A stretch of 64,000 nt of DNA, taken from NCBI GenBank assembly GCA_964187785.1, contig OZ076409.1, positions 17,796,001 to 17,860,000 on the forward strand, given 5' to 3'. Of this stretch, positions 1 to 64,000 are shown piece by piece (position 1 is the stretch's first letter; every line of letters begins with the position of its first letter). Origin of the DNA: Amphiscolops sp. MND2022. Its lineage: Eukaryota. The notes under the pieces are model-generated. The model made no database searches, had not been told where the DNA came from, and saw only the letters and a program-made list of their open reading frames with translations. The translations under genes were made by a program, and so were the position numbers.

Positions 1-1072
1 CTTTGAACACTTTTATCTAGAGCTATCTGTTACTGCTACACTCATTTCTTCAAGAGTAGGTAGAGTAAATTTGACATTAAGCCAAAGAACGTCAAGGAAA
101 TAAATAATTTGAGAGCGGAATATTTAAATCAGCTGTTTGGACTAGTGGAAATTTCGGACACTTTTTGGACTGCCTTTTTTGTGTCCTGTTGTTCGGTACT
201 CGGCTCTTGGCTCTTTTCTGCTCCCACCCCAACCACCAAAATTTTCGAAAGTAAATTTCCTTCAAAATGTCACTAATTCTACATTTAAAACTTTTGGTGA
301 TGGGGGGGTGCAGAAAAGATCCTTTGAACACTTTTATCTAGAGCTATCTGTTACTGCTACACTCATTTCTTCAAGAGTAGGTACAGTAAATTTGACATTA
401 AGCCAACGAACGTCAAGGAAATGAATAATTTGAGAGCGGAATATTTAAATCAGCTGTTTGGACTAGTGGAAATTTCGGACACTTTTTGGACTGCCTTTTT
501 TGTGTCCTGTTGTTCGGTACTCGGCTCTTGGCTCTTTTCTGCTCCCAGCCCAACCACCAAAATTTTCGAAAATAAATTTCCTTCAAAATGTCTTTAATTC
601 TACATTTAAAACTTTTGGTGATGGGGGGGGCAGAAAAGATCCTTTGAACACTTTTATCTAGAGCTATCTGTTACTGCTACACTCATTTCTTCAAGAGTAG
701 GTAGAGTAAATTTGACATTAAGCCAAAGAACGTCAAGGAAATAAATAATTTGAGAGCGGAATATTTAAATCAGCTGTTTGGACTAGTGGAAATTTCGGAC
801 ACTTTTTGGACTGCCTTTTTTGTGTCCTGTTGTTCGGTACTCGGCTCTTGGCTCTTTTCTGCTCCCAGCCCAACCACCAAAATTTTCGAAAATAAATTTC
901 CTTCAAAATGTCACTAATTCTACATTTAAAACTTTTGGTGATGGGGGGGGGCAGAAAAGATCCTTTGAACACTTTTATCTAGAGTTATCTGTTACTGCTA
1001 CACTCATTTCTTCAAGAGTAGGTAGAGTAAATTTGACATTAAGCCAAAGAACGTCAAGGAAATAAATAATTT
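1..1072. repeat. Tandem repeat, ~320-bp unit, >=3.3 copies (runs off the window start)
   Basis: CTTTGAACACTTTTATCTAGAG recurs at 1, 322, 642 and 963; units nearly identical, and the ORF track repeats accordingly. Confidence 0.97.
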
Positions 1073-3741
1073 GGAAAGAAAATTGGAATTGGATGTTTCT
1101 GGTTTGGTTTTTTGCCTTTTTGTCCTAGTATTTTCAATGAATTTGTTGATTGGGAACAGAAAACAACCATTTTTGATACATCGGCATTTTTTCCGCCTAA
1201 ACCATAACCCTTTGATGTCGAAAACAATATTCATGTGAAAAAATTAGAGGAACATGGAGCTGGTTGGACACTGGCTTTTGAATTGAAACGTCTTCTAGTT
1301 TCGGCCTTTCAGTGTGAACAAAGTTTGTATTTTAATTCCAAACTGCCATCCAGGAAAAAATTTAAAATTGAAGGTTTTTGATTTGTATTCAAGTCTTTTT
1401 GTTATAATGTCTTCACTAATTTTCCAAAAAATAGCTGCTTTGGGTCAGAAAAGAGCCAAAGGTCGGAGGAATGAAATCGCTTTTGCTTACTGTCATGGTT
1501 TTAAAATAATCTGGTTAATGACGTCACAAAAACTGTCGGCAAGTTTCAGCTAAAACGACGTCCTGGACTTCTAAAAACGTTGAAGTTTTCTTGAAAAGAG
1601 ATTGAACTGTAGTTTGTATTACTGACCGTGAATGACAACAATATTCGTCATACTACAACAAACTTGTGCACTTGAATTCAATTGGTGCATGGTTTTTAAT
1701 TCAGTGTGTAGTTCGCTTCGATTTTATCACATGATGTTTTTAAGTCCCAAACACGATAAAACCAAAAAACTGAACGCATCATTCTAACCAGAGACCATAT
1801 TAGTTGAACTTGAATCCTAAATATTACTGAGAAGAGCATCCAAATTATTGTTTGCTGACAATGATGCAAGCAAAATTAATTCATGCTTTAGGAAGAAGTG
1901 CTGCAAATTTGGAGAAATCCATTGGAGTTGTTATTCGTTCACATGCAAAGCACGTGCCATTATTTTTTCAGCAATTCTACATTTTATTCTGGCTCGAATT
2001 TCAACTGGTTTTACAAGCAAAGCAAGCACTACAGGATTCAACATAGAACCACACCATATAGTACCAACAATACATGCTGAAACGTTGAATATACATTGTA
2101 TATACGTTGAGCTGAATTAGATTCGATATACGATACGTATAGTTTTACTTCACAGCGATCTATCATCTACTGAAGTTGCGTTTCAGCAAGAACCGAAACG
2201 CTTTTTTTGTCACAAAAACCAGACGAGCCATTTATTTCGAACGAAACTGGTTTTCCGCCTTTCTCGTTTCTTTTTGTGCCTTTATTCCATTTTCCCGCCA
2301 AAGTAAATCATTTAGCTTGGCTCTTACCGAAAAACGTCAAAGCGTCAAGAGTTTAGTCGCGTTGGTTTAGTTTGATACACGTAAAGCGAAGTTTAATAAA
2401 CTTGGAAAAGTTTGGTTATTAAAATGTCTGACAGCAGATTCCAGAAAAGTTTCTACACAGATTCGCAGTTGTCGAAAGGCAGCCACCAAAAAAGGTTAGT
2501 TTGAAAAATTGTGTCAATTCTTTTAGACTGAATACGCGTTTTTTTGCTCACTTCAAACTTTTTCAACAACGGATGATGTTTAAAAATCCTCTCTGATGTT
2601 TCCTCCTACAAATGTTTAGTTAACTTTGCTTTATCGTGTCGCATATTAACTAAAACAGTGTTTAATATACTGATGTAACATTTTAATTCAAAATTTTTAA
2701 ATATGGAAGTGGTACTTTGGGAGAAAAGGAGAGGGGTGAGTTCCGAAGGGGTTTTGGTTTAACATTCCTCGATACGACAACTGTAATGGCTTTTTCCTTA
2801 ACCACATCCCCCACACATGAAAATGACTTGCATAAAAACTTACTTGACAATTTGGACCATGTCATCTATTCCGCCAAACTTTGGAAATAAGACAGAAGGT
2901 TCAAATAACATTATGAAGACATCGTTTGCGTTGAAATTTTGGTCCAATAAGATAATTGATGTCGACATATCCTTTCCATAACATTGACCGTCACCCTAGT
3001 CAAGATTGCTTGACCTTTTTACATGCTGAATGGAAACATGCAGGCTATTTTGTTTTTACAAAACATGGAAAAATCAGGCAGAATGCACGGAAAAATTTTG
3101 TAAAAGTTCCCAGCCGTTTACAGAAGTTCTTAAAAAATAGGAAGCAAGAAAACGAAGGCTCCGGTCGTTCTTAAACCTGCACCAACTTTGGAACACTTAT
3201 TCAAACGCTTTCTGATTATCTTGAAACCTAGTGTACTTAATCAAAAAGTCAATCCAATGGAGAAAAATCAATTCAAACATCACAAAACGAGACAAATCAA
3301 CAAAAAAGGCGAGTTCGTAGCTTCAGAAATTTGCAAAACCAAACCAGTTTCCACTTCTTAAACGACACCTAGAACTGCAGCCACGTCTGAAGAACTCCAA
3401 CTGCAAGGAGGACAAGATCAGAAAACTACTGAGAGAAGAGTCTGAAACAAAAGAGTTTCTAAAACATTCGATACTTTCTTACCAACGGAGACAAAAAGCA
3501 AGGTTTTCAAACAATTCAAAGACATCGGGAGAGGATATGTTGCCAGACTAGTCGTCGGCATTTTTGCTCATCATTGCAATCAGTAAATAGAAAAAAAAGA
3601 TTTCAATAACAAAAATATGTTCGAATGTTTCAAAAAAACCTTGTATGAAATCTTTTCTGAAAGTTCCAAAACAGCTTCGGAAATTCTATGTGGAAACGCA
3701 AAAAAGGTGAGAAAATAATCAAAACGTTGTTTGGTCGTTTA

Positions 3742-4061
3742 TTTAGACGTTATTTCACCAGAATACGGTTATTTTAGACATTATTCAAGTAAAATACAGT
3801 GTTTTTAGGTCCTATTCTACCAAAATAGAGTGATTTTAGACGTTATTCCACAAATATAGTGATTTTAGACGGTATTCCACAAAGATAGTGATTTTTACGT
3901 TATTCTACCAGAATACGGTAATTTTAGACGTTATTCTACCAAAATACGGTGATTTCAGACGTTATTCCACATACTAGTGATTTTAAACGTTAATCTACCA
4001 AAATACGGTGATTTCAGACGTTAATCCAATGAAATGTACTATTTAGGTCTTTTTCTACCAG
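3742..4061. repeat. Degenerate ~30-bp minisatellite
   Basis: About ten copies of a consensus TTTTAGACGTTATTCTACCAAAATACGGTGA. Confidence 0.9.
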
Positions 4062-5704
4062 AAGTGATCAGAAATCAATGGCCCGAAATTTGACTGAACT
4101 TCTTGAATTAGAGTTTCTTCTTTCCGAAGATTCTGTTCATTTTTTCCTCCGAAAACACCAAATTTTTCAACTCAAGCAAAAAACTTAAAGATAAATGCTC
4201 ACAAAAACCGCTGTTTGTCCTGTCCGTTAGTTTGTCTGATTCTCAGAAGTTTTTTGGCGCTGAAAAAGTTTGAAAAAAATTGATATTTCAACCAATCAAA
4301 ACAGCCTCATTTCGATATTCCGTTCTAAAGTAGTTCTCTCAAAAAAGCTGTGTAGAAGTGTATTATTGAAATGTTTTTGTTTTTCCAAACCCAAAAAGTG
4401 ATGAATATTGCCTATTCCAACACTTTTCATGCAAAAAAGTGTTTTTCCACCGAAAAAATTTCCAGTTGAACGAATATGTTTAATACACTGGCCTTCGTTA
4501 AATATTTGTTTGTCATATTATAGCGTCTGTGCTTACAAAATTTGAGGTATTGCTCGCAAAAACTTGCAAAATTTGGCGGGTGTTTTTTAAATTTCCTTGA
4601 TGTTGCTTTGGAAACCCGCCAAGTTGTAGAAAAATCTTGATAAATACCTGAAAAATTAGTGACGCAGCATGAGAATACTGAGCATGAAAACTTCGTCAAG
4701 CAGCTCCCAGAAACCTAATAAGATTGCTTTCCTTTCTATAAAAGCATGTAAAAGTTTAGGGCACTTTCCACTAAGGCAGTTGAAAGTTGCTCTTTAGATT
4801 TTATAGCGGAAAAAACTTGTGCTGAAATAGGGGCCTTTTTATACAATTTTAGCTTGTTCCAAACGTCAATTTCTGCTTTTGGACCATATTATCAAGAAAT
4901 TAGGGTAATTTTTTTGCCTGAAGGGTCCAAACAATTGTAGAGAAAATCCTCTAAGTATTTACATTCATATATTCTCTTATTAGTGAAATATTTTTATTCA
5001 AGAACAATATGTGCTTTCGTGTTGGGGGGGGTGTTAATTCCTAACAAAGTGTACCTGAGGTGGGGGGGGGCTTTGAAATAGGTGACATTATGCTAAAATA
5101 CTTTTTATGAATTCCTAGTAAACTGTAAATCACACTATTATGAGACGTCTGTCAAATAGTGTGATTTAGACTAGGAGGAATTCATAATAGCTGCAGGTAC
5201 TATTTTGAGACTATTGAGACTACTATTTTTCAATATTTTCACATAATTTAACGCGTGGGAGAGTGGTTGTGCAAAAAGATCCACTGTATTATATCATTCA
5301 CCGTATCGCAGTATTTGTGGAGGCAAATTTGTAGAGCACAAATCTTTTATATCGAAGTTCATCTGAAGAATTTTTCAAGCTTTTCACTTTGAGGACTTCT
5401 TTACTTTGGGCTCAACTTTCCGGCTTTTCTGTTCACCTTTTCTCATTGTATTGTAGTATCTTTTTGAAGGTTGATGCCACACATTTGTTCACAGAAATGT
5501 CTATTATTTGGCATTTTCACGAAATATGAACAGGGCAAGGAAAAACGAAGAATTTGTTTCATTGGCAGTTTGTTCCTTAAAAAAACTGGGTCTTTTTCAT
5601 TTTCCCACCACACCAGAGATTTTTTGTTATCTTAACTGGGAGTGCTTTTTTGTTAATCTGGTCAGCCCGAACCCACTGTACATTAGTACACTAATTACTT
5701 CCAG

Positions 5705-8700
5705 CCAGTTTTCGCTTGAACCCGAGGACTCTGAAGCTGATTTGTAAGTTGACACGAGAATGACGTCATATGTTTGTTATTGCAGGGCAATCAGGCCGAA
5801 CAACCAGCAAGAAAATGACTTCTTCACAATCAATTACGAGAAAGCTGCGCCGAGCGAAGATGCAATTAGACCTTCTGGTTTGTAACTATCCTAATTACGG
5901 ACCACTTTTACCCCCGAGGGATTTATGAACTATGTATAGGAAGCAGATTGGCACTTATCGTGCAAAGAAGTACAAGGGCGAAAATCTACCTCTTGCTTGA
6001 GATTACTAAATTGCCATTGATTACTGTGAATGTTTTTTTTCATGGTTCTGCCCTTCATACAATTCTAATGAACAGTTTTTAAAACAGTTTTTAGCCGGTG
6101 CCTTCTTGCGTTCACGTCGTTTACGGGGCGAGACGATACCAAAGGTCCCCTTGGATGGATTTGTTGACATTTTCAGTTTAGAAAAAGCGGTTTAGGTTTG
6201 AAGGGTCCTTTTTTGAGTTTTTTGGTACTGTGCAATTTTTTTCGGGAGAAAAATTCCATTTCACAAATAGGCCGCCTAAAAACAAAACAAAATGTTTTTT
6301 TTTATTCTTCGAGTTCTTAACGAAAAGTCTTAGCTTCAGACGAGGAATCTCCCAGCGATCGGAGACACGCTACGCTTGGCAAGATCATGGTTAATCTTGC
6401 TAAATCATGGTTAACCATGGTACCCTTGTCAAGATCATGGCTAATCATGATACATGGAACGCTTGTCAAGATCATAGCGAGATCTTGGCAAGATCTTGGC
6501 AAGTAACCATGGTGAGACATATGAGCTGTTTTCAATTGTATAATTAATTCTTTTCAAAAAATTTCTTGTCGTCTCCAATTTCTGACTAAGCCTTTTAATT
6601 ATAACTTCGGAGATAACCTTTATTTATCGAAAAAAGTTTTTTAAACTGAAAAGTATACAACAATTCTCAATAATTTGCTGCACCTATTGACCGAGTTTGG
6701 TAACTTCAGAGCACGGCATTGTTACTACTATCATAAATTATCATACAAAGCAAACCTCGAATCAAGTTATTACATCTTGCAGGGTTACGATATTGGTATG
6801 AGAAGCAGCTTTTCTAGCTATGATTTGTTAATCTTGCTAATACCTCACCTATTGAGGTAACGTGTTGAATATACTGAAGTTCGAGAATACAATAGAAACT
6901 AGTGCAATAAAAGTAAATAAAATTAAAAAATATAGAGTTTCCAAAAAAAAACGGATTTGCTACCATGGAACCCTTGTCAAGAACATGGTTAATCTTGGCT
7001 TCCTTGCCAAGATCATGGTAAAACATGGTACGCTTGGCACGATCTTGCATAATCATGGTATTCTTCGGTGATCTCGGTAAGATCATGGTAAGATTTTGGC
7101 AAGCCTAGCTAGCGATTTACCATGGTTCTTGGCAAGTGTACCATGCCTTCAATCGCTGGGCTGTTTCATCTTTTTCTCCCCACTTTTTTGCCACTAGCTA
7201 CTAGCAACGTTGATGGAAAGCTGGAAAGTAGCCTAGAGGTTTCCATCTAGCCTAGAGGTTAAGGTGAGTTCCTCTTCATTTTGTGGGTTCGAGTCCGACA
7301 CTAAACCAAAAAAAATTATTCTTGCAAATGTAGATGAAAGGTCAAAGGGTCCCCTTTGTGTTTTTTTTGGCACTAATCGACTTCAGCTTCTTGAAACCGA
7401 AATCCCTTTTGGTTTTTAGCAAACACAAAGCGTTTTGCGAGCAAAAAAGGCTCCGGAGGAATTCGGCTCTGTTCCATCACCTCAGAAATTTTGTCGAAAA
7501 ATTTTTTTGAATTGGTTCAAAAATCTTTTTCCGAGGAAAAACTGGTTAATTTTTTTGTCCTGTGGTGCAAATTTATGCTTTTCAGCAAAAATTACTTGGG
7601 AGGGTTCCAATGTATTGAATTTTGTTTACAAAATTGTTTCCTGCAAAATGTTCAGAAGACTACAAATTAAAAATCTTTTACACTGCCAAAAACGACTTTG
7701 AAGTTAACTTATTGAATCATTTTCATAACGGTGTAATCAAAAACAAAGTTCGGTATGAAATAACATATCGTCTTGGATTTTCATTCACAATCTACCATGG
7801 CATCATGGCTTTTCATCTATGATCATCCATGAATCGTTGATATCTTTCCATGATCATGGAATGATTCTCGGCATGGCAAACCATTCAGCTCCGTTTATCC
7901 GTTTTTTATTTAAAATTGCACTACATCAATTGCACCTTTTAAAGACTTACTTCGAACTCAAACTATTCCGCTTCACAATCAATTCATTGTAACGCTCTAA
8001 GTATAAAGGTTTTGTAAATCCTTGATATTTATAACTTTACAACCGATTACATTATGATCGCAGTTGGCGAAGCCGAGTAACTTGAGTTTTCGGTTGAGTT
8101 TTCACATAGGAGTTCTCGGTTTCGATGAATGGTCGTTGCGAGAAGCATGAACAGAAATATTGGCTATTACAACGTACGATGAAATTATATAATAGTTTTT
8201 AACTTCATGAAACATCACATGTTTTTTGTTGTTTTCCAGATCCCACAACTGCAATCAACTGCCCTTGGGGTGTGACGGCAGGGGCCACCTCTGACGATTT
8301 GAACAGGTCTTTGAATAGACAGAGCTACGGGGGAGGAGGGACCGGGGCAGCCAACGAGTCGAGTGCGGAAGCTAACTTCAACAGAAAACAGAGTGAGAAC
8401 GCACACAAAGTGAACTCGGAGCTGAGCAGAATTAAGAACTTCTACGACGACAACCCTGGATTTAAAGTGGCACAGGACCACCACAAGCAGAGAAACATGG
8501 CAGAAAGGCAGGCGTTGTTATTTCAGATAGTAAATAAGACAAAAATTTAAGATGACGTTCTCGAGTTTTAGAATAAAGTTCTCTCATGAACTGGGTTAAG
8601 CAGGTACAAGGGTACAGAGTGTTACTGAAATTCATTTTTTGAGCCATCTGAAACATTTGAACACAATTTTGGCTGTTTCGAGAAAAATCAGAGAATTTAA

Positions 8701-9324
8701 ACACTGCCTAGACCTAATCACCAATTTCTTGAAAACTGCAGTTTTCAACTGTGAATGCAACTCATAATTTTATGACTTTGGTTTTAGTTTTGAATTGATT
8801 TGTAATTAAACTTCTGTTTACAAAAGGCTGGGTTTATTAATATTTTGTTCAATGCTTTTAGATATTGTACGGAAAAGATCTACAATAACTGCAAAATATT
8901 ACATGCAACTTATTTTGCAGTTCTAGATCTTTTCCGTACAATATCTAAAAGCATTGAACAAAATATTAATAAACATAGAAATAAAACAGCCTTATGTAAA
9001 CATAGAAATTCGATTACAAATCAATTCAAAACTAAAGGCAAAGTCATCAAGCTATGCGTAGCACTCACTATTTTCTAAATGTATATTTCTGCAATTGTAT
9101 AATGCTGAAATTGTAAAATTACAATTCCTGCCTGAAGGTCTAAAGGGGTGCCCTGGGGTACCATCGACCAAGTAGGCTCCTCGGACGGGGAAAATATCAA
9201 GAGGAAGGAAAGGATGCCGGCCCCCTACGCCACCGCCTTCAACGACGAGGCTGACCCGGGCAGAAGACAGATACCCGCAGGTCAGAAGCAGGAACAAATG
9301 GTCCTGTCTCAGGTCACCTTCTAG
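5705..9324 (+). CDS. 3' part of a spliced gene encoding a small hydrophilic protein of unknown function; exons ~5705-5743, 5786-5877, 8240-8507 (or -8513), 9138-9324
   Basis: Four GC-richer segments with AG acceptors and phase-compatible junctions join into one frame (QFSLEPEDSEADL/AIRPNNQQENDFF.../DPTTAINCPWG.../RSKGVPWGT...SQVTF*), stop TAG at 9322-9324. Start exon not identified. Confidence 0.75.
6351..7160. mobile_element. Non-autonomous CMC/CACTA-like element with CCCAG termini
   Basis: TIR CCCAGCGAT...ATCGCTGGG; CT on both flanks (2-bp TSD); subterminal arrays of CAAGATCATGG/CTTGGCAAG motifs. Confidence 0.6.
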
Positions 9325-9920
9325 ACAAACATGACCTCCTCTGGTTGACCTTGAATGATGACCTCTTGGCTTTATATGGATAATCATCGATGGTCATTGG
9401 TTTCAAAACACAGTTCTAAATTTCAATTCGTGAAAAATTTGTTCCTTATTGAACATTGTTCAACGTTATATTGTTATATCGTTGAACGTTTTCAATCGAA
9501 GCATAACTTTAGAGCATGTTTCATTGGATAACAGAATTTTAAATGTTTCATAGAAAGTCATGAAACAATCATTGATGACCACCGATGAGGATGCTTGAAT
9601 TGGTCAACCCCGGAAGTAGCAATTAGGCCAAAGTGACTGTTGAAATTTACTGAAAATACTGAAATTTATAATTCCCCTCATAAACTTGTATGGCTAGTGT
9701 TCTTCTCACATTGTTTGTTCACTCTGTTGTCAAAAGTTGTTTCCAAATTTGTAAGTGCTGCTTATTACGTAAGTATTTATTACAATTTCAATTCCTTGAT
9801 TCAGCCAATTTGAGCATCAAAAAAGAAAGCAACAAAATCCCGTCTTTTCTATTGACAACTTCAAGGTAGTCTTCATGGGTAGTTCCTGTCTAGTCCGTGT
9901 TTTTTAGTCATCGTGTTCTG

Positions 9921-10220
9921 AAACCAAGCCGGGAACGGCATAAGTCGGCGCCATATCTTATGCTCAAAAATAGCAAAGGGACATGAAAGTGTCAAAAAAC
10001 TCAAAGTATCAAACTCACAAAAAGTTCCAAACTCACAAAAAAACCCAAACGACGGAACTGGCGTCGCGACGGAAAGGGGCTAGCACGGGCCCCTGCCGCT
10101 CTAAAAGGGGATCCTTTCGCATTTTTTAACATCCATTGTTGCAGAACATCAAAAAATTGAAAGGTAAAAAAAATGGTGAAAAAATTTCCGAAAAATCTCA
10201 CAATGCCGAAAAAAACTGAG
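9921..10220 (-). mobile_element. Truncated Helentron-associated (HINE/DINE-like) element
   Basis: Same end (CAAGCCGGGAACGG...AGTCGGCGCCATATCT) as the copies at 33765, 41670 and 63352. Confidence 0.6.
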
Positions 10221-10757
10221 AGGTCCTTGCTAGGAACTAGGATTCAAATATCGTGCAGGGCTAAGTGTGTTCATGTTTACAAAGATTTTTCCCCTTTGGA
10301 TCTGTGTGCTCTGTTTGAAGCTTTTCTCCAAACTATTTTGAAGTTTTCTGTTATCTGGAGTTAATAACTGGAATCAACCCATACGACAACAGGTTGATCA
10401 TACTCTGCCACAATAAAGAAAAGCTGATTCCAGGCTGATCATACACTGGACCATAAAGGTTTATGGTTCCAGATTGACCATACTCTGGACCATATATGGT
10501 TCAGTCTGTGATTAACCTGTTTCCATATACTATGTTCAACATGATTTCATGAAACATTACAGACTCAAATATGGTTCAGTTTATGATCCGTATGGTTCCA
10601 TGAATAGAAATTTAGCATAACGTAGTCAAAAAACCAACCAAAATGCCGATACAGTGGCAAAACTGAAAACAAGGTCGCAATCATCAATTTTTGGCAGCTT
10701 CTGCTGAATTATTCGTAGTTCTCCAAAGACTCGAAATTCCACAGCAAAGTGGGTACT

Positions 10758-11793
10758 TGTCAGAACGAGTCACGTCCGGGTTGTTAACGATGTTAAGTCC
10801 AATACATTCACTAGTAGATGATGAGATCTTCTCGGTTAATGCCATCACAATGCTCGTTAAGTCGCTAATTTGCCTATTCATTTCCATGAAACGTTGGTCG
10901 ACTGAACTCGAGTAAGGATTTTGTCTGCTGTTGATAATATCTCCACTATCAAACTCATTCATCTGGTTTCTCGACAAAACTTCCGGAAAGCTGATCTCAC
11001 TTTCGTTATCACTGTTCTGTTCCATTCTGCTGGAACTTGCTGCATAACTGTCTACGTACTGTGATCTCGTATTGACCATGCTCGGTTCTTTAGTAAGACT
11101 TTTGAGTTTTTTAGGTTTATTGGTTAAGTTGAAGGAGAAGAATTACAAGTTTGTACGTTAATGATGTAAGCAACACTACGTTGGCTGAAGGTAAATTGTA
11201 CTGATGGTATTTCAACAATTGTTATTTTCTGCACAATGCTGGTCACGCGTCTACGTCACGTGACCGTTTTAACCAATGATATTGCTCTATTGATTAGGTG
11301 TTAATTGGTGCGTCCTGCTGGTCGCAACGCAAATGGCTTTTTGTACGAAATATAGCACCAATATGTTGCCATGGTTACGTGAGTCATCTATCATCTTGGT
11401 AAACCAATTCAACTTTAAGATGATGGCGACATACCATCATTGCACGTAATTCTTCAGGTTACTGGTAAAGCTAAATATGGTGGAAGCACTTGTACACTGA
11501 GTATAAATATGATGAACGCACTTGTACGTAGAGTACAATGATTTTGTACTTTTGTACGTTAACTACACGTTGGGAAAAGAATTGCCGATGATGGGTTAAG
11601 CCCGTCATTGTTCAGTAGTAATTCATGGTTATTGAAATATCAGGCATATTGCATTTAACTGAGTTGTTTATTGTTTAGAATGTTTTTTATCAGTTTCATT
11701 GTTGTATTCTCTTTGTATCAACCACTGTCCAAACTTGATGTAGTGGTATTGACAACGTTGTCTCTCGATTTAATTCATGCTTCCGGCATGACA
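10758..11793 (-). repeat. 3' LTR (1036 bp)
   Basis: TGTCA...TGACA termini; direct repeat of 28076-29118 differing by roughly a dozen substitutions and one small indel block (counted by eye); adjacent to the PPT. Confidence 0.95.
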
Positions 11794-11805
11794 CTCCCCC
11801 TCTTC
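11794..11805 (-). promoter_or_regulatory. Polypurine tract (GAAGAGGGGGAG)
   Basis: Purine run on the minus strand directly abutting the TG of the 3' LTR. Confidence 0.9.
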
Positions 11806-12784
11806 AAAAGAAAGAATGAATTGCAGGGGTATTCGGGGGGCTGGTAGGGGAGTGGTGTGGTCAATGTAACAGCGTCGATTATGCTGAAAATGGTAGCTGT
11901 TTAACGGCGTGAAGAAACTATTCAGCAGACGTGGTGATATCAACTGCATTGGAGTTGCTCATTCGGTTCAGTGCTGCAACGACAGTGCTATTCCGTTCTG
12001 TAGTGGCAAGCGAGAAGGAATAATTGTGTTCGTGTACTCGGATATCCGCTTCGGTTGAGAGTAAATAGTCGACTGATGTGGTGATGACGGCCACGTCATC
12101 CATTCGTGCGCATTGAAGGGAGAGTATTAGTAGGTAAATTAACCGGAAATGAATGAAACGTGGAAGCGTGATCAATCATTCGGGTGATCAATGTGGTAGT
12201 TCGTGAGTAATCACGGCTTCGTGCACTAAACATATTTCCTCTTCGTCGCTGCCAAATACGAGGTTGAAGTCACTGACAGTTTAGTTTACTGTTATCGTTA
12301 GCGTCGATTGGTTGAATGTTTGTATATTGCGGTCTACCGGGTGGAAACATTGGCATTGATTAAATCAAGAGAATTTCATGTAAATTTCCTGTATTAGGGT
12401 GTTCAGCTCAACTGGGTGATTTTCTATCTGATCGTAATTAATCAGTACTTTGATTGCGAAAACTAGTTGGCGTTCATGTAAGCGGCTTTTTTCCTCTTGT
12501 TTAGGATAATCAGGGCATTGTACAGTAAAATGCAATCTTTTTGAATCGAACTGCGTTGTTCTTTGGAGGTTGTGGTGTAGTAAATTGGAACTTCGGGCCA
12601 CTCTGTCTGAGTCCCTTTGAGTTTGATATTATCTTCGGAATTAAATAACGTGGTTGATCAAGTCACGACATCCATCGGTGAAGATGTTGAGGCCTGGTAG
12701 ATCGCATTTTGTATTGCCACAGATTGAATTCTTTGTATTTTACTTTAATTTGCCGTGTGTATTGTCGTGGAAGTTGTATCTTCA

Positions 12785-15700
12785 ATGGAGGCAGCTGGAG
12801 AAGATGTATCCACTGTTGTGTTGGCTGCTGAAGGTGTTTTGGTCGATTTTGCAAACTTGAGTCATTCATCTGGAGAGCAGGGTTTACAGGCGTCAGCTGA
12901 GGAGATGCTAGCAAGAGAGTCGGAATCCGTATGTTGTCAGTTCGCTCAACGTCTAAATGCTGCCAACATAGAAACTGCTACCTCCCTGCTGGAAATTGCG
13001 TTGTCTCACGAATTTCGTAAAAGACTTCACTTTTATAATTTTCATGTGTTGTATCAGCAACGTGTGTGACTCTTCAAGGCAATTGAGTTTAACATGGTTA
13101 CTGCGCTGGTTTGAAGGCAGGCCGATGTCGTTAAGTTAAGGACTTCACGGGAACTATTGCCTTGGGTGGACGGTTTGCCAGTTTGCTCACTACTTGCGTA
13201 TCGTTATTGAGACTAGTATACTTTCTGTTACAGAAGAGCTGAATTTGGTCGACATTGTTGGCGTATTGCGCTGTATGCTCCACCCGAATGAGCCGTCATC
13301 AGATTCGTCCGCTGTCGGAACGTTTGAAGCCAGTTTGAGGGCTTACCTCGTCTCTCGCAAAGGTAAGTAATCAGTTATCGTATATTACTTGGTGGTTGTT
13401 GTGATAATCTATCAATTCCACAAGTCACGTCGTGGGGAGGTTTTTGGCTGTGAGATGCCATTAGGGGCTGAGCAGAGCATGCTATTTTGATGTAGCCTCG
13501 TCATCTGGGTTGATTTGTTTCAGGTGTTACGGTCAGTGGTTGTCTGTCCCTTAGTGACCTCAGAGCAGCGCTTTGTCAACTGGAGAAAGAATTGGGTCAG
13601 ATCGTTAAGGCTACAGTGGGGCTCGGTACTGTCGGGGCTATCGCTGTTGACGACTTTGTTGTGCGTATCAAGGCGGCACTATGTGATGTAGTTGGTACAG
13701 CGGCCATGCAAACCTCTACTGTCATGGAAGATGTGCCTGTGTTGCCAACGTCCTCCAGTCTGGCTCCACTAGTGCCTGGGTCAAGTCAGTCAGATATCTC
13801 CGTCTCTAGTCGTCAGGGATCCGTGATGCCTTCGCTCTTTGGGGACGTCCAGTCTGGTGTTCCTTCCAGTCTGCAAACTGCGTCTGCTACTAAGCCTGGT
13901 AAAAACTCATAAGATCATGTGAGGGGTTTTAGTTTACAAGCTTTCTAAGACTACGCTTATGTACTAAGAACTTTAGGTAACTACTGAAATTTTTTTTGAG
14001 TTTGCGGTTGTGTTTTAGTTCGATCACGGAACACTGAAATCCTCGTAGTTCGTGTCGGGGGTGGTCAGGACGATTGTGGGGTTCCCGCGGCACAAACTTG
14101 TTGTGGACGGGTTCGATAGATGCTTGCTGTGTCGTGTGGATCCCAGCATCGCCGGGCGTGGTCTCTCCTCGTTGTGAGACCATTGGAAGGGGGTCGAACA
14201 TACGAGGCTTGAGCAGAAGTACCGTATCATGACCCAGAAGCCATTGCTGGACAAATCGTGTCGTGCTGTCAGTGCGGAAGAAGGTCGACGTATACGTCGT
14301 GAACGCATGTCCGAGCCGCCTGTGTATCTGGAGCCGGAGTTAAGTTTGACCGTTGACGAAAGAATCGCCATAGAGGAAGCCGAGGAAGCTGAGGGACAAC
14401 GGCCTCAGTTAGCTGCTGGAAGTGTCAACTATCTGTGGTTGAGTAACTTCATCAACAGTTTCGTGAACGTGGTTTTCTTCGGTGCTGTTTTGCGGCTAGT
14501 GGACTCATGGCGGGACTGTATGGCTGCTGAAATGCGTTTCGAGTGCAGGACTTTGGCTTACCCACAATGTCAGGTAGTATTTCGTTCAGTGCGGTATATA
14601 TTTTTTTGGCAATATTTTGTTAGTTATTTGCTTTTTCATCTCAAGCTACCATATAGTAGTTGTTACTACGTAATTTTCGGTTTTTGTGTTTCCTCTTTTG
14701 TTTTGTTTTTGTTTCTGGCTCATGATGTTTACGTGTGGTGGTATTGGGTACATTTTTGTTTTGCAGAGCTTGGTGTTGTATGGACTATACCCGTACGTTG
14801 TGGAACAACTGGACTGGCTCTTAGAGAACAGTACATGTGTCGGTGTCAGTGTGTTTCGCTGTGGTTCTTGATGGCGCTGTGAATGTCACATCGTCAGTGA
14901 GCATAGTGTTGCGTCAGTTGTCATCGCCCTAGTCGTTGACAGTGCAGGATGGGAGAAGCAACTGCTCAGGAATGTCGTTCCCATTCTCGCATGTTTGAAA
15001 GGCAGGGATCAGTTGACCACTGTGGTTGTGGAAGGAGACGCCTTGGTTGGCAAAGCATTGGCCGCTACAATTGCTCCAAAAACTCCCTTCGTGACTGGAA
15101 TGGTTACTCAGACGACTGTGTTCGAAGAAATTCGCAGGCAGTTTCTAATCGAGTTCTCTGCTCTGGATCCGCTGAGTATACTGGAGTATTTTCGCATTCG
15201 CCTGATATCCGTTGTCCAAGAACGCTTCTTAGATCGATTGCCGCATTTACGAGAAGTAAGTATTTACTGTGTATAGAGAAGGCTTTTGTTTGTAACTCAC
15301 TTCCTCTTTTGTGGTGTTCTTTCTTTGAGATTGTGCTCTTTACTCTTGTCCTGTGCTTTTGTTATGTGAAAGGAGGTGTTCTAGTAGTGTTTTGTTTTGC
15401 AGTATGTACGCTATGGAGGAAGTGACGTCGCTCAGTTGGCCAAGGTGTGCACTGAAATAGTTGAATACTGGCACGATCTAGCCTTGTATTTCGGGACGCA
15501 TCGACTTAATGTGACTTCAGAGTTGCTGGTGATTACGCCTTTGGAGAAGCAGGTCTTTGACGAAGCTATGGTTCGGCCGCAGTTTGCTGTACTCGGCGTG
15601 GTGTTGGATCTGAGTTAGTCTAGGCTATTCGTATCCTACTGAGTCGTATTTGATTTTTTCTCTTTTTTTCTAGTTCTCAGTGACTCCTCGTTGTCTCGCC

Positions 15701-17163
15701 TTTTTTGTTTTGTTTTTTTTTTGTTTTTCTTTGAAATTAGGGCTGATAGCTTCGTAACTATAACTGGTTTTTGTTGGATTGATCTTTTTATAACCGTGAT
15801 TGACGTCGTTTTGTTTCAGTGGTGAAGTACTGTACTCGACTTTGTGGGCAAGGACGGGACCGTCATTCAGTCGTGGAGCGTGAACTTGCGCATTTTATTC
15901 GTGGGTTGATGCAGTTCGTGTACCCGTCGTCTGTTATTCCGGCTGCCTACGACGTGACCGCTTTGTTAAAGCCAGTGGATCTCGAATGATGTGGATGCGG
16001 ATCTTTACCGTTTACATTTCGGGCAGTACTTTCGCTTTGATATCAGTACCCAACTGCCTTATTTCTATAAATCGGTTCAAAAGTTGTTGGTTGGGCTGTG
16101 TACCGGATTGACGCGTATGTGGCAACGAGTGTGGGCTGAGTACTTCAGTTTTACTCCTTTGGACACTGATTTGATACACAGTGGTTCCGACGACCGGCGC
16201 ACCGACGCGCTTGTAGAAACCTTTGCTGTTCTGACCGATCGCGGCTTACTTGACTTGGGTTACGGAGGAGCAGTGCAGCAGGAGTATATGGAAGTAACGC
16301 AATACTTCAAGAGGCGTTGGTCGGCTTTGCAAGAAGGGGTGCCTGTTGTGGACGATGTAATTGCTATGTGGATGTCGTACCCGTATTGGGATCGAAAACA
16401 GCATTTACGGCGCGTATTGGATGTAGTATTCGGAATAGTTGTGGTGAGTCCTTACGTTGCCGATTTCGTGGACGATTCTCAGACAGCTCTGGATTCAGAT
16501 ACTTTGGTATCTAAATTGCACTTCGTGAGGAGCTGGTTCCGTTATTCATTTGCGGCACGGACGCGACGGAATCTCCAAGGGTTGCTGCGCGTTACTGACT
16601 CAAGTGACATGTTGGAATCGCGTTTATCGGATGAGGTCCTAGCAAAACCTTGGGACCAATTGCTCAAAGTTGGCTTGGATACGACATTGGCTAGCTGTGA
16701 ATCTGTTTTGTCTAACGATCAGAAATCAACTGTTGTTCCTGCGGTGGATGATTATCGTTCAAACGTGTTAGCGCAGCTCAGTGCGTTAGATAAAGAACCT
16801 GCCAGTCCTGCTCGTGGTCCCTCAAGTTCGAAAGGAAAACGCTCTGCTGAGACATCCAAAGCTAAAACGGCCTGTACGCAGTCGGCGGTGAAGCTACAGA
16901 ATCCTGTGAGTACACCTGTGCGTCGTTCTGGTGCTAAGAAAAATTCGTCGCGGGGCCAAGGCTCTTCGACTCGAATTGGCATTGGACGAAGGACCGGAGG
17001 AAAACCGCGTGGTGCTAAAACTTTGAACCTGTCTACTTGTTTTAGCAGTTCTGTGTCGCACGACGTAAAGCAGTCTGTTGGTAAAGGAAAGAGTGTGACT
17101 GTTAAGAGGAAGGCTCGACGAACTGTTCTCGAGTCTTCAGATGGTGTTTCGGATGAGTATTAA
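12785..17163 (+). pseudogene. Antisense multi-exon gene inside the retrotransposon, hAT-transposase-like, ~1150 codons; exons ~12785-13016, 13058-13172, 13234-13362, 13524-13898, 14019-14573, 14767-15255, 15403-15613, 15820-17163
   Basis: GT-AG introns with pyrimidine tracts (e.g. AAG|GTAAGT 13362, TTTCAG| 13523, GAA|GTAAGT 15255, TTGCAG| 15402); five of seven junctions are directly phase-compatible and two need a nearby frameshift. C-x2-C-x16-H-x5-H finger at 14121-14201. This copy has three in-frame TGA stops and about three frameshifts. Confidence 0.8.
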
Positions 17164-17579
17164 TCTTGACTCAATTTGTCAGTGAACTTGTTTTTTTGCA
17201 ATTTTTTGTGAACTGTGTGTATTACTTTGTTTGACCGCCTTATTTGATAATGGTTTTTTGTTTAAATGAGTGTACTATTTTCCGTAGTTAGAATGCAGAA
17301 CAATTTACATGTTGAGTACGTTAAAATACTTTTTTTCTACAAGTTGCATGTAGTTCGTTTAGCTGCATTTGATGGTTTACGTTGTTTGGCGACTAAGAAA
17401 ACTTGGTTTTTTCATGAATTTTAAATTACAAGTAGTTGTGGTTAGGTATTTGTAGTGAGACTTCATCATCGCTGATGTGTGTCTTTTGTATTGTCCAGCA
17501 ATGGGAATTGGGTTTCCCCATATCCATTGGCGTTTGATGTGTCTAGACCTTGTTCTTTCTGACGCGAGGCGAAGCCTTT

Positions 17580-20500
17580 GAATCATCAGTAAGAACAAAG
17601 ACGTCACAACTTAATTGTCAGGTAAAGGTGACGACTGCATGTAACTGTCCTTAAGGAAGAGTTTTTTCTTTTCTTTTTTTTCCTTTCAGTTCATTGGGAA
17701 AGTTGTTTGCCGTCGCAAAAACCCATACAAAACTAACACCGAATCCACTTGCTAAAGAGCAAGCTTCATCTATCTGAATGTTTGACCAACCACACAGACG
17801 CGCTTTTGATGACGCACCCACACAGCCGAACCACATCATGGTTATTCGGGGCGGAAGTGTGAAACTAGGTTCTGGTGACGTAACTTAAACGAATCGGCTA
17901 ATTCTTTTACATTCTCGTTTGTGGGCTGTTATGTTTGCAAAAGCGACGTAATTTAGTTGATTCAGAGTTGGTGGTTACGGAATTGCAAAGCAATTCCTTT
18001 GAAGGCGTGTGGTTGGAGATTTTCGTGAATTGCATAAATTAGTGGTTCACTTGCACGTGTTTTACATGTACTTAGTAAGTTCCGGTTAGGTTGATGTGGT
18101 GCATATGACTGCATTACATGTATTTACTTTCGCGCTCAGCTGTCTCGGTAGAGAGTAACAATTTACTCTGCCAGTAAAACTCGGGTCTGCAGGACAGTGA
18201 GTATCAGTCCTCACTGAATGGTGTAAAGTGAACTGAGTAATTCGATGGCATGGTTGTTACATGTGGTGATGTAGACAACATTCAGTTAAATGCATGTATT
18301 TTTTATTTATGGTAAGATTGACGTGGTATGCGTGGCAGCGTTAGGTGTTTCTTTTCGTTCATTCCGCTGGTGGAATAGAGTGAAACGTTAAATAACACGT
18401 AGCGACGCGGTGTGTGGAACTGCGTTACGGATGTCTCGTCTGTCGTTCGTTAGCCGGTTAAGGGCGGAACTATGCTACGGCCGGTAATTTTGGAGAGTGA
18501 TGACAGTGAGTGTCAGTCGTTACTTGTGGTAAAATTCAGTATCGGTGTTTCTCGTGGCTAGGCTACTTGATTTAATTTGCATGTATGTGTTACTAGACTC
18601 CCTTTTTTGGAGAGAGTGTAAAACACTCCCATTTAATTTTTGTATGTGATTTTACTCCCGTGCTGACACGAGGCGAAGCCTACGGATTGTCAGCGAGAGG
18701 AAAAAATAGATGTTATGTTTGCATGAGTTTTAGTTGGCGGGTCTGTCTTGCATGAATTTTAGCAAAGCGGGCTTTACTCGGAGTTCGTGGACTAAAAAAT
18801 CTTGATAGGTTTCCGGTTGCGGCTCGGTTCGGAGGTTGTACCGTGTTGTGTTGTTACGCGATGTTGCGTAGTTACGTTCGTTGTGAGTTGTTGCGGTATG
18901 TTCGGTAACGGATTCGTTTGTTTCTGTAGCAGATTCATTGCTGGTATCGTGATGAACGACTGAATTGTCAGGAGGTTGCTCACAAGTTTCAGGTGGGCTT
19001 TCAGGAACTGGTTGCAGCAGCGTTTGCTCATACGATTTCCGTACGTGCTCATAATAGATGACGCCATGTTCATTGTCGGTTTCTTCTTGATCGATTGTTT
19101 CTGGTGCTGGTTCTACGTACAATTGTTGGGGCATGTGGTCATTGAAGAGCGCTTGATCATCCATTACGATACATATGCCGCAACGAACTAGCAAGATCTT
19201 GCTAGTTCGATTTACAGCCAATGAAAACGCGTTATAATTCTAAATACGCGTTACGCGTTTTGCTCGTTACACTGTGTGATTTGGCGTTACGCGTAGTGAT
19301 CAAACTACAGCAAATGACTACTTTACACTCTCTACAATTACGTACTTTGACTGGTTTCCACTTCACACACGGCGACGGAAATTGATTGTTTTACACTTTA
19401 ACCTGGTACACAATTTGACTGGAATTCATTTTGGCAAAGTGTGTACGTTAGTGATTTTGATTAGGATATATGATTATGCCAGCACTCTTTACTAATTTAT
19501 AAGTTACTAATAGGTTACCTAAGTTATACATCGTTGGCACTAGAGTTGATGGGGACATATCTCAGGCACGTTTCATACTTTAAAGACGAATCATCAGTAA
19601 GAACAAAGACGTCACAACTTAATTGTCAGGTAAAGGTGACGACTGCATGTAACTGTCCTTAAGGAAGAGTTTTTTCTTTTCTTTTTTTTCCTTTCAGTTC
19701 ATTGGGAAAGTTGTTTGCCGTCGCAAAAACCCATACAAAACTAACACCGAATCCACTTGCTAAAGAGCAAGCTTCATCTATCTGAATGTTTGACCAACCA
19801 CACAGACGCGCTTTTGATGACGCACCCACACAGCCGAACCACATCATAGTTATTCGGGGCGGAAGTGTGAAACTAGGTTCTGGTGACGTAACTTAAACGA
19901 ATCGGCTAATTCTTTTACATTCTCGTTTGTGGGCTGTTATGTTTGCAAAAGCGACGTAATTTAGTTGATTCAGAGTTGGTGGTTACGGAATTGCAAAGCA
20001 ATTCCTTTGAAGGCGTGTGGTTGGAGATTTTCGTGAATTGCATAAATTAGTGGTTCACTTGCACGTGTTTTACATGTACTTAGTAAGTTCCGGTTAGGTT
20101 GATGTGGTGCATATGACTGCATTACATGTATTTACTTTCGCGCTCAGCTGTCTCGGTAGAGAGTAACAATTTACTCTGCCAGTAAAACTCGGGTCTGCAG
20201 GACAGTGAGTATCAGTCCTCACTGAATGGTGTAAAGTGAACTGAGTAATTCGATGGCATGGTTGTTACATGTGGTGATGTAGACAACATTCAGTTAAATG
20301 CATGTATTTTTTATTTATGGTAAGATTGACGTGGTATGCGTGGCAGCGTTAGGTGTTTCTTTTCGTTCATTCCGCTGGTGGAATAGAGTGAAACGTTAAA
20401 TAACACGTAGCGACGCGGTGTGTGGAACTGCGTTACGGATGTCTCGTCTGTCGTTCGTTAGCCGGTTAAGGGCGGAACTATGCTACGGCCGGTAATTTTG

Positions 20501-21596
20501 GAGAGTGATGACAGTGAGTGTCAGTCGTTACTTGTGGTAAAATTCAGTATCGGTGTTTCTCGTGGCTAGGCTACTTGATTTAATTTGCATGTATGTGTTA
20601 CTAGACTCCCTTTTTTTGGAGAGAGTGTAAAACACTCCCATTTAATTTTTGTATGTGATTTTACTCCCGTGCTGACACGAGGCGAAGCCTACGGATTGTC
20701 AGCGAGAGGAAAAAATAGATGTTATGTTTGCATGAGTTTTAGTTGGCGGGTCTGTCTTGCATGAATTTTAGCAAAGCGGGCTTTACTCGGAGTTCGTGGA
20801 CTAAAAAATCTTGATAGGTTTCCGGTTGCGGCTCGGTTCGGAGGTTGTACCGTGATGTTTTGTTACGCGATGTTGCGTAGTTACGTTCGTTGTGAGTTGT
20901 TACGGTATGTTCGGTAAAGGATTCGTTTGTTTCTGTAGCAGATTCATTGCTGGTATCGTGATGAACGACTGAATTGTCAGGAGGTTGCTCACAAGTTTCA
21001 GGTGGGCTTTCAGGAACTGGTTGCAGCAGCGTTTGCTCATACGATTTCCGTACGTGCTCATAATAGATGACTCCATGTTCATTGTCGGTTTCTTCTTGAT
21101 CGATTGTTTCTGGTGCTGGTTCTACGTACAAATGTTGGGGCATGTGGTCATTGAAGAGCGCTTGATCATCCATTACGATACATATGCCGCAACGAACTAG
21201 CAAGATCTTGCTAGTTCGATTTACAGCCAATGAAAACGCGTTATAATTCTAAATACGCGTTACGCATTTTGCTCGTTACACTGTGTGATTTGGCGTTACG
21301 CGTAGTGATCAAACTACAGCAAATGACTACTTTACACTCTCTACAATTACGTACTTTGACTGGTTTCCATTTCACACACGGCGACGGAAATTGATTGTTT
21401 TACACTTTAACCTGGTACACAATTTGACTGGAATTCATTTTGGCAAAGTGTGTACGTTAGTGATTTTGATTAGGATATATGATTATGCCAGCACTCTTTA
21501 CTAATTTATAAGTTACTAATAAGTTACCTAAGTTATACATCGTTGGCACTAGAGTTGATGGGGACATATCTCAGGCACGTTTCATACTTTAGAGTC
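17580..21596. repeat. Tandem duplication of a ~2008-bp unit (17580-19587, 19588-21596)
   Basis: Near-identical copies both starting GAATCATCAGTAAG; duplicated 62-aa and 163-aa ORFs in the ORF track. Confidence 0.97.
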
Positions 21597-24500
21597 GTTT
21601 TATTTCTATTTTATTTCTATTCGAGCACGTCGTGATATTTCTATTTGCTATTTTACTATAATTCATCAAAAATCCATCAGCTAATTTGCTGACAGCATCC
21701 TTTAGCGAATTTCATAAAGTTTATCGCATTGACTAATTAACAGCATTAAACATTGACTAATTTACGTGGTAGATAGCTCTAAGTGCTCGAAAAATGGGTT
21801 CTAGTCAAACATTGACTAGTTTACGTGGTAGATAGCTCTAAGTACTCGAAAAGTGAATTCTAGTCAAACATTGACTAATTTACGCTTTATACACGTTACG
21901 GAATTGAGCCAATTGTAGGTTGAAAATCTTGACTGGTTTCTACTTTTCTCTAATTACGCTCAATGACCAAAATCCGCAAATTCTGATTACACTGTGCATC
22001 AAAATTCACGATTAACACACTACTCTGTTTGACTAGAATACGGTTCGTTCTCGTTTTACGGAAAATACACTTTACACTTGATGATAAAGTCCACTTTTGC
22101 GGCATATGTATCGTAATGTCGACCGCATCGGGATCAGCGAACAAGCGATTTGAGTCTTCTTTAATGTCCGGTATTGGTGCGTTCGGTGTGAAAGGACGTA
22201 ATCGCACCCTATGCACGCACTGTGTTCGGAAAGTGCCGACTTTCCTGATTATGTAGTTAAAGTTTGTCAGTACTTTAATTACTTTGAAAGGACCTTCCCA
22301 TTTGAAGTCATTGAAGCAAACCATGTCGGACTGTGTTGTGAGTTTGGGATTAAGCAGGAATGTGTAGTCGTTGACCTTTATTGGTAATGCTTGGGCTTTA
22401 CGGTCGTAGTACTTTTTGTACTTGTGCTATGCCTGCAGTATGTTGTCGTTGACTTGTTGGTACTTGTCGTTCACCTGGTCGACTAATCTCGTTATGTCAG
22501 TTTCCGTGGTTTCACATTTCAAGGGGTTGTCGAATTTGAGGTCTAGTGCGTTAAACGGAACTCTGCCCTGGAAGACTTCGCTTGGAGTGCACTTGAGTGA
22601 TTGATGGTAGGTTGTGTTATGAGCCATTACCGCGAGGTTAACGTACCTGTCCCATTGGGGGGAGTCGACGGAAATGTTAATCTTCAGAATCTGTTTCAGA
22701 TTTTGGTGGGAACTCTCCACCATCCCTATGGTTTGGGCATGCTTTACAGTAGCGTGATCGGTTTTGATTCCGGCAGTTTTCATTATTTCGTTCATGAAGT
22801 TGGATGTGAAAGCCGTGCCATTGTCAGTGATAATTGTCTTCGGGACGTAGACGTGTTGGGTGAATATTTGCATGAGTGCTTTCACCAACGATTTAGTGTC
22901 TGGTTTTCGGATCGGCACAGCGAACAAATACCGCGACAAGTAGTCGCACGCCGTCAGGATGTGCGTATATTCGTTTGAGTTATGTAGTTCGTCTACCAAA
23001 TCGATTTCCAGTACGTCTTCCGGACCGTTGCAGGGGTCGTAGATTTTTTCCAGAGGAGGCGTTAGTCGTTTCGGATTAACAGGTTTTGCTTTGATGCACT
23101 CAATACAGTTACTTACGTATTTTGACACGTGTTCGCTCAGGCTTGGTATGTAATAACGCTTGCGGAGTTCTACCAACATTTTTGATGCCCCAGGGTGTCC
23201 CCGCATGGGGTCGCCATGCATTGTCCTGATTATGAGCATAGTAGTTTCTGGAGGTACTACTTTTTGTTTGAGTAGAATTCCGCCAGTGTTATCAAAGAAG
23301 TTCCTATACAACACTTTGTTGACTCTTCAAGTCTTTTTTTAATTTTTACCAGTTTTTGAAAAAAGGAACTAGTAAAGTTAACGTGGTTTGGTAGTGGTTC
23401 GTTGTTCGTTAAAATGCGAACCATTTTTTGGACGTCTTGGTTACTTAACTGATCTTGGACGATTTGTGATTCCCCTTGCGGGCATACCTGATTTACTGAG
23501 TTGGGGTGGTGACGTCTGGTAAACCTCGTCAGTATGATGGAAGGGGTGTCTTCTGCCAGAACGGGTTCAAGGTGTCGGCTGATGATCTGAATCATCTTGA
23601 GACGTTCGTCGTCATGTGACTGATGGTTGTTCGCCATTGAGTTTAGCAAAGTTCGCATCTTTGTGAAATCGTCTGCTGGACCAGTGGTTTCAGGCTGATG
23701 TGTAGTGGGTGTCGCTACATCGGATTGCTGTTGGTCCGGGTCGTAGTTTTCTTCGTCCTCGTCCTGTTTTGGGGTTTTGGCCGCAAGATCTATCTCGATG
23801 TGGTGGACTGGGATCTGGTCATTCAATTTCAAGTGAATTCTATCTTCAGGATTAATATCGAGTCGGGACAAGTAATCTGCAGCAGGGTTCTCGACTCCAG
23901 GGACGTGGGCGAGAACAAAGTCAAATTGAAGTGCTTGGTCGCAATGGTTCCACAGTTTGGGTGGGATTCATTTCGACTAGAAAAAACGGGTCAGTGATTT
24001 GTTGTCCGTCATCACGATTGTGGGTTTTTTGACTCCCCACAGTATATGAGCAAATTCGTCGAAGGCGAAGTGCATTGCGAGGAATTCGTTAGCATACATG
24101 GTCAATGACATTTGACCTTCAGTGAATCGTTGCGAGCCGAATGCTACAGGGGCGTACGTCTTCTTCTGTCCATCATTGGCTTCGGTGTAGTCTTCAATGA
24201 GGAGCACGTTCCCTGCTGCGTGTTCGCTCGCATCACACATGATGACCAGTTGCTTGTCTGGTAGTGGTAGTCGAAGAGATAGTTTTGCAGCCTGCGCCAG
24301 GTTCTGATTAACGTCGAAGATTGCGTCCCTGTGAACCTGCGTCTTTCTGTAGAAATTTGTACAGAGGTACGAGCTTTTCTGCCAACATCCGTATGTACTG
24401 TCTGTAAAATTGTACAAATCCGATGTAGCGTTGTAGTGATTTGACTGACGTTGGTGTTTTCAGGTTGTTGAGGAAATTGTCGATCTTGTCCTCAAGTGGT

Positions 24501-26229
24501 GCGATACCTTTGGTAGTGATGCTTCTACCCAAGCACTCGATTTTTGGGTGGCCAAAGGCGCAGTTGGACATCGACAGCTTTAGTCCTGCCTTCTGTATCT
24601 GCTGGAAAACTGCTTCGATGTTGATTATCATTTCGTCCACATTGTTGGCCGCGATCCCAATGTTGTCGACATATTTGGCACATTTGTCTGCTTTTACTAG
24701 TGCATCCAGATACTCGCGAATTGTGCTGTTGAACGCAGACAAAGACCTGTTCAACCCTTGCGAAAGTCGGAGGTAAGCAAAGGTTCTGCTGCCAAAATTG
24801 AATGCCAGAAGGTGTATTGACTGTTCGTCGGCCATTTGAAGGCAGTGGTAACCTTGCGAACAGTCAAGCTTGCAAAAGTACTTCTTGCCAGCCATGTGCT
24901 GGGCTGCATCGGCAATTGTCGTTACTGGATGGTTGTCTTTGTTGTAGTCGTTTTTGAGGAGGTGGTTGATCCGCCTCAAGTCGACTAATATCCGAAGTTT
25001 CCCGTTGGGTTTTCGTTGTGCAAATATTGGGGAGGAATATTTGCTGTATGCTAACGTTGTGATGATCCCGTACTCCTGCATCAGGGCGAGTTCAACCAGC
25101 AGGTCATCTTTCAGATTGGTTGGAGTAGGTAAACTCTGGGCGTACACAGGATCATCGTGTTTGGGTGTCAGCTTGATTTTGAAATCGGTGTTGATGCCGA
25201 TATCAAGACGATGTCTAGCAAATATCGTGTGGTATTTGACGAGCAGTTCTTCGATCCTCTGTTGCTCGTGCTCAGTGAGGATCGAGTTGTCCCAGCTGAA
25301 ATTTTTGAGGAACGCCTGGCGTTGTTCGTCATCACATGTCGGGTTGAGTTTTTCAGCTTCTCGGAGTTCGATGAGTTGGTCGTGGATGCGTCTTTCTATT
25401 TTATTTAGCTTGTCAGGATCGTCACATGCTTCGGGCATCGGGAACCATCGTTTATCATTTGTGGCACTGGGATCCTGGAACAATTGGTTGATCACGGCTG
25501 CTTCATCAGGGAATTTAGTGATCAACGTCAGCTGCTCGTTAGTCATTGGCTGAATGTTTTTGGCTTGGTTTGGCGTAAGTATTCGGAAGAATGCGATTAT
25601 GCTGTTCTGGGGTATCGTTATTGCGTGGTCCATGTGGTTGGTGATTTGGACGTGGGCCTGTTGGTCCTTGATTTCGGACATTGATGGAGACACTAGCAAT
25701 TCAGTCTTTCGTTCAAAGGCTGGGAACGCCTCTATTGTGCCTGTCACTGTTCCAATGTTCTTGTCTGTTGTAGCAAGCACAAAGATTTGTTGTCCGGGCG
25801 AGATGGTTGTCTTTGGGTTGTTCTGAGTTCCAACATCTGCAGTTTGAATTTCCCATTTGGCGGTTTTAGTTGGAGGGTTGTTTCTTGGAATCGCACAATG
25901 TTATTTGCAAGGTCCAGAGTAACAGAGTATTTTTTAAAGAAGGACATTCCGATGAGGATGTTTCCCATTGTTGGTAAGATCATGAATGTATCTTCGAATA
26001 TTTTCCCTCCAATGAAAAAACGAAGAAGCACCTGTTTTCTCACCAGAACGATGTTTCCGTTGGCTATTTGGACTTTGAAGTCCGGTGCTGGATATTCCTC
26101 TAACTGGGCTGCTGGGTGGGCTTGTAAGATTCGACGTAGTTCGTTCTCAGACATCGTGCTCTGGATTGCTCCAGTGTCCAGTAGCCCTTGATTTTCGTAT
26201 TCCCGGAACTGAAGAGGAACGTAGAGCAT
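20739..26229 (-). pseudogene. pol: pol polyprotein (aspartic protease, RT, RNase H, integrase), frameshifted
   Basis: LLDTGA protease; RT motifs KLDCSQGY and YVDNI (YxDD mutated); RNase H MCDAS; integrase HHCC zinc motif, EIDLV / TDNG / MVES, GPF motif and C-terminal RYNLR; several frameshifts. Confidence 0.95.
21171..22118. mobile_element. Non-autonomous CACTA/CMC-like DNA transposon inserted in the integrase tail
   Basis: Perfect 22-bp TIR CATTACGATACATATGCCGCAA; TC 2-bp TSD (21169-21170, 22119-22120); removing it restores the pol frame (DPDAV-DDQALF). Confidence 0.9.
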
Positions 26230-26728
26230 CTTGTTTCTTCTGTCTAGCTGAAGTGTAGCACTTAATGGTCTAATGTTTGTTGGCTTCGGTGGGTTCCCCG
26301 TTTGGTTTTGTCATTCAGTTCATTCGTCTTTTGTTGTGGGTTTTTGGTTCTGGCCGGGTTCACATTTTCTCGTTGTTGTGGTTTAACTGCGTTTTCTTTC
26401 GGAATGCAATCCTTCGTTGTACAATTGGGGTTGTCGTCTATGAGAGGAAGTATATGGTAGTTGTTTGGCGAGACTTTTTGTACATAGTATTTCGTCGATG
26501 GTTTAGTCTGTTTGTCAGGACGCTGCCAACATCCTGTCATTGCAGTTTCTGAGTAGTAGTGAGTATGAGTTGGTTGTTTGGTGCGCGCACTTTCTGTTTG
26601 GTTGGACTGAGGATGACGTGATATTACATGTTTTTTGAGTTCGTGTCGAACTCATCGTTGTAATCCGTGTCGTAGCAGTCTTTAGCTTCTTCTGGTTGGG
26701 TAGGCTGGCTTGTCGCTTGCGTGGCTTG

Positions 26729-28397
26729 CTAGGATGGCTGATAGTTGTTTTGCGACTGTTTGAACTCACGACGGAATTCGCGATTTTCATTGGTGGACTG
26801 CTTGTCATATGGTACATTTCGGTAAGCCGATGCACCTGGTACCCTGTCTCTGCAATCCCGTGCGGAATGTCCGATCTTGCCACAAATTTGGCATACTAGT
26901 TTGGAGTTGTATCGTGGTTTTTCGGCTTCTTGTTGTTGAGCATTGTTGTTTCCAGGTTGAGGACGTTGTTGTGATTTCTTCGTTATTCCGTTGGCTTCGT
27001 CCCGGAGGCGTTTGCAGCATTCGATCATCTTGTGGCCCAGTATGTTGCAGTATCCTCAATTTCCTTCGAATCTTCGTTTGACTTCTCTTGTGGCGTTCTT
27101 CTCGGTGTTGTTGTGGTTGGGGGCCGGCTGAGCGTTGTTTTGTTTCGGTTGGTAGTTGTAGACCTGGTTAAGTTTTTGCATGTCTGAGGTGCCAGGGAGC
27201 AATTGTGCATATTGGCAACGGCGTTGTACAAACGTCTTGATTTCTTCGACCTTGGCGTTGTGTTTGCCTGCCATGGCAAGTTCATTTTGGATCTGGATTG
27301 GCAGTTTGGCAAACAAAAATGTCTCGGCAATGTCGTTGGCTTTGTCTCCATACGCTTGTTTAGCGAGTTTCTTGTATTTAGTGAGGAAAACGGCAAACGA
27401 CTCCTTCCAGGGGTCGTACCTCATCTGGTCGAATTTATACTTCGATACCTCTCTTAGGTCCTCCTTTGCATACTCTTTGTTGAATGCTTGCAGGACGTCA
27501 TGGAGTGTCGTTTCGGTTGTGATTTTTAGGGTTTGCCAGATTTCTATGGCCTCGTCTCGGAGCAAGCTCTGAAAGTAGTTCAGTTTCTGCTCTTCTGTCA
27601 GTTTATTCGTGTGTGGGCGGAGGTGGTTCTTCAGTAGGTGTTCGAATTCATTATATTTGTCTCGGTTTCCGCGGAAGAGAGGGACTTGAGTTTGGAGGAT
27701 TTTGGGCTGTATCACTCCATCAGTCATTGTTGTCCGTAGATTGTGGATTTCGGTCATGACGTCGTCCATTTGAGGGTCATTGGTGGATGGTGCACGGTTT
27801 CTGGTCTGATTGGTTGCAGGAGTTGGAAGGGTCCTGCGTGGCTGTTGGAGGTTTGGAGTCGGGATTGAGTTCGTGGAGACTCCAAATATGGTTCAGTTTA
27901 TGATCCGTATGGTTCCATGAATAGAAATTTAGCATAACGTAGTCAAAAAACCAACCAAAATGCCGATACAGTGGCAAAACTGAAAACAAGGTCGCAATCA
28001 TCAATTTTTGGCAGCTTCTGCTGAATTATTCGTAGTTCTCCAAAGACTCGAAATTCCACAGCAAACATGGGTACTTTTCAGAACGAGTCACGTCCGGGTT
28101 GTTAACGATGTTAAGTCCGTTACATTCACTAGTAGATGATGAGATCTTCTCGGTTAATGCCATCACAATGCTCGTTAAGTCGCTAATTTGCCTATTCATT
28201 TCCATGAAACGTTGGTCGACTGAACTCGAGTAAGGATTTTGTCTGCTGTTGATAATATCTCCACTATCAAACTCATTCATCTGGTTTCTCGACAAAACTT
28301 CCGGAAAGCTGATCTCACTTTCGTTATCACTGTTCTGTTCCATTCTGCTGGAACTTGCTGCATAACTGTCTACGTACTGTGATCTCGTATTGACCAT
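26729..28397 (-). pseudogene. gag: gag (starts in the 5' LTR; capsid-like region and two CCHC knuckles), interrupted
   Basis: MVNTRSQ start at 28397; capsid-like ORF 27056-27769 stays open upstream to 27892; knuckles (C>*)RYCNILGHKMIEC and CQICGKIGHSARDC. Confidence 0.85.
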
Positions 28398-29118
28398 GCT
28401 CGGTTCTTTAGTAAGACTTTTGAGTTTTTTAAGTTTATTGGTTAAGTTGAAGGAGAAGAATTACAAGTTTGTACGTTAATGATGTAAGCAACACTACGTA
28501 GGCTGAAGGTAAATTGTACTGATGGTATTTCAACAATTGTTATTTTCTGCACAATGCTGGTCACGCGTCTACGTCACGTGACCGTTTTAACCAATGATAT
28601 TGCTCTATTGATTAGGTGTTAATTGGTGCGTCCTGCTGGTCGCAACGCAAATGGCTTTTTGTACGAAATATAGCACCAATATGTTGCCATGGTTACGTGA
28701 GTCATCTATCACCTTGGTAAACCAATTCAACTTTAAGATGATGGCGACATACCATCATTGCACGTAATTCTTCAGGTTACTGGTAAAGCTAAATATGGTG
28801 GAAGCACTTGTACACTGAGTATAAATATGATGAACGCACTTGTACGTAGAGTATAATGATTAAATGATGCTAATTTTTGTACGTTAACTACACGTTGGGA
28901 AAAGAATTGCTGATGATGGGATAAGCCCGTCATTGTTCAGTGGTAATTCATGGTTATTGAAATATCAGGCATATTGCATTTAACTGAGTTGTTTAATGTT
29001 TAGAATGTTTTTTATCAGTTTCATTGTTGTATTTTCTTTGTATCAACCACTGTCTAAACTTGATGTAGTGGTATTGACAACGTTGTCTCTCGATTTAATT
29101 CATGCTTCCGGCATGACA
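28076..29118 (-). repeat. 5' LTR (1043 bp)
   Basis: Direct repeat of 10758-11793; outer end followed by TSD GTACT; inner terminal CA mutated to AA. Confidence 0.95.
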
Positions 29119-29355
29119 GTACTGCTGAACAAAATAATGATTTCCTATTACCTACGGAGTTGCCGAGGAGAATTGTCTGGATATGTATTGTCGTTAACTC
29201 CTCGGAGGAAAAATAATCCAAAAACGATCTTAACGAAGGCGCAGTAGCACTTCGAGATTTTCCGTATTTTAATGCAGGATGTCTTTACAAAAACTTTAGA
29301 GTCCTTTTCGTCCATTTCCAAATACGAAGTAAAGTGACAAAATAATTCAATTGAA

Positions 29356-29480
29356 TAAAGACGCCCGCTGAACACCGGGATATTTTCCGCCTTGTCAAAA
29401 AAAATCAGACGGAGGTGGTATTCGAACCCACTATCTACTGATTGACAGGCGGATGCGCTACCAACTGAGCCGTCGTGCCT
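29356..29480 (-). mobile_element. tRNA-derived SINE-like repeat
   Basis: A box CGGCTCAGTTGG and B box GGTTCGAATAC followed by a non-tRNA tail ending GGGCGTCTT; related copies at ~39822-39930 (-) and ~54968-55045 (+). Confidence 0.7.
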
Positions 29481-30294
29481 CAAATTGCAACTAACAGAAC
29501 GCGACTAATTTTGGAGATTTGGCAGAATTTGTAAAAAAACACAGATTATAATTTTTCTTCTACACAATAAATGCCGCGAGTGATCTAGAAACATGTTTGA
29601 ATGTTTCTTCATTAAAACTATTGACTACATTATCCGATACTTATTTTAATCGGTCAGAAACAGCCCAAGTCTCGCCCAGGACGCAAGGAAGCAAAGAACC
29701 CGCCAAACTCTGCAAGTACGGCCAATGAAAAAATTTTGAGCAATTCTTAAGATGACAGTTTACGAAAGTGATTGGTCCGTAAAAAACAATGAGGAACTGA
29801 GAACGAATTTTTAGTCGTGCCAAAAAATTCCACTCGAATGTGTGCCAGAACTTTAGACGTCTTTGTACCAAAGTACGGAAGTCAACTGAACAAGGCCTTA
29901 AAACTGTATTATAAATGTTTCAAACTGCTCTTCAGACTCTGTTCCAATTCTTATTACTTCGGTTGTGTTCGTACTTCCGTGTGCTGGTGTATAAAATCAA
30001 ATTTTTCCTCTGATAGTTTTGCTGCCTCACACCTCACGGTAAAACATTTGCAGGCAATTGGTTATGCATTGGATGACTCGAAACTGCAGTTTTGCTCGCT
30101 CAAGGTCACGAAAGTCTGATTGCATACCGTTCCGCTTTTCACTTGTTTTCTCTAACAAATGCGTACTGTATCACTACCACATCACTGAACTAGTGATGTG
30201 AAACTGAGTCTAAACTCAACACTGGTGATTTCAGAGAATATACAGCTTATTTTTCACACCACGTTCCACTGAAATTGGATAACGTGTTAGACAC

Positions 30295-30758
30295 GGGAGC
30301 GGGACAAAACAGCCGATTTTAAACGGGACAAAACAGCCGATTTTCAAAATAGGACAAAACAGCCGATTTTAAAACAGTACAAAATCGCCTATTGGTAAAT
30401 ATAAAAATCGCCGATTTTGTCAATGCTTAAGATTAGCAGTGAATAAAATTATCATAACGTAGTCAGATATGTTCACATACTCCTAGTGCCCTAAATGCAG
30501 GAGCGAAGCGGAGCGACGTGCCATATGGCCATGCCTCAATGTTGCTACTTGGCGAAGGGAGCGAAGCGACAGATCCATACAACAAATATGAACCTCTTCA
30601 AATAAACCAAGTTCCATGCATATCGGCTGTAACAGCACTCATTTTGTTCCGTGTTGAAAATCGGCTGATTTGTCCCGTTTTGAAAATCGGCTGTTTTGTC
30701 CCGTTTTGAAAATCGGCTGTTTTGTCTCGTTTAAAATCGGCTGTTTTGTCCCGCATCC
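30295..30758. mobile_element. Mutator/foldback-like MITE with TIRs made of tandem repeats
   Basis: Inverted arrays of GGGACAAAACAGCCGATTTT; 9-bp TSD GTTAGACAC (30286-30294, 30759-30767). Confidence 0.9.
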
Positions 30759-32251
30759 GTTAGACACACTTTTGTTCATTTTGCTAAGGTCTCCAGAGAA
30801 TCATTCAAATTTTGTTTCGGAAAAAACTTGATTTTTAGTGGTTCGATTCTCTGATCATTCGTAGTCGACGAAACATCCGACAAATTTTCGAAAGCAAAAA
30901 TGTTTAAAGTGATATTTTCTGTTCCATTTCAGGCTCAAGAAAGTTTCTTGAACTTTTTTTCTTAAAAAAATAGCTAAGGGGAATATTTTTATTGAGCTCT
31001 CTTGGTGTTATACCCAGGAGCCATCGAAATCTGACATAATTTGCGTGACGCTTGAAAATTGATAATTTGACAATTTTAGTCCACTCAGGCATTTTAAATC
31101 AAAAACGTTTTCAACAAAAGTAAGCGCATCATCCAAATGATTCCTTTGCCAAATCATTGACTCATGTCTCGAAAACATCTATGTATAAAACTCGTGTGCG
31201 ATTTCTCTTCTAAAAAACATACTAGATGGCTAATTGTTCCGAACTGATCGGATGGATATTCTAAGTTACTAAAGTTTTCGAAAACTGTACAAAAGCTTGC
31301 CAATAAATAGTCAAAAATTGGTGAACTTCGTCATATGTGAATCTACGGTCATTTTTGGGGTCATGGTTTATGGGGCACTTTTTCCAAAAATAGTTTGAAT
31401 AACTCTGCTATTAGATATGCTATGAACCTACTTTTTTAATGATAGATCAGGTCTTTGAAAGGACCTACATCATTTGTGTATAAAAATTTAATTTGGCAAA
31501 ATTAAGGAAAAACACGGCTTAGTTAGAAATTTTCCTCGAGGCAAAACTGCTGCACTTTTGGAAGAAAAAACGAGTGCTGAAAAAATATATTTACAAGCTG
31601 TGAGAATGAATTGTTCCAACTTGCTATTAATTCTTATTGTAACTTCTGAAATGGAATTTCTACAAAAACATGCTTTGCTTCGCTTTAACAAATTGCATAG
31701 CTTCTACGTGCTTATTTTGGTAGTAAAGGGCCAGAAAATCAGATCATATAAAAAAGTAGAGTTACACTTGATGACCAAAAGTCGATATATCCGCAATTCA
31801 ATTAGCAACATTTTTAGAATTAAAATCAATGTCTTGAAAACGGCTTGAAAATCCCATCAAAAAGACATTTAAAGCAGGTTCGAACACGAAGTTGATAAAG
31901 TTTAAAGTTTTAGATTTCATCTTTACATACGCAAATGAAATTATTCGAAAGTTTAACTAACTGTTCGAGGCTTTATCTGCGTAAATATATTCGATGTAGC
32001 TCTACCTTAAAATTGTAAAAATTAAACTTTAAAGTATGTTTAGTGTTTGGTTTTCAATCAAGTTCATGAAGTATTTGATATTTGTATACAAATTTATAGC
32101 TATAGCCTCAAATTAGGAACGCGAGACCCAAGACGCATAGTCACAAGTTTTGGCTGTACCTTCTGCAATCATGTTTGGTAATCGCAATAATTTATATTAC
32201 ATAATTTACAAATAAGTGTAATGGAGATAGACTTTGACGTTTTTTGGTTTC

Positions 32252-35200
32252 TCAAATGTCTCCATTGCCGAACATCATCAAGTTGTAGTCAGCCTTCATC
32301 TCGAAAGCTCTGTTGATTCGCCAATTGGGTGGGATCTCAGGTTCAGGGGGTCTGAAAGAAAAAAATGAACTGAACTTGTCTATAGACATCCTTTGTTGAA
32401 ATTCCTTGAACTTTTTGCATATTCCTTGAAGTTGCAACCAACTTTTATTGTGATTTTCTAGAATTCTCACGGAAACGTTCATACTCAGCGTGCTATTTGA
32501 GAAGCGGTGATTGTAGCAGAGTAGTTGAGAAATCAAAGTGTGAATACAATGTGATCATGTCGATAACGAAGTGGGAAATGTTAACCATTTTAATTTCAAC
32601 ACAGCAAACGGCAGTGTATTTCTACAAAAAATTACATCCGGAAGATGACTGAATTTTCTAGGCTCTATGAAAAATGATCCTCCATGCAAGCCTGCAGCAT
32701 GTAAAAAGTTCCAGCAGTCTCGACTAAGGATAGCACGGGTCTGTTGCGAAACTTCTAGAGTCTTTTTTTGCCACATCAAATAACTGAAAAATGAGCCATT
32801 TTCTACAGATCTTTCAATGTTACAGATAATACAATTTAAAACCTTTCTCAATTTAAAAAAGTACAAAAGTGAGCGGTAATGGCCCGTTGCATACCATTCT
32901 GATTTTATGGTTCAATTTCAATAGAAGGACAATGAACACATTGATGATATTTCACCTGATCTTAGCTTTTTCCCAAGTTGAAACAGTATAAATCTTTTCA
33001 TGTATCAGTAACCCTGGTCGAAGTTGCCGCGAAGTTTTACAGGCACCGTCAAAAAATGCCGGCAAACTGTTTTTTATAAAACATGGAAAAATCAGGAATC
33101 CTGCATGGAAACATTTTGTAGGATTACCATGCAGCCTTCACTATTTGAGTTAAAACTGAAAACATTTCCACTTCTTCACCACCGCGATCATTTTGTTTTC
33201 ACGCGTAAGTTTCTCAAGTAAGTACCTTATGTAAACACCGTTAGTCAAACTGCACGCTGAATTTGACGCTACTTTGAAACTTATAATGCGACTGAAGATT
33301 ATTTGCATTGAAACCGCGTTAAAATTGACGAAGGTCTCAGCTGCTTTCAAAATTAGAACGGCGTCTTTATGAAACTTGCAAAACTTCGCGGCTCAGAATT
33401 GCAGCCAAATTTAGAATGCATCTTGTAGGCAACTTGATAAGTTTAAATTGCATCAGTGAAGTTTTAATGCATTGAGGTTTCCTTGAGAATTTTATAAAAT
33501 CATGAAAAAGTAGCTTGGTAACCTCCAAAAACTTGTAAAAAGTTCAAGCAGTTCCAACCAAGGAAGTTGCCAAGCACGTCATCAAGTATTTTGGAAAATT
33601 TATGGAAAGTTTCAATAATTTAACTTTCCACTTTCAATTGAATTTATTAGCCATAGCGGCATTTCGAAGCCCTGAAAATTTGCCGGCTTTAATAATGCAG
33701 CTGATACCTCACCAATTTCACAATCATTCTAATGCAAACTAAATTTTGTCATTTTGTAAATTACAAACAAGACGGGAACGTCCCAAGTCGGCGCCAAATC
33801 TTAGGCTCAAAAATATTCAAGGAACAACTATTGGAAAAATTTGGAAAAAATTATTTTTTTTTCAAAAAATTTATTTTTGATTTTTGTTTTCGAAAAAAGT
33901 ATTTTTAAGTCGCACAATGCCGAAAAACTCAAAAAGAGGCCATTCAGGCCCATTCAACGTTTTCTACAAACCGAAAACATCAAAAAAATGCAAGGGGGTA
34001 CCCTTTGATAAATTTCGAAAGTTTTCGGAAAAAGTCGCATAGTGCCGAAAAAAAACCAAAGGGGGGACCCTTTGGTCTCACCTGTACTTTTGGAAGCATT
34101 AAAAAATTTATAGTTTAGTGCGAGAATCGAACCCACGCTCTCCGGCTGGGTCGAAGATGGAAGATGAACGAATATGAAATATGAACAAATTGTAAGAAAA
34201 GTGGACCACTCAGAGTAAGATTGTCACAAAAAAAAACAAAAAAAACTACTCACTGTAAGAGTCGGGCTTTTTTCCTTAAGGGAAAAGGCGCCGACTAACA
34301 AGAGTCCTTTTCAGTGTGCTATTTGACTAACGGTAATTATACAAAATCGACAGAGAAGCGAACGTGAGAAGACAACATGATGGAGTTGACAACGGTGAAA
34401 TGTTGTCTACTGCGATTAAAATAGTGGTAGCTGCAAGGTGATTCTACAAAGTTGTTCCCAGCAGGCTCCTAGTGTTTCATATTCGATTTTACTAACGCAC
34501 AATAAAAATATTGAAATAATCTAACTAAAGTGCCTGACAAATATAAGAAAAGCAGGACCATGTCATCTTTTTTCCCTTGTTACACCTTGTTGAGACTTTC
34601 CCCTCAACACGAAAGCACGAAAGCACATTTTGTTTTTGAACAAAAATATTTCACTAATAAGAGAACAGTATATGGAAGTATAAACTTAGAGGATTGTCGC
34701 TACAACTGTTTGAACACTTCTTGTAAAAAAAATTTATCATAATTATTCGATATTATTGTCCAAAATATCAGAAATTCACGTTTGGAACAAGCAAAAATCG
34801 TATAAAATGTCCCCTTCTCAGCGCAAATTTTGTGCGCTATAAAATCTAATGAACAACTTTTAACTGGCAGACAATGTAATGGTGTCGCGAGTACTGTCTG
34901 GGTTTTCATCATGAAGACGATTACGGAAGGCTCTCTCCTTGAACTACTTCTGACTTTCCGTTTCAAATACCTTCGGCATCACGTTCGGCCGAGACATTCC
35001 ATCCTTTCTGTGTCATCTGTCCTAAACTGGCACTGAGGTTGTTTTGAATTTGGGGCAAAACTTGATTGCTTATCGCGTCATTAATAGCCCTTTGGTGTTG
35101 AACTCTGACACAATTCATAACCTCATTTCTCTCGAGATCCTTAAGTTGAGCTCGCCTGATAATCTGTAAAACTCATCACTAGAGTCTGTACCAGCTGAGG

Positions 35201-38200
35201 TACGGCCGTAATTGATACTGTTACTTGATCTATTTTCCCTAGAGTTGGGGTAACTGTTCTCCTCGTTATTCTCTGGTGCATTGAAATTTGGACTATCAGG
35301 CCTCCTAATGGAGTCGCTAAACTTACTTCCTTCCCTGTCTAGGTGATTGCTTCCCAACATAATATCTCGATTTTCAATGTCATATAACAATTCTGCTCCT
35401 CTAATTTTTCTAGCTTTCTTTTGTTTTTATTTTCTAGTGGTAGGCATCAAGAAATCCTGATTGTAAAATTCCATTAGGAAATCAAGTTTGGATATTATCA
35501 AAGAATGTGAATGGTTGTAGAACCAAACAAATTGTGTTTTTCTCAAGGAAAGCATGAGAATATATACCTCTGAGAAAGTAACATACAGATTTTTTACATT
35601 GTTGTATAAACGGAAATAACATTCCAATTGCGTTTCGTCAAACAAAGTATTATGCGGCTTTAAGTTACAAATTCCACGAAGGGCACATGACTAGGGTGAG
35701 ATTTCGCCATTAGCATTACACTTTACTAGCGGTGTCAACTTTATCAAAGCACCTTAGGAATTTGGCCTAATCGGGTTAAGAAGGAATGTATCAAAATGTA
35801 TCAAGAAGGGTAGCATCTCCAATAAATATCAACAAATATCAATGTCATCAACACAATGGCATTGGAAATATGCATAAACATTTTCAATCACGCACTCATG
35901 TACGTACATTACTGTGCATCTGCAAGCTAAATCGCTACAGACACATTTCTGTGCGTGTAGGCCCTCCGATTCCGCAGACATGTCTTAAAGCGTGCAAAAT
36001 TGACAATTTAGCACTGATTTTGCGGAATCCACGCCACGAAAATCGGCGTTTTTCGGAATCCGAGGGCATGGGTTAATACGTTAGCCGGTTTCATTTTGCG
36101 GAAACTGGGACCAAAAATATGCCGACAAATGCCGACAAGATGCCGCCAAATTCGTGTCTTGGATTCCACAAAGTGCATTACAACCAATCAGATGGCTGCA
36201 AATTTCAGCGTCTTACTTTCCACTTACATTTTAATTAGCTGAAATCAAATTTAATAAGCCGGAGAGTAAATACAAAGTCAATTTCCACAAACAAGTTAAA
36301 ATCAATGTCTCTCTTTCCGTAAAACTGTCGGCTTCTCTTCCTTTCATCTATACTATACTATACTACTATACTATCGTACAACAATTATACAGACTGCATT
36401 TGAATTTGAAAAAATGAAATTTGAAAATGAATTTTAAAAAAAAACGAAAAAGGAAAATTTCTTTCAACACTTTACCAAAGTGCAAAATATTTATACTGAT
36501 TGTACATAGTGATATACAAAAGAGAAATACAATAGAGAAATACTACATTTCTACCGATTGTAATGAAATTGTAAAAAAATGAAAGATTTATTGAAGTCAT
36601 TAGTGTGGAATTGAATTTATATTTTGGTTCCAATCGTGGGTCAAATCGTGATTAACAGAAAGTTGTTTCCGAACATGAACATTACTAGTTTTGTATCATA
36701 ACATTACTTATTTTGTATCAAGACAAAATGCGGAACCAGAATATACGTGTTGCGGATTGTACTACATTCATCCTATGGTACTACAATTATACCAACTGCA
36801 TTGGAATTTGAAAAAATGAAATTTGAAAATGAATTTGAAAAAAAAACGAAAAAGGAAAATTTCTTTCAACACTTTACTAAAGTGCAAAATATTTATACTG
36901 AGTGTATATAGTGATATACAAAAGTGAAATACATTTATACCAACTGGAATAAATTATTTTAAAAAATGCGGAAACAGGATATACGTGTTGCGGAATGTAG
37001 GCGTACGAATTACTCTATTGGATAAAATTTTAGAATCTGAGACACATTTAGCACTGAGCACTATTTGCTCTCGAAATAATTGGCGCTATTGAGGCCTGGC
37101 ATAAGTGGCAATTAATTGGCCCCATTAACTTGCCAAGACACAAAATTGCGGAAAGTAAGATTTCAACTTCAAAGGAAGCTAAGGCAGTGGACATCAAAGG
37201 GGAATGAATTCAGTGCACGCGTCTCGGTTTCCGAGATTTCGTGTCCTGATTTCCGCAAAACGCTCAGAAAAAGCTTGCAGATGCACTGTAATGTAAAAAA
37301 ATGTATATCCGGCTAAATACTACACCAATTTTCATGTTTCAACATTCATGTTGAAGTGGTTAAAATGGGATATTCATCCTGGGACGGACATATCTTCCGT
37401 CATATTTCCTCCAAGGACCGGCACATAATAGTAGCATCTCCAATTGGCAAATCATTACTTGGCAGTACTTATTTACTGTAATACATGAAAGAAAGCAACT
37501 TAAGTACTATTTAGACAGGTCTAGAAAAATATTAGCAAAGCAGCACACTGCACGTGATTAAAAGAATGAATGGCCGGAACCGGCCATTTGACTGGTGTGG
37601 TGTTCCATTACTTGTTAGCTCTGCTTGGTCAATTAGTCGTAATCGGCTGGTATTAATGATACTTAGGAATAGTACTACAAGCACTGCACTGTGATTGGTT
37701 GAATTATCACTATCAAGCAAGCAAAAGAAAGGACTTTTCCGTATTCGAACTCGTTTTCTTTCCGCTGCTTAGTACACTTACTTCAGCTTGTATTTGTCAA
37801 TCTTGTGAAAACTTTACAGCAAATTTGATCATTTATCAACGGTTAACAGACTAATAAAATAATCATAGCAACGGTGCTTCCAAAATAGCTTAACAAGTAA
37901 ATTGATTGAGTAGAAAGTGTTTATTAGTTTATATTTCAATAAATGGGGAGGGTTCCAGGTGCTATTCCCTGACCGTCTGCGGTTGTAGTTATTTTCGTAC
38001 CATCACAGGCGGCAGCCTGCGACAAGTGGATAGGATTATGTCGACATCAATTAATTTATTGGACCAAAATTCCAACGTAAACGATGCCGACATAATGGTA
38101 TTTGAACCTTCTCTCTTATTTTCCCCTGCCGCAGTTTGGGGGGAAATAGATGACTTGGTCCGAAAAGCGTTTTTGATTGACTTGATGCTTTTGGTTGAAG

Positions 38201-41200
38201 ACGGGAGTAATATTTGAAGTTTCAAATACTTCCAATGAGAAATCGATAGCTCAACTTTTTGAATACTATTTGAAAAATCACATACGGTGGGGGCGGAGGA
38301 GGAGGCTGAGTGAAGACCCAGAAGCCGACCAGAAGAAGCACCGCGTACGCAGCAGCTGTGACGAATACTCCAATGGTGAAGAACACCACTGCCGCAACCG
38401 GGGGAGTCATGCTAGCGAGTTCCAAGGGAGCTGAAAAAAAAACAGAATTTAGAGAAATGTTCTTGAAATTTTGTTCCGAGTTGAGATTGCAGAGCAGCTC
38501 ATCCATGAGTGATCAATGGACCATCGCTTCCACATTGATGGACCATTGATATGACCGTCGACCTTGTTACGAAAGACCAGCCATCGATGGACCATCGATG
38601 AGGCATTCATGGGACCACACTGAGTTGTCATCGATGACTCATCGCAGTAATCAGTGTATTAAAAGTAAGAGGCTCAACATCAGTTTCAAGAAAATTGTTC
38701 CAAATATTACTGCAAAATCATTTTACATGACATTTACAGACCAAAAGAATGATCAGGGCGCTCGAAGCAGTCACTAACGGGCTTTTGGAGCTGTGCGAAT
38801 AGCCAGATGACCAAATTCACCAACCAGATTGCAAAACGTTGCATAAACCTGAAAACGAACAGTTTTCCATGAGAACTTACAAACTTGCAGAAATGCTATT
38901 AACGAGTGATTTGTAGTGGCCATGGAAGTCAATAAGCGCCTAGTCTTATTGCGCCACAGCTGTTAACAAAAATCTGACATCAAGGACTGCAAAGGACTCC
39001 AAAAGACTGATAACTGGTCAATATGATAAGGTCATGGTTTTATCAGTCATCGACCAGTCCTAATTAGCCATCTCACAAATCCTGGCATAGACGGCCTAAC
39101 GACAATGAAAAACGTTCAGAGAGATTTGAACGTACCCTGGACAATTCAATTTTGTTCCAAGAATTCATTTCTGTTTTATGTTTGTTTGCATCTTTTTCTG
39201 TTTTACATGAATGCAGTTTTGAAGATGTGGTGTTTTTATGAGGATGACTTTATTGAAGAAAAAGGTTTTTATTGCGCCGTATTTTGTTTCAACTTTGCAG
39301 AAAGTATCTGAGGTCTCCTTTTGGAGAAGAGCCATTACAATTTACTGCCCGAACGACTTTACTTTGTGTTTGGTATAAAGTAACATTTTTGGTGAGTTGG
39401 TCCTTTTGTTGTACAAACAGAAACTGATGAAATAATTGGCTTACTAAAAATGAATGCTTGCGTGTAAATTGCATGAAAATTTTCAATTTCATGTGAAAGT
39501 AAACCTTTATAATATAGACAGCATGGTTTGTCAAGTTGCTGAAGACAGCTTCAGGCGAAGTGGTGAGGAATCCTGTTTCCTTGGTGGACCCGATTGTTCC
39601 ATGAGTTGAATCTTCCAGGGGTGGTTCAAAGGTTACAGTGTACTCATCGGCAGAGCCATATTCCAGGGTCCATTTCAGCTCCATGATTGTGTTGTTCAAG
39701 AAAGTATTTGTGAGGGTTGGTTTGTCGGGATCTGATAAAAATGTCAACAAGGAATTCGAAACAAGAAGCTTGCTAAACTCCGGGATGTTTTCTCCCACAC
39801 TCGTATAGCAAAAAAAAGTATAAAGACGCCGTACTGCCTGGGAAAACGGAAAAATTCAGGCTCCAGCACAGGTTCGAACTCACGCCTTCTGACTAGCAGG
39901 CGTACGCCCTACAAACTGGGCCACCATGACTAACTTGAATAGAATATATATCATTAATCGATATATCACAAATGGATTCTTGGCAGAATTTGGGAAAAAA
40001 CACAGATGATGATTTTCCTCCTTCTACACAATAGAAATTGTGAGGGCGGAAAATGACCAGAGATACAAAGGTCGATGGTACATAAGTACGGCAAGCTCAC
40101 TAGATATATTTTAAATAGTATACCTTGCTGAAGATTCTCAGTCTAACTGAACAAAACGAAAAACAGATGTCTGTTTCAAAAATCATACTCTCAAGCCGGT
40201 AGCTACTTTCGAGTTGGCGTTATTTTAAAACCAAAGATTATCACATGCTGATTAAATGATAACCCAGTGTAAAAACTCTTGGAACTCTTGCCAAGATCTT
40301 GCATATTCTTACATATTCCCGTTTACTCTTGAAAGTCTTGATAAGATCTTGTTTATTCTTGCTTCACACAAACCTCTTGAAATTCTTGATAGGACTCTTG
40401 GTAAGAGTCTTATCAAGAGTGTCAAGAGAATAAATAAGTTGTAAAACAACCAGTAATTTTGTTTACAAGTACTTCGCTGTGGTTCGCACGACCAGCTACA
40501 CAATCATTCTATGAAGTATTGGATATAGCACAACACAAAGTATTGAATTTCAAAATGTGATAGCTTGGTTGGTAGCGCGGAAAGCTGCGGCATAATAGGT
40601 ACACTGGTGCCTATTCAATTCGTCGAACATTCAAATCGTCGAAAGATGAAAAGCTATTCAATGCGTCGAAAGAATTCCATATCAGCGATTAATTTCATTT
40701 GGTTATATTTTGTAGCGATTAGCATATTTGTTGTATGGCTCGGTCGCTTCGCTCCCTTCGCCAAGTAGCAATATTGAGGCATGGCCATATGGCACGTCGC
40801 TCCGCTTCGCTTCGCTCCTGCATTTAGGGCACTAGGAGTATGTGAACATATCTGACTACGTTATCGTAATTTTGAATGCTCGAATTTGATTGGCCGAAAT
40901 CAATTCATTCCATTACGTCATATATTGCTCGCTAAAGTAATACGTGTTCGACGAATTGAATGTTCGACGAATTGAACAGTCCCCAGGTACACTGATCAAG
41001 CTGCAGTTGGCGTCGGTTTTTGTTTGTTTTCGTTCACTTTTGTTCGTTCATCTCTTGAATTTCTTGGCACGATCTTGCAAGATCTTGCAAATTCGTGGAT
41101 TTCTTGGTAAGAATCTTGGCAAGACTCTTACTAAGAAACCCAGGAATATCCAAGATTCTTATCAAGAGTTGCAAGAGTTTTTACACTGGGAATGCAGCAT

Positions 41201-44200
41201 TTGCAGTGCAGCTAAGCCTCTATAGAAAATTTTTCGCGTTTTTCTGCAGAATTTTCCTGAAGTTGGAATAAATCTTATTTTTCTTTTAAATAAACAACAA
41301 TAAACTAGACTCACAAGTGCATGCTTTGATTGTGTCTTCGGTGATGACGCTTAAAAGATCTTCGATTCCGTTAGTCCTGTCACATTTATAGATAGTTTGG
41401 GCAGCTGCCTTCTCAGTGTATCGTGTTCCCGGGTACTTCCCAAAGTAGCTGAAACCAAATTTATTAACAGATTCATAATCATAATATCTGGTGATATTGA
41501 AAAACAATTGATCAGGACCCAAATTCTTATGCGCTAAACTTTCATTGTCATGATCAAGTCAAGATTTTTCCATGAACAAAAGACATGTCTGATGTTATCT
41601 TTAATTGCCTCATTGGTTATTTGTACTTTCGCAATAGTAATAATAACTTTTTTGGTTTTTTGGGAATATAAAACAAGCCGCGAACGGCCCAAGTCGGCGT
41701 CATATCTAAGGCTCAAAAATATTCAAGGAACAACTATTGTGAAATTTTTCAGTTATCACACAGTGCCGAACAATACCCGAAAGGGTTTCCCCGAAACTCT
41801 AAACAGTTATTTTCTGATCTGGAAATATCAGAAAAAACTAACTTGCCTTTGGAAAAAAAATTTTCAAAGAAAAGTATTCGGTAAAAAAAGTCGCATAGTA
41901 CCGAAAAAACCCAAAGGGGGACCCTTTGGTCTCCCCTCTACTTTTGGAAGCATAAGAAAATTTTGTGGTTTAGTGGGAGACTCGAACCCACGCTCTCCTG
42001 CTCAAACCCCAGAAAATTAGCCGGTCAAAAAGTTGAACAAATGAACAAAAAAGTGGACCGATCGCGTTGAACTGACCAAAAAAAACGCCGACTAAAAACA
42101 GCTCGAAAGACAATCTTTGGTGTTATGCATTAGTTTTGTCAAAGTGTATTTAGGAGCTGTCGGTTATGAAATTACTGATTGTAAAAAAATACGTTCAGAG
42201 GACAAAACGAAACGAAAGTTGTGAAGGCGACATATTCTTGCAAATCTTAGACAAAGCTGCTTAAAAAACATTATCATCGAAATACCTGCAATAAACTACA
42301 AGATAAAATTATTTTCTGTTCAATTCAGTTTTAAAAACTTTAATAAATGATCGAATAGTTAAATGACGTTTTTGCTATTGAGGACTGATAACAGGCTGTT
42401 TACTTTTGAACATAGTTGACTCTTGAACAGCCGTCACCCAAAAAATCCTTGAACATCAACTGGTGGAATAAAACGTATTTCCAAAATATCCAAATTAGGG
42501 AATATATCTTTGCCCCATCTATTGGAGAGCGATGGTGGTGTATCTGAGTTAGCAATTATTCGTACTTTTCATTGTCGCTTTATCACATGCTTGGGCTTCC
42601 GAGCTCCGATACCGTATACCCAATTCGAACTTACCAGTGGCAAAATTCTTCAATCGTTATACCTCCAAAAAGCAGAAAAAAGACATTTAGTTTTGAAACA
42701 ACGCATTTCTCAATGATGCTTGTCTCGTAAACTTTGAGCAAACGCTCACTCGAAAGTAGTTTGCAATACTCACAGAATTTGGGCAGTTTCGTTGACATAG
42801 ATAGGCCGAGGAAAGTCTGTTTTTGTGTAGAGGTACGAGTCAGATCCTCCTGCAGTTGGGGGATCCCACTTTATCCGGAATTCTGAAGATGACACTGGCT
42901 CGTAGCGGAAGTTTATTGGAGGCAGGGGACCTGAATTGATCAAAATTGGCGGCTGTACACAATACCCTCATAATATTTCCAATCGTTTCAAGAAATTGAA
43001 GATTTATTCATTTCATAGACTATTTTTGAGCCAACTTGGACCGAAGGTTACACTTTATGTTAGTCCAATTGTAAAATATGAAAACTTGAGTCTCCTTTTT
43101 TGTTATCGTCAGTTAATGAAATTGACATGTACAGTAGAACGATATTTTCAATCACAGTTTCCCATAACCCTTTTGTTCAAAGATTGTTGAACCACAATAA
43201 TTTTAGTTGCAGATAATTTAGGTTTCAAGTTGGCAATAGATCAGTTTACCAGTGGTTTCTTGATATCGAAGCGGTCCAAGTTTTTCATAATTTTTGACCA
43301 CAAAATATGAGCTGTAATAAGTTTTTTTCACTTCATTTAAAACCCACGGAAACTTTTCACTAACAAGTGCACATGTAGTAATAGTCGAAAGGTAGCCCCT
43401 CGATGTTATATTTGGTAGCAGTTCCAGTGAAGTTGTATCTAGTTCCAGGGTCCAATCCAGATACAGTCGTGCAGTTGTCCAGATAGTTGCTGCTAGTGTG
43501 TACCAGTGAGTCTGCGTTCGGATAGTTCTCCATGTAGAACTTCAAGTTTTCCGGTTCAACGTTATCCTCCAAGTTCAGACATTCCTTGATCTCGGTTGTA
43601 CTGACACAGCCAGAAGATGGATGTACGCTAAGTGGATTGGGTCCTGGGAATGCAATTATTTGTCTTGCGTTTGTTAAAAAAACGGAAAATTGTTTCCGTT
43701 AGTCATTAAGGAAAAAAAGTTTAACAAAGTTTAGTTGTTCGATGATTTGAAACTCTTCAGCCCAAACAAGGGATGTGATAAAAACCATTCCTTAACTAAC
43801 GACTTACTTGTGTATGCAGTATACGTTTTCTCGTTGAGCGACTCCAGTGGGCCTTGGTAGTTTTTGCAGTCAAGATAGGACTTCATTGTGATGTCAATTT
43901 TATGGGAGGGGCCTGGCAGTCCGTCTATTAGGTGCCAAAGAAGACTGTCTGAGTCCATGTAGTTCGTGGTGATGTTATCGTCCAGAGCGATGTTGACAGA
44001 TCCATCGATGATGACGTCATATTTCAGTGTGTAGTACCTAGCCACTGTGCCAGGGTCGAAATAGTTTGTTTTAGAAACACCAGAGTCAGTTACTACTTGA
44101 TCGACCCATGTAATGTTCACTGACCCCGCTGTTAAAGGATCGGAACTGATTGTACCTGGGATTAGGGGACCTGAAGTGATAAAATTGCATAAAATAGATT

Positions 44201-47200
44201 GTAGATTGATCTAATGCCTCTTCGAACTTTTTATATCCTGAAGGTAATGCTTTGATAATTTGTCAAAAGTGTGGAAAACTCAAGAAACACATATGATGGA
44301 AGAAACTTTGTGAAACTTGCAAGCAGTTTGTAATATTTCAAATGGAAACCACCAGCATTATCTTAGACATATCAAACATATAAAACATGAACATAGCGAT
44401 AATTTTAGTCGGCGAATCTTCCCTTTAAGAAAATGCCCGACTATAACAGTTACTAGTTTTTTTGTCAGATATCGGAATGTATGCGTAGTGGAGACAATTT
44501 ACAGAACTACTAAAACTACTAGACTATTGTACCGGCAAGGTATGGCCAGCGAAAACGCATCGAAGTCAGTGCAAAAGGTCAACTCCCATTTTTTAAACGT
44601 AAAATGCATAATCGAACAAGACTATAGGGTCCTCCTTTCAATTTTTTTTCGGGATCACGAGACTGTTCCATAATTCTAATTTTTGGCTTTAAATTACGTT
44701 TTCTCAAAATATATCCACCAACTTTTTTTTCATTATCGTCCAAGTTTTGCAAGTGGATGTTCAAAAAATTTGCTCCATATCCGAATTTTTGACGTTATAT
44801 CCGAACTACTTTGCTTTTTACTGAGGAGGAGGTGTAGGATTAAAAAAGCGCTCGCGTTTGTCTCAGCACGCTTCTTCATCTGAACTTTTGAAGCAGTTTC
44901 TTAGCACGAAAGGCACCCTTTGGATGTTTTGAAACAATTTTGTGAGTTTTTCATAAAATCGTCGTCCTGGGAGCTTTTTGAGCATTAGGTATAGCGCCGA
45001 ATTTAGACGTTCCCGTCTTGTTCGGTGATTTTGTTTTGCCTGACGGACAACAGAGTTGTGAATCTAAGTAAGCATCGCAGAATTTTAATTCGCTTCAAAT
45101 TGAACAATAAGAATAATGTTTTTCATGGTGTTTAAAACTTAATATGATTGGAAAAAACGGCAAGGAACCTAAATACTTCGTTTGAAAAATAAAAGGGCAA
45201 AATCTTTAGTGTCAATCTGAATATATATTTAGCTTAAAGCAGCTGTATAAATGAAACCAATGATTCACTGTATCCTGTGAAATAAGGGTAAACAATACAC
45301 TTCTATTTTTCGTAAGTCATATGAAAATCTATGAAAATGGTTCCGAACTGACTTGAAAAAGTTGTAATTTATTGAATGTTTTGTTTCTTTTTTTATCAAA
45401 AAAGATCTGTTTTCTGTTGTTAGTTGCATATGGAATGCATATTGAGTCTTGTGTCAACGTGAACTCTCTTGATATCAATTCTGGGAAGCATTCCAAAAAT
45501 GTCCAAAAATGGCGACTTGATAGTAGGCGTCATTTCAAGGCACGCTTTTGTTCATAAACTCCAAATTTATTGTCGTAAAAGCATGCTTGACTTTTCACTT
45601 CATCGTTCAATTCTTGGGGTGATTGAAGTTCTCAAAACGTTCAAAAATCTAACAAAAACTGCCTCAAGTAGTCAAAAAAATTTCAAAGTCAAAGAGTTTT
45701 AGTTTTTGTTGGGTATTTCTAAAGCACTTTTTGAGCAAAAAAATGAGCGTGTTCTTCATAACAGCGTATGGGATAGCTACCTGGTTCGCCGATGACACTT
45801 TGGATGTTCTATTTTTTGAAGCTCTCAAAAACCGTACAAAATTGGTCAAAAATTGAAACGTGGGAAAGTTTAAAGTTTCTTGGGGTCATTTCACAGGGGC
45901 ACGTTTCCAGACCAATTTCATAATTGTGAAAAACGATTTCATTTGGATGCAAATCAATTTCATATTGAATTAAAACATTTTCATTTGAATGCAAATCGAT
46001 TTCATGAAATGAAACCATTTTCATATGAGTGAATTTCAATTTCATTGTTACGCAAAACACTTTCATTTGGACAAAACTCATTTCATTGTTCTCAATTCGT
46101 TTTCATTTGCTAATTGGTTTCACCCAAAATGGACCATAGTACGATTTCGTTTGCAGTTAGTTTCTGCAAAGTTCTAACCGCACAAGAAATTGTTTATCTA
46201 TGCGCTGAGCATCGTTATCAACCAATTAAAATAGCTTGTTTGCTCTCACTCTCACTTTTAAATGGAACTTCAGGTGAAATTTCAGGTGCAGAGAGAACAT
46301 TTCAGTTATTTTGCCTCTTTTGGGCAGGTTTTTGGAATTATTTCTAACAATTTTATCTTCATCGGTTTCTGCAGATTGTCTGGAATTTAATCATAATTTT
46401 TTTCGTTAACATTGTAAAGGAAAAAAATAATTGCAGTTTTTCACCGCGAAAACTTAAATTCTTATCTTAAAACATGTAAATCGACGAAATTTCAAGTGTT
46501 ACTCATTGGGCTGATATTTTGAAAACATCTGACCATTTTCGAAATCCAATTATATCCATAGCTTCGGTAGATTTGGGGGAGTTGATCCAGCAAAAAAATT
46601 GCAAAAAAACTGTAGGTAAAAAAAGCAAAGATAGGAAAACGGGAAAAGTCCCAACTTTGCTCAAAATCAGCTATTTGTAACCTTCTCAATTTTTGTCTCA
46701 GACGTTTAAAACAATTAATATTGAAAAATAAATGAAATTCTAAAGCTGATGATTTGGTTCTGATGTTTTCAAAATTTTCAACCGAATTCGAGAAACTCGA
46801 GCTAAAATTGCCAGGGGGTGATTTCTCAATCACAGTAATGTTTTAGAAATCCACTTTGATAATCTAAATTAAGGGCAGACGCTAGTCTTTATTTATTTTT
46901 CCACATTGTTCAAGATGTCCATCAATGACTAATAACCTCTCGAAAATTTTGAGTTCCACAAAGTTTATCGCAAATTCGAGGTCTTAGTTCTACACTCAAT
47001 CCTAATACATGCACCGGAAGTTTTGCAGAAATTATAAGAATTATAGAAGGTCAATTTTTGTGTAAACACCAAGGACCTCAACGCTTGACACTGCAATCAA
47101 TAGACAATGATAAACAGGAAAACAAAAACAAAAACAAACACAAATATCATTCATTCGAAAGAGCGCGCGAAAGTGGACCTAGCAAGTTTGGAGCCAGCAC

Positions 47201-50200
47201 AAAGAAGCTTTAGTCAGATTATTTGGAAATTTAAATGATCAAGTTTGAAATTTGCATTTATTTTCAAGAATTTTACTTTTGTGCCAAATTATCAGAAAAA
47301 AATTACCAAATTATTAAAAACTTATTGGTAATTTTTCATTCAATGGGAGACAATTGTATGCTGAATGTGTAGTTTGAAACTGTATTTGAAAATGTAAATC
47401 GTTTGATTGAAAACATTTTTCATGAAAATGAAATAAAACGGACGTTCGTCTATATGAAAATGTTTTTCATAAGAATGAAAAAAAATTTCACAGAATAAAA
47501 TTGGAATTCAACCATATGAAATTGTTTTGAACTAAAATGAAATTGATTATTCAGTTTGATGAAATAGAATTGGAAATAGTATAGTTGAAAACCAGAAATT
47601 TGTTAAAAATCTGATAAGTTCACATAAATCTCATGGTTCCTCGAAAAACCAAACCAAGTGTCTGGGCACTCATTGCTCATTTTTTTTTGAAATTTTTGAA
47701 GTATCGAAAAAGGTTTTATTACATGGATCTTCCAAATGCAAATCCCTTTACATCCATGTTTATGAATGGTTTTTAAAATTTTACAAGGTTCCAATTTAAA
47801 CCCAGAGGATAGAAGCTCTCCGATTGAATTCAACGACAAGGTTCAAAAAATTTAATGTTTTTTAAATATGTAAAAGGACACTATTGTTGAAATTCAATAA
47901 TTTTACAGTGCCAGAAAATACCCGAAGGGATACGCACAAGACTCGAAAATCACCTTTGCCCCAATTGGAAACAGCAAAAAACCCATCTTGCTCAACCGGG
48001 GACCTTTTTATTTTTTAAACATTTTTGAAAACACCGACTAAAAAGACCTACATGTACATGCACGAGTAACATCATCTGGAACCCCGAGGTCGAAGTCATC
48101 ACCCCTGGTTGTCGACTCGTAATATCCAGTCATCGCATAGTTGTAAACTTTTCCATATTGTAGAGGAGTGTCAACATAGTATGCGTAAGGGTTCTCTTTA
48201 AGCAATCCTCCGTTTCTAAAAAATCATCTGTGGTTTGTCGATTTTTTTTCTAAATCTAAACGAATAATTATTTACTGCGATTCGGTCCAGCTTTGAAAAA
48301 CAAAAAACAAAACAAAAGAAAACTTGTTGAAAATAGCAATAGTGAAATTGAAAATCCAAACCCCATTCACTACTCTCCCGATCAAAAAAAAATTGTAGAC
48401 CTTAATTTGATGACATATATGCTAATATTGCCAGTTTTGCTGAATATTCAAAAAATTAGATGTCGATCAGTAAGTGCACCTGATCGAAACTGAGTCACAC
48501 TGAAAAAACAATTGATTGAAAAAACACTGTCCAGGTAATAAGCGTCAGCCGATTCAAGAAACAACCAAGAAATTAAAGGGAGATCGAATAGAAATGATGG
48601 GAGAAGCCTGAAACGTTCCTACAGCTATATCTGTTTTCTTTATTATTGTCGGCTCTTTTATGTTCCCGCCCCCCCCCCCCACGCCAAAACTTTTGAAAAT
48701 AACTTTCCTTAAAAACTTTAGACTACCCTAATTAAAAGCAAAACCTTTTTTCATAACGGGAAGTTAACTTCTATTAGAGAAGTTTTCCGCTTGAACAAAA
48801 CATTGTTCACACATTTTGATTATAATCATGCTCGTATTAAGTGTTTATTGATGACTCAAAACAGGAAGCTGTTGATTTCTTCAAAAATACGTAACTACAT
48901 AGGTAAAAGTGTGAACAAAGTTTGTATCTGAATCCTACACTATCACCCTGTGAATAAATTTAAAACTGAAGCTTTCTGGTTTGTATTCAAGTAAATTTGT
49001 TACAAGAAATGTTACCAGAAATGATTGTCACTAATTTTCCAAAAAAAAACTTGGTGGTGGTGGGGGGGGGGACAGAAAAGAGCCTTTTTGTCTATTGCTT
49101 CTGTGTAGCATTCTGACGTTAGCAAGCTGAGTTGACCAACATTGCTTATTCATGGCTGTTCACTCATGATCATGGCTTTTCCGAGGCCTTTCGTTCGAAT
49201 TAAGGCTCATCATCCACGGTTATTTTCATCACATTCGATGCATGGCTAGTCATACTGGTTGATTTAATTTAATCAGAACCATTGGTATCATTCCATGGTT
49301 ATTTTTATTCCCTGTGATTCAAAAAAATTGTCAAATCATTGAATTTGGGATTTATAGAACAGATTATTAGTTCGATAATTGGTGATATCACCAATTATCG
49401 AACTAATAATCTGTTCTATAAATCCCAAATTCAATGATTTGACAATTTTTTTGAATCACAGGGAATAAAAATAACCATGGAATGATACCAATGGTTCTGA
49501 TTAAATTAAATCAACCAGTATGACTAGCTTTAAACCAGTATAACTAGTTTATAAAATATTTTATAAACTCAATTTTTTTAAAAACAATCGAATCATAACT
49601 AATCATCCTTGATCATGCGTCTCGTTTTCTTGATTGTTGATGGACTTTGAAAATGTCTTCCGACATACTTCTTTCTCTTTCGGCTTTAATTGGCTTCCCG
49701 GTTGTTATTTCATAATCGTGGGTGGCTTTCGTTTTTATCCCGACATATTTTTTTTCTCTTTCGGCTTTAACTTGGCTTCTCGGTTGTTGTTTCATAATCG
49801 TGGGTGGTTTTCATTTTTATCCCGAGTTAAAAAACTGTTTAAAATTGCAAGTTTGAATTCTTTCGAGTTCCTAATTCCTTTTTTCAGATGTTCGAAAATC
49901 GGTCAAATCCTTTTCGATCGAATTTTACTCTGCTGTTTTCGTTTTTTGTGTTCCACCAAGTCTTCTGTCCACGTGAAGTCAGAATTTCTGCGTGGAACTG
50001 GATAATCTAATTTCCTGGAATGGTTTCTCGAAAGACCTCAGAAACAATCCAAGATTGAATTCGTTTCATTTTTTTCTGCTAAGTTCTCCATCTCAAGTTT
50101 TCTGGTTTCAATTGCCACTTCAGGTTTTCATTCTGATAATTTTTGGTCTTTTCTAACCTTTCTGACTGTGTTTTCTGTCTATAGACCTTTGTGGGACCCC

Positions 50201-53200
50201 GGGTAGACCCTCTTACTAGGATCTTGGCTGTCTTGGCAAGATCTAACAAAATTCTTACTACATCTTGGCGACCATGGAACCCATGGCAAGATTCTTATCA
50301 AGATCTTACTAAGATGATACATTATTCCAAGATCGTATCTTATCACGATCGAGAAAAATCCAAGATTATAAAAAAACACTATACCTTCGGTACAAGCAGC
50401 CGAGACCCAATATAAAGGCTCATTTCACCCAACAACGACAATTTTTACTCGTTTTCCTAATCAAAATGCTTCACCCAGTTGAAACAAATTTACATGCAAA
50501 AATGGGCGAAAAATTACGATAACGTATTCTGGCTCCCGAAAATCGGACGAAAATCCTAATAACTCCTCCACTGTTTAAGACTGAGAAATGCGAAATGTAT
50601 CAAATGAAAGCTCATTTCAAGGGCTTCTGGAAATATGTAACTCATCACTCCTGTCGATTCCAGAGGCGGAGAAAAATGCTCTCATTGTTGATTTGTTAAC
50701 CTGAAACTAATCTAGCTCAATAATTATTATTTAAGAACACATCAATACATGACATACTCGAGAATACAAACGTACCTGGTCAATTGGTAAATGACTCCAT
50801 TTTCGGAGGAAAATATCTCGAAGGTGATATTGGCTTCTAGTTCACAATCGATGATCTCGGCCTTGATAATATCGGGCACAGAGGGACTTGTGAAGCATTG
50901 GACCTCTTCTACGTCACTGTACACCTTCCACTCAGAGGCCAGAGTGAGACCCAACAAGTTCACCAAGTCAGTAGATTGGACGTCTTGACACTTTCGGTAT
51001 GGTTCCCATGTTTCCAAATTCATGACACACAACTGGTACGCCTGTGCTCCCATCAAGTACGGAGTTATAGAGCTGGCCAAATTGCCGAAATTTTTAGTGT
51101 GCGACACTCCCTAAAACCACCAAGGCGAGTCAGCTCCATATCAAACTTATCATTCAGTGTGATTCGCCAACGGACAACTTCCAGAATGGAAAATGGATCC
51201 CAAAAGTAATCCGTTGAGCTACTCGAGAACAAAGTTACATACACTAGTTGAATATGCTGGAAAGTTTTACATGTTCAATAAGATTACCAAACACTTCTAG
51301 CATGATGTTGGGAGTTTGATAGACGACAAAACACTCAATAAAAACGAACATGAAAATTAACAAATAAAAAACAAAAAATAATAGAATGAAAACATAATAA
51401 TAGAGAAAAATTTTCCCGACGCAATGCTCTTTCTTCACGTATTTATTGAGATTCCTCTACAATACCTTCTACAAAGAGTATTTGAGAAAATCAAAAAGTA
51501 CAAAATTGACCGTTTTTTGACCATTTTTGGGATTATTTTGGCTATGTTTCTGATATCCCAGTCATACGATTTTGACGCAGGAGCACCTCTAGGTGTAGAA
51601 TGACCGCAAAATTTTATGAAAGTCTTATGGAAAGTTTTTGTGAAATTTTAAATTTTCATTGAAAGATCGGGAGAAAAAGTGCTATTGCATAAGTAGTCGA
51701 AAATCCAATAAGATCACCGATTTTAGCGCGCCATTTCTATCCCCTTTGCGTTTTTCGGGGACCGTGGAAGTACTTTTGCAATTTTTGAGCGTCAAGCGTG
51801 GCACCAACTTTTGACCATACCGGTTCGTTTTCAAGAACTATGGGACTGGTTACACTTTTCTCAAAATAAGAGAAGTTCGTGAAAAAGCACTGAAGTTTTT
51901 CCGATTCTCTGCAACTCTTACGATATTTTTCAGTGGATATTTTTCTTGCTTCTGTTTTTTGATGTTTCGAGTCAAAGCCTTCGGGCACTTGTGACATTGT
52001 GACTTTTTTTTAAAAAGTCGAGAAACTATCAAGTTGGGGTTTTTTATGTTTTTTTGGTCGGCGTTTTCTGTGAGAAAAGACCTGACTTTTTTCGTAGACC
52101 AGCGAGCTGACAGAAATTTGTAAACATTTCTAGAGGTATAAGTTGTGAGATCTAACGGCATAGAGGTTAACGTGGAGTTTCTGTGATCTGAGAAGCAGGA
52201 GTACGTGGGGTTTGAGTTTGGTCAAGATATTTTATCGCGTGCAAAAGTAGAGGGGAGATGAAATGGTTCCCGTTTGAGTTATTTCTCAACACTTTGCTAC
52301 TTGTTTTCTAAATTTGTTCAACCGAACTGCACCTTTTGATCTTTAGCTGAAAGAAAGAGTTTTGCGAGCATAGAAGTCCGATTTTCTACACAATTTTAGT
52401 TTTTTAAGGTTTTCTGTAGGAAAAATTTCTTCTTGAGGAAAGCCTAAAGCTCCTTCATCGGTACTTCCAGACTTTTTTTTCAAAAAATATTTTTCTAAAA
52501 ATTCATTTTTCAAATTGTATTTTGATGTTTTCCGTTGAGGAAAAGCGATTTTCGAATATTCTGGGTATTTGATAAATTTTTCACAATAACGTTCCTTTTC
52601 ATATGTGAGAATCGCTTTTTTAACCTTGTTCTCGGCTTGTGAACTTAAGAATTGTCTTTTAAACCTGAAATGTTGAAAGGTCCCTTCGAAGAAATTTTTC
52701 TACCGTTTTTTGAGAGTCTCTCAACGATCATATCACCAAAAAAAAGAATTCACAGCAAACACGTCAATCTTCTGTATCATTTCAATTTCAACTAATTTCG
52801 GTACTTACATTTCGATGAAAATGCCCACAACTGAAGTGTGAATGGGAACTGAAGTGTGAACTTTACCCAATTTGTTTCGTTTTAAGAGTGATTAGTTTCT
52901 TATTTCTGTTCGTCTGTCCGTTTTTAGTCGGCGCTTTTCGTAGAAAACGCAGACTATAGCACTGGCTTTTTTAAAGACAAACGAAGTGGCAGGTTTTATA
53001 GGATTTATAAGCTGTTACATATACCGGGTATAACGTTCCTGGAGAATTTTTCAAAGCTTTAAAAAGAGCTAACGAGTCAATAAAACAACCCATGCCAAAT
53101 TTAGCGCAAAACGGATATAATGAATTCCGGTTATAACAATTCCGGATATAGCGTATACCGGATATAACGATTTTTGGAGAATTTTTCATAGTTACAAAAG

Positions 53201-56200
53201 GGTCCCCCTTTGGGTTTTCTGGCGCAAACACTATTACTGCAAACCGGATATAACAAACCGTTGAACGAATTCCGGACATAACGTTTCTCGTTTACGCTCC
53301 CAAAAGTAGATGGGAGACCAAACGGTACCCCCTTTGGATTTTTTGGCAACTTTTTCGGAATAACGTTTTCAAAGATCGGATATAGCGTTTTCAGAGTTCA
53401 GATGTAATGTTTTCAGAATTCAGATGTAACGTTGTCAAAGTTTGCATGTAACGTTTTGAAAGTTCAGATATAACGTTATTGAAGAAGTTTTGAAGTTTAG
53501 AAGTTTACATTATTGAACAAAAACTGTCGTTTTACTGAGGAGGAGGAGGCGTAGGATCGAGAAAAAGCGCTTGTATTTGTTTCAGCACGCTATATCCTGA
53601 CTTCTGAAGCGGTTTTCGAGCACAAAAGGCACCAAACATGATCTAAACAATAGTGTCGTAGTTTTACGGTAAAATAATAGGTCGGCTGTTTTGATGTTTA
53701 GTTTGACCTTTCTTCCCCCCCCCCAATGAAACAACTTTGTTGTAGTTTTTCGAGGTATTTCTACCCTAGATTAGTTTTTGTTACCTGATAAATCAAGTTT
53801 TTTTGAATTTTTGTTCAACGTTAACCTGTGGAAATCTGCTTTTTTAACGCTTTTATAATTTGTTCGCTCATTTTGTAATTCCAATTGTTTCTTGACGTTG
53901 AAGCTTCAAATTTTAAGGGTCTTAAGCCTTCCGAGGGGAAATGCATTCAGCAGATTTTGATTGGAAGTTGTGATGTGACCATTTTGGTGCTCTGCATTCC
54001 CCACACTGGTTGTTCATCCATAGTTGGGTTTTTCTGATTTTTCAATATTACTCTGGTTACGTTACGTAGTTTCTTCTATCTGTTGACTTGTTTCAGCCGT
54101 TCAGTGGGACGTAAATGTGCTCATATTTGCAATTCGTTTTTGTTTCGTATGAAGGGTTTCTTTTTTCTTCTCAATTTTTTTCAGACAGTACTCTCTGGTA
54201 GATTTTAGCGGCAGAGATGGGACCTTAAGGGCTATTGTTTCTAATGTCGCAGAATGTTTTTTGTTTTTGAATGAAATAAAGTTATACCAAAGTTATAACA
54301 CGGCTTCTTCTCTTTTACTTTTGACGTTTTCTTAAATTTATCATACAATATCTCGGAAACAGTTGATTGTAACAAGAAATGTTTGAGACAAACTTTATAC
54401 ATTCGATTCAGAGCTCTAAATTTTCGACTTTGACACTTTCCGGAAACGCTCTCTTTAAGAATTTACACCGCAAAATGATCACAAAATGTGAACTCATCAA
54501 TTTCCACTCTTTACAATTATTGTTTATATTGAATTACAACAGTTTTTGCTATATTTTTCAAGAAAGCAATTTCAGAGTATGTAATGAACATAAAAGATAA
54601 AGCTTGGTGTCAAAGCTAAAAAAAGATCCAGTATGGATGTGTCGCACGCAACGTGTATACAATAGACCATACTAGGCCAATAGCCCTGCCTGGGACACTA
54701 CCTTTATAAAAAAACAGAACCTTTCAAATACCTGTTGATATTTTTGAAACTTTATAATATTGCTTTCAATGTATGTTATTATAATTGTTATTTTCCGCCC
54801 ACATATAAAGGGGGAGGAAAATCATGATCTGTGTTGCGTTTTTTTACAACTTCTGCTAAATCGCCACACTCCATCACTTGACTATTTTAACTACTTGACT
54901 ATTTTACATCCTTACTTGACTATTTGGTTACTTGACCAATTTCCATTTTTCGTGACAAAATCTCCTTACAAGATCGCGAGTTCGAACGCGGGCTGATGCG
55001 TTTTTTAGCGGAAAATACCCCGGTGCTTAGTGGGCGTCTTGTTTCAATCATATAACATAGCACTTGAGAGCAAGCTATACCGACAGGCAGAAAGGAAAGG
55101 ATTTCAAATGTCTGCTTTCTCGGTAAAGATAGCATGGCCGTCACCGGCTCATCAGCCACTCATAGCGTAGTGCATATTTATTGCTTCTTTGTTGATTGTA
55201 TAGCTATACTGGTAGTTAATCAGGAAGGACAAGTGAGGCCAAAGTAATACAGTTGGTGTTGTTTATTTATCAGAAGGTGCTCTGCTTGAATAAAGCTTTT
55301 TCATTACCAATGTATTAATGGAATTGTTAATTGCGCTATGAAAGTCTTTTCCTTAATATGGATATCTTGGAAGGTCTGACATGGTGAGGTAGACAGAGTG
55401 ACCTAATGAATTTAGTGCACATGAAATGTTGACATTAAAAATGTTGTTGAAAGTTCCTTGTATGTTGCTATGCCTTACTAAGCCAAACGTCAATCTCCAT
55501 TTTCCTACCGCGGCAAGCATTGATAGTACCGCCTTCATAAATAGTTGTGACGACATTTCCAGTATTTAGAATGTTGTAGTGTTACTATTTTTAGTTGAGA
55601 ACTATTTTTAGTAACATGATCCTAATAAACTTGAGTGTCATGCCCATTTGAGTATATATACCCAAATCGGGCATTCGACCGAACAAGATTTTTCGATACG
55701 ATACGATTTAAGTTGCTTTTATTGTGCGTTGATGGTACAATCCGGTTGAAAGATTGAATTACAGGAATACTTTAAATATTTCCTCCTGTACAAGTATTCA
55801 TACGTTCAACAAGTAAACAAAAGGCCAAGGTTAAAAAGTCATGAGAGATGGACATTTCATCCGATTACGGCAACATGGACGTCATGAAAGGTGAAGGTAA
55901 TTCGAACTATTTGGGAAGAGAATTTGATATCAACATTAAGGGTAATGAGGGACAGCGTGACCTGCAGTCCTAACCTAACTGAGAGTTCATCTCAACAAAA
56001 TGAGGTCAGAAACATTGAGAATGGAAATGGATCAACTACTCAAGAGGGACTGTCAAAGTTTATCAAAACATTATCTGATGAGATGAACGCAAGGTTTTCT
56101 CAAGAAATGGGTTCAATAATGGACTTAATGCAGTCTCAGAGCAACAGGGCAATAAGTTCTGCTATATTTGATAGAGTCATACCTGAAATACAGAACATAA

Positions 56201-59200
56201 TGTATGGAAGTTTGCCTTTGAATCGAAATGTCCCTGAGCCGTGTACGTCCTTAACTGAGTATGGTATTGGTAATGCTTGGAAAACACAAACACAAAATTT
56301 ACAAAGAAGGACTCAAGGTCTTGTGATCTCAGAGAAGATACTTTATTTCTTACAAGTTGTTTTTCATCTAAGTAGATATTGGCTGATAGAGTTCAAAAAC
56401 TTCCAAAATTCCTCAATATATTACCATGTAATGATTTTTCCCAATCGTAGTTTTGTGGTGTTTTTCGTTTTTTTTTTACGAAATCACAAACACGAATCGC
56501 TTTTTTCAAAACATTGTTCTGCGATAATAAAAATAATATGAAAGCCGGAGTTAGTTATTTGTTCGGCAGTGAGTATAAGCATAAGATTCAAATTTCTCAA
56601 GCTTCCGACGATAACTCCATTCTCTAAGCTAGTGTTAATTATGCATTCGTACGCGGAATTCATTGGGATGAAGTGAATGAGTGTTAGTTATTCGTTCGCT
56701 GATGACTCGTTTGCATTCAAATATTCGTATACACTCTGTAGTTATATTGTTTTAGTCCGAAAAGAACGAAAGGTTGTGTAAACTGGTACAGTGAGTAATT
56801 CTGCGCTATATAATGAATAAACAGGAGTGTATAGTTATTCCAGAAATGTATTTATTATTGAGCATGAAAGCCTACGGTAGAAATAACACTGTGCTCCGCA
56901 TGGGCCTGTTTTCTCGAACTGTTTTGTTGAACCAACTTGGTGTTACAAGTGACCTCTCGAACCAGTAAGTACAACGCAAAGAGCATGTTCGGAAAAATTT
57001 TACTCAGACATTGCACGGGTTACCAATTTTTTCGTTCACCAATTTTGAACCTCGGACTACACTAGCATAATATTTATGCTCAACTTTAATACCGTCAAGA
57101 CTTTGTTTACCTTACGAGAAGGTTGCTAAGAACCGAATATTTATTTTCAAACTTTGGGGCTTCTGTCGTTTCAGATTCTCACAAATACAGTGTTTTACTC
57201 ACATTATCATATTTTGAAGACAATCCGTTGTAAAACACTTCGAAGCAGGTGTTGTTGTCAGAAGTCCCGTCATCCGCGTCAAATGGATGCTGCCAATCAT
57301 ACTGAATGTTGTGAGATCCATATGAACCGCATTCAATATTGGTAACAGGTTCGGGTCCTAGAAAATCACTTGAGTTATTAGCAGAATCCATATGCCTTTT
57401 CTGGTGAGAGCATGATTGAGCTTTGCTTGATCTAGAGTGATTTCATATGACTAATTGGTTTGCATTTTGAAAAAAGAACAATTTGCCATCAATTTTATAC
57501 ACTTCGAATACATATCGAAAAAGAAACGTCGTTTGAATATGCTCACTCTTAAATAAAATTGCTTGGTATTTCTGCATGTTCTTCAAATTTGACAACAAAT
57601 TTTATCACGGTTTTCTAAAACTCTCTCGCAAACGTTCATGCAGAAATTATTTCGACTTCTATCAAGCTATTTGAAAGAATCATTCTAAGATTGGAGGCAA
57701 TTTTAAGACTGGAATTTTAGCATGTTTCAATTAAAGAATTCTCAAAAGAGTTTTCTTAAGTTCATTTTCAATGCAGAATAACTTCAGTTATGTGAAATGT
57801 TTCTGAGGACTTTTGAACACTGTGAACTGTGCGAAAAACATTATTGAGGCTGAAAAATTTGGGATGAAAAAGCAATTGACAAAAAGTCACTATGATTGTC
57901 GACACTATGTTGCATGTTGGATAATACGTTATGAAAATCTTTTCCACAGTTCATTTTCAGTCCAAGTTTCTGGGGAAAAGTGCTGGATTCAAAGTTTAGC
58001 AAACACAACCAAGTCTTGTAGCGTTTCTTCATCAATCAAATTTGCTTTACAAGAAGTCCAAAAAAGCTCGATTGGAAATCTTTGCATAAAATTTCTGATT
58101 TAAAAAATGAATTTCAAAACATCGACTTTTTAGAAGTTGAAAAGCAAAGTATTTGGGTCCTTCCTGGACTGTAGGTTTCAATTCTTCAAGAGATGATGGA
58201 AATTACACTGTCAGCATATTTCGCGGACCTTTGTACCCTGTACATGTAACGCCAACTGTGGACACATCGAAACTTTTATATTTCAACAAAAATTCGTTCA
58301 GAAATGACGTGGCCAGAACGAGCATGTTTCGTCGAAGTACCTGCCAGCAAAACCAGAGAGAAAAGCAAAGAAGCTGCCCCGCAAGACCGAGAACGACTTA
58401 CAACACCGTAACAGCTAAAAAAAGTGCCCAACCAAGGTGTACTGCCATAAAATTGAAGCTTGTCACCACGTTTGGTAGTGAAAACCCGAGTTTCTGTCTG
58501 TTTTAGTTTTATTGGTCTACACAAATCTCTCAAAAACACCAGAAATTTTTCCACTTTTGAAAATAATGATGGCATGTTTGGTTGAATGCTGCATATAGAA
58601 CGTTCCAGCAAAGCGTTTCATTTTCGAAATACTAACTTGTACAAGCGAAAGCTTCAGAAAAATCTCTTGTGTCATTTTCGTATCCGTTCAGTTTGGTTAT
58701 GATGGCGCAATGGTAGATGGTAGATGCATCTAAGTTGTCGTACAAATAGGGACTTCCGAATTTGGTCATGTCGTCCTCAACTGTGTACCAACTTCCCCAG
58801 TCTCCGTCATTGGTGTTGGGTCTCTTTCTACAGACGAGTTCGAACCGCATGTCGTTCGTGTCCTGGCCACTGGCTGCCTCAAACTCTATTTGCAGCCTAT
58901 AGGGCATGCCTGCTTGATCTAGAGGCTCCATTTTGGTGATGGACCCCGCAGATGGGCCCGTTTTTGCAGAAGTTGTCGCTGATGTTGATGTCAACGTCAC
59001 AGGTGTACCGGTAGCTTCACAGACCAAGATACTGCGCACTGAAAAAAAGTCACCCACTTGTTTACTGCTTCCAGTTATCTAAAGTTTTTTACTTTCCATT
59101 GGGGCCCTTTTGCAATTTTTTATTGGGTTCTACAATTTCTGGATCCAATTTGTTACAATTAAGGACACTTTTTGAATTCGAAGGCAATTCAAAGTTTTAT

Positions 59201-62001
59201 CGATGTAATTTCAATGTGATTGAACATTCCTCTTGCGTCTTGACTCACCTTCGAAGTACACTGTATCCGCAAAGGGAATGTCTTCAATTTCGAAGTTGGA
59301 ATTAGGAAGTGTGGTCCAAGTAGTGGTGACAGAGTCTTTGTACTCGTAGGTCACTGTGTCTGGGTTGGCACTGTCGTCATACGTCAAAGTCACCGAACCA
59401 GTGGGGTGATTGACTGTCGCTGTCAGATCTGCCACTGGACACGGATCTGTAGAAAAAAACGATGATCAAACTTGTATAAACATCAAAAGTGTAGCTGATG
59501 TCCAGAATAAAAGCTAGAAAATTCAGTGAATTCCCGGTTGCAGGATCTCGCAGGATTGCACTACAGCTCACACTAATGCCATGAAAGTTGAAAACATTTT
59601 CCGGATCTCTATCGACACGATCACGTTGTATTCAACCGTTGATTCCTCAATTACTAATGTGACGTAAATCATCGCTTCTCAAATAACACGCTGGAGATGG
59701 CGCTTATGACGTGGCTGAAGGTACTCTGTATCGAAACGGCGGTAAATTTGGAGGTTCCTATGAAATTGACAACCATTTTGGACGATAGTCACTTTGTCCA
59801 AGTATCCAAAAACAATTATAGTACAGAAAGGTTTTTTCGCAAATTCCTACGTTCAGAATTCGGGTATTACCATTGATAAAAATCAGTGTTTAAGGTAATA
59901 AAATAGCAGTAGGGTCCAATATCAAAAACCTATTTTGTTTCGAGTACCTGAAAATACTTCCGAAGTATTTTCAGGTACTGAGTCAGTCTGAGTCAGTATC
60001 GGAACGTTTTTTACTGTTATAAAAGAAGGAAGCGAAATATCTAATTCTCATCATGACGTTTGACACCTTCAATTTGTTTGCAATTATAGTAATAAAACTG
60101 GAGAACTTTTTATCCAATCTTTTTACTTGTAAAGGTAATTAATTCTATCAAGAATGTTCTTTTCGCTCAGTTTTGCAATCATCAAATGACTGAAAATCGT
60201 GGACAAAGATTAGTGGGTTGTGAACATCTTGACAATTAATAAATTGGAAAATATTGAAGGAAGTTTTGGAACAGAAAAATGATGAAATTGTTACCTCAAG
60301 CCAAAGGTTTGGTGCTAATACATGTAACTTTGCTCATCTCATTTTACATCAATTTAGATCGTAGTTTTTTTAAAAAAAGGCACGAATGAAAAAAAAATCC
60401 ACAAAACGTTTTGTTCAGTTTTTTCCGAAAAAAATTAGTGGTTTTCGAGTTTCTACAATAATTGCTACGACCGGACACGTTTGATTGAACAGATCCTAGT
60501 CAAGCAACTTGCGGGTTATCACACGATTTTCTCGAGAGGTGACTGTTTTGGCAAACAATAGTGCTGCTCACAGTTCCCACTAGTGTAGAACTAATACATA
60601 AAAAACCGGCAAAATTGTTTTTTCCAGCACCTTGATAAAGTCCAATGGAAACAGTGAATCATTTGCGCTTGAGTTTCGGAAAATCTCAATAGAAGTTGCT
60701 GGCAACTTAAAAGAACATGGGAACAGTTCAAGCTACTTAAACAAGGGACTGCACTAACCTGCACAATCACAGACTTCGTTGGTAGAGTCTTGATCCCACG
60801 TTCCAAAATGACCCTCGAATTTGACACACTCCTCAGAAGCACAGGTGGCGAATGAGAACACGTAAGGCACTTGATCTGAATTGATAGTTGTGCCCGATGT
60901 TTGTACGTCGCTAGACACACTGAAAAACGTGGTCGTGAAACTATGTCTGCTAGAAAAACCAATCACACAAAACCTCCCCACTTTCACAGGTTTCCGAGAC
61001 CCTTCAAGTTTTATCCCTTGCATCAAAGAATTACTGAAGTAGATGGTCACACCAATTGTGGTGGTGTGGTAATGAGGTAATGCAGTGAAAGCTCCCTAGA
61101 AGAAAGTTCTGTAATGCAGTGAAAGCTCTGTATGGGGTTTTGAAGAGATGCACTATATTGGAAGAAAAACAATGAAAAAGTGATATTTTTATGATTCACT
61201 GTTGAAAAATGATAATTTCAACAGTTAGAGCTACATTTTTTTACATAATCAACTTATACTGTCCGACATTGCATATCGATTTCAAGAGGAAACTGTTTTC
61301 CATGAAATGCGGTCATTCGAACTTTGCTTGACGAATGAAATTTTTTGAAACCATGACAGCCGGATGACCAAAAAACTGAAACATTGTGATCTCAAAAACA
61401 GCGTCAATACATACGTGAAAGTTGTTTCACTGTTTTTCTCGTTGACATCTATCACCAACGAGTCGGGAGTTCTTGCAACTTTGGTCAGTGCAAAATCCTC
61501 GATGCCTCCTTGCACTGTCACTGAAGACGAAGCAGAAGTCAGTATATCCCCATTGGCACACGTTCTCTCCGAAATGAGGCTGAAAGTGTGAGGGGTCAGC
61601 TCTGTCAGTGTGACATCTTTAGTTGTGTCACTCAAGGCTACTGTGACGTCACTGGCACCTGGTGACTTAATCTTGAAGTTGTCGGCTATTCCGCCGCTAA
61701 TGGGATTGGTAGCAGTCCACGCAAGTGTCACTGTGTCCCAGTCACTGTACGTGGTATAAGTGAACCCAGTAGGGGGTAGCTGGATTGTACATCCTCTCAG
61801 CTCCACCTCGTTCGACAACCCTTGTCTGGTAACTTTGAGGACAAACGTATACCCAGTGCCAGGACTCAGGTTTTTCAGGTTGATTTCTCCAAATTCTGCG
61901 CTGAATTTGTAAGATGGAGTATTTTTGTCAAAAATCTCGTAGGTGTGACCAGTCAGATAATCCCAAGTTACGTAAATCTCCGTTGTGCTGATTCCAAGAG
62001 C
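32252..62001 (-). CDS. Multi-exon type-I transmembrane protein with tandem fibronectin-III-like domains (5' end not found); exons ~62001-61415, 60949-60759, 59446-59249, 59038-58637, 57357-57203, 51110-50776, 48215-48052, 44170-43808, 43643-43365, 42930-42774, (42662-42566), 41533-41315, 39731-39505, (~39357-39294), 38430-38286, 32351-32252
   Basis: GT-AG, mostly phase-compatible exons; FN3 motifs (NLSPGTGYTF, GLDPGTRYNF, NLDASTIYH, IKWDPP, LKWTL); hydrophobic segment AAVVFFTIGVFVTAAAYAVLLLVGFWVF; Pro-rich tail ending GDI*. Two junctions are unresolved. Confidence 0.85.
33765..34298 (-). mobile_element. Helentron-associated (HINE/DINE-like) element
   Basis: Subterminal inverted repeat AGTCGGCGC / GCGCCGACT, an extra partial IR near one end, and a short hairpin plus CTTGTTT at the other end. 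Confidence 0.65.
34875..37611 (-). mobile_element. Probable solo LTR carrying a degenerate Gag-like N-terminus, interrupted by a DNA transposon
   Basis: TGTAATGG...CCATTAC ends; degenerate ORF MPTTRK*KKARKIRG...GELNLRISREM from 35447; no matching TSD seen. Confidence 0.5.
35912..37288. mobile_element. Non-autonomous Tc1/mariner-like element
   Basis: 17-bp TIR C(A/T)GTGCATCTGCAAGCT, TA on both flanks, internal direct duplication (~36380-36530 vs ~36782-36930). Confidence 0.8.
39822..39930 (-). mobile_element. tRNA-derived SINE-like repeat
   Basis: A box GGTGGCCCAGTTTG, B box AGTTCGAACC, tail ending GGCGTCTTT. Confidence 0.6.
40263..41190. mobile_element. CMC/CACTA-like MITE with a nested insertion
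   Basis: TIR CCCAGTGTAAAAACTCTTG, AA 2-bp TSD, subterminal TCTTG/CAAGA arrays. Confidence 0.85.
40606..40984. mobile_element. Mutator-like MITE nested in the 40263-41190 element
   Basis: TIR built from TTCAATTCGTCGAAC units; 9-bp TSD AGGTACACT (40597-40605, 40985-40993). Confidence 0.88.
41670..42097 (-). mobile_element. Helentron-associated (HINE-like) element
   Basis: Same termini and body as the copies at 33765-34298 and 63352-63883. Confidence 0.65.
44403..45022 (+). mobile_element. Helentron-associated (HINE-like) element, opposite orientation
   Basis: TTTTAGTCGGCG...GCCCGACT at the 5' end; GCGCCGAATTTAGACGTTCCCGTCTTGTT at the 3' end; shares internal sequence with 53530-53640. Confidence 0.65.
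48651..49084. mobile_element. MITE with GGCTCTTTT...AAAAGAGCC termini
   Basis: Terminal inverted repeats with C/G runs; body similar to 209-322 and 1313-1457. Confidence 0.7.
49245..49528. repeat. Perfect 284-bp palindrome (142-bp arms, no spacer)
   Basis: Arms are exact reverse complements about the centre GGTGAT|ATCACC (49386/49387). Confidence 0.95.
49660..49825. repeat. Two-copy tandem repeat, ~81-bp unit
   Basis: CCGACATA...TTTCATAATCGTGGGTGG...TTTTTATCC occurs twice. Confidence 0.85.
52921..53640 (+). mobile_element. HINE-like element with an internal ~20-bp tandem array
   Basis: TTTTAGTCGGCGC start; repeated GATATAACGTTTTCAGAGTTCA / CCGGATATAAC motifs. Confidence 0.55.
55197..56354 (+). 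mobile_element. Probable solo-LTR remnant with a Gag-like N-terminal ORF (left boundary uncertain)
   Basis: Degenerate ORF (...SDEMNARFSQEMGSIMDLMQSQSNRAISSAI...) resembles the one at 35115-35447 and ends near TTACA at 56354. Confidence 0.45.
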
Positions 62002-63351
62002 CTGAAACAGCTTTCTATTCAAATGTAATGTTTTTAGTGGGCCATTAACCAAGAAAAGGGGACCCTCCCTCTATGTTCGCAAAAGTTGTTTTTCTGTTGA
62101 AATTTTCTAAAGGAGGACTCTTTTGTAAGATGGGAAATTGGGGCCTGTTCTGGATTTCACTAACATATCTATCTAATGGACAAAAATGCGTGCACCGGAA
62201 TCCACTGCTTTTCACTGCCAACTGAGTTGAACCAATCGCGTCAGCTTATTTCAAAAGGTGGAATCAACTGCGACGCGACAGCATTCGTCAGTGAATTACG
62301 CTGCACGATTTCCAAAACTGCGGTCCACTGAATTCCACTGCAGATATCCAAAATACCCACTTTGGCACTGTAATGGATATTATTGGATAGAAAGAAGGGA
62401 TTTTTTTTAATTACTTTTTTGAACCCTAGAAGTCTCCTAAGAAAATCAAAACAAATAAGGAGAACGATAATAAACCATATAAAATTTTATAATCGATTGC
62501 TCACTTTCTTTTATATTTTGATAAATTGTTGAAGAAATGGCGGAGATGATGTTGTTGATCAATATAGTCAATATTTGTAACGTCAAGCTAGTGGTGTACA
62601 TACTAGAGCTGGGGTAATGCCTGGGTTGCCTTGACAGGAGACCATGGTCTTACTACAACGCTACACATCAGTTTTTGTCCCAAAAAGGGTCTCCTAGGGT
62701 GACTTCTCAAATGTCAAGGAGCCTTCTCAGTTAGAGCTCCGTGGCGACATGCCGACACTCTCAAATTCCGGACAGTCCCACAAGCATGTAAAAACAAATC
62801 CGAAGGTTCCTGCGTCTTCCTACATACTTCCTTGGTCCAAAAAAACGGCAATCAATTGAAACGCACTTTATTGACGAAATATGGTATAAATAGGGACCTA
62901 GCCGGTCAAATATTGCCATATCTCTAAAGTTCTGCAATAACAAGGTAGAATAAACACAAAAATAGCATATGGAACCAAAATTCAGCGAACTTCGTATTTT
63001 GGACATAGTCTGTATAAAAGTTGTGAATCCTTCCCGGCACTTTTCGGCATTCTTCTGGGGAATTCCTTCTGACTGGAATGTTCTTCTTTGATACACTGTC
63101 ACGGGTGTCTTCTGAGCTTTTTCCGTTTTTTTTAAATTCGTCAACGCTCTATCGTTTGAGGCGTGTGTCTTTCTTTACCGTCTTCTCGACTGATTTTCAG
63201 GTATGCTGAGCATGTCATACTTCGGATTTTTGAAAGTTCGAACATGTCCACCAAATGTACGGTGGAAATGTTGCAAATGCACCCAACACATAAGTGTCCC
63301 AAAAAAATCTACTATTATTGCATTACTCTGCCAACTGTCATGACTATTAAT

Positions 63352-63883
63352 AACAAGCCGAGAACGGCCAAAGTCGGCGCCATATCTAAGGCTCAAAGTT
63401 TAAAAGGGGGACCCTTCGGACTTTGTGAAACTCCAGCTGGTTGCAAAAAATTTGAAAAAAAATTGAAGAGGGGACCCTTTGGAGACATGAAAAAATTTCC
63501 CAAAAAAAATTTTTAATGAGATTTTTGAACAGTGTCACAGTGCCGAAAAATGTAAAAGGGGGGACCCTTTGCGATTTTTTGACATCCATTGTGTTGCAAA
63601 ATATCGAAACAAATGAAGGGGGACCCTCTGGTGCAATCCAAAAAACTTCAAAAAAAGTGCTGAAAAAAAGTGGGGCTAAGGTGTGTTTTCGAGGTTGTGG
63701 ACGTCTGTTTTGTTTTTTCTTTTCGTTTTGGACGCGCTTCTGAGGTTGGAGTTGTTGAGGTTTGAAGTTGTTGAAGTTTGAGGTTGTTGAACAAATGAAC
63801 AAAAAAGTGGACCTTTCGTGTCTAAAAAAAACTACCCACTGTAATAGTCGGGCACATTTTCTACTAAAATGCGCCGACTAAAA
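63352..63883 (-). mobile_element. Helentron-associated (HINE-like) element
   Basis: AACAAGCCGAGAACGGCCAAAGTCGGCGCC ... TAGTCGGGC...GCGCCGACTAAAA. Confidence 0.65.
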
Positions 63884-64000
63884 ATGAAACAGCTCCACTT
63901 ACGAAAAAAATGATGCAACCAAAATTGACATTATTTGAAACTTGCAAATAAACCTTGTGAGAGCGAGGTTGTGTAATCCTGTTTGAGTCGCTTTTGATGA

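Follow-up and report, generated by a model that had tools for sequence, protein, structure and literature searches.

A split gene antisense to gag-pol occupies the pol-3' LTR interval throughout a Ty3/Gypsy family and its diverged relatives in Amphiscolops

The window, meaning the whole 64,000-nucleotide stretch of Amphiscolops sp. MND2022 contig OZ076409.1 that was analysed, contains a Ty3/Gypsy-type element of 18.5 kb on its minus strand (Table 1); fn3 exons, which suit an animal host, are also present within the same 64 kb. The two LTRs align over 1,236 columns at 98.1% identity, with 15 mismatches and 5 gap openings, and the polypurine tract GAAGAGGGGGAG adjoins the 3' LTR, which begins TGTCATG. 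The sequences flanking the element, GTAC and GTAA, match at three of four positions, the inner edge of the LTR being uncertain by a few bases. Pfam matches on the minus strand follow the order gag, protease, reverse transcriptase (RT), RNase H and integrase, as they do in relatives; RVT_1, RT_RNaseH, Integrase_H2C2 and rve score at or above their cut-offs, and the aspartyl-protease models match below theirs. The spacer beyond pol carries a tandem duplication of approximately 2,008 nt, the copies of which start near 17580 and 19588. The sense ORF found in each unit of this duplication is single in relatives, where it adjoins the C-terminus of pol, and has a dN/dS of 0.19-0.30. If the 2-kb duplication of the window copy is discounted, the element is approximately 16.5 kb long, which revises the length of about 15 kb given in an earlier note on this DNA.

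Table 1. Positions within the window of the element's parts and of the exons of the antisense gene
Feature	Position	Strand	Remarks
3' LTR	10566..11793	-	1,228 nt; direct repeat of 27883-29118
Polypurine tract GAAGAGGGGGAG on minus strand	11794..11805	-	read from sequence
Upstream conserved non-coding stretch	11806..12784	+	putative promoter or 5' UTR
Exon 1	12785..13016	+	ATG in 12/12 copies
Intron 1	13017..13233	+	217 nt; spans the rejected 41-nt intron and 78-nt exon
Exon 2	13234..13362	+	129 nt and stop-free in 12/12 copies
Exon 3	13524..13898	+	modal length 390 nt; window copy 15 nt short
Exon 4	14019..14573	+	basic stretch, C-x2-C-x16-H-x5-H finger, acidic linker
Exon 5	14767..15255	+	predicted RNase H-like fold domain
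Exon 6	15403..15613	+	211 nt in 12/12 copies
Exon 7	15820..17163	+	helical domain, basic disordered tail; TAA 17161-17163
Spacer, antisense gene to pol	17164..21949	-	contains tandem duplication
Conserved sense ORFs, one per duplication unit	18730-19239, 20739-21248	-	in spacer
pol: protease, RT, RNase H, integrase, C-terminal piece	21950..26310	-	Pfam; several open frames
gag	27056..27892	-	Pfam DUF1759, E 9.8e-07
5' LTR	27883..29118	-	direct repeat of 10566-11793

In the interval that separates pol from the 3' LTR, a gene split by GT-AG introns (12785-17163) is found on the plus strand, opposite to gag-pol. Across twelve aligned copies of the family the modal exon lengths are 232, 129, 390, 563, 489, 211 and 1349 nt, giving 3,363 nt, equal to 1,121 codons when the stop is counted; introns 1-6 of the window copy measure 217, 161, 120, 193, 147 and 206 nt. 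GT donors are present at 69 of 72 sites and AG acceptors at 68 of 72, so that 137 of the 144 splice dinucleotides in the family are canonical, in agreement with the earlier description of a split plus-strand gene with GT-AG introns that ends at this TAA. When ten regions including deep relatives were scored, the dinucleotides were canonical at 84 of 90 exon borders. Most aligned copies keep the exons open in the phase expected of them (exon 1, in its entry phase, in 10/12, with its donor kept in deep relatives), and database homologs cease to match precisely at the borders of exons 4 and 5, beyond which they read V (GTN).

About eight exons and 1150 codons had originally been counted. The multi-exon structure stands, but the eighth exon, of 78 nt (13058-13135), does not: together with the 41-nt intron said to precede it (13017-13057), it introduces an in-phase stop at about codon 86-88 in 9/12 copies, and its own donor at 13136 is GT in only 5/12. 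The direct join of 13016 to 13234 was adopted instead, giving seven exons and approximately 1,120 codons. Loss of an intron was also considered as the source of the 390-amino acid open frames around exon 4, and was rejected: in one such copy intron 4 is 96 nt long, in frame and stop-free.

No intact gene was found among the twelve aligned copies. The window copy has decayed through an 8-nt deletion, which shifts the frame, and stops in exon 4, a single stop at 14869-14871 in exon 5, and a 5-nt shortfall in exon 7, again a frameshift, such that a readable frame is found only from 15970. With exon 3 also damaged, and gag-pol broken into at least six open pieces, the claim that gene and gag-pol have decayed alike is borne out. 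The ~1 kb upstream of the ATG is as similar to the other copies as are the exons, and is 70-79% identical to the corresponding part of relatives, against which a tblastx comparison revealed no preferred reading frame; what may be a 5'-UTR acceptor is seen in it near 12722, with a TGA in frame at 12725-12727. Within 1 kb past the stop of the antisense gene there is no AATAAA or ATTAAA. A scan of 11794-17700 for terminal inverted repeats around the gene returned just three short internal inverted pairs, as the earlier note would lead one to expect, and its observation of a shared G/T skew also holds: on the plus strand the GC skew reaches +0.22 in introns and stands at +0.15 both in exons and in pol, as against approximately 0.01 in the flanks. 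One strand skew extends across exons, introns, spacer and pol regardless of coding direction, with third positions being 64% G+T in the last ORF of the antisense gene and 62% A+C in RT, each on its own strand.

The family comprises, besides the window copy, nine full-length copies at 88-94% identity and two at 77-79%. In all 11 of these other long copies the gene is found at the same position, as had been anticipated from the window alone, making 12/12 aligned copies, and they likewise have in common the flank lying between the LTR end and the ATG. Of eight regions that were fetched, six have the layout LTR-gag-PR-RT-RH-IN, then exons 7 to 1 on the opposite strand, then LTR; their RT is 42-88% and their exon 4 50-91% identical to those of the window, the set takes in relatives at only 42-66% RT identity. 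In the remaining two regions pol is absent beside the gene. One holds exons 4-7 only, and in the other an unrelated Gypsy element (25-26% identity) follows the gene; both look truncated.

Genome-wide, the coordinates of the 150 best exon 4 matches were paired with those of the 131 best integrase matches. This yielded 56 pairs in which the integrase lies on the opposite strand, 4.4-8.0 kb to the 3' side of the gene, one further opposite-strand pair with the integrase 11.7 kb to the 5' side, and no same-strand pairs. Within the same lists, 93/150 exon 4 matches have no integrase partner, so some copies may be free-standing. A first look gave approximately 2,440 exon 4 matches across the genome; by such counts the clade is abundant, with thousands of copies. 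On the evidence of these genomic copies, the position and orientation of the gene are fixed across the family and its deeply diverged relatives, and its six intron positions are kept together with their GT-AG ends.

Selection on the coding sequence was assessed through dN/dS between copies, a comparison that had also been suggested beforehand. Values calculated from tblastn-derived codon pairs, which favour conserved stretches, were 0.16 against the 77-79% subfamily (1,104 of ~1,120 codons), with 0.18 for pol and 0.13 for gag, and 0.08 against relative C678 (1,108 codons), with 0.08 for pol and 0.06 for gag. Among deeper relatives, where dS has reached saturation, the dN of 0.25-0.30 compares with 0.23-0.33 for pol. 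Introns diverge faster than exons; the positions of the introns are conserved as deeply as pol. Measured by codon substitution, purifying selection on the antisense coding sequence is therefore as strong as that on pol.

The most recognisable part of the predicted protein is a BED-like finger in exon 4, C-x2-C-x16-H-x5-H, in which C37, C40, H57 and H63 are nearly invariant among 41 sequences. There are 114 database homologs of this exon; zf-BED (PF02892) matches 11 of 41 exon 4 homologs weakly (best E 0.0061, all below the cut-off), and its language-model neighbours include clusters of zf-C2H2_12, zf-BED and GTF2IRD2 (FAM200-ZBED5 RNase-like) at 0.89-0.92. The model of exon 5 has a core (pLDDT ~80) of a three-strand sheet, helix, strand, helix and strand. 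Foldseek places the Hermes hAT transposase first for it (8sjd_B, E 5.6e-3, probability 0.98), followed by 4d1q and 2bw3. Two VIA-align runs were led by actin/Hsp70-like proteins, Pelota and ribosomal proteins at Z 5-7.5, with Hermes outside the 50 best rows of either, and indicate just a broad RNase H-like or ASKHA-type arrangement (Z <= 7.5). The position expected to hold the first catalytic Asp in exon 5 is variable (C/D/S/H/Y/Q), E89 hardly varies and position 91 holds D or E; DUF7049 matches 8/26 exon 5 homologs weakly (best E 2.2e-4).

Exon 7 was modelled with a mean pLDDT of 54, rising to 70-87 in a helical part at residues 17-210, and has no Foldseek match at E <= 0.001; Atlas neighbours are HEAT or cohesin-like (0.85-0.93), which points to helical repeats and no more. 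The hAT dimerisation domain PF05699 has no match in 40 exon 7 homologs, even at E up to 10, and neither has TRP28 or PMD in any exon or in 107 homologs. Pfam scans of every exon and of the homologs gave no family at curated cut-offs, and no bZIP family in any exon. PDB sequence profiles gave no hit for exon 4, and best E values of 0.16 for exon 7 and 0.95 for exon 5. A search for longer proteins with the last ORF found none at E <= 0.001, and there is no annotated multi-exon protein among 135 homolog representatives, those in the inspected clusters being at most 497 amino acids long. The grounds for any function of the protein are a motif and a fold of moderate confidence.

These observations allow several accounts of the gene's origin and role. 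That it descends from a hAT-type transposase, which would have entered an ancestor of the element once, in reverse orientation, and been co-opted after the loss of its ends, is possible though rather doubtful, and would be compatible with its being an accessory gene. The BED pattern of the finger with its weak PF02892 matches, the zf-C2H2_12, zf-BED and GTF2IRD2 neighbours, and the place of Hermes at the top of the Foldseek list for exon 5 all point in this direction. Against such an ancestry stand the failure of any Pfam family to match at a curated cut-off, the ranking of Hermes outside the 50 best rows in both VIA-align runs, the variability of the first catalytic Asp, the lack of a dimerisation domain match in exon 7 homologs and of a fold match for exon 7 itself, and the absence of inverted repeats flanking the gene.

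A quite different view would regard the gene as a passenger, either a fossil nested insertion or a transduced host gene, copied neutrally and useless to the element. All twelve aligned copies are indeed damaged, and the protein falls outside any known family. Yet the gag-pol of the same copies is damaged likewise, exons diverge more slowly than introns, dN/dS over ~1,100 codons is 0.08-0.16 and equal to that of pol, with synonymous sites near or at saturation, and 84/90 scored splice borders are kept across relatives with RT only 42-66% identical. This account is accordingly disfavoured and appears very unlikely. There is similarly little chance that it is the antisense RNA rather than a protein that matters, by pairing with the genomic RNA and supplying small RNAs that control the element. 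The 3' region of the element would be complementary to an antisense transcript exceeding 4 kb, and a role of this kind is raised for plant antisense aORFs in a review (PMC7264820). Such a role alone leaves unexplained the open frame of 3,363 nt, the excess of synonymous over non-synonymous change and the Cys/His finger, although the RNA may have a role in addition to that of the protein.

We consider it highly probable that the antisense gene is an integral accessory gene of a Ty3/Gypsy clade, carried on the strand opposite gag-pol, in the stretch that separates pol from the 3' LTR. The earlier note had likewise preferred this to a chance nested insertion, and its preference is strengthened by the 12/12 copies, the 6/8 regions and the selection equal to that on pol. 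Antisense introns are present as reverse complements in genomic RNA, from which the spliceosome cannot remove them; hence they stay unspliced and are copied into every insertion by reverse transcription. The gene would be driven by its own promoter, situated either within the 3' LTR or in the conserved ~1 kb that separates this LTR from the ATG, and its transcript spliced to a reading frame of 3.4 kb. The likely product, a nuclear nucleic-acid-binding protein of ~1,120 residues, is predicted to combine a basic stretch and a BED-like zinc finger with a domain of RNase H-like fold, a helical domain and a tail that is basic and disordered. It would serve propagation of the element, most likely by regulating transcription or chromatin state, or else by guiding integration. 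A bolder version, in which an animal Gypsy clade depends on a six-intron gene of hAT-type derivation, the introns disguise its mRNA as host-like and the protein steers integration or blunts silencing, strikes us as unlikely; introns would here mark the accessory mRNA as a spliced, host-like message that evades surveillance of intronless retroelement transcripts.

Little is understood of the extra genes that LTR retrotransposons carry, and we know of no organism in which an antisense one has been given a function. The clade described here offers a useful system, with many copies, a long gene containing recognisable parts and introns conserved as deeply as pol, in which to ask what benefit such genes bring to the element and whether the introns of a backward gene are merely tolerated or are used. 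There are also consequences for annotation, as repeat maskers hide the antisense genes of elements and gene finders may label them as host genes. A literature search, conducted mostly without subscription journals, turned up no account of an antisense gene with introns in any animal Gypsy element.

Antisense genes between pol and the 3' LTR are already known in Gypsy elements of plants and fungi. The brtn gene is reportedly a backward gene at this location in the Boty-like Gypsy elements of Botrytis, and resembles the present one, on a comparison by description only, in being antisense and lying between pol and the 3' LTR. The retroviral gene HBZ encodes a short bZIP protein from a transcript that starts in the 3' LTR, whereas the Amphiscolops gene has no bZIP and has six introns inside its coding region. 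The two are nevertheless alike in being antisense protein-coding genes near the 3' terminus of an element that replicates by reverse transcription, and in HTLV-1 spliced forms of HBZ exist, as PMC7264820 and PMC11963269 mention. The succession of a finger pattern and a predicted RNase H-like fold recalls the ZBED, GTF2IRD2 and FAM200 proteins, through weak profile, language-model and Foldseek leads, but there is no significant sequence match to these, the catalytic residues are unconserved, the scans revealed no dimerisation domain and the gene is borne by a retrotransposon.

The closest parallel is with the antisense aORFs that occupy the region from the end of pol to the 3' LTR in plant Tat/Retand-type Ty3/Gypsy elements, such as maize Grande (gene23), rice RIRE2, Silene Retand and PvRetro13. 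In PMC7264820, PMC11963269 and PMC4408406 these are described as present in all or most copies and ancient in their lineage, with products that probably bind DNA or are nuclear and whose function is unknown, and as lying within a long region between pol and the 3' LTR that often contains tandem repeats. Their TRP28, PMD or SMC-like domains are absent from the scans of the Amphiscolops gene, which has six conserved introns and ~1,120 residues; a search of PMC7264820 and PMC11963269 for the word 'intron' gave no occurrence. In its location, its orientation, its presence in most copies and its antiquity within the lineage, as well as in the long pol-3' LTR region with a tandem repeat in which it lies, the Amphiscolops gene is nonetheless like those of the plant elements.

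Throughout its span, the plus strand of the antisense gene contains long stop-free pieces between which the frame changes. The window copy was aligned with 11 other copies, found by searching 1.07 Gb of the same genome (nine at 88-94% identity and two at 77-79%), and the exons so delimited are separated by blocks of lower identity that vary in length. The junctions are textbook-like, with GTAAGT-like donors and acceptors that end in AG and are preceded by long pyrimidine tracts; across the six introns and 12 copies, GT is present at the donor in 69 of 72 cases and AG at the acceptor in 68 of 72. The ATG at 12785, preceded by an in-frame stop, is found in all 12 copies. A split gene with GT-AG introns, as proposed in an earlier note, is therefore upheld, with seven modelled exons rather than eight: the 78-nt exon that followed a 41-nt intron (13017-13057) in that model introduces a stop in phase, around codon 86-88, in nine of the 12 copies, and at 13136, where its donor should be, GT occurs in just five. 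With 13016 joined directly to 13234, the exons (modal lengths 232, 129, 390, 563, 489, 211 and 1,349 nt) sum to 3,363 nt, which makes a joined frame of 1,121 codons including the stop, instead of about 1150. No AATAAA or ATTAAA lies within 1 kb downstream of the stop (17164-18200, plus strand).

In ten regions, the deep relatives among them, canonical splice dinucleotides were present at 84 of the 90 exon borders reached by alignments. In one relative, L037 (G000:C1072:29800-32800, minus strand), intron 4 is 96 nt long, in frame and stop-free, such that exons 4 and 5 lie within one 394-codon open frame; this accounts for the frames of 390 amino acids around exon 4. Several other copies have open frames as long as this. 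Most exons of most of the 12 copies are open in the expected phase; none is undamaged, and in the best preserved the damage comes down to one frameshift or a pair of stop codons. In the window copy, 15 nt are missing from exon 3, exon 4 has lost 8 nt, exon 5 contains one stop, and exon 7 falls short by 5 nt.

Features of the retrotransposon, its antisense gene and neighbouring sequence in the window
Feature	Position	Strand	Remark
3' LTR	10566-11793	-	direct repeat with 27883-29118
ORF of ~150 codons in 3' LTR	10684-11142	-	element sense
Polypurine tract, GAAGAGGGGGAG (minus-strand letters)	11794-11805	-	abuts repeat 10566-11793
Antisense gene	12785-17163	+	
Tandem duplication, ~2,008 nt	about 17580-21600		between antisense gene and pol
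169-codon sense ORFs	18730-19239 and 20739-21248	-	one per duplication unit
5' LTR	27883-29118	-	direct repeat with 10566-11793
ORF of ~150 codons in 5' LTR	28026-28460	-	element sense, just upstream of gag
Fibronectin type III match	39289-39855	-	open frame, E 4.4e-4
Fibronectin type III match	61282-62070	-	open frame, E 3.1e-6

An LTR retrotransposon occupies the minus strand of the window. Its direct repeats are 98.1% identical (their alignment of 1,236 columns has 15 mismatches and five gap openings), and the lower is the 3' LTR because the polypurine tract abuts it. Between them, the minus-strand Pfam matches follow the Ty3/Gypsy order of gag (DUF1759), aspartyl protease (below its cut-off), RVT_1, RT_RNaseH, Integrase_H2C2 and rve. 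The pol of this copy is broken into several open frames, and the target duplication is imperfect (GTAC versus GTAA). In many related elements the integrase lies within stop-free frames of 1,400-1,677 codons, judging by the integrase matches in the genome, hence parts of this Gypsy clade may be young. The 169-codon sense ORF is single in relatives, where it adjoins the C-terminus of pol, and has a dN/dS of 0.19-0.30. The ORF in each LTR matches no Pfam family, is 44-83% identical at the amino acid level in relatives and has a dN/dS of 0.08-0.24 where dS is measurable; it may represent a leader protein encoded within the LTR, or else the beginning of gag. Outside the element, the two fibronectin type III frames are probably exons of a large minus-strand host gene; together with the 1.07-Gb genome and the long pyrimidine tracts of the introns, they suggest an animal host.

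The plus strand is G/T-rich over the whole internal part of the element, including the antisense gene, and the flanks are without such skew, in agreement with the earlier note. G+T makes up 64% of third positions in the last ORF of the gene, and A+C 62% of those in the RT on its own strand. Because the skew is uniform from exons and introns to pol, the antisense gene would seem to have long shared the element's mutational regime.

The position and orientation of the gene are fixed across the family and its relatives. The kilobase from the LTR end to the ATG is common to all 11 other copies, and in six of eight further regions, searched with pieces of the window gag-pol and exon translations from natural copies, the full layout was recovered: LTR, gag, protease, RT, RNase H, integrase, short sense ORF, exons 7-1 on the opposite strand, and LTR. 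RT identity to the window in these six is 42-88%. The remaining two look truncated, one containing exons 4-7 alone, without pol, and the other the antisense gene followed by an unrelated Gypsy element at 25-26% identity. The expectation that other copies carry the gene at the same place is thus borne out; likewise, a scan for inverted repeats found no pair bracketing the gene, in keeping with the earlier note. Exon 4 has about 2,440 first-look candidates genome-wide. When its best-scoring 150 matches were compared with the best-scoring 131 integrase matches, in at least 56 pairs among those listed the integrase lay on the strand opposite the gene, at a distance of 4.4-8.0 kb to its 3' side; one opposite-strand pair had it 11.7 kb upstream, and none of the listed pairs was on the same strand. 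As both sets hold only the best-scoring matches, unpaired exon 4 matches are little informative. At G000:C1:55531848-55575605, five matches to exon 4 follow one another on one strand at spacings of 10.4-11.6 kb, which suggests that elements belonging to a related family are arrayed there in tandem. Part of the gene is duplicated internally in the diverged relative L029 (G000:C11:51302000-51311999), in which pieces of exons 4 and 5 recur after exon 7, at about 8180-8900.

Purifying selection on the antisense gene equals that on pol, and the introns are conserved. Using codon pairs from tblastn alignments and the Nei-Gojobori method, comparison of the window family with the 77-79% subfamily gives dN/dS values of 0.16 for the antisense gene (1,104 codons), 0.18 for pol and 0.13 for gag; for the C678 relative these are 0.08 (1,108 codons), 0.08 and 0.06. 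Against a same-family copy the values are 0.32, 0.36 and 0.28, as expected from an admixture of neutral decay after insertion. For deep relatives, in which dS is saturated, dN is 0.25-0.30 for the antisense gene and 0.23-0.33 for pol.

Public protein collections contain many unnamed fragments of the gene, with 135 cluster representatives matching the last ORF, and 114 and 26 proteins matching exons 4 and 5, respectively. Their similarity stops exactly at the modelled borders of exons 4 and 5, where nearly every one continues with V, as encoded by the donor's GTN. Among the exons and their homologs, no Pfam match attains the cut-off of its family. Exon 4 encodes a basic stretch followed by C-x2-C-x16-H-x5-H, of which both Cys and both His, along with two Trp, are nearly invariant in 41 sequences; 11 of these match zf-BED weakly (best E 0.0061), and language-model neighbours, which are leads only, include zf-C2H2_12, zf-BED and GTF2IRD2-type clusters at 0.89-0.92. 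The structure model of exon 5, built with 26 sequences, has a core (pLDDT about 80) of three antiparallel strands, helix, strand, helix and strand, a predicted RNase H-like arrangement. Foldseek ranks the Hermes hAT transposase first (E 5.6e-3, probability 0.98), and below it come integrase cores and further proteins of RNase H-like fold, with no match passing E 0.001; two VIA-align runs place actin/Hsp70-like, Pelota and ribosomal proteins at the top (Z 5-7.5) and Hermes outside the first 50 rows in both. The position expected for the first catalytic Asp is variable among homologs, while a Glu that follows strand 4 hardly changes. Exon 7 is modelled as helical over residues 17-210, then disordered and basic, and has neither a fold nor a sequence match. 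On this evidence, a hAT origin of the gene is a tentative lead, rather unlikely on balance, and not a finding.

Introns antisense to the genomic RNA of a retroelement are not a splicing substrate in that RNA, and so survive reverse transcription; intron-marked retrotransposition reporters rest on the same logic. The gene would most likely have a promoter of its own, either in the 3' LTR or in the upstream kilobase, a conserved non-coding stretch that shares 70-79% identity with relatives and shows no preference for any reading frame. Its message would be spliced, and the product may be a nuclear nucleic-acid-binding factor aiding the element.

No animal case of such a gene was found in the main texts searched, among which subscription journals were few. 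In PMC7264820 and PMC11963269, on antisense ORFs, the word 'intron' is absent. Plant Tat/Retand-type elements and Boty of Botrytis are known to carry extra antisense ORFs in the interval from pol to the 3' LTR, where they have no assigned function and DNA binding is often suspected (PMC7264820, PMC11963269, PMC4408406).

What the first reader, a model, noticed from the sequence alone, without database searches (positions are those of the whole stretch)
14121..16460. The antisense cargo looks like a catalytically dead hAT transposase captured by a retrotransposon
Seen, in order: a C-x2-C-x16-H-x5-H finger (CLLC...SIAGRGLSSL*DHWKGVEH); SLVLYGLYPYVVEQLDWLLENSTCVGVSVFR; TTVVVEGDALV; EIVEYWHDLALYF; ELAHFIRGLMQFV; FYKSVQKLLVGL...PLDTDLI...AVQQEYMEV...DDVIAMW...HLRRVLDVVFGI. 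From my recollection of hAT-family consensus (N-terminal Zn finger; Y.I..GLAPY..E.L...fs..fDES; SMDGPNVN; C-terminal dimerization region followed by VERxFS), these blocks are collinear with a hAT transposase. The DES, DG and ERxFS catalytic motifs all appear to be replaced, and there is a ~280-aa N-terminal extension and a Ser/Lys/Arg-rich tail. Inference: a class II transposase repurposed by a class I element as a DNA/chromatin-binding factor (anti-silencing, transactivation or target-site tethering), conceptually like the VANC anti-silencing proteins of VANDAL transposons.
Basis: inference. Interest (0 to 1): 0.88.

Follow-up and report, generated by a model that had tools for sequence, protein, structure and literature searches.

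The report
Retrotransposon carries a tamed transposase gene
A large family of copy-and-paste retrotransposons carries, on its opposite strand, an intron-containing gene descended from a cut-and-paste transposon enzyme that has kept its DNA-binding finger but appears to have lost its cutting residues, so one kind of mobile element seems to have domesticated another, probably as a regulator.

Summary
Confirmed, and larger than reported. The blocks are exons of one spliced gene (about 1,110 codons, window 12785-17163), antisense between pol and the 3' LTR of a Ty3/gypsy element. In one lineage 119 of 125 integrase hits have the gene beside them; a second gypsy lineage carries a distant version sharing two intron positions. 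Pfam, PDB and fold searches did not name it. Profile comparison with one BED-finger DDE transposase family gave collinear hits (pairwise E 2e-7 and 1.4e-9 for the last exon); that family's free elements here have CAGGG ends and 5-bp duplications, like hAT5. The four finger ligands are invariant; no DDE triad, CxxH or RW is conserved, though alignment at those sites is uncertain; no terminal repeats remain. Origin about 90%. Function is untested: DNA-binding activator or anti-silencer about 45%, integration tether about 20%. No CpG depletion and no co-variation with the LTR weaken a strict VANC analogy. The window copy is broken. Antisense extra ORFs are known in plant gypsy elements, with unknown origin; my ten literature searches showed no transposase-derived, spliced case.

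The parts
10758..11793 (-). 3' LTR of the Ty3/gypsy element; target-site duplication gtact at 10753-10757
12090..12111 (+). conserved two-part motif (12 bp plus 6 bp) in the cargo leader; on the element strand it is complementary to the sequence just after the gag-pol slippery site
12785..13016 (+). cargo exon U1, acidic N-terminus, from the first ATG to a phase-1 donor (start codon inferred)
13234..13362 (+). cargo exon U2 (junctions read in the window only; tblastn hits in 6 of 10 other copies)
13524..13898 (+). cargo exon U3, helical stretch then Ser/Pro-rich linker, ends at a conserved phase-1 donor
14019..14573 (+). cargo exon A: BED-type finger (14121-14201) and following helical region; broken in this copy near 14030, at 14046 and at 14175
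14574..14766 (+). intron A/B, phase 0, same position in both gypsy lineages
14767..15255 (+). cargo exon B: helix and three-stranded sheet corresponding to the start of the RNase H-like core, spans the first and second catalytic Asp positions of the donor family; in-frame stop at 14869 in this copy
15256..15402 (+). intron B/C, phase 0, position differs in the second lineage
15403..15613 (+). cargo exon C: start of the helical insertion domain, spans the RW position of the donor family
15614..15819 (+). intron C/D, phase 1, same position in both lineages
15820..17163 (+). cargo exon D: rest of insertion domain, C-terminal region spanning the catalytic Glu position, and a basic Ser/Lys/Arg-rich tail (16792-17160, 27 K/R in 123 aa); frame break near 15987 in this copy
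17690..17830 (.). non-coding block conserved across subfamilies between cargo and pol (second copy near 19700-19840 through the tandem duplication)
17580..21597 (.). 2-kb tandem duplication (99.4%) of the cargo-pol spacer, with decayed copies of the integrase tail
21950..26310 (-). pol in pieces: protease, reverse transcriptase, RNase H, integrase with GPY/F-type tail
26630..26636 (-). AAAAAAC heptamer at the gag-pol junction, candidate -1 frameshift site
27056..27892 (-). gag core (broken downstream)
27883..28075 (.). copy of the left host flank (10566-10757) standing where the primer-binding site lies in other copies
28076..29118 (-). 5' LTR; target-site duplication gtact at 29119-29123

Best explanation
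A hAT5-like DNA transposon inserted long ago into the 3' region of a Ty3/gypsy element, opposite to gag-pol. It lost its terminal repeats and catalytic residues, gained an acidic N-terminal extension and introns, and became a fixed accessory gene (shown by sequence: homology, selection, linkage; order of events inferred). The introns survive replication through RNA because they lie on the strand opposite to the genomic RNA and so are not spliced from it (follows from established retroelement biology). The protein most likely acts in the nucleus in trans: the invariant BED finger binds DNA or chromatin, the dead transposase body serves as an oligomeric scaffold, and the acidic N-terminus recruits activating or anti-silencing machinery to copies of the element, as TnpA does for Spm (inferred; untested). 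Odds: origin and status as a selected, spliced, dead-transposase gene about 0.9; this particular function about 0.45.
For: Homology: exon A E 3.7e-5, exon B 8.2e-4, exon D 1.3e-4, deepened exon D 2.1e-7 (prob 93.6) against the transposase alignment, collinear, scores 33-65 against at most 25 in 25 column shuffles each (pairwise E-values). Second-lineage exon D prob 96.4, E 1.4e-9. Among 5,144 ORFs and proteins the transposase HMM ranks 10 second-lineage cargo exons next to the true transposases (E 3e-8 to 1e-4), and 59 of 120 family proteins score E<1 with the deepened window-lineage profile against 3 of 120 reversed. Finger ligands invariant in 18 of 18 and 8 of 8 complete copies; the finger region is the best conserved part (0.90 against 0.62-0.71). 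Splicing signals 392 of 405, intron lengths 88-340 nt with all three remainders mod 3 (72, 68, 55 of 195), dN/dS 0.09-0.35. 119 of 125 integrase hits have the cargo tail to tail, none on the same strand. Acidic first exon (15 D/E to 1 K/R in 76 aa) and basic tail. Precedent: catalytically dead transposases recurrently become transcription regulators and TnpA derives from a transposase (bioRxiv 10.64898/2026.08.24.746577, abstract, passages and one section).
Against: No Pfam, PDB or atlas hit supports the homology; models of single exons were weak (pLDDT 59 and 48) and gave only non-specific RNase H-like or actin-like folds, Z <= 7. The window lineage on its own reaches only prob 59-61, E about 9e-5 in local mode over 602 columns; the case leans on the second lineage as a bridge. 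Posterior probabilities at catalytic positions are 0.1-0.76, the second lineage keeps a Glu at the first Asp position (8 of 8) and the window lineage a Glu at the second in 11 of 18, so 'dead' is an inference. CpG observed/expected is 0.8-1.04 in elements, no sign of methylation for a VANC-like factor to undo. Cargo identity tracks the LTR less well than integrase identity does (rho 0.43 against 0.65, largely saturated), which argues against subfamily-specific LTR recognition. No binding, localisation or expression data.
Confidence: 0.45

Rival explanations
1. Integration tether or nuclear-import helper: the protein binds chromatin with its finger and brings the pre-integration complex to preferred sites.
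For: Transposase bodies hold DNA ends and target DNA (established); the finger is almost invariant while the LTR is not, as expected for a host target; basic tail. The second lineage has a long integrase tail yet still keeps the cargo.
Against: Target-site duplications of the copies read show no common sequence; copies lie on all 13 large contigs; cargo and integrase modules are reassorted between subfamilies.
Confidence: 0.2
2. RNA-level or particle role: the protein, or the act of antisense transcription, controls genomic RNA fate or the Gag:Pol ratio.
For: The cargo leader overlaps a motif complementary to the sequence after the gag-pol slippery site about 11.5 kb away; that duplex is the best of about 570 tested in 12 of 14 copies. 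Antisense transcription would cover it.
Against: A cis RNA element does not explain purifying selection on about 1,100 codons or an invariant BED finger; the second lineage has the cargo but no such pairing.
Confidence: 0.12
3. Decoy or poison subunit: it titrates host silencing proteins, or blocks resident hAT5-like transposases, without binding its own element.
For: Cargo diverges faster than integrase (40-98% against 65-100%), as in an arms race; free elements of the donor family exist in the genome.
Against: Identity to present donor-family proteins is only about 15%, low for mixed oligomers; only 4 exact motif matches of the donor family in the genome; the finger is conserved rather than diversifying.
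Confidence: 0.12
4. The resemblance to a transposase is limited to the finger or is chance; the gene is a captured host gene or orphan.
Against: Three separate exons and two lineages hit the same family in the right order, with reciprocal searches and reversed controls; canonical hATs used as controls give E 0.26-0.49.
Confidence: 0.07
5. A passenger: a nested, decaying DNA transposon copied along with the retrotransposon, or a still active transposase.
For: The window copy is broken; 22 of 137 cargo hits have no integrase hit beside them; three fetched copies lack pol.
Against: dN/dS 0.09-0.35 with synonymous saturation, fixed exon lengths, conserved splice sites; no terminal repeats or subterminal motif in 15 elements; open cargo frames in copies with LTRs 99.5-100% identical; the pol-less copies keep LTR-derived pieces.
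Confidence: 0.04

Closest known systems
Antisense additional ORFs of plant Ty3/gypsy elements (Grande gene23, RIRE2, Retand TRP28/PF04195); PMC7264820 passages, PMC11963269 passages and Discussion
   Same: Antisense, between pol and the 3' LTR, kept in nearly all recently active copies, proposed nuclear regulatory role.
   Different: Those ORFs are stated to have unknown origin and no similarity to other transposons; here the origin is traceable to a DDE transposase family, the gene has six introns, no PF04195 hit, and the genome appears animal-like (host not identified).
hAT5-type transposases (hAT families with 5-bp target duplications; PMC12730594 passages)
   Same: BED-type finger, collinear profile similarity over about 600 columns; free elements of the matching family here have CAGGG ends and 5-bp duplications (3 of 3).
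   Different: No conserved DDE, CxxH, RW or ERxFS; no terminal repeats; added N-terminal exons; introns where the free element's frame is uninterrupted; moves only inside an LTR element.
TnpA of Spm/CACTA and domesticated dead transposases FAR1, MUSTANG (bioRxiv 10.64898/2026.08.24.746577)
   Same: Transposase-derived protein that lost catalysis and kept DNA binding; candidate regulator.
   Different: TnpA serves its own DNA transposon and FAR1/MUG serve the host; here the beneficiary is a retrotransposon of another class. Regulatory activity is not shown here.
VANC of VANDAL elements
   Same: Element-encoded accessory protein, possible anti-silencing role.
   Different: VANC likely came from a cellular MAIN-related protein (PMC13547354 passage), not from a transposase, and acts on DNA methylation, for which these elements show no CpG depletion.
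Extra ORF3 of bdelloid rotifer LTR elements (DEDDy, GDSL; PMC5408684 passages)
   Same: Animal gypsy-like elements with captured ORFs revealed by profile searches and probably exchanged between mobile elements.
   Different: Those are nucleases or esterases; the passages seen mention no transposase and no introns.

Membership tests
hAT transposase (cargo as a member) | N-terminal BED-type C2H2 finger | tested here: met
   four ligands align at posterior 0.86-1.0 and are invariant in 18 of 18 and 8 of 8 copies; Pfam zf-BED itself does not hit
hAT transposase (cargo as a member) | collinear homology over core and insertion domain | tested here: met
   (against the donor-like family)
hAT transposase (cargo as a member) | DDE catalytic triad | tested here: not met
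   no lineage has three conserved acids at the aligned positions; single Glu substitutions at one site in each lineage; posteriors 0.1-0.76
hAT transposase (cargo as a member) | CxxH and RW motifs | tested here: not met
   invariant in 47 of 47 donor-family proteins, not conserved in either cargo lineage
hAT transposase (cargo as a member) | PF05699 dimerisation domain | tested here: not met
   no hit in cargo exons; also none in 10 donor-family proteins
hAT transposase (cargo as a member) | own terminal inverted repeats and target duplication | tested here: not met
   no end motif, subterminal motif or inverted repeat of 14 nt or more around the cargo in 15 of 15 elements
hAT transposase (cargo as a member) | Hermes-like fold | tested here: inconclusive
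   single-exon models of low confidence; exon B has the helix-three-strand-helix order but matches many folds at Z <= 7
hAT5 group (donor family as a member) | terminal inverted repeats with 5-bp target duplication | tested here: met
   CAGGG ends and 5-bp duplications in 3 of 3 elements whose ends could be read; definition from PMC12730594 passage
hAT5 group (donor family as a member) | hAT motifs D-D-E, CxxH, RW, ERxFS | tested here: met
   that these motifs mark hAT is recalled, not from a call
hAT5 group (donor family as a member) | sequence similarity to canonical hAT transposases | tested here: inconclusive
   E 0.014, 0.037 and 0.18 against three PF05699-positive ORFs, with CxxH and RW in register; no Hermes hit
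hAT5 group (donor family as a member) | placement with Repbase hAT5 references | not testable with these tools
   no Repbase library
Ty3/gypsy LTR retrotransposon (carrier) | TG..CA LTRs, target duplication, PBS, PPT | tested here: met
   PBS replaced in the window copy only among those read in full
Ty3/gypsy LTR retrotransposon (carrier) | domain order protease-RT-RNase H-integrase with GPY/F-type tail | tested here: met
   (gag has a DUF1759 hit, more usual in BEL/Pao by recall; no RT tree against references was run)
antisense aORF class of gypsy elements | [quoted passage not shown] | tested here: met
antisense aORF class of gypsy elements | TRP28 domain (Retand type) | tested here: not met
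   no PF04195 hit
antisense aORF class of gypsy elements | antisense transcription | not testable with these tools
   no run was listed
TnpA/VANC-type anti-silencing factors | sequence-specific binding to cognate elements and loss of silencing marks | not testable with these tools
   indirect only:

The most novel reading that the evidence does not exclude
A class I element domesticated a class II transposase once, before two gypsy lineages with RT only 58% identical split (or passed it between them), turned it into an obligatory intron-gaining transcription or chromatin factor, and couples it to replication control: its antisense leader overlaps an 11.5-kb long-range RNA pairing that gates gag-pol frameshifting. 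This would be transposon-by-transposon domestication and would supply an origin for antisense accessory ORFs in general.
Probability: 0.3. Interest if true: 0.92.

Novelty: new variant of a known kind. Interest (0 to 1): 0.8.

Why it matters
Antisense extra ORFs in gypsy elements are a recognised puzzle: two papers I read state that their origin and function are unknown and that nested insertion lacks support because no similarity to other transposons was found. This family gives a traceable case of exactly that route, in hundreds of copies, many of them young. It extends the 'dead transposase becomes regulator' route from host domestication to domestication by another mobile element. It also shows a gene keeping and changing introns inside a genome that replicates through RNA. 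The high copy number and invariant finger make binding and knockdown tests straightforward once the host is in culture.

Tried and rejected
Pfam scans of window pieces, intact exons and remote homologues: nothing relevant. PDB sequence searches with exon profiles and with the donor family: no transposase. AlphaFold models of exon B (pLDDT 59) and exon D (48) with Foldseek and VIA: non-specific; Hermes not listed, which does not exclude it. ESM atlas: no usable hit. Word-based protein searches for full-length spliced gene models: none for exon D, six unnamed read-through ORFs for exon A. Canonical PF05699 hATs of the genome as donors: rejected, E 0.26-0.49. An early idea that an invariant Glu replaces the second Asp: rejected when further subfamilies showed Gly, Ser or Ala there. 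An early reading of a frameshift in exon B and of LTRs starting at 10566: corrected. The first catalytic-site mapping had a column offset and was redone. RNA runs: none was listed, which is no evidence either way; read mapping was therefore not run. Metagenome and viral contig scans found no relative, so the remote homologues have no genomic context. Rfam: nothing above chance. Earlier scan notes: none. No complex prediction was run.
Full report
Setting. The finding lies inside an LTR retrotransposon on the minus strand. Its LTRs are 10758-11793 and about 28076-29118, flanked by the duplication gtact. Gag, protease, RT, RNase H and integrase follow in Ty3/gypsy order, in pieces. This copy is dead: pol is fragmented, the primer-binding region is replaced by a copy of the left host flank, and 17580-21597 is a tandem duplication. 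The genome is 1.07 Gb and unnamed.

The observation. The peptide blocks are present, in order. A search of the genome with the last block gave 794 candidates; all 150 scored match at E <= 3.2e-68, and further searches reached more subfamilies. Comparing copies shows that the blocks are exons. In 71 copies (8 duplicate loci dropped) the six junction ends of exons A-D carry GT or AG in 392 of 405 readable cases, the 195 introns measured are 88-340 nt with remainders mod 3 of 72, 68 and 55, and exon lengths are fixed; dN/dS is 0.09-0.35 in unsaturated pairs, and most pairs between subfamilies are saturated at synonymous sites. The window copy also has real breaks (near 14030, 14046, 14175, 14869, near 15987).

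Linkage. Of 19 window-lineage copies fetched with 14 kb downstream, 15 have gag or pol of the same family tail to tail (9 of 10, 6 of 9); three of the others are rearranged and keep LTR-derived pieces. For one sub-lineage I compared two genome-wide lists: 119 of the 125 integrase hits at 83% identity or more (of 150 listed) have a cargo hit 1-6 kb away on the opposite strand, 115 of the top 137 cargo hits have an integrase hit, and none lie on the same strand. Copies with LTRs 99.5-100% identical have open cargo exons. A second gypsy lineage (RT 58%, gag 29% identical) carries a distant version: 128 matches listed, and 10 of 10 fetched have integrase tail to tail. The two cargos are homologous (E 2.2e-10 over 612 columns) and share the A/B and C/D intron positions and phases, while the B/C intron differs. 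A profile search of 1.84 billion representatives found 174 relatives at E <= 0.001, all unnamed among those looked up; two of the remote ones have no match above 28-29% in this genome, so the family probably extends to other genomes, context unknown.

Origin. Library searches failed, and single-exon models were too weak to decide. Exons A, B and D hit this family at residues 30-65, 198-296 and 547-725 of the reference, with pairwise E 3.7e-5, 8.2e-4 and 1.3e-4; deepening exon D with 96 remote segments gave E 2.1e-7, prob 93.6; shuffled alignments scored at most 25 and reversed ones at most 24, against 33-65. The second lineage is closer: exon D prob 96.4, E 1.4e-9. In the reverse direction, among 5,144 ORFs and proteins the family HMM ranks ten second-lineage exons beside the true transposases at E 3e-8 to 1e-4, while window-lineage exons appear only at E 0.02-0.1. 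The window lineage alone is therefore moderately supported (prob 59-61 local, 84-95 global) and the second lineage is the bridge. Free elements of the donor family have CAGGG terminal repeats and 5-bp duplications in 3 of 3 readable cases, which fits hAT5 as defined in PMC12730594 (passage). The family is only weakly similar to canonical hATs of the genome (E 0.014-0.18) and the cargo not at all, so 'hAT5-like' rests on motifs and ends.

Dead or alive. The finger ligands are invariant in 18 of 18 and 8 of 8 complete copies. The first Asp has no aligned acid in the window lineage and is Glu in 8 of 8 of the second; the second Asp is Glu in 11 of 18 and absent in the second lineage; the catalytic Glu is variable or absent; CxxH and RW are gone. 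Posteriors at these sites are 0.1-0.76, so loss of catalysis is likely, not proven. No terminal repeat or subterminal motif is left in 15 elements. The free element's frame is uninterrupted across the A/B and B/C positions, so the introns were probably gained after capture (inference). The cargo fails membership of hAT as an active transposase but descends from one.

How it may work. Antisense orientation lets introns pass through reverse transcription unspliced (established logic). Retention in about 95% of integrase-bearing copies with purifying selection means the protein helps the element. Best reading (0.45): a nuclear, trans-acting activator or anti-silencer, from the invariant finger, acidic N-terminus and basic tail and from the precedent of dead transposases and TnpA (bioRxiv 10.64898/2026.08.24.746577; abstract, passages, one section). 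Against a strict VANC analogy: CpG observed/expected is 0.8-1.04 in elements and 0.83-0.92 in flanks; the LTR tracks integrase better than cargo (rho 0.65 against 0.43, much of it saturated, one LTR end possibly misplaced); cargo and pol modules are reassorted; and VANC is reported to derive from a cellular protein (PMC13547354 passage). Any DNA target should be a motif shared across subfamilies, such as the block at 17690-17830 or the motif at 12090, or a host chromatin feature. Rivals: integration tether 0.2, RNA-level role 0.12, decoy 0.12, false homology 0.07, passenger 0.04.

A side result in the leader. The 12-bp plus 6-bp motif at 12090 is complementary, on the element strand, to the sequence right after the AAAAAAC at the gag-pol junction, 11.3-12.0 kb away in full-length copies. 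In 12 of 14 copies this duplex beats every other of 430-585 windows tested; in two it does not. Support from covariation is thin: one shared change keeps a G-U pair, several single-copy changes break pairs. It recalls the 4-kb pairing that drives frameshifting in barley yellow dwarf virus (PMC5009743 passages), but two inverted DNA sites would look the same. The second lineage lacks it.

Comparison and novelty. Antisense ORFs between pol and the 3' LTR are known from plant gypsy elements; PMC7264820 (passages) and PMC11963269 (passages and Discussion) say their origin is unknown and that similarity to other transposons is lacking. Rotifer elements capture nucleases and esterases (PMC5408684 passages). 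Ten searches listed no LTR element with a transposase-derived or spliced antisense gene; subscription papers, Repbase reports and supplements were not seen and may hold such a description. Verdict: a real, selected feature; a new variant of the antisense accessory ORF with a traceable class II origin; function open; interest 0.8.

Noticed in passing
window 12090-12111 and 26590-26636; L031:2124 and L031/L032 13690: Long-range complement between the cargo leader and the sequence after the gag-pol AAAAAAC site, about 11.5 kb apart; candidate long-distance frameshift element, or two inverted DNA sites (contains a CRE/UPRE-like core, recalled).
   Followed up: partly
window 17690-17830 (and 19700-19840): Non-coding block conserved across subfamilies whose cargo is only about 42% identical; no frame open in all copies; RNAalifold finds stems with 4 of 40 pairs showing double changes; no Rfam hit.
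   Followed up: partly
window 28026-28460, minus strand; L143/L144 12343-13800: Gag appears to start inside the 5' LTR and read through the primer-binding site; a coiled-coil-like N-terminus is encoded in both LTRs.
   Followed up: partly
window 27883-28075: A 192-bp copy of the left host flank replaces the primer-binding region next to the 5' LTR, suggesting conversion between the two ends of the insertion.
   Followed up: partly
L135:10281-10813 and L139:10309-10840: pol-less derivatives carry a complete cargo plus an inverted, internally deleted cargo of another subfamily, which could give hairpin RNA.
   Followed up: no
G000:C3:56944982, 56967363, 56989671; G000:C4:68287155-68322120: Tandem arrays of whole elements at regular 22-kb and 17.5-kb spacing.
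   Followed up: no
L101, L103, L104: Internally deleted free elements of the donor-like family with CAGGG ends, AATCAGGGAA subterminal repeats and 5-bp duplications.
   Followed up: yes
window 25500-25900, minus strand: A roughly 150-aa insert between protease and RT with no Pfam hit; resembles decayed dUTPase-like inserts by recall only.
   Followed up: no
window 1-1073; 3741-4063; 49245-49528: A 320-bp tandem repeat, a 31-bp minisatellite and a perfect 284-bp palindrome in the flanks.
   Followed up: no
window 10360-10600: The element sits next to short degenerate repeats of host sequence that look like a repetitive coding or satellite stretch.
   Followed up: no
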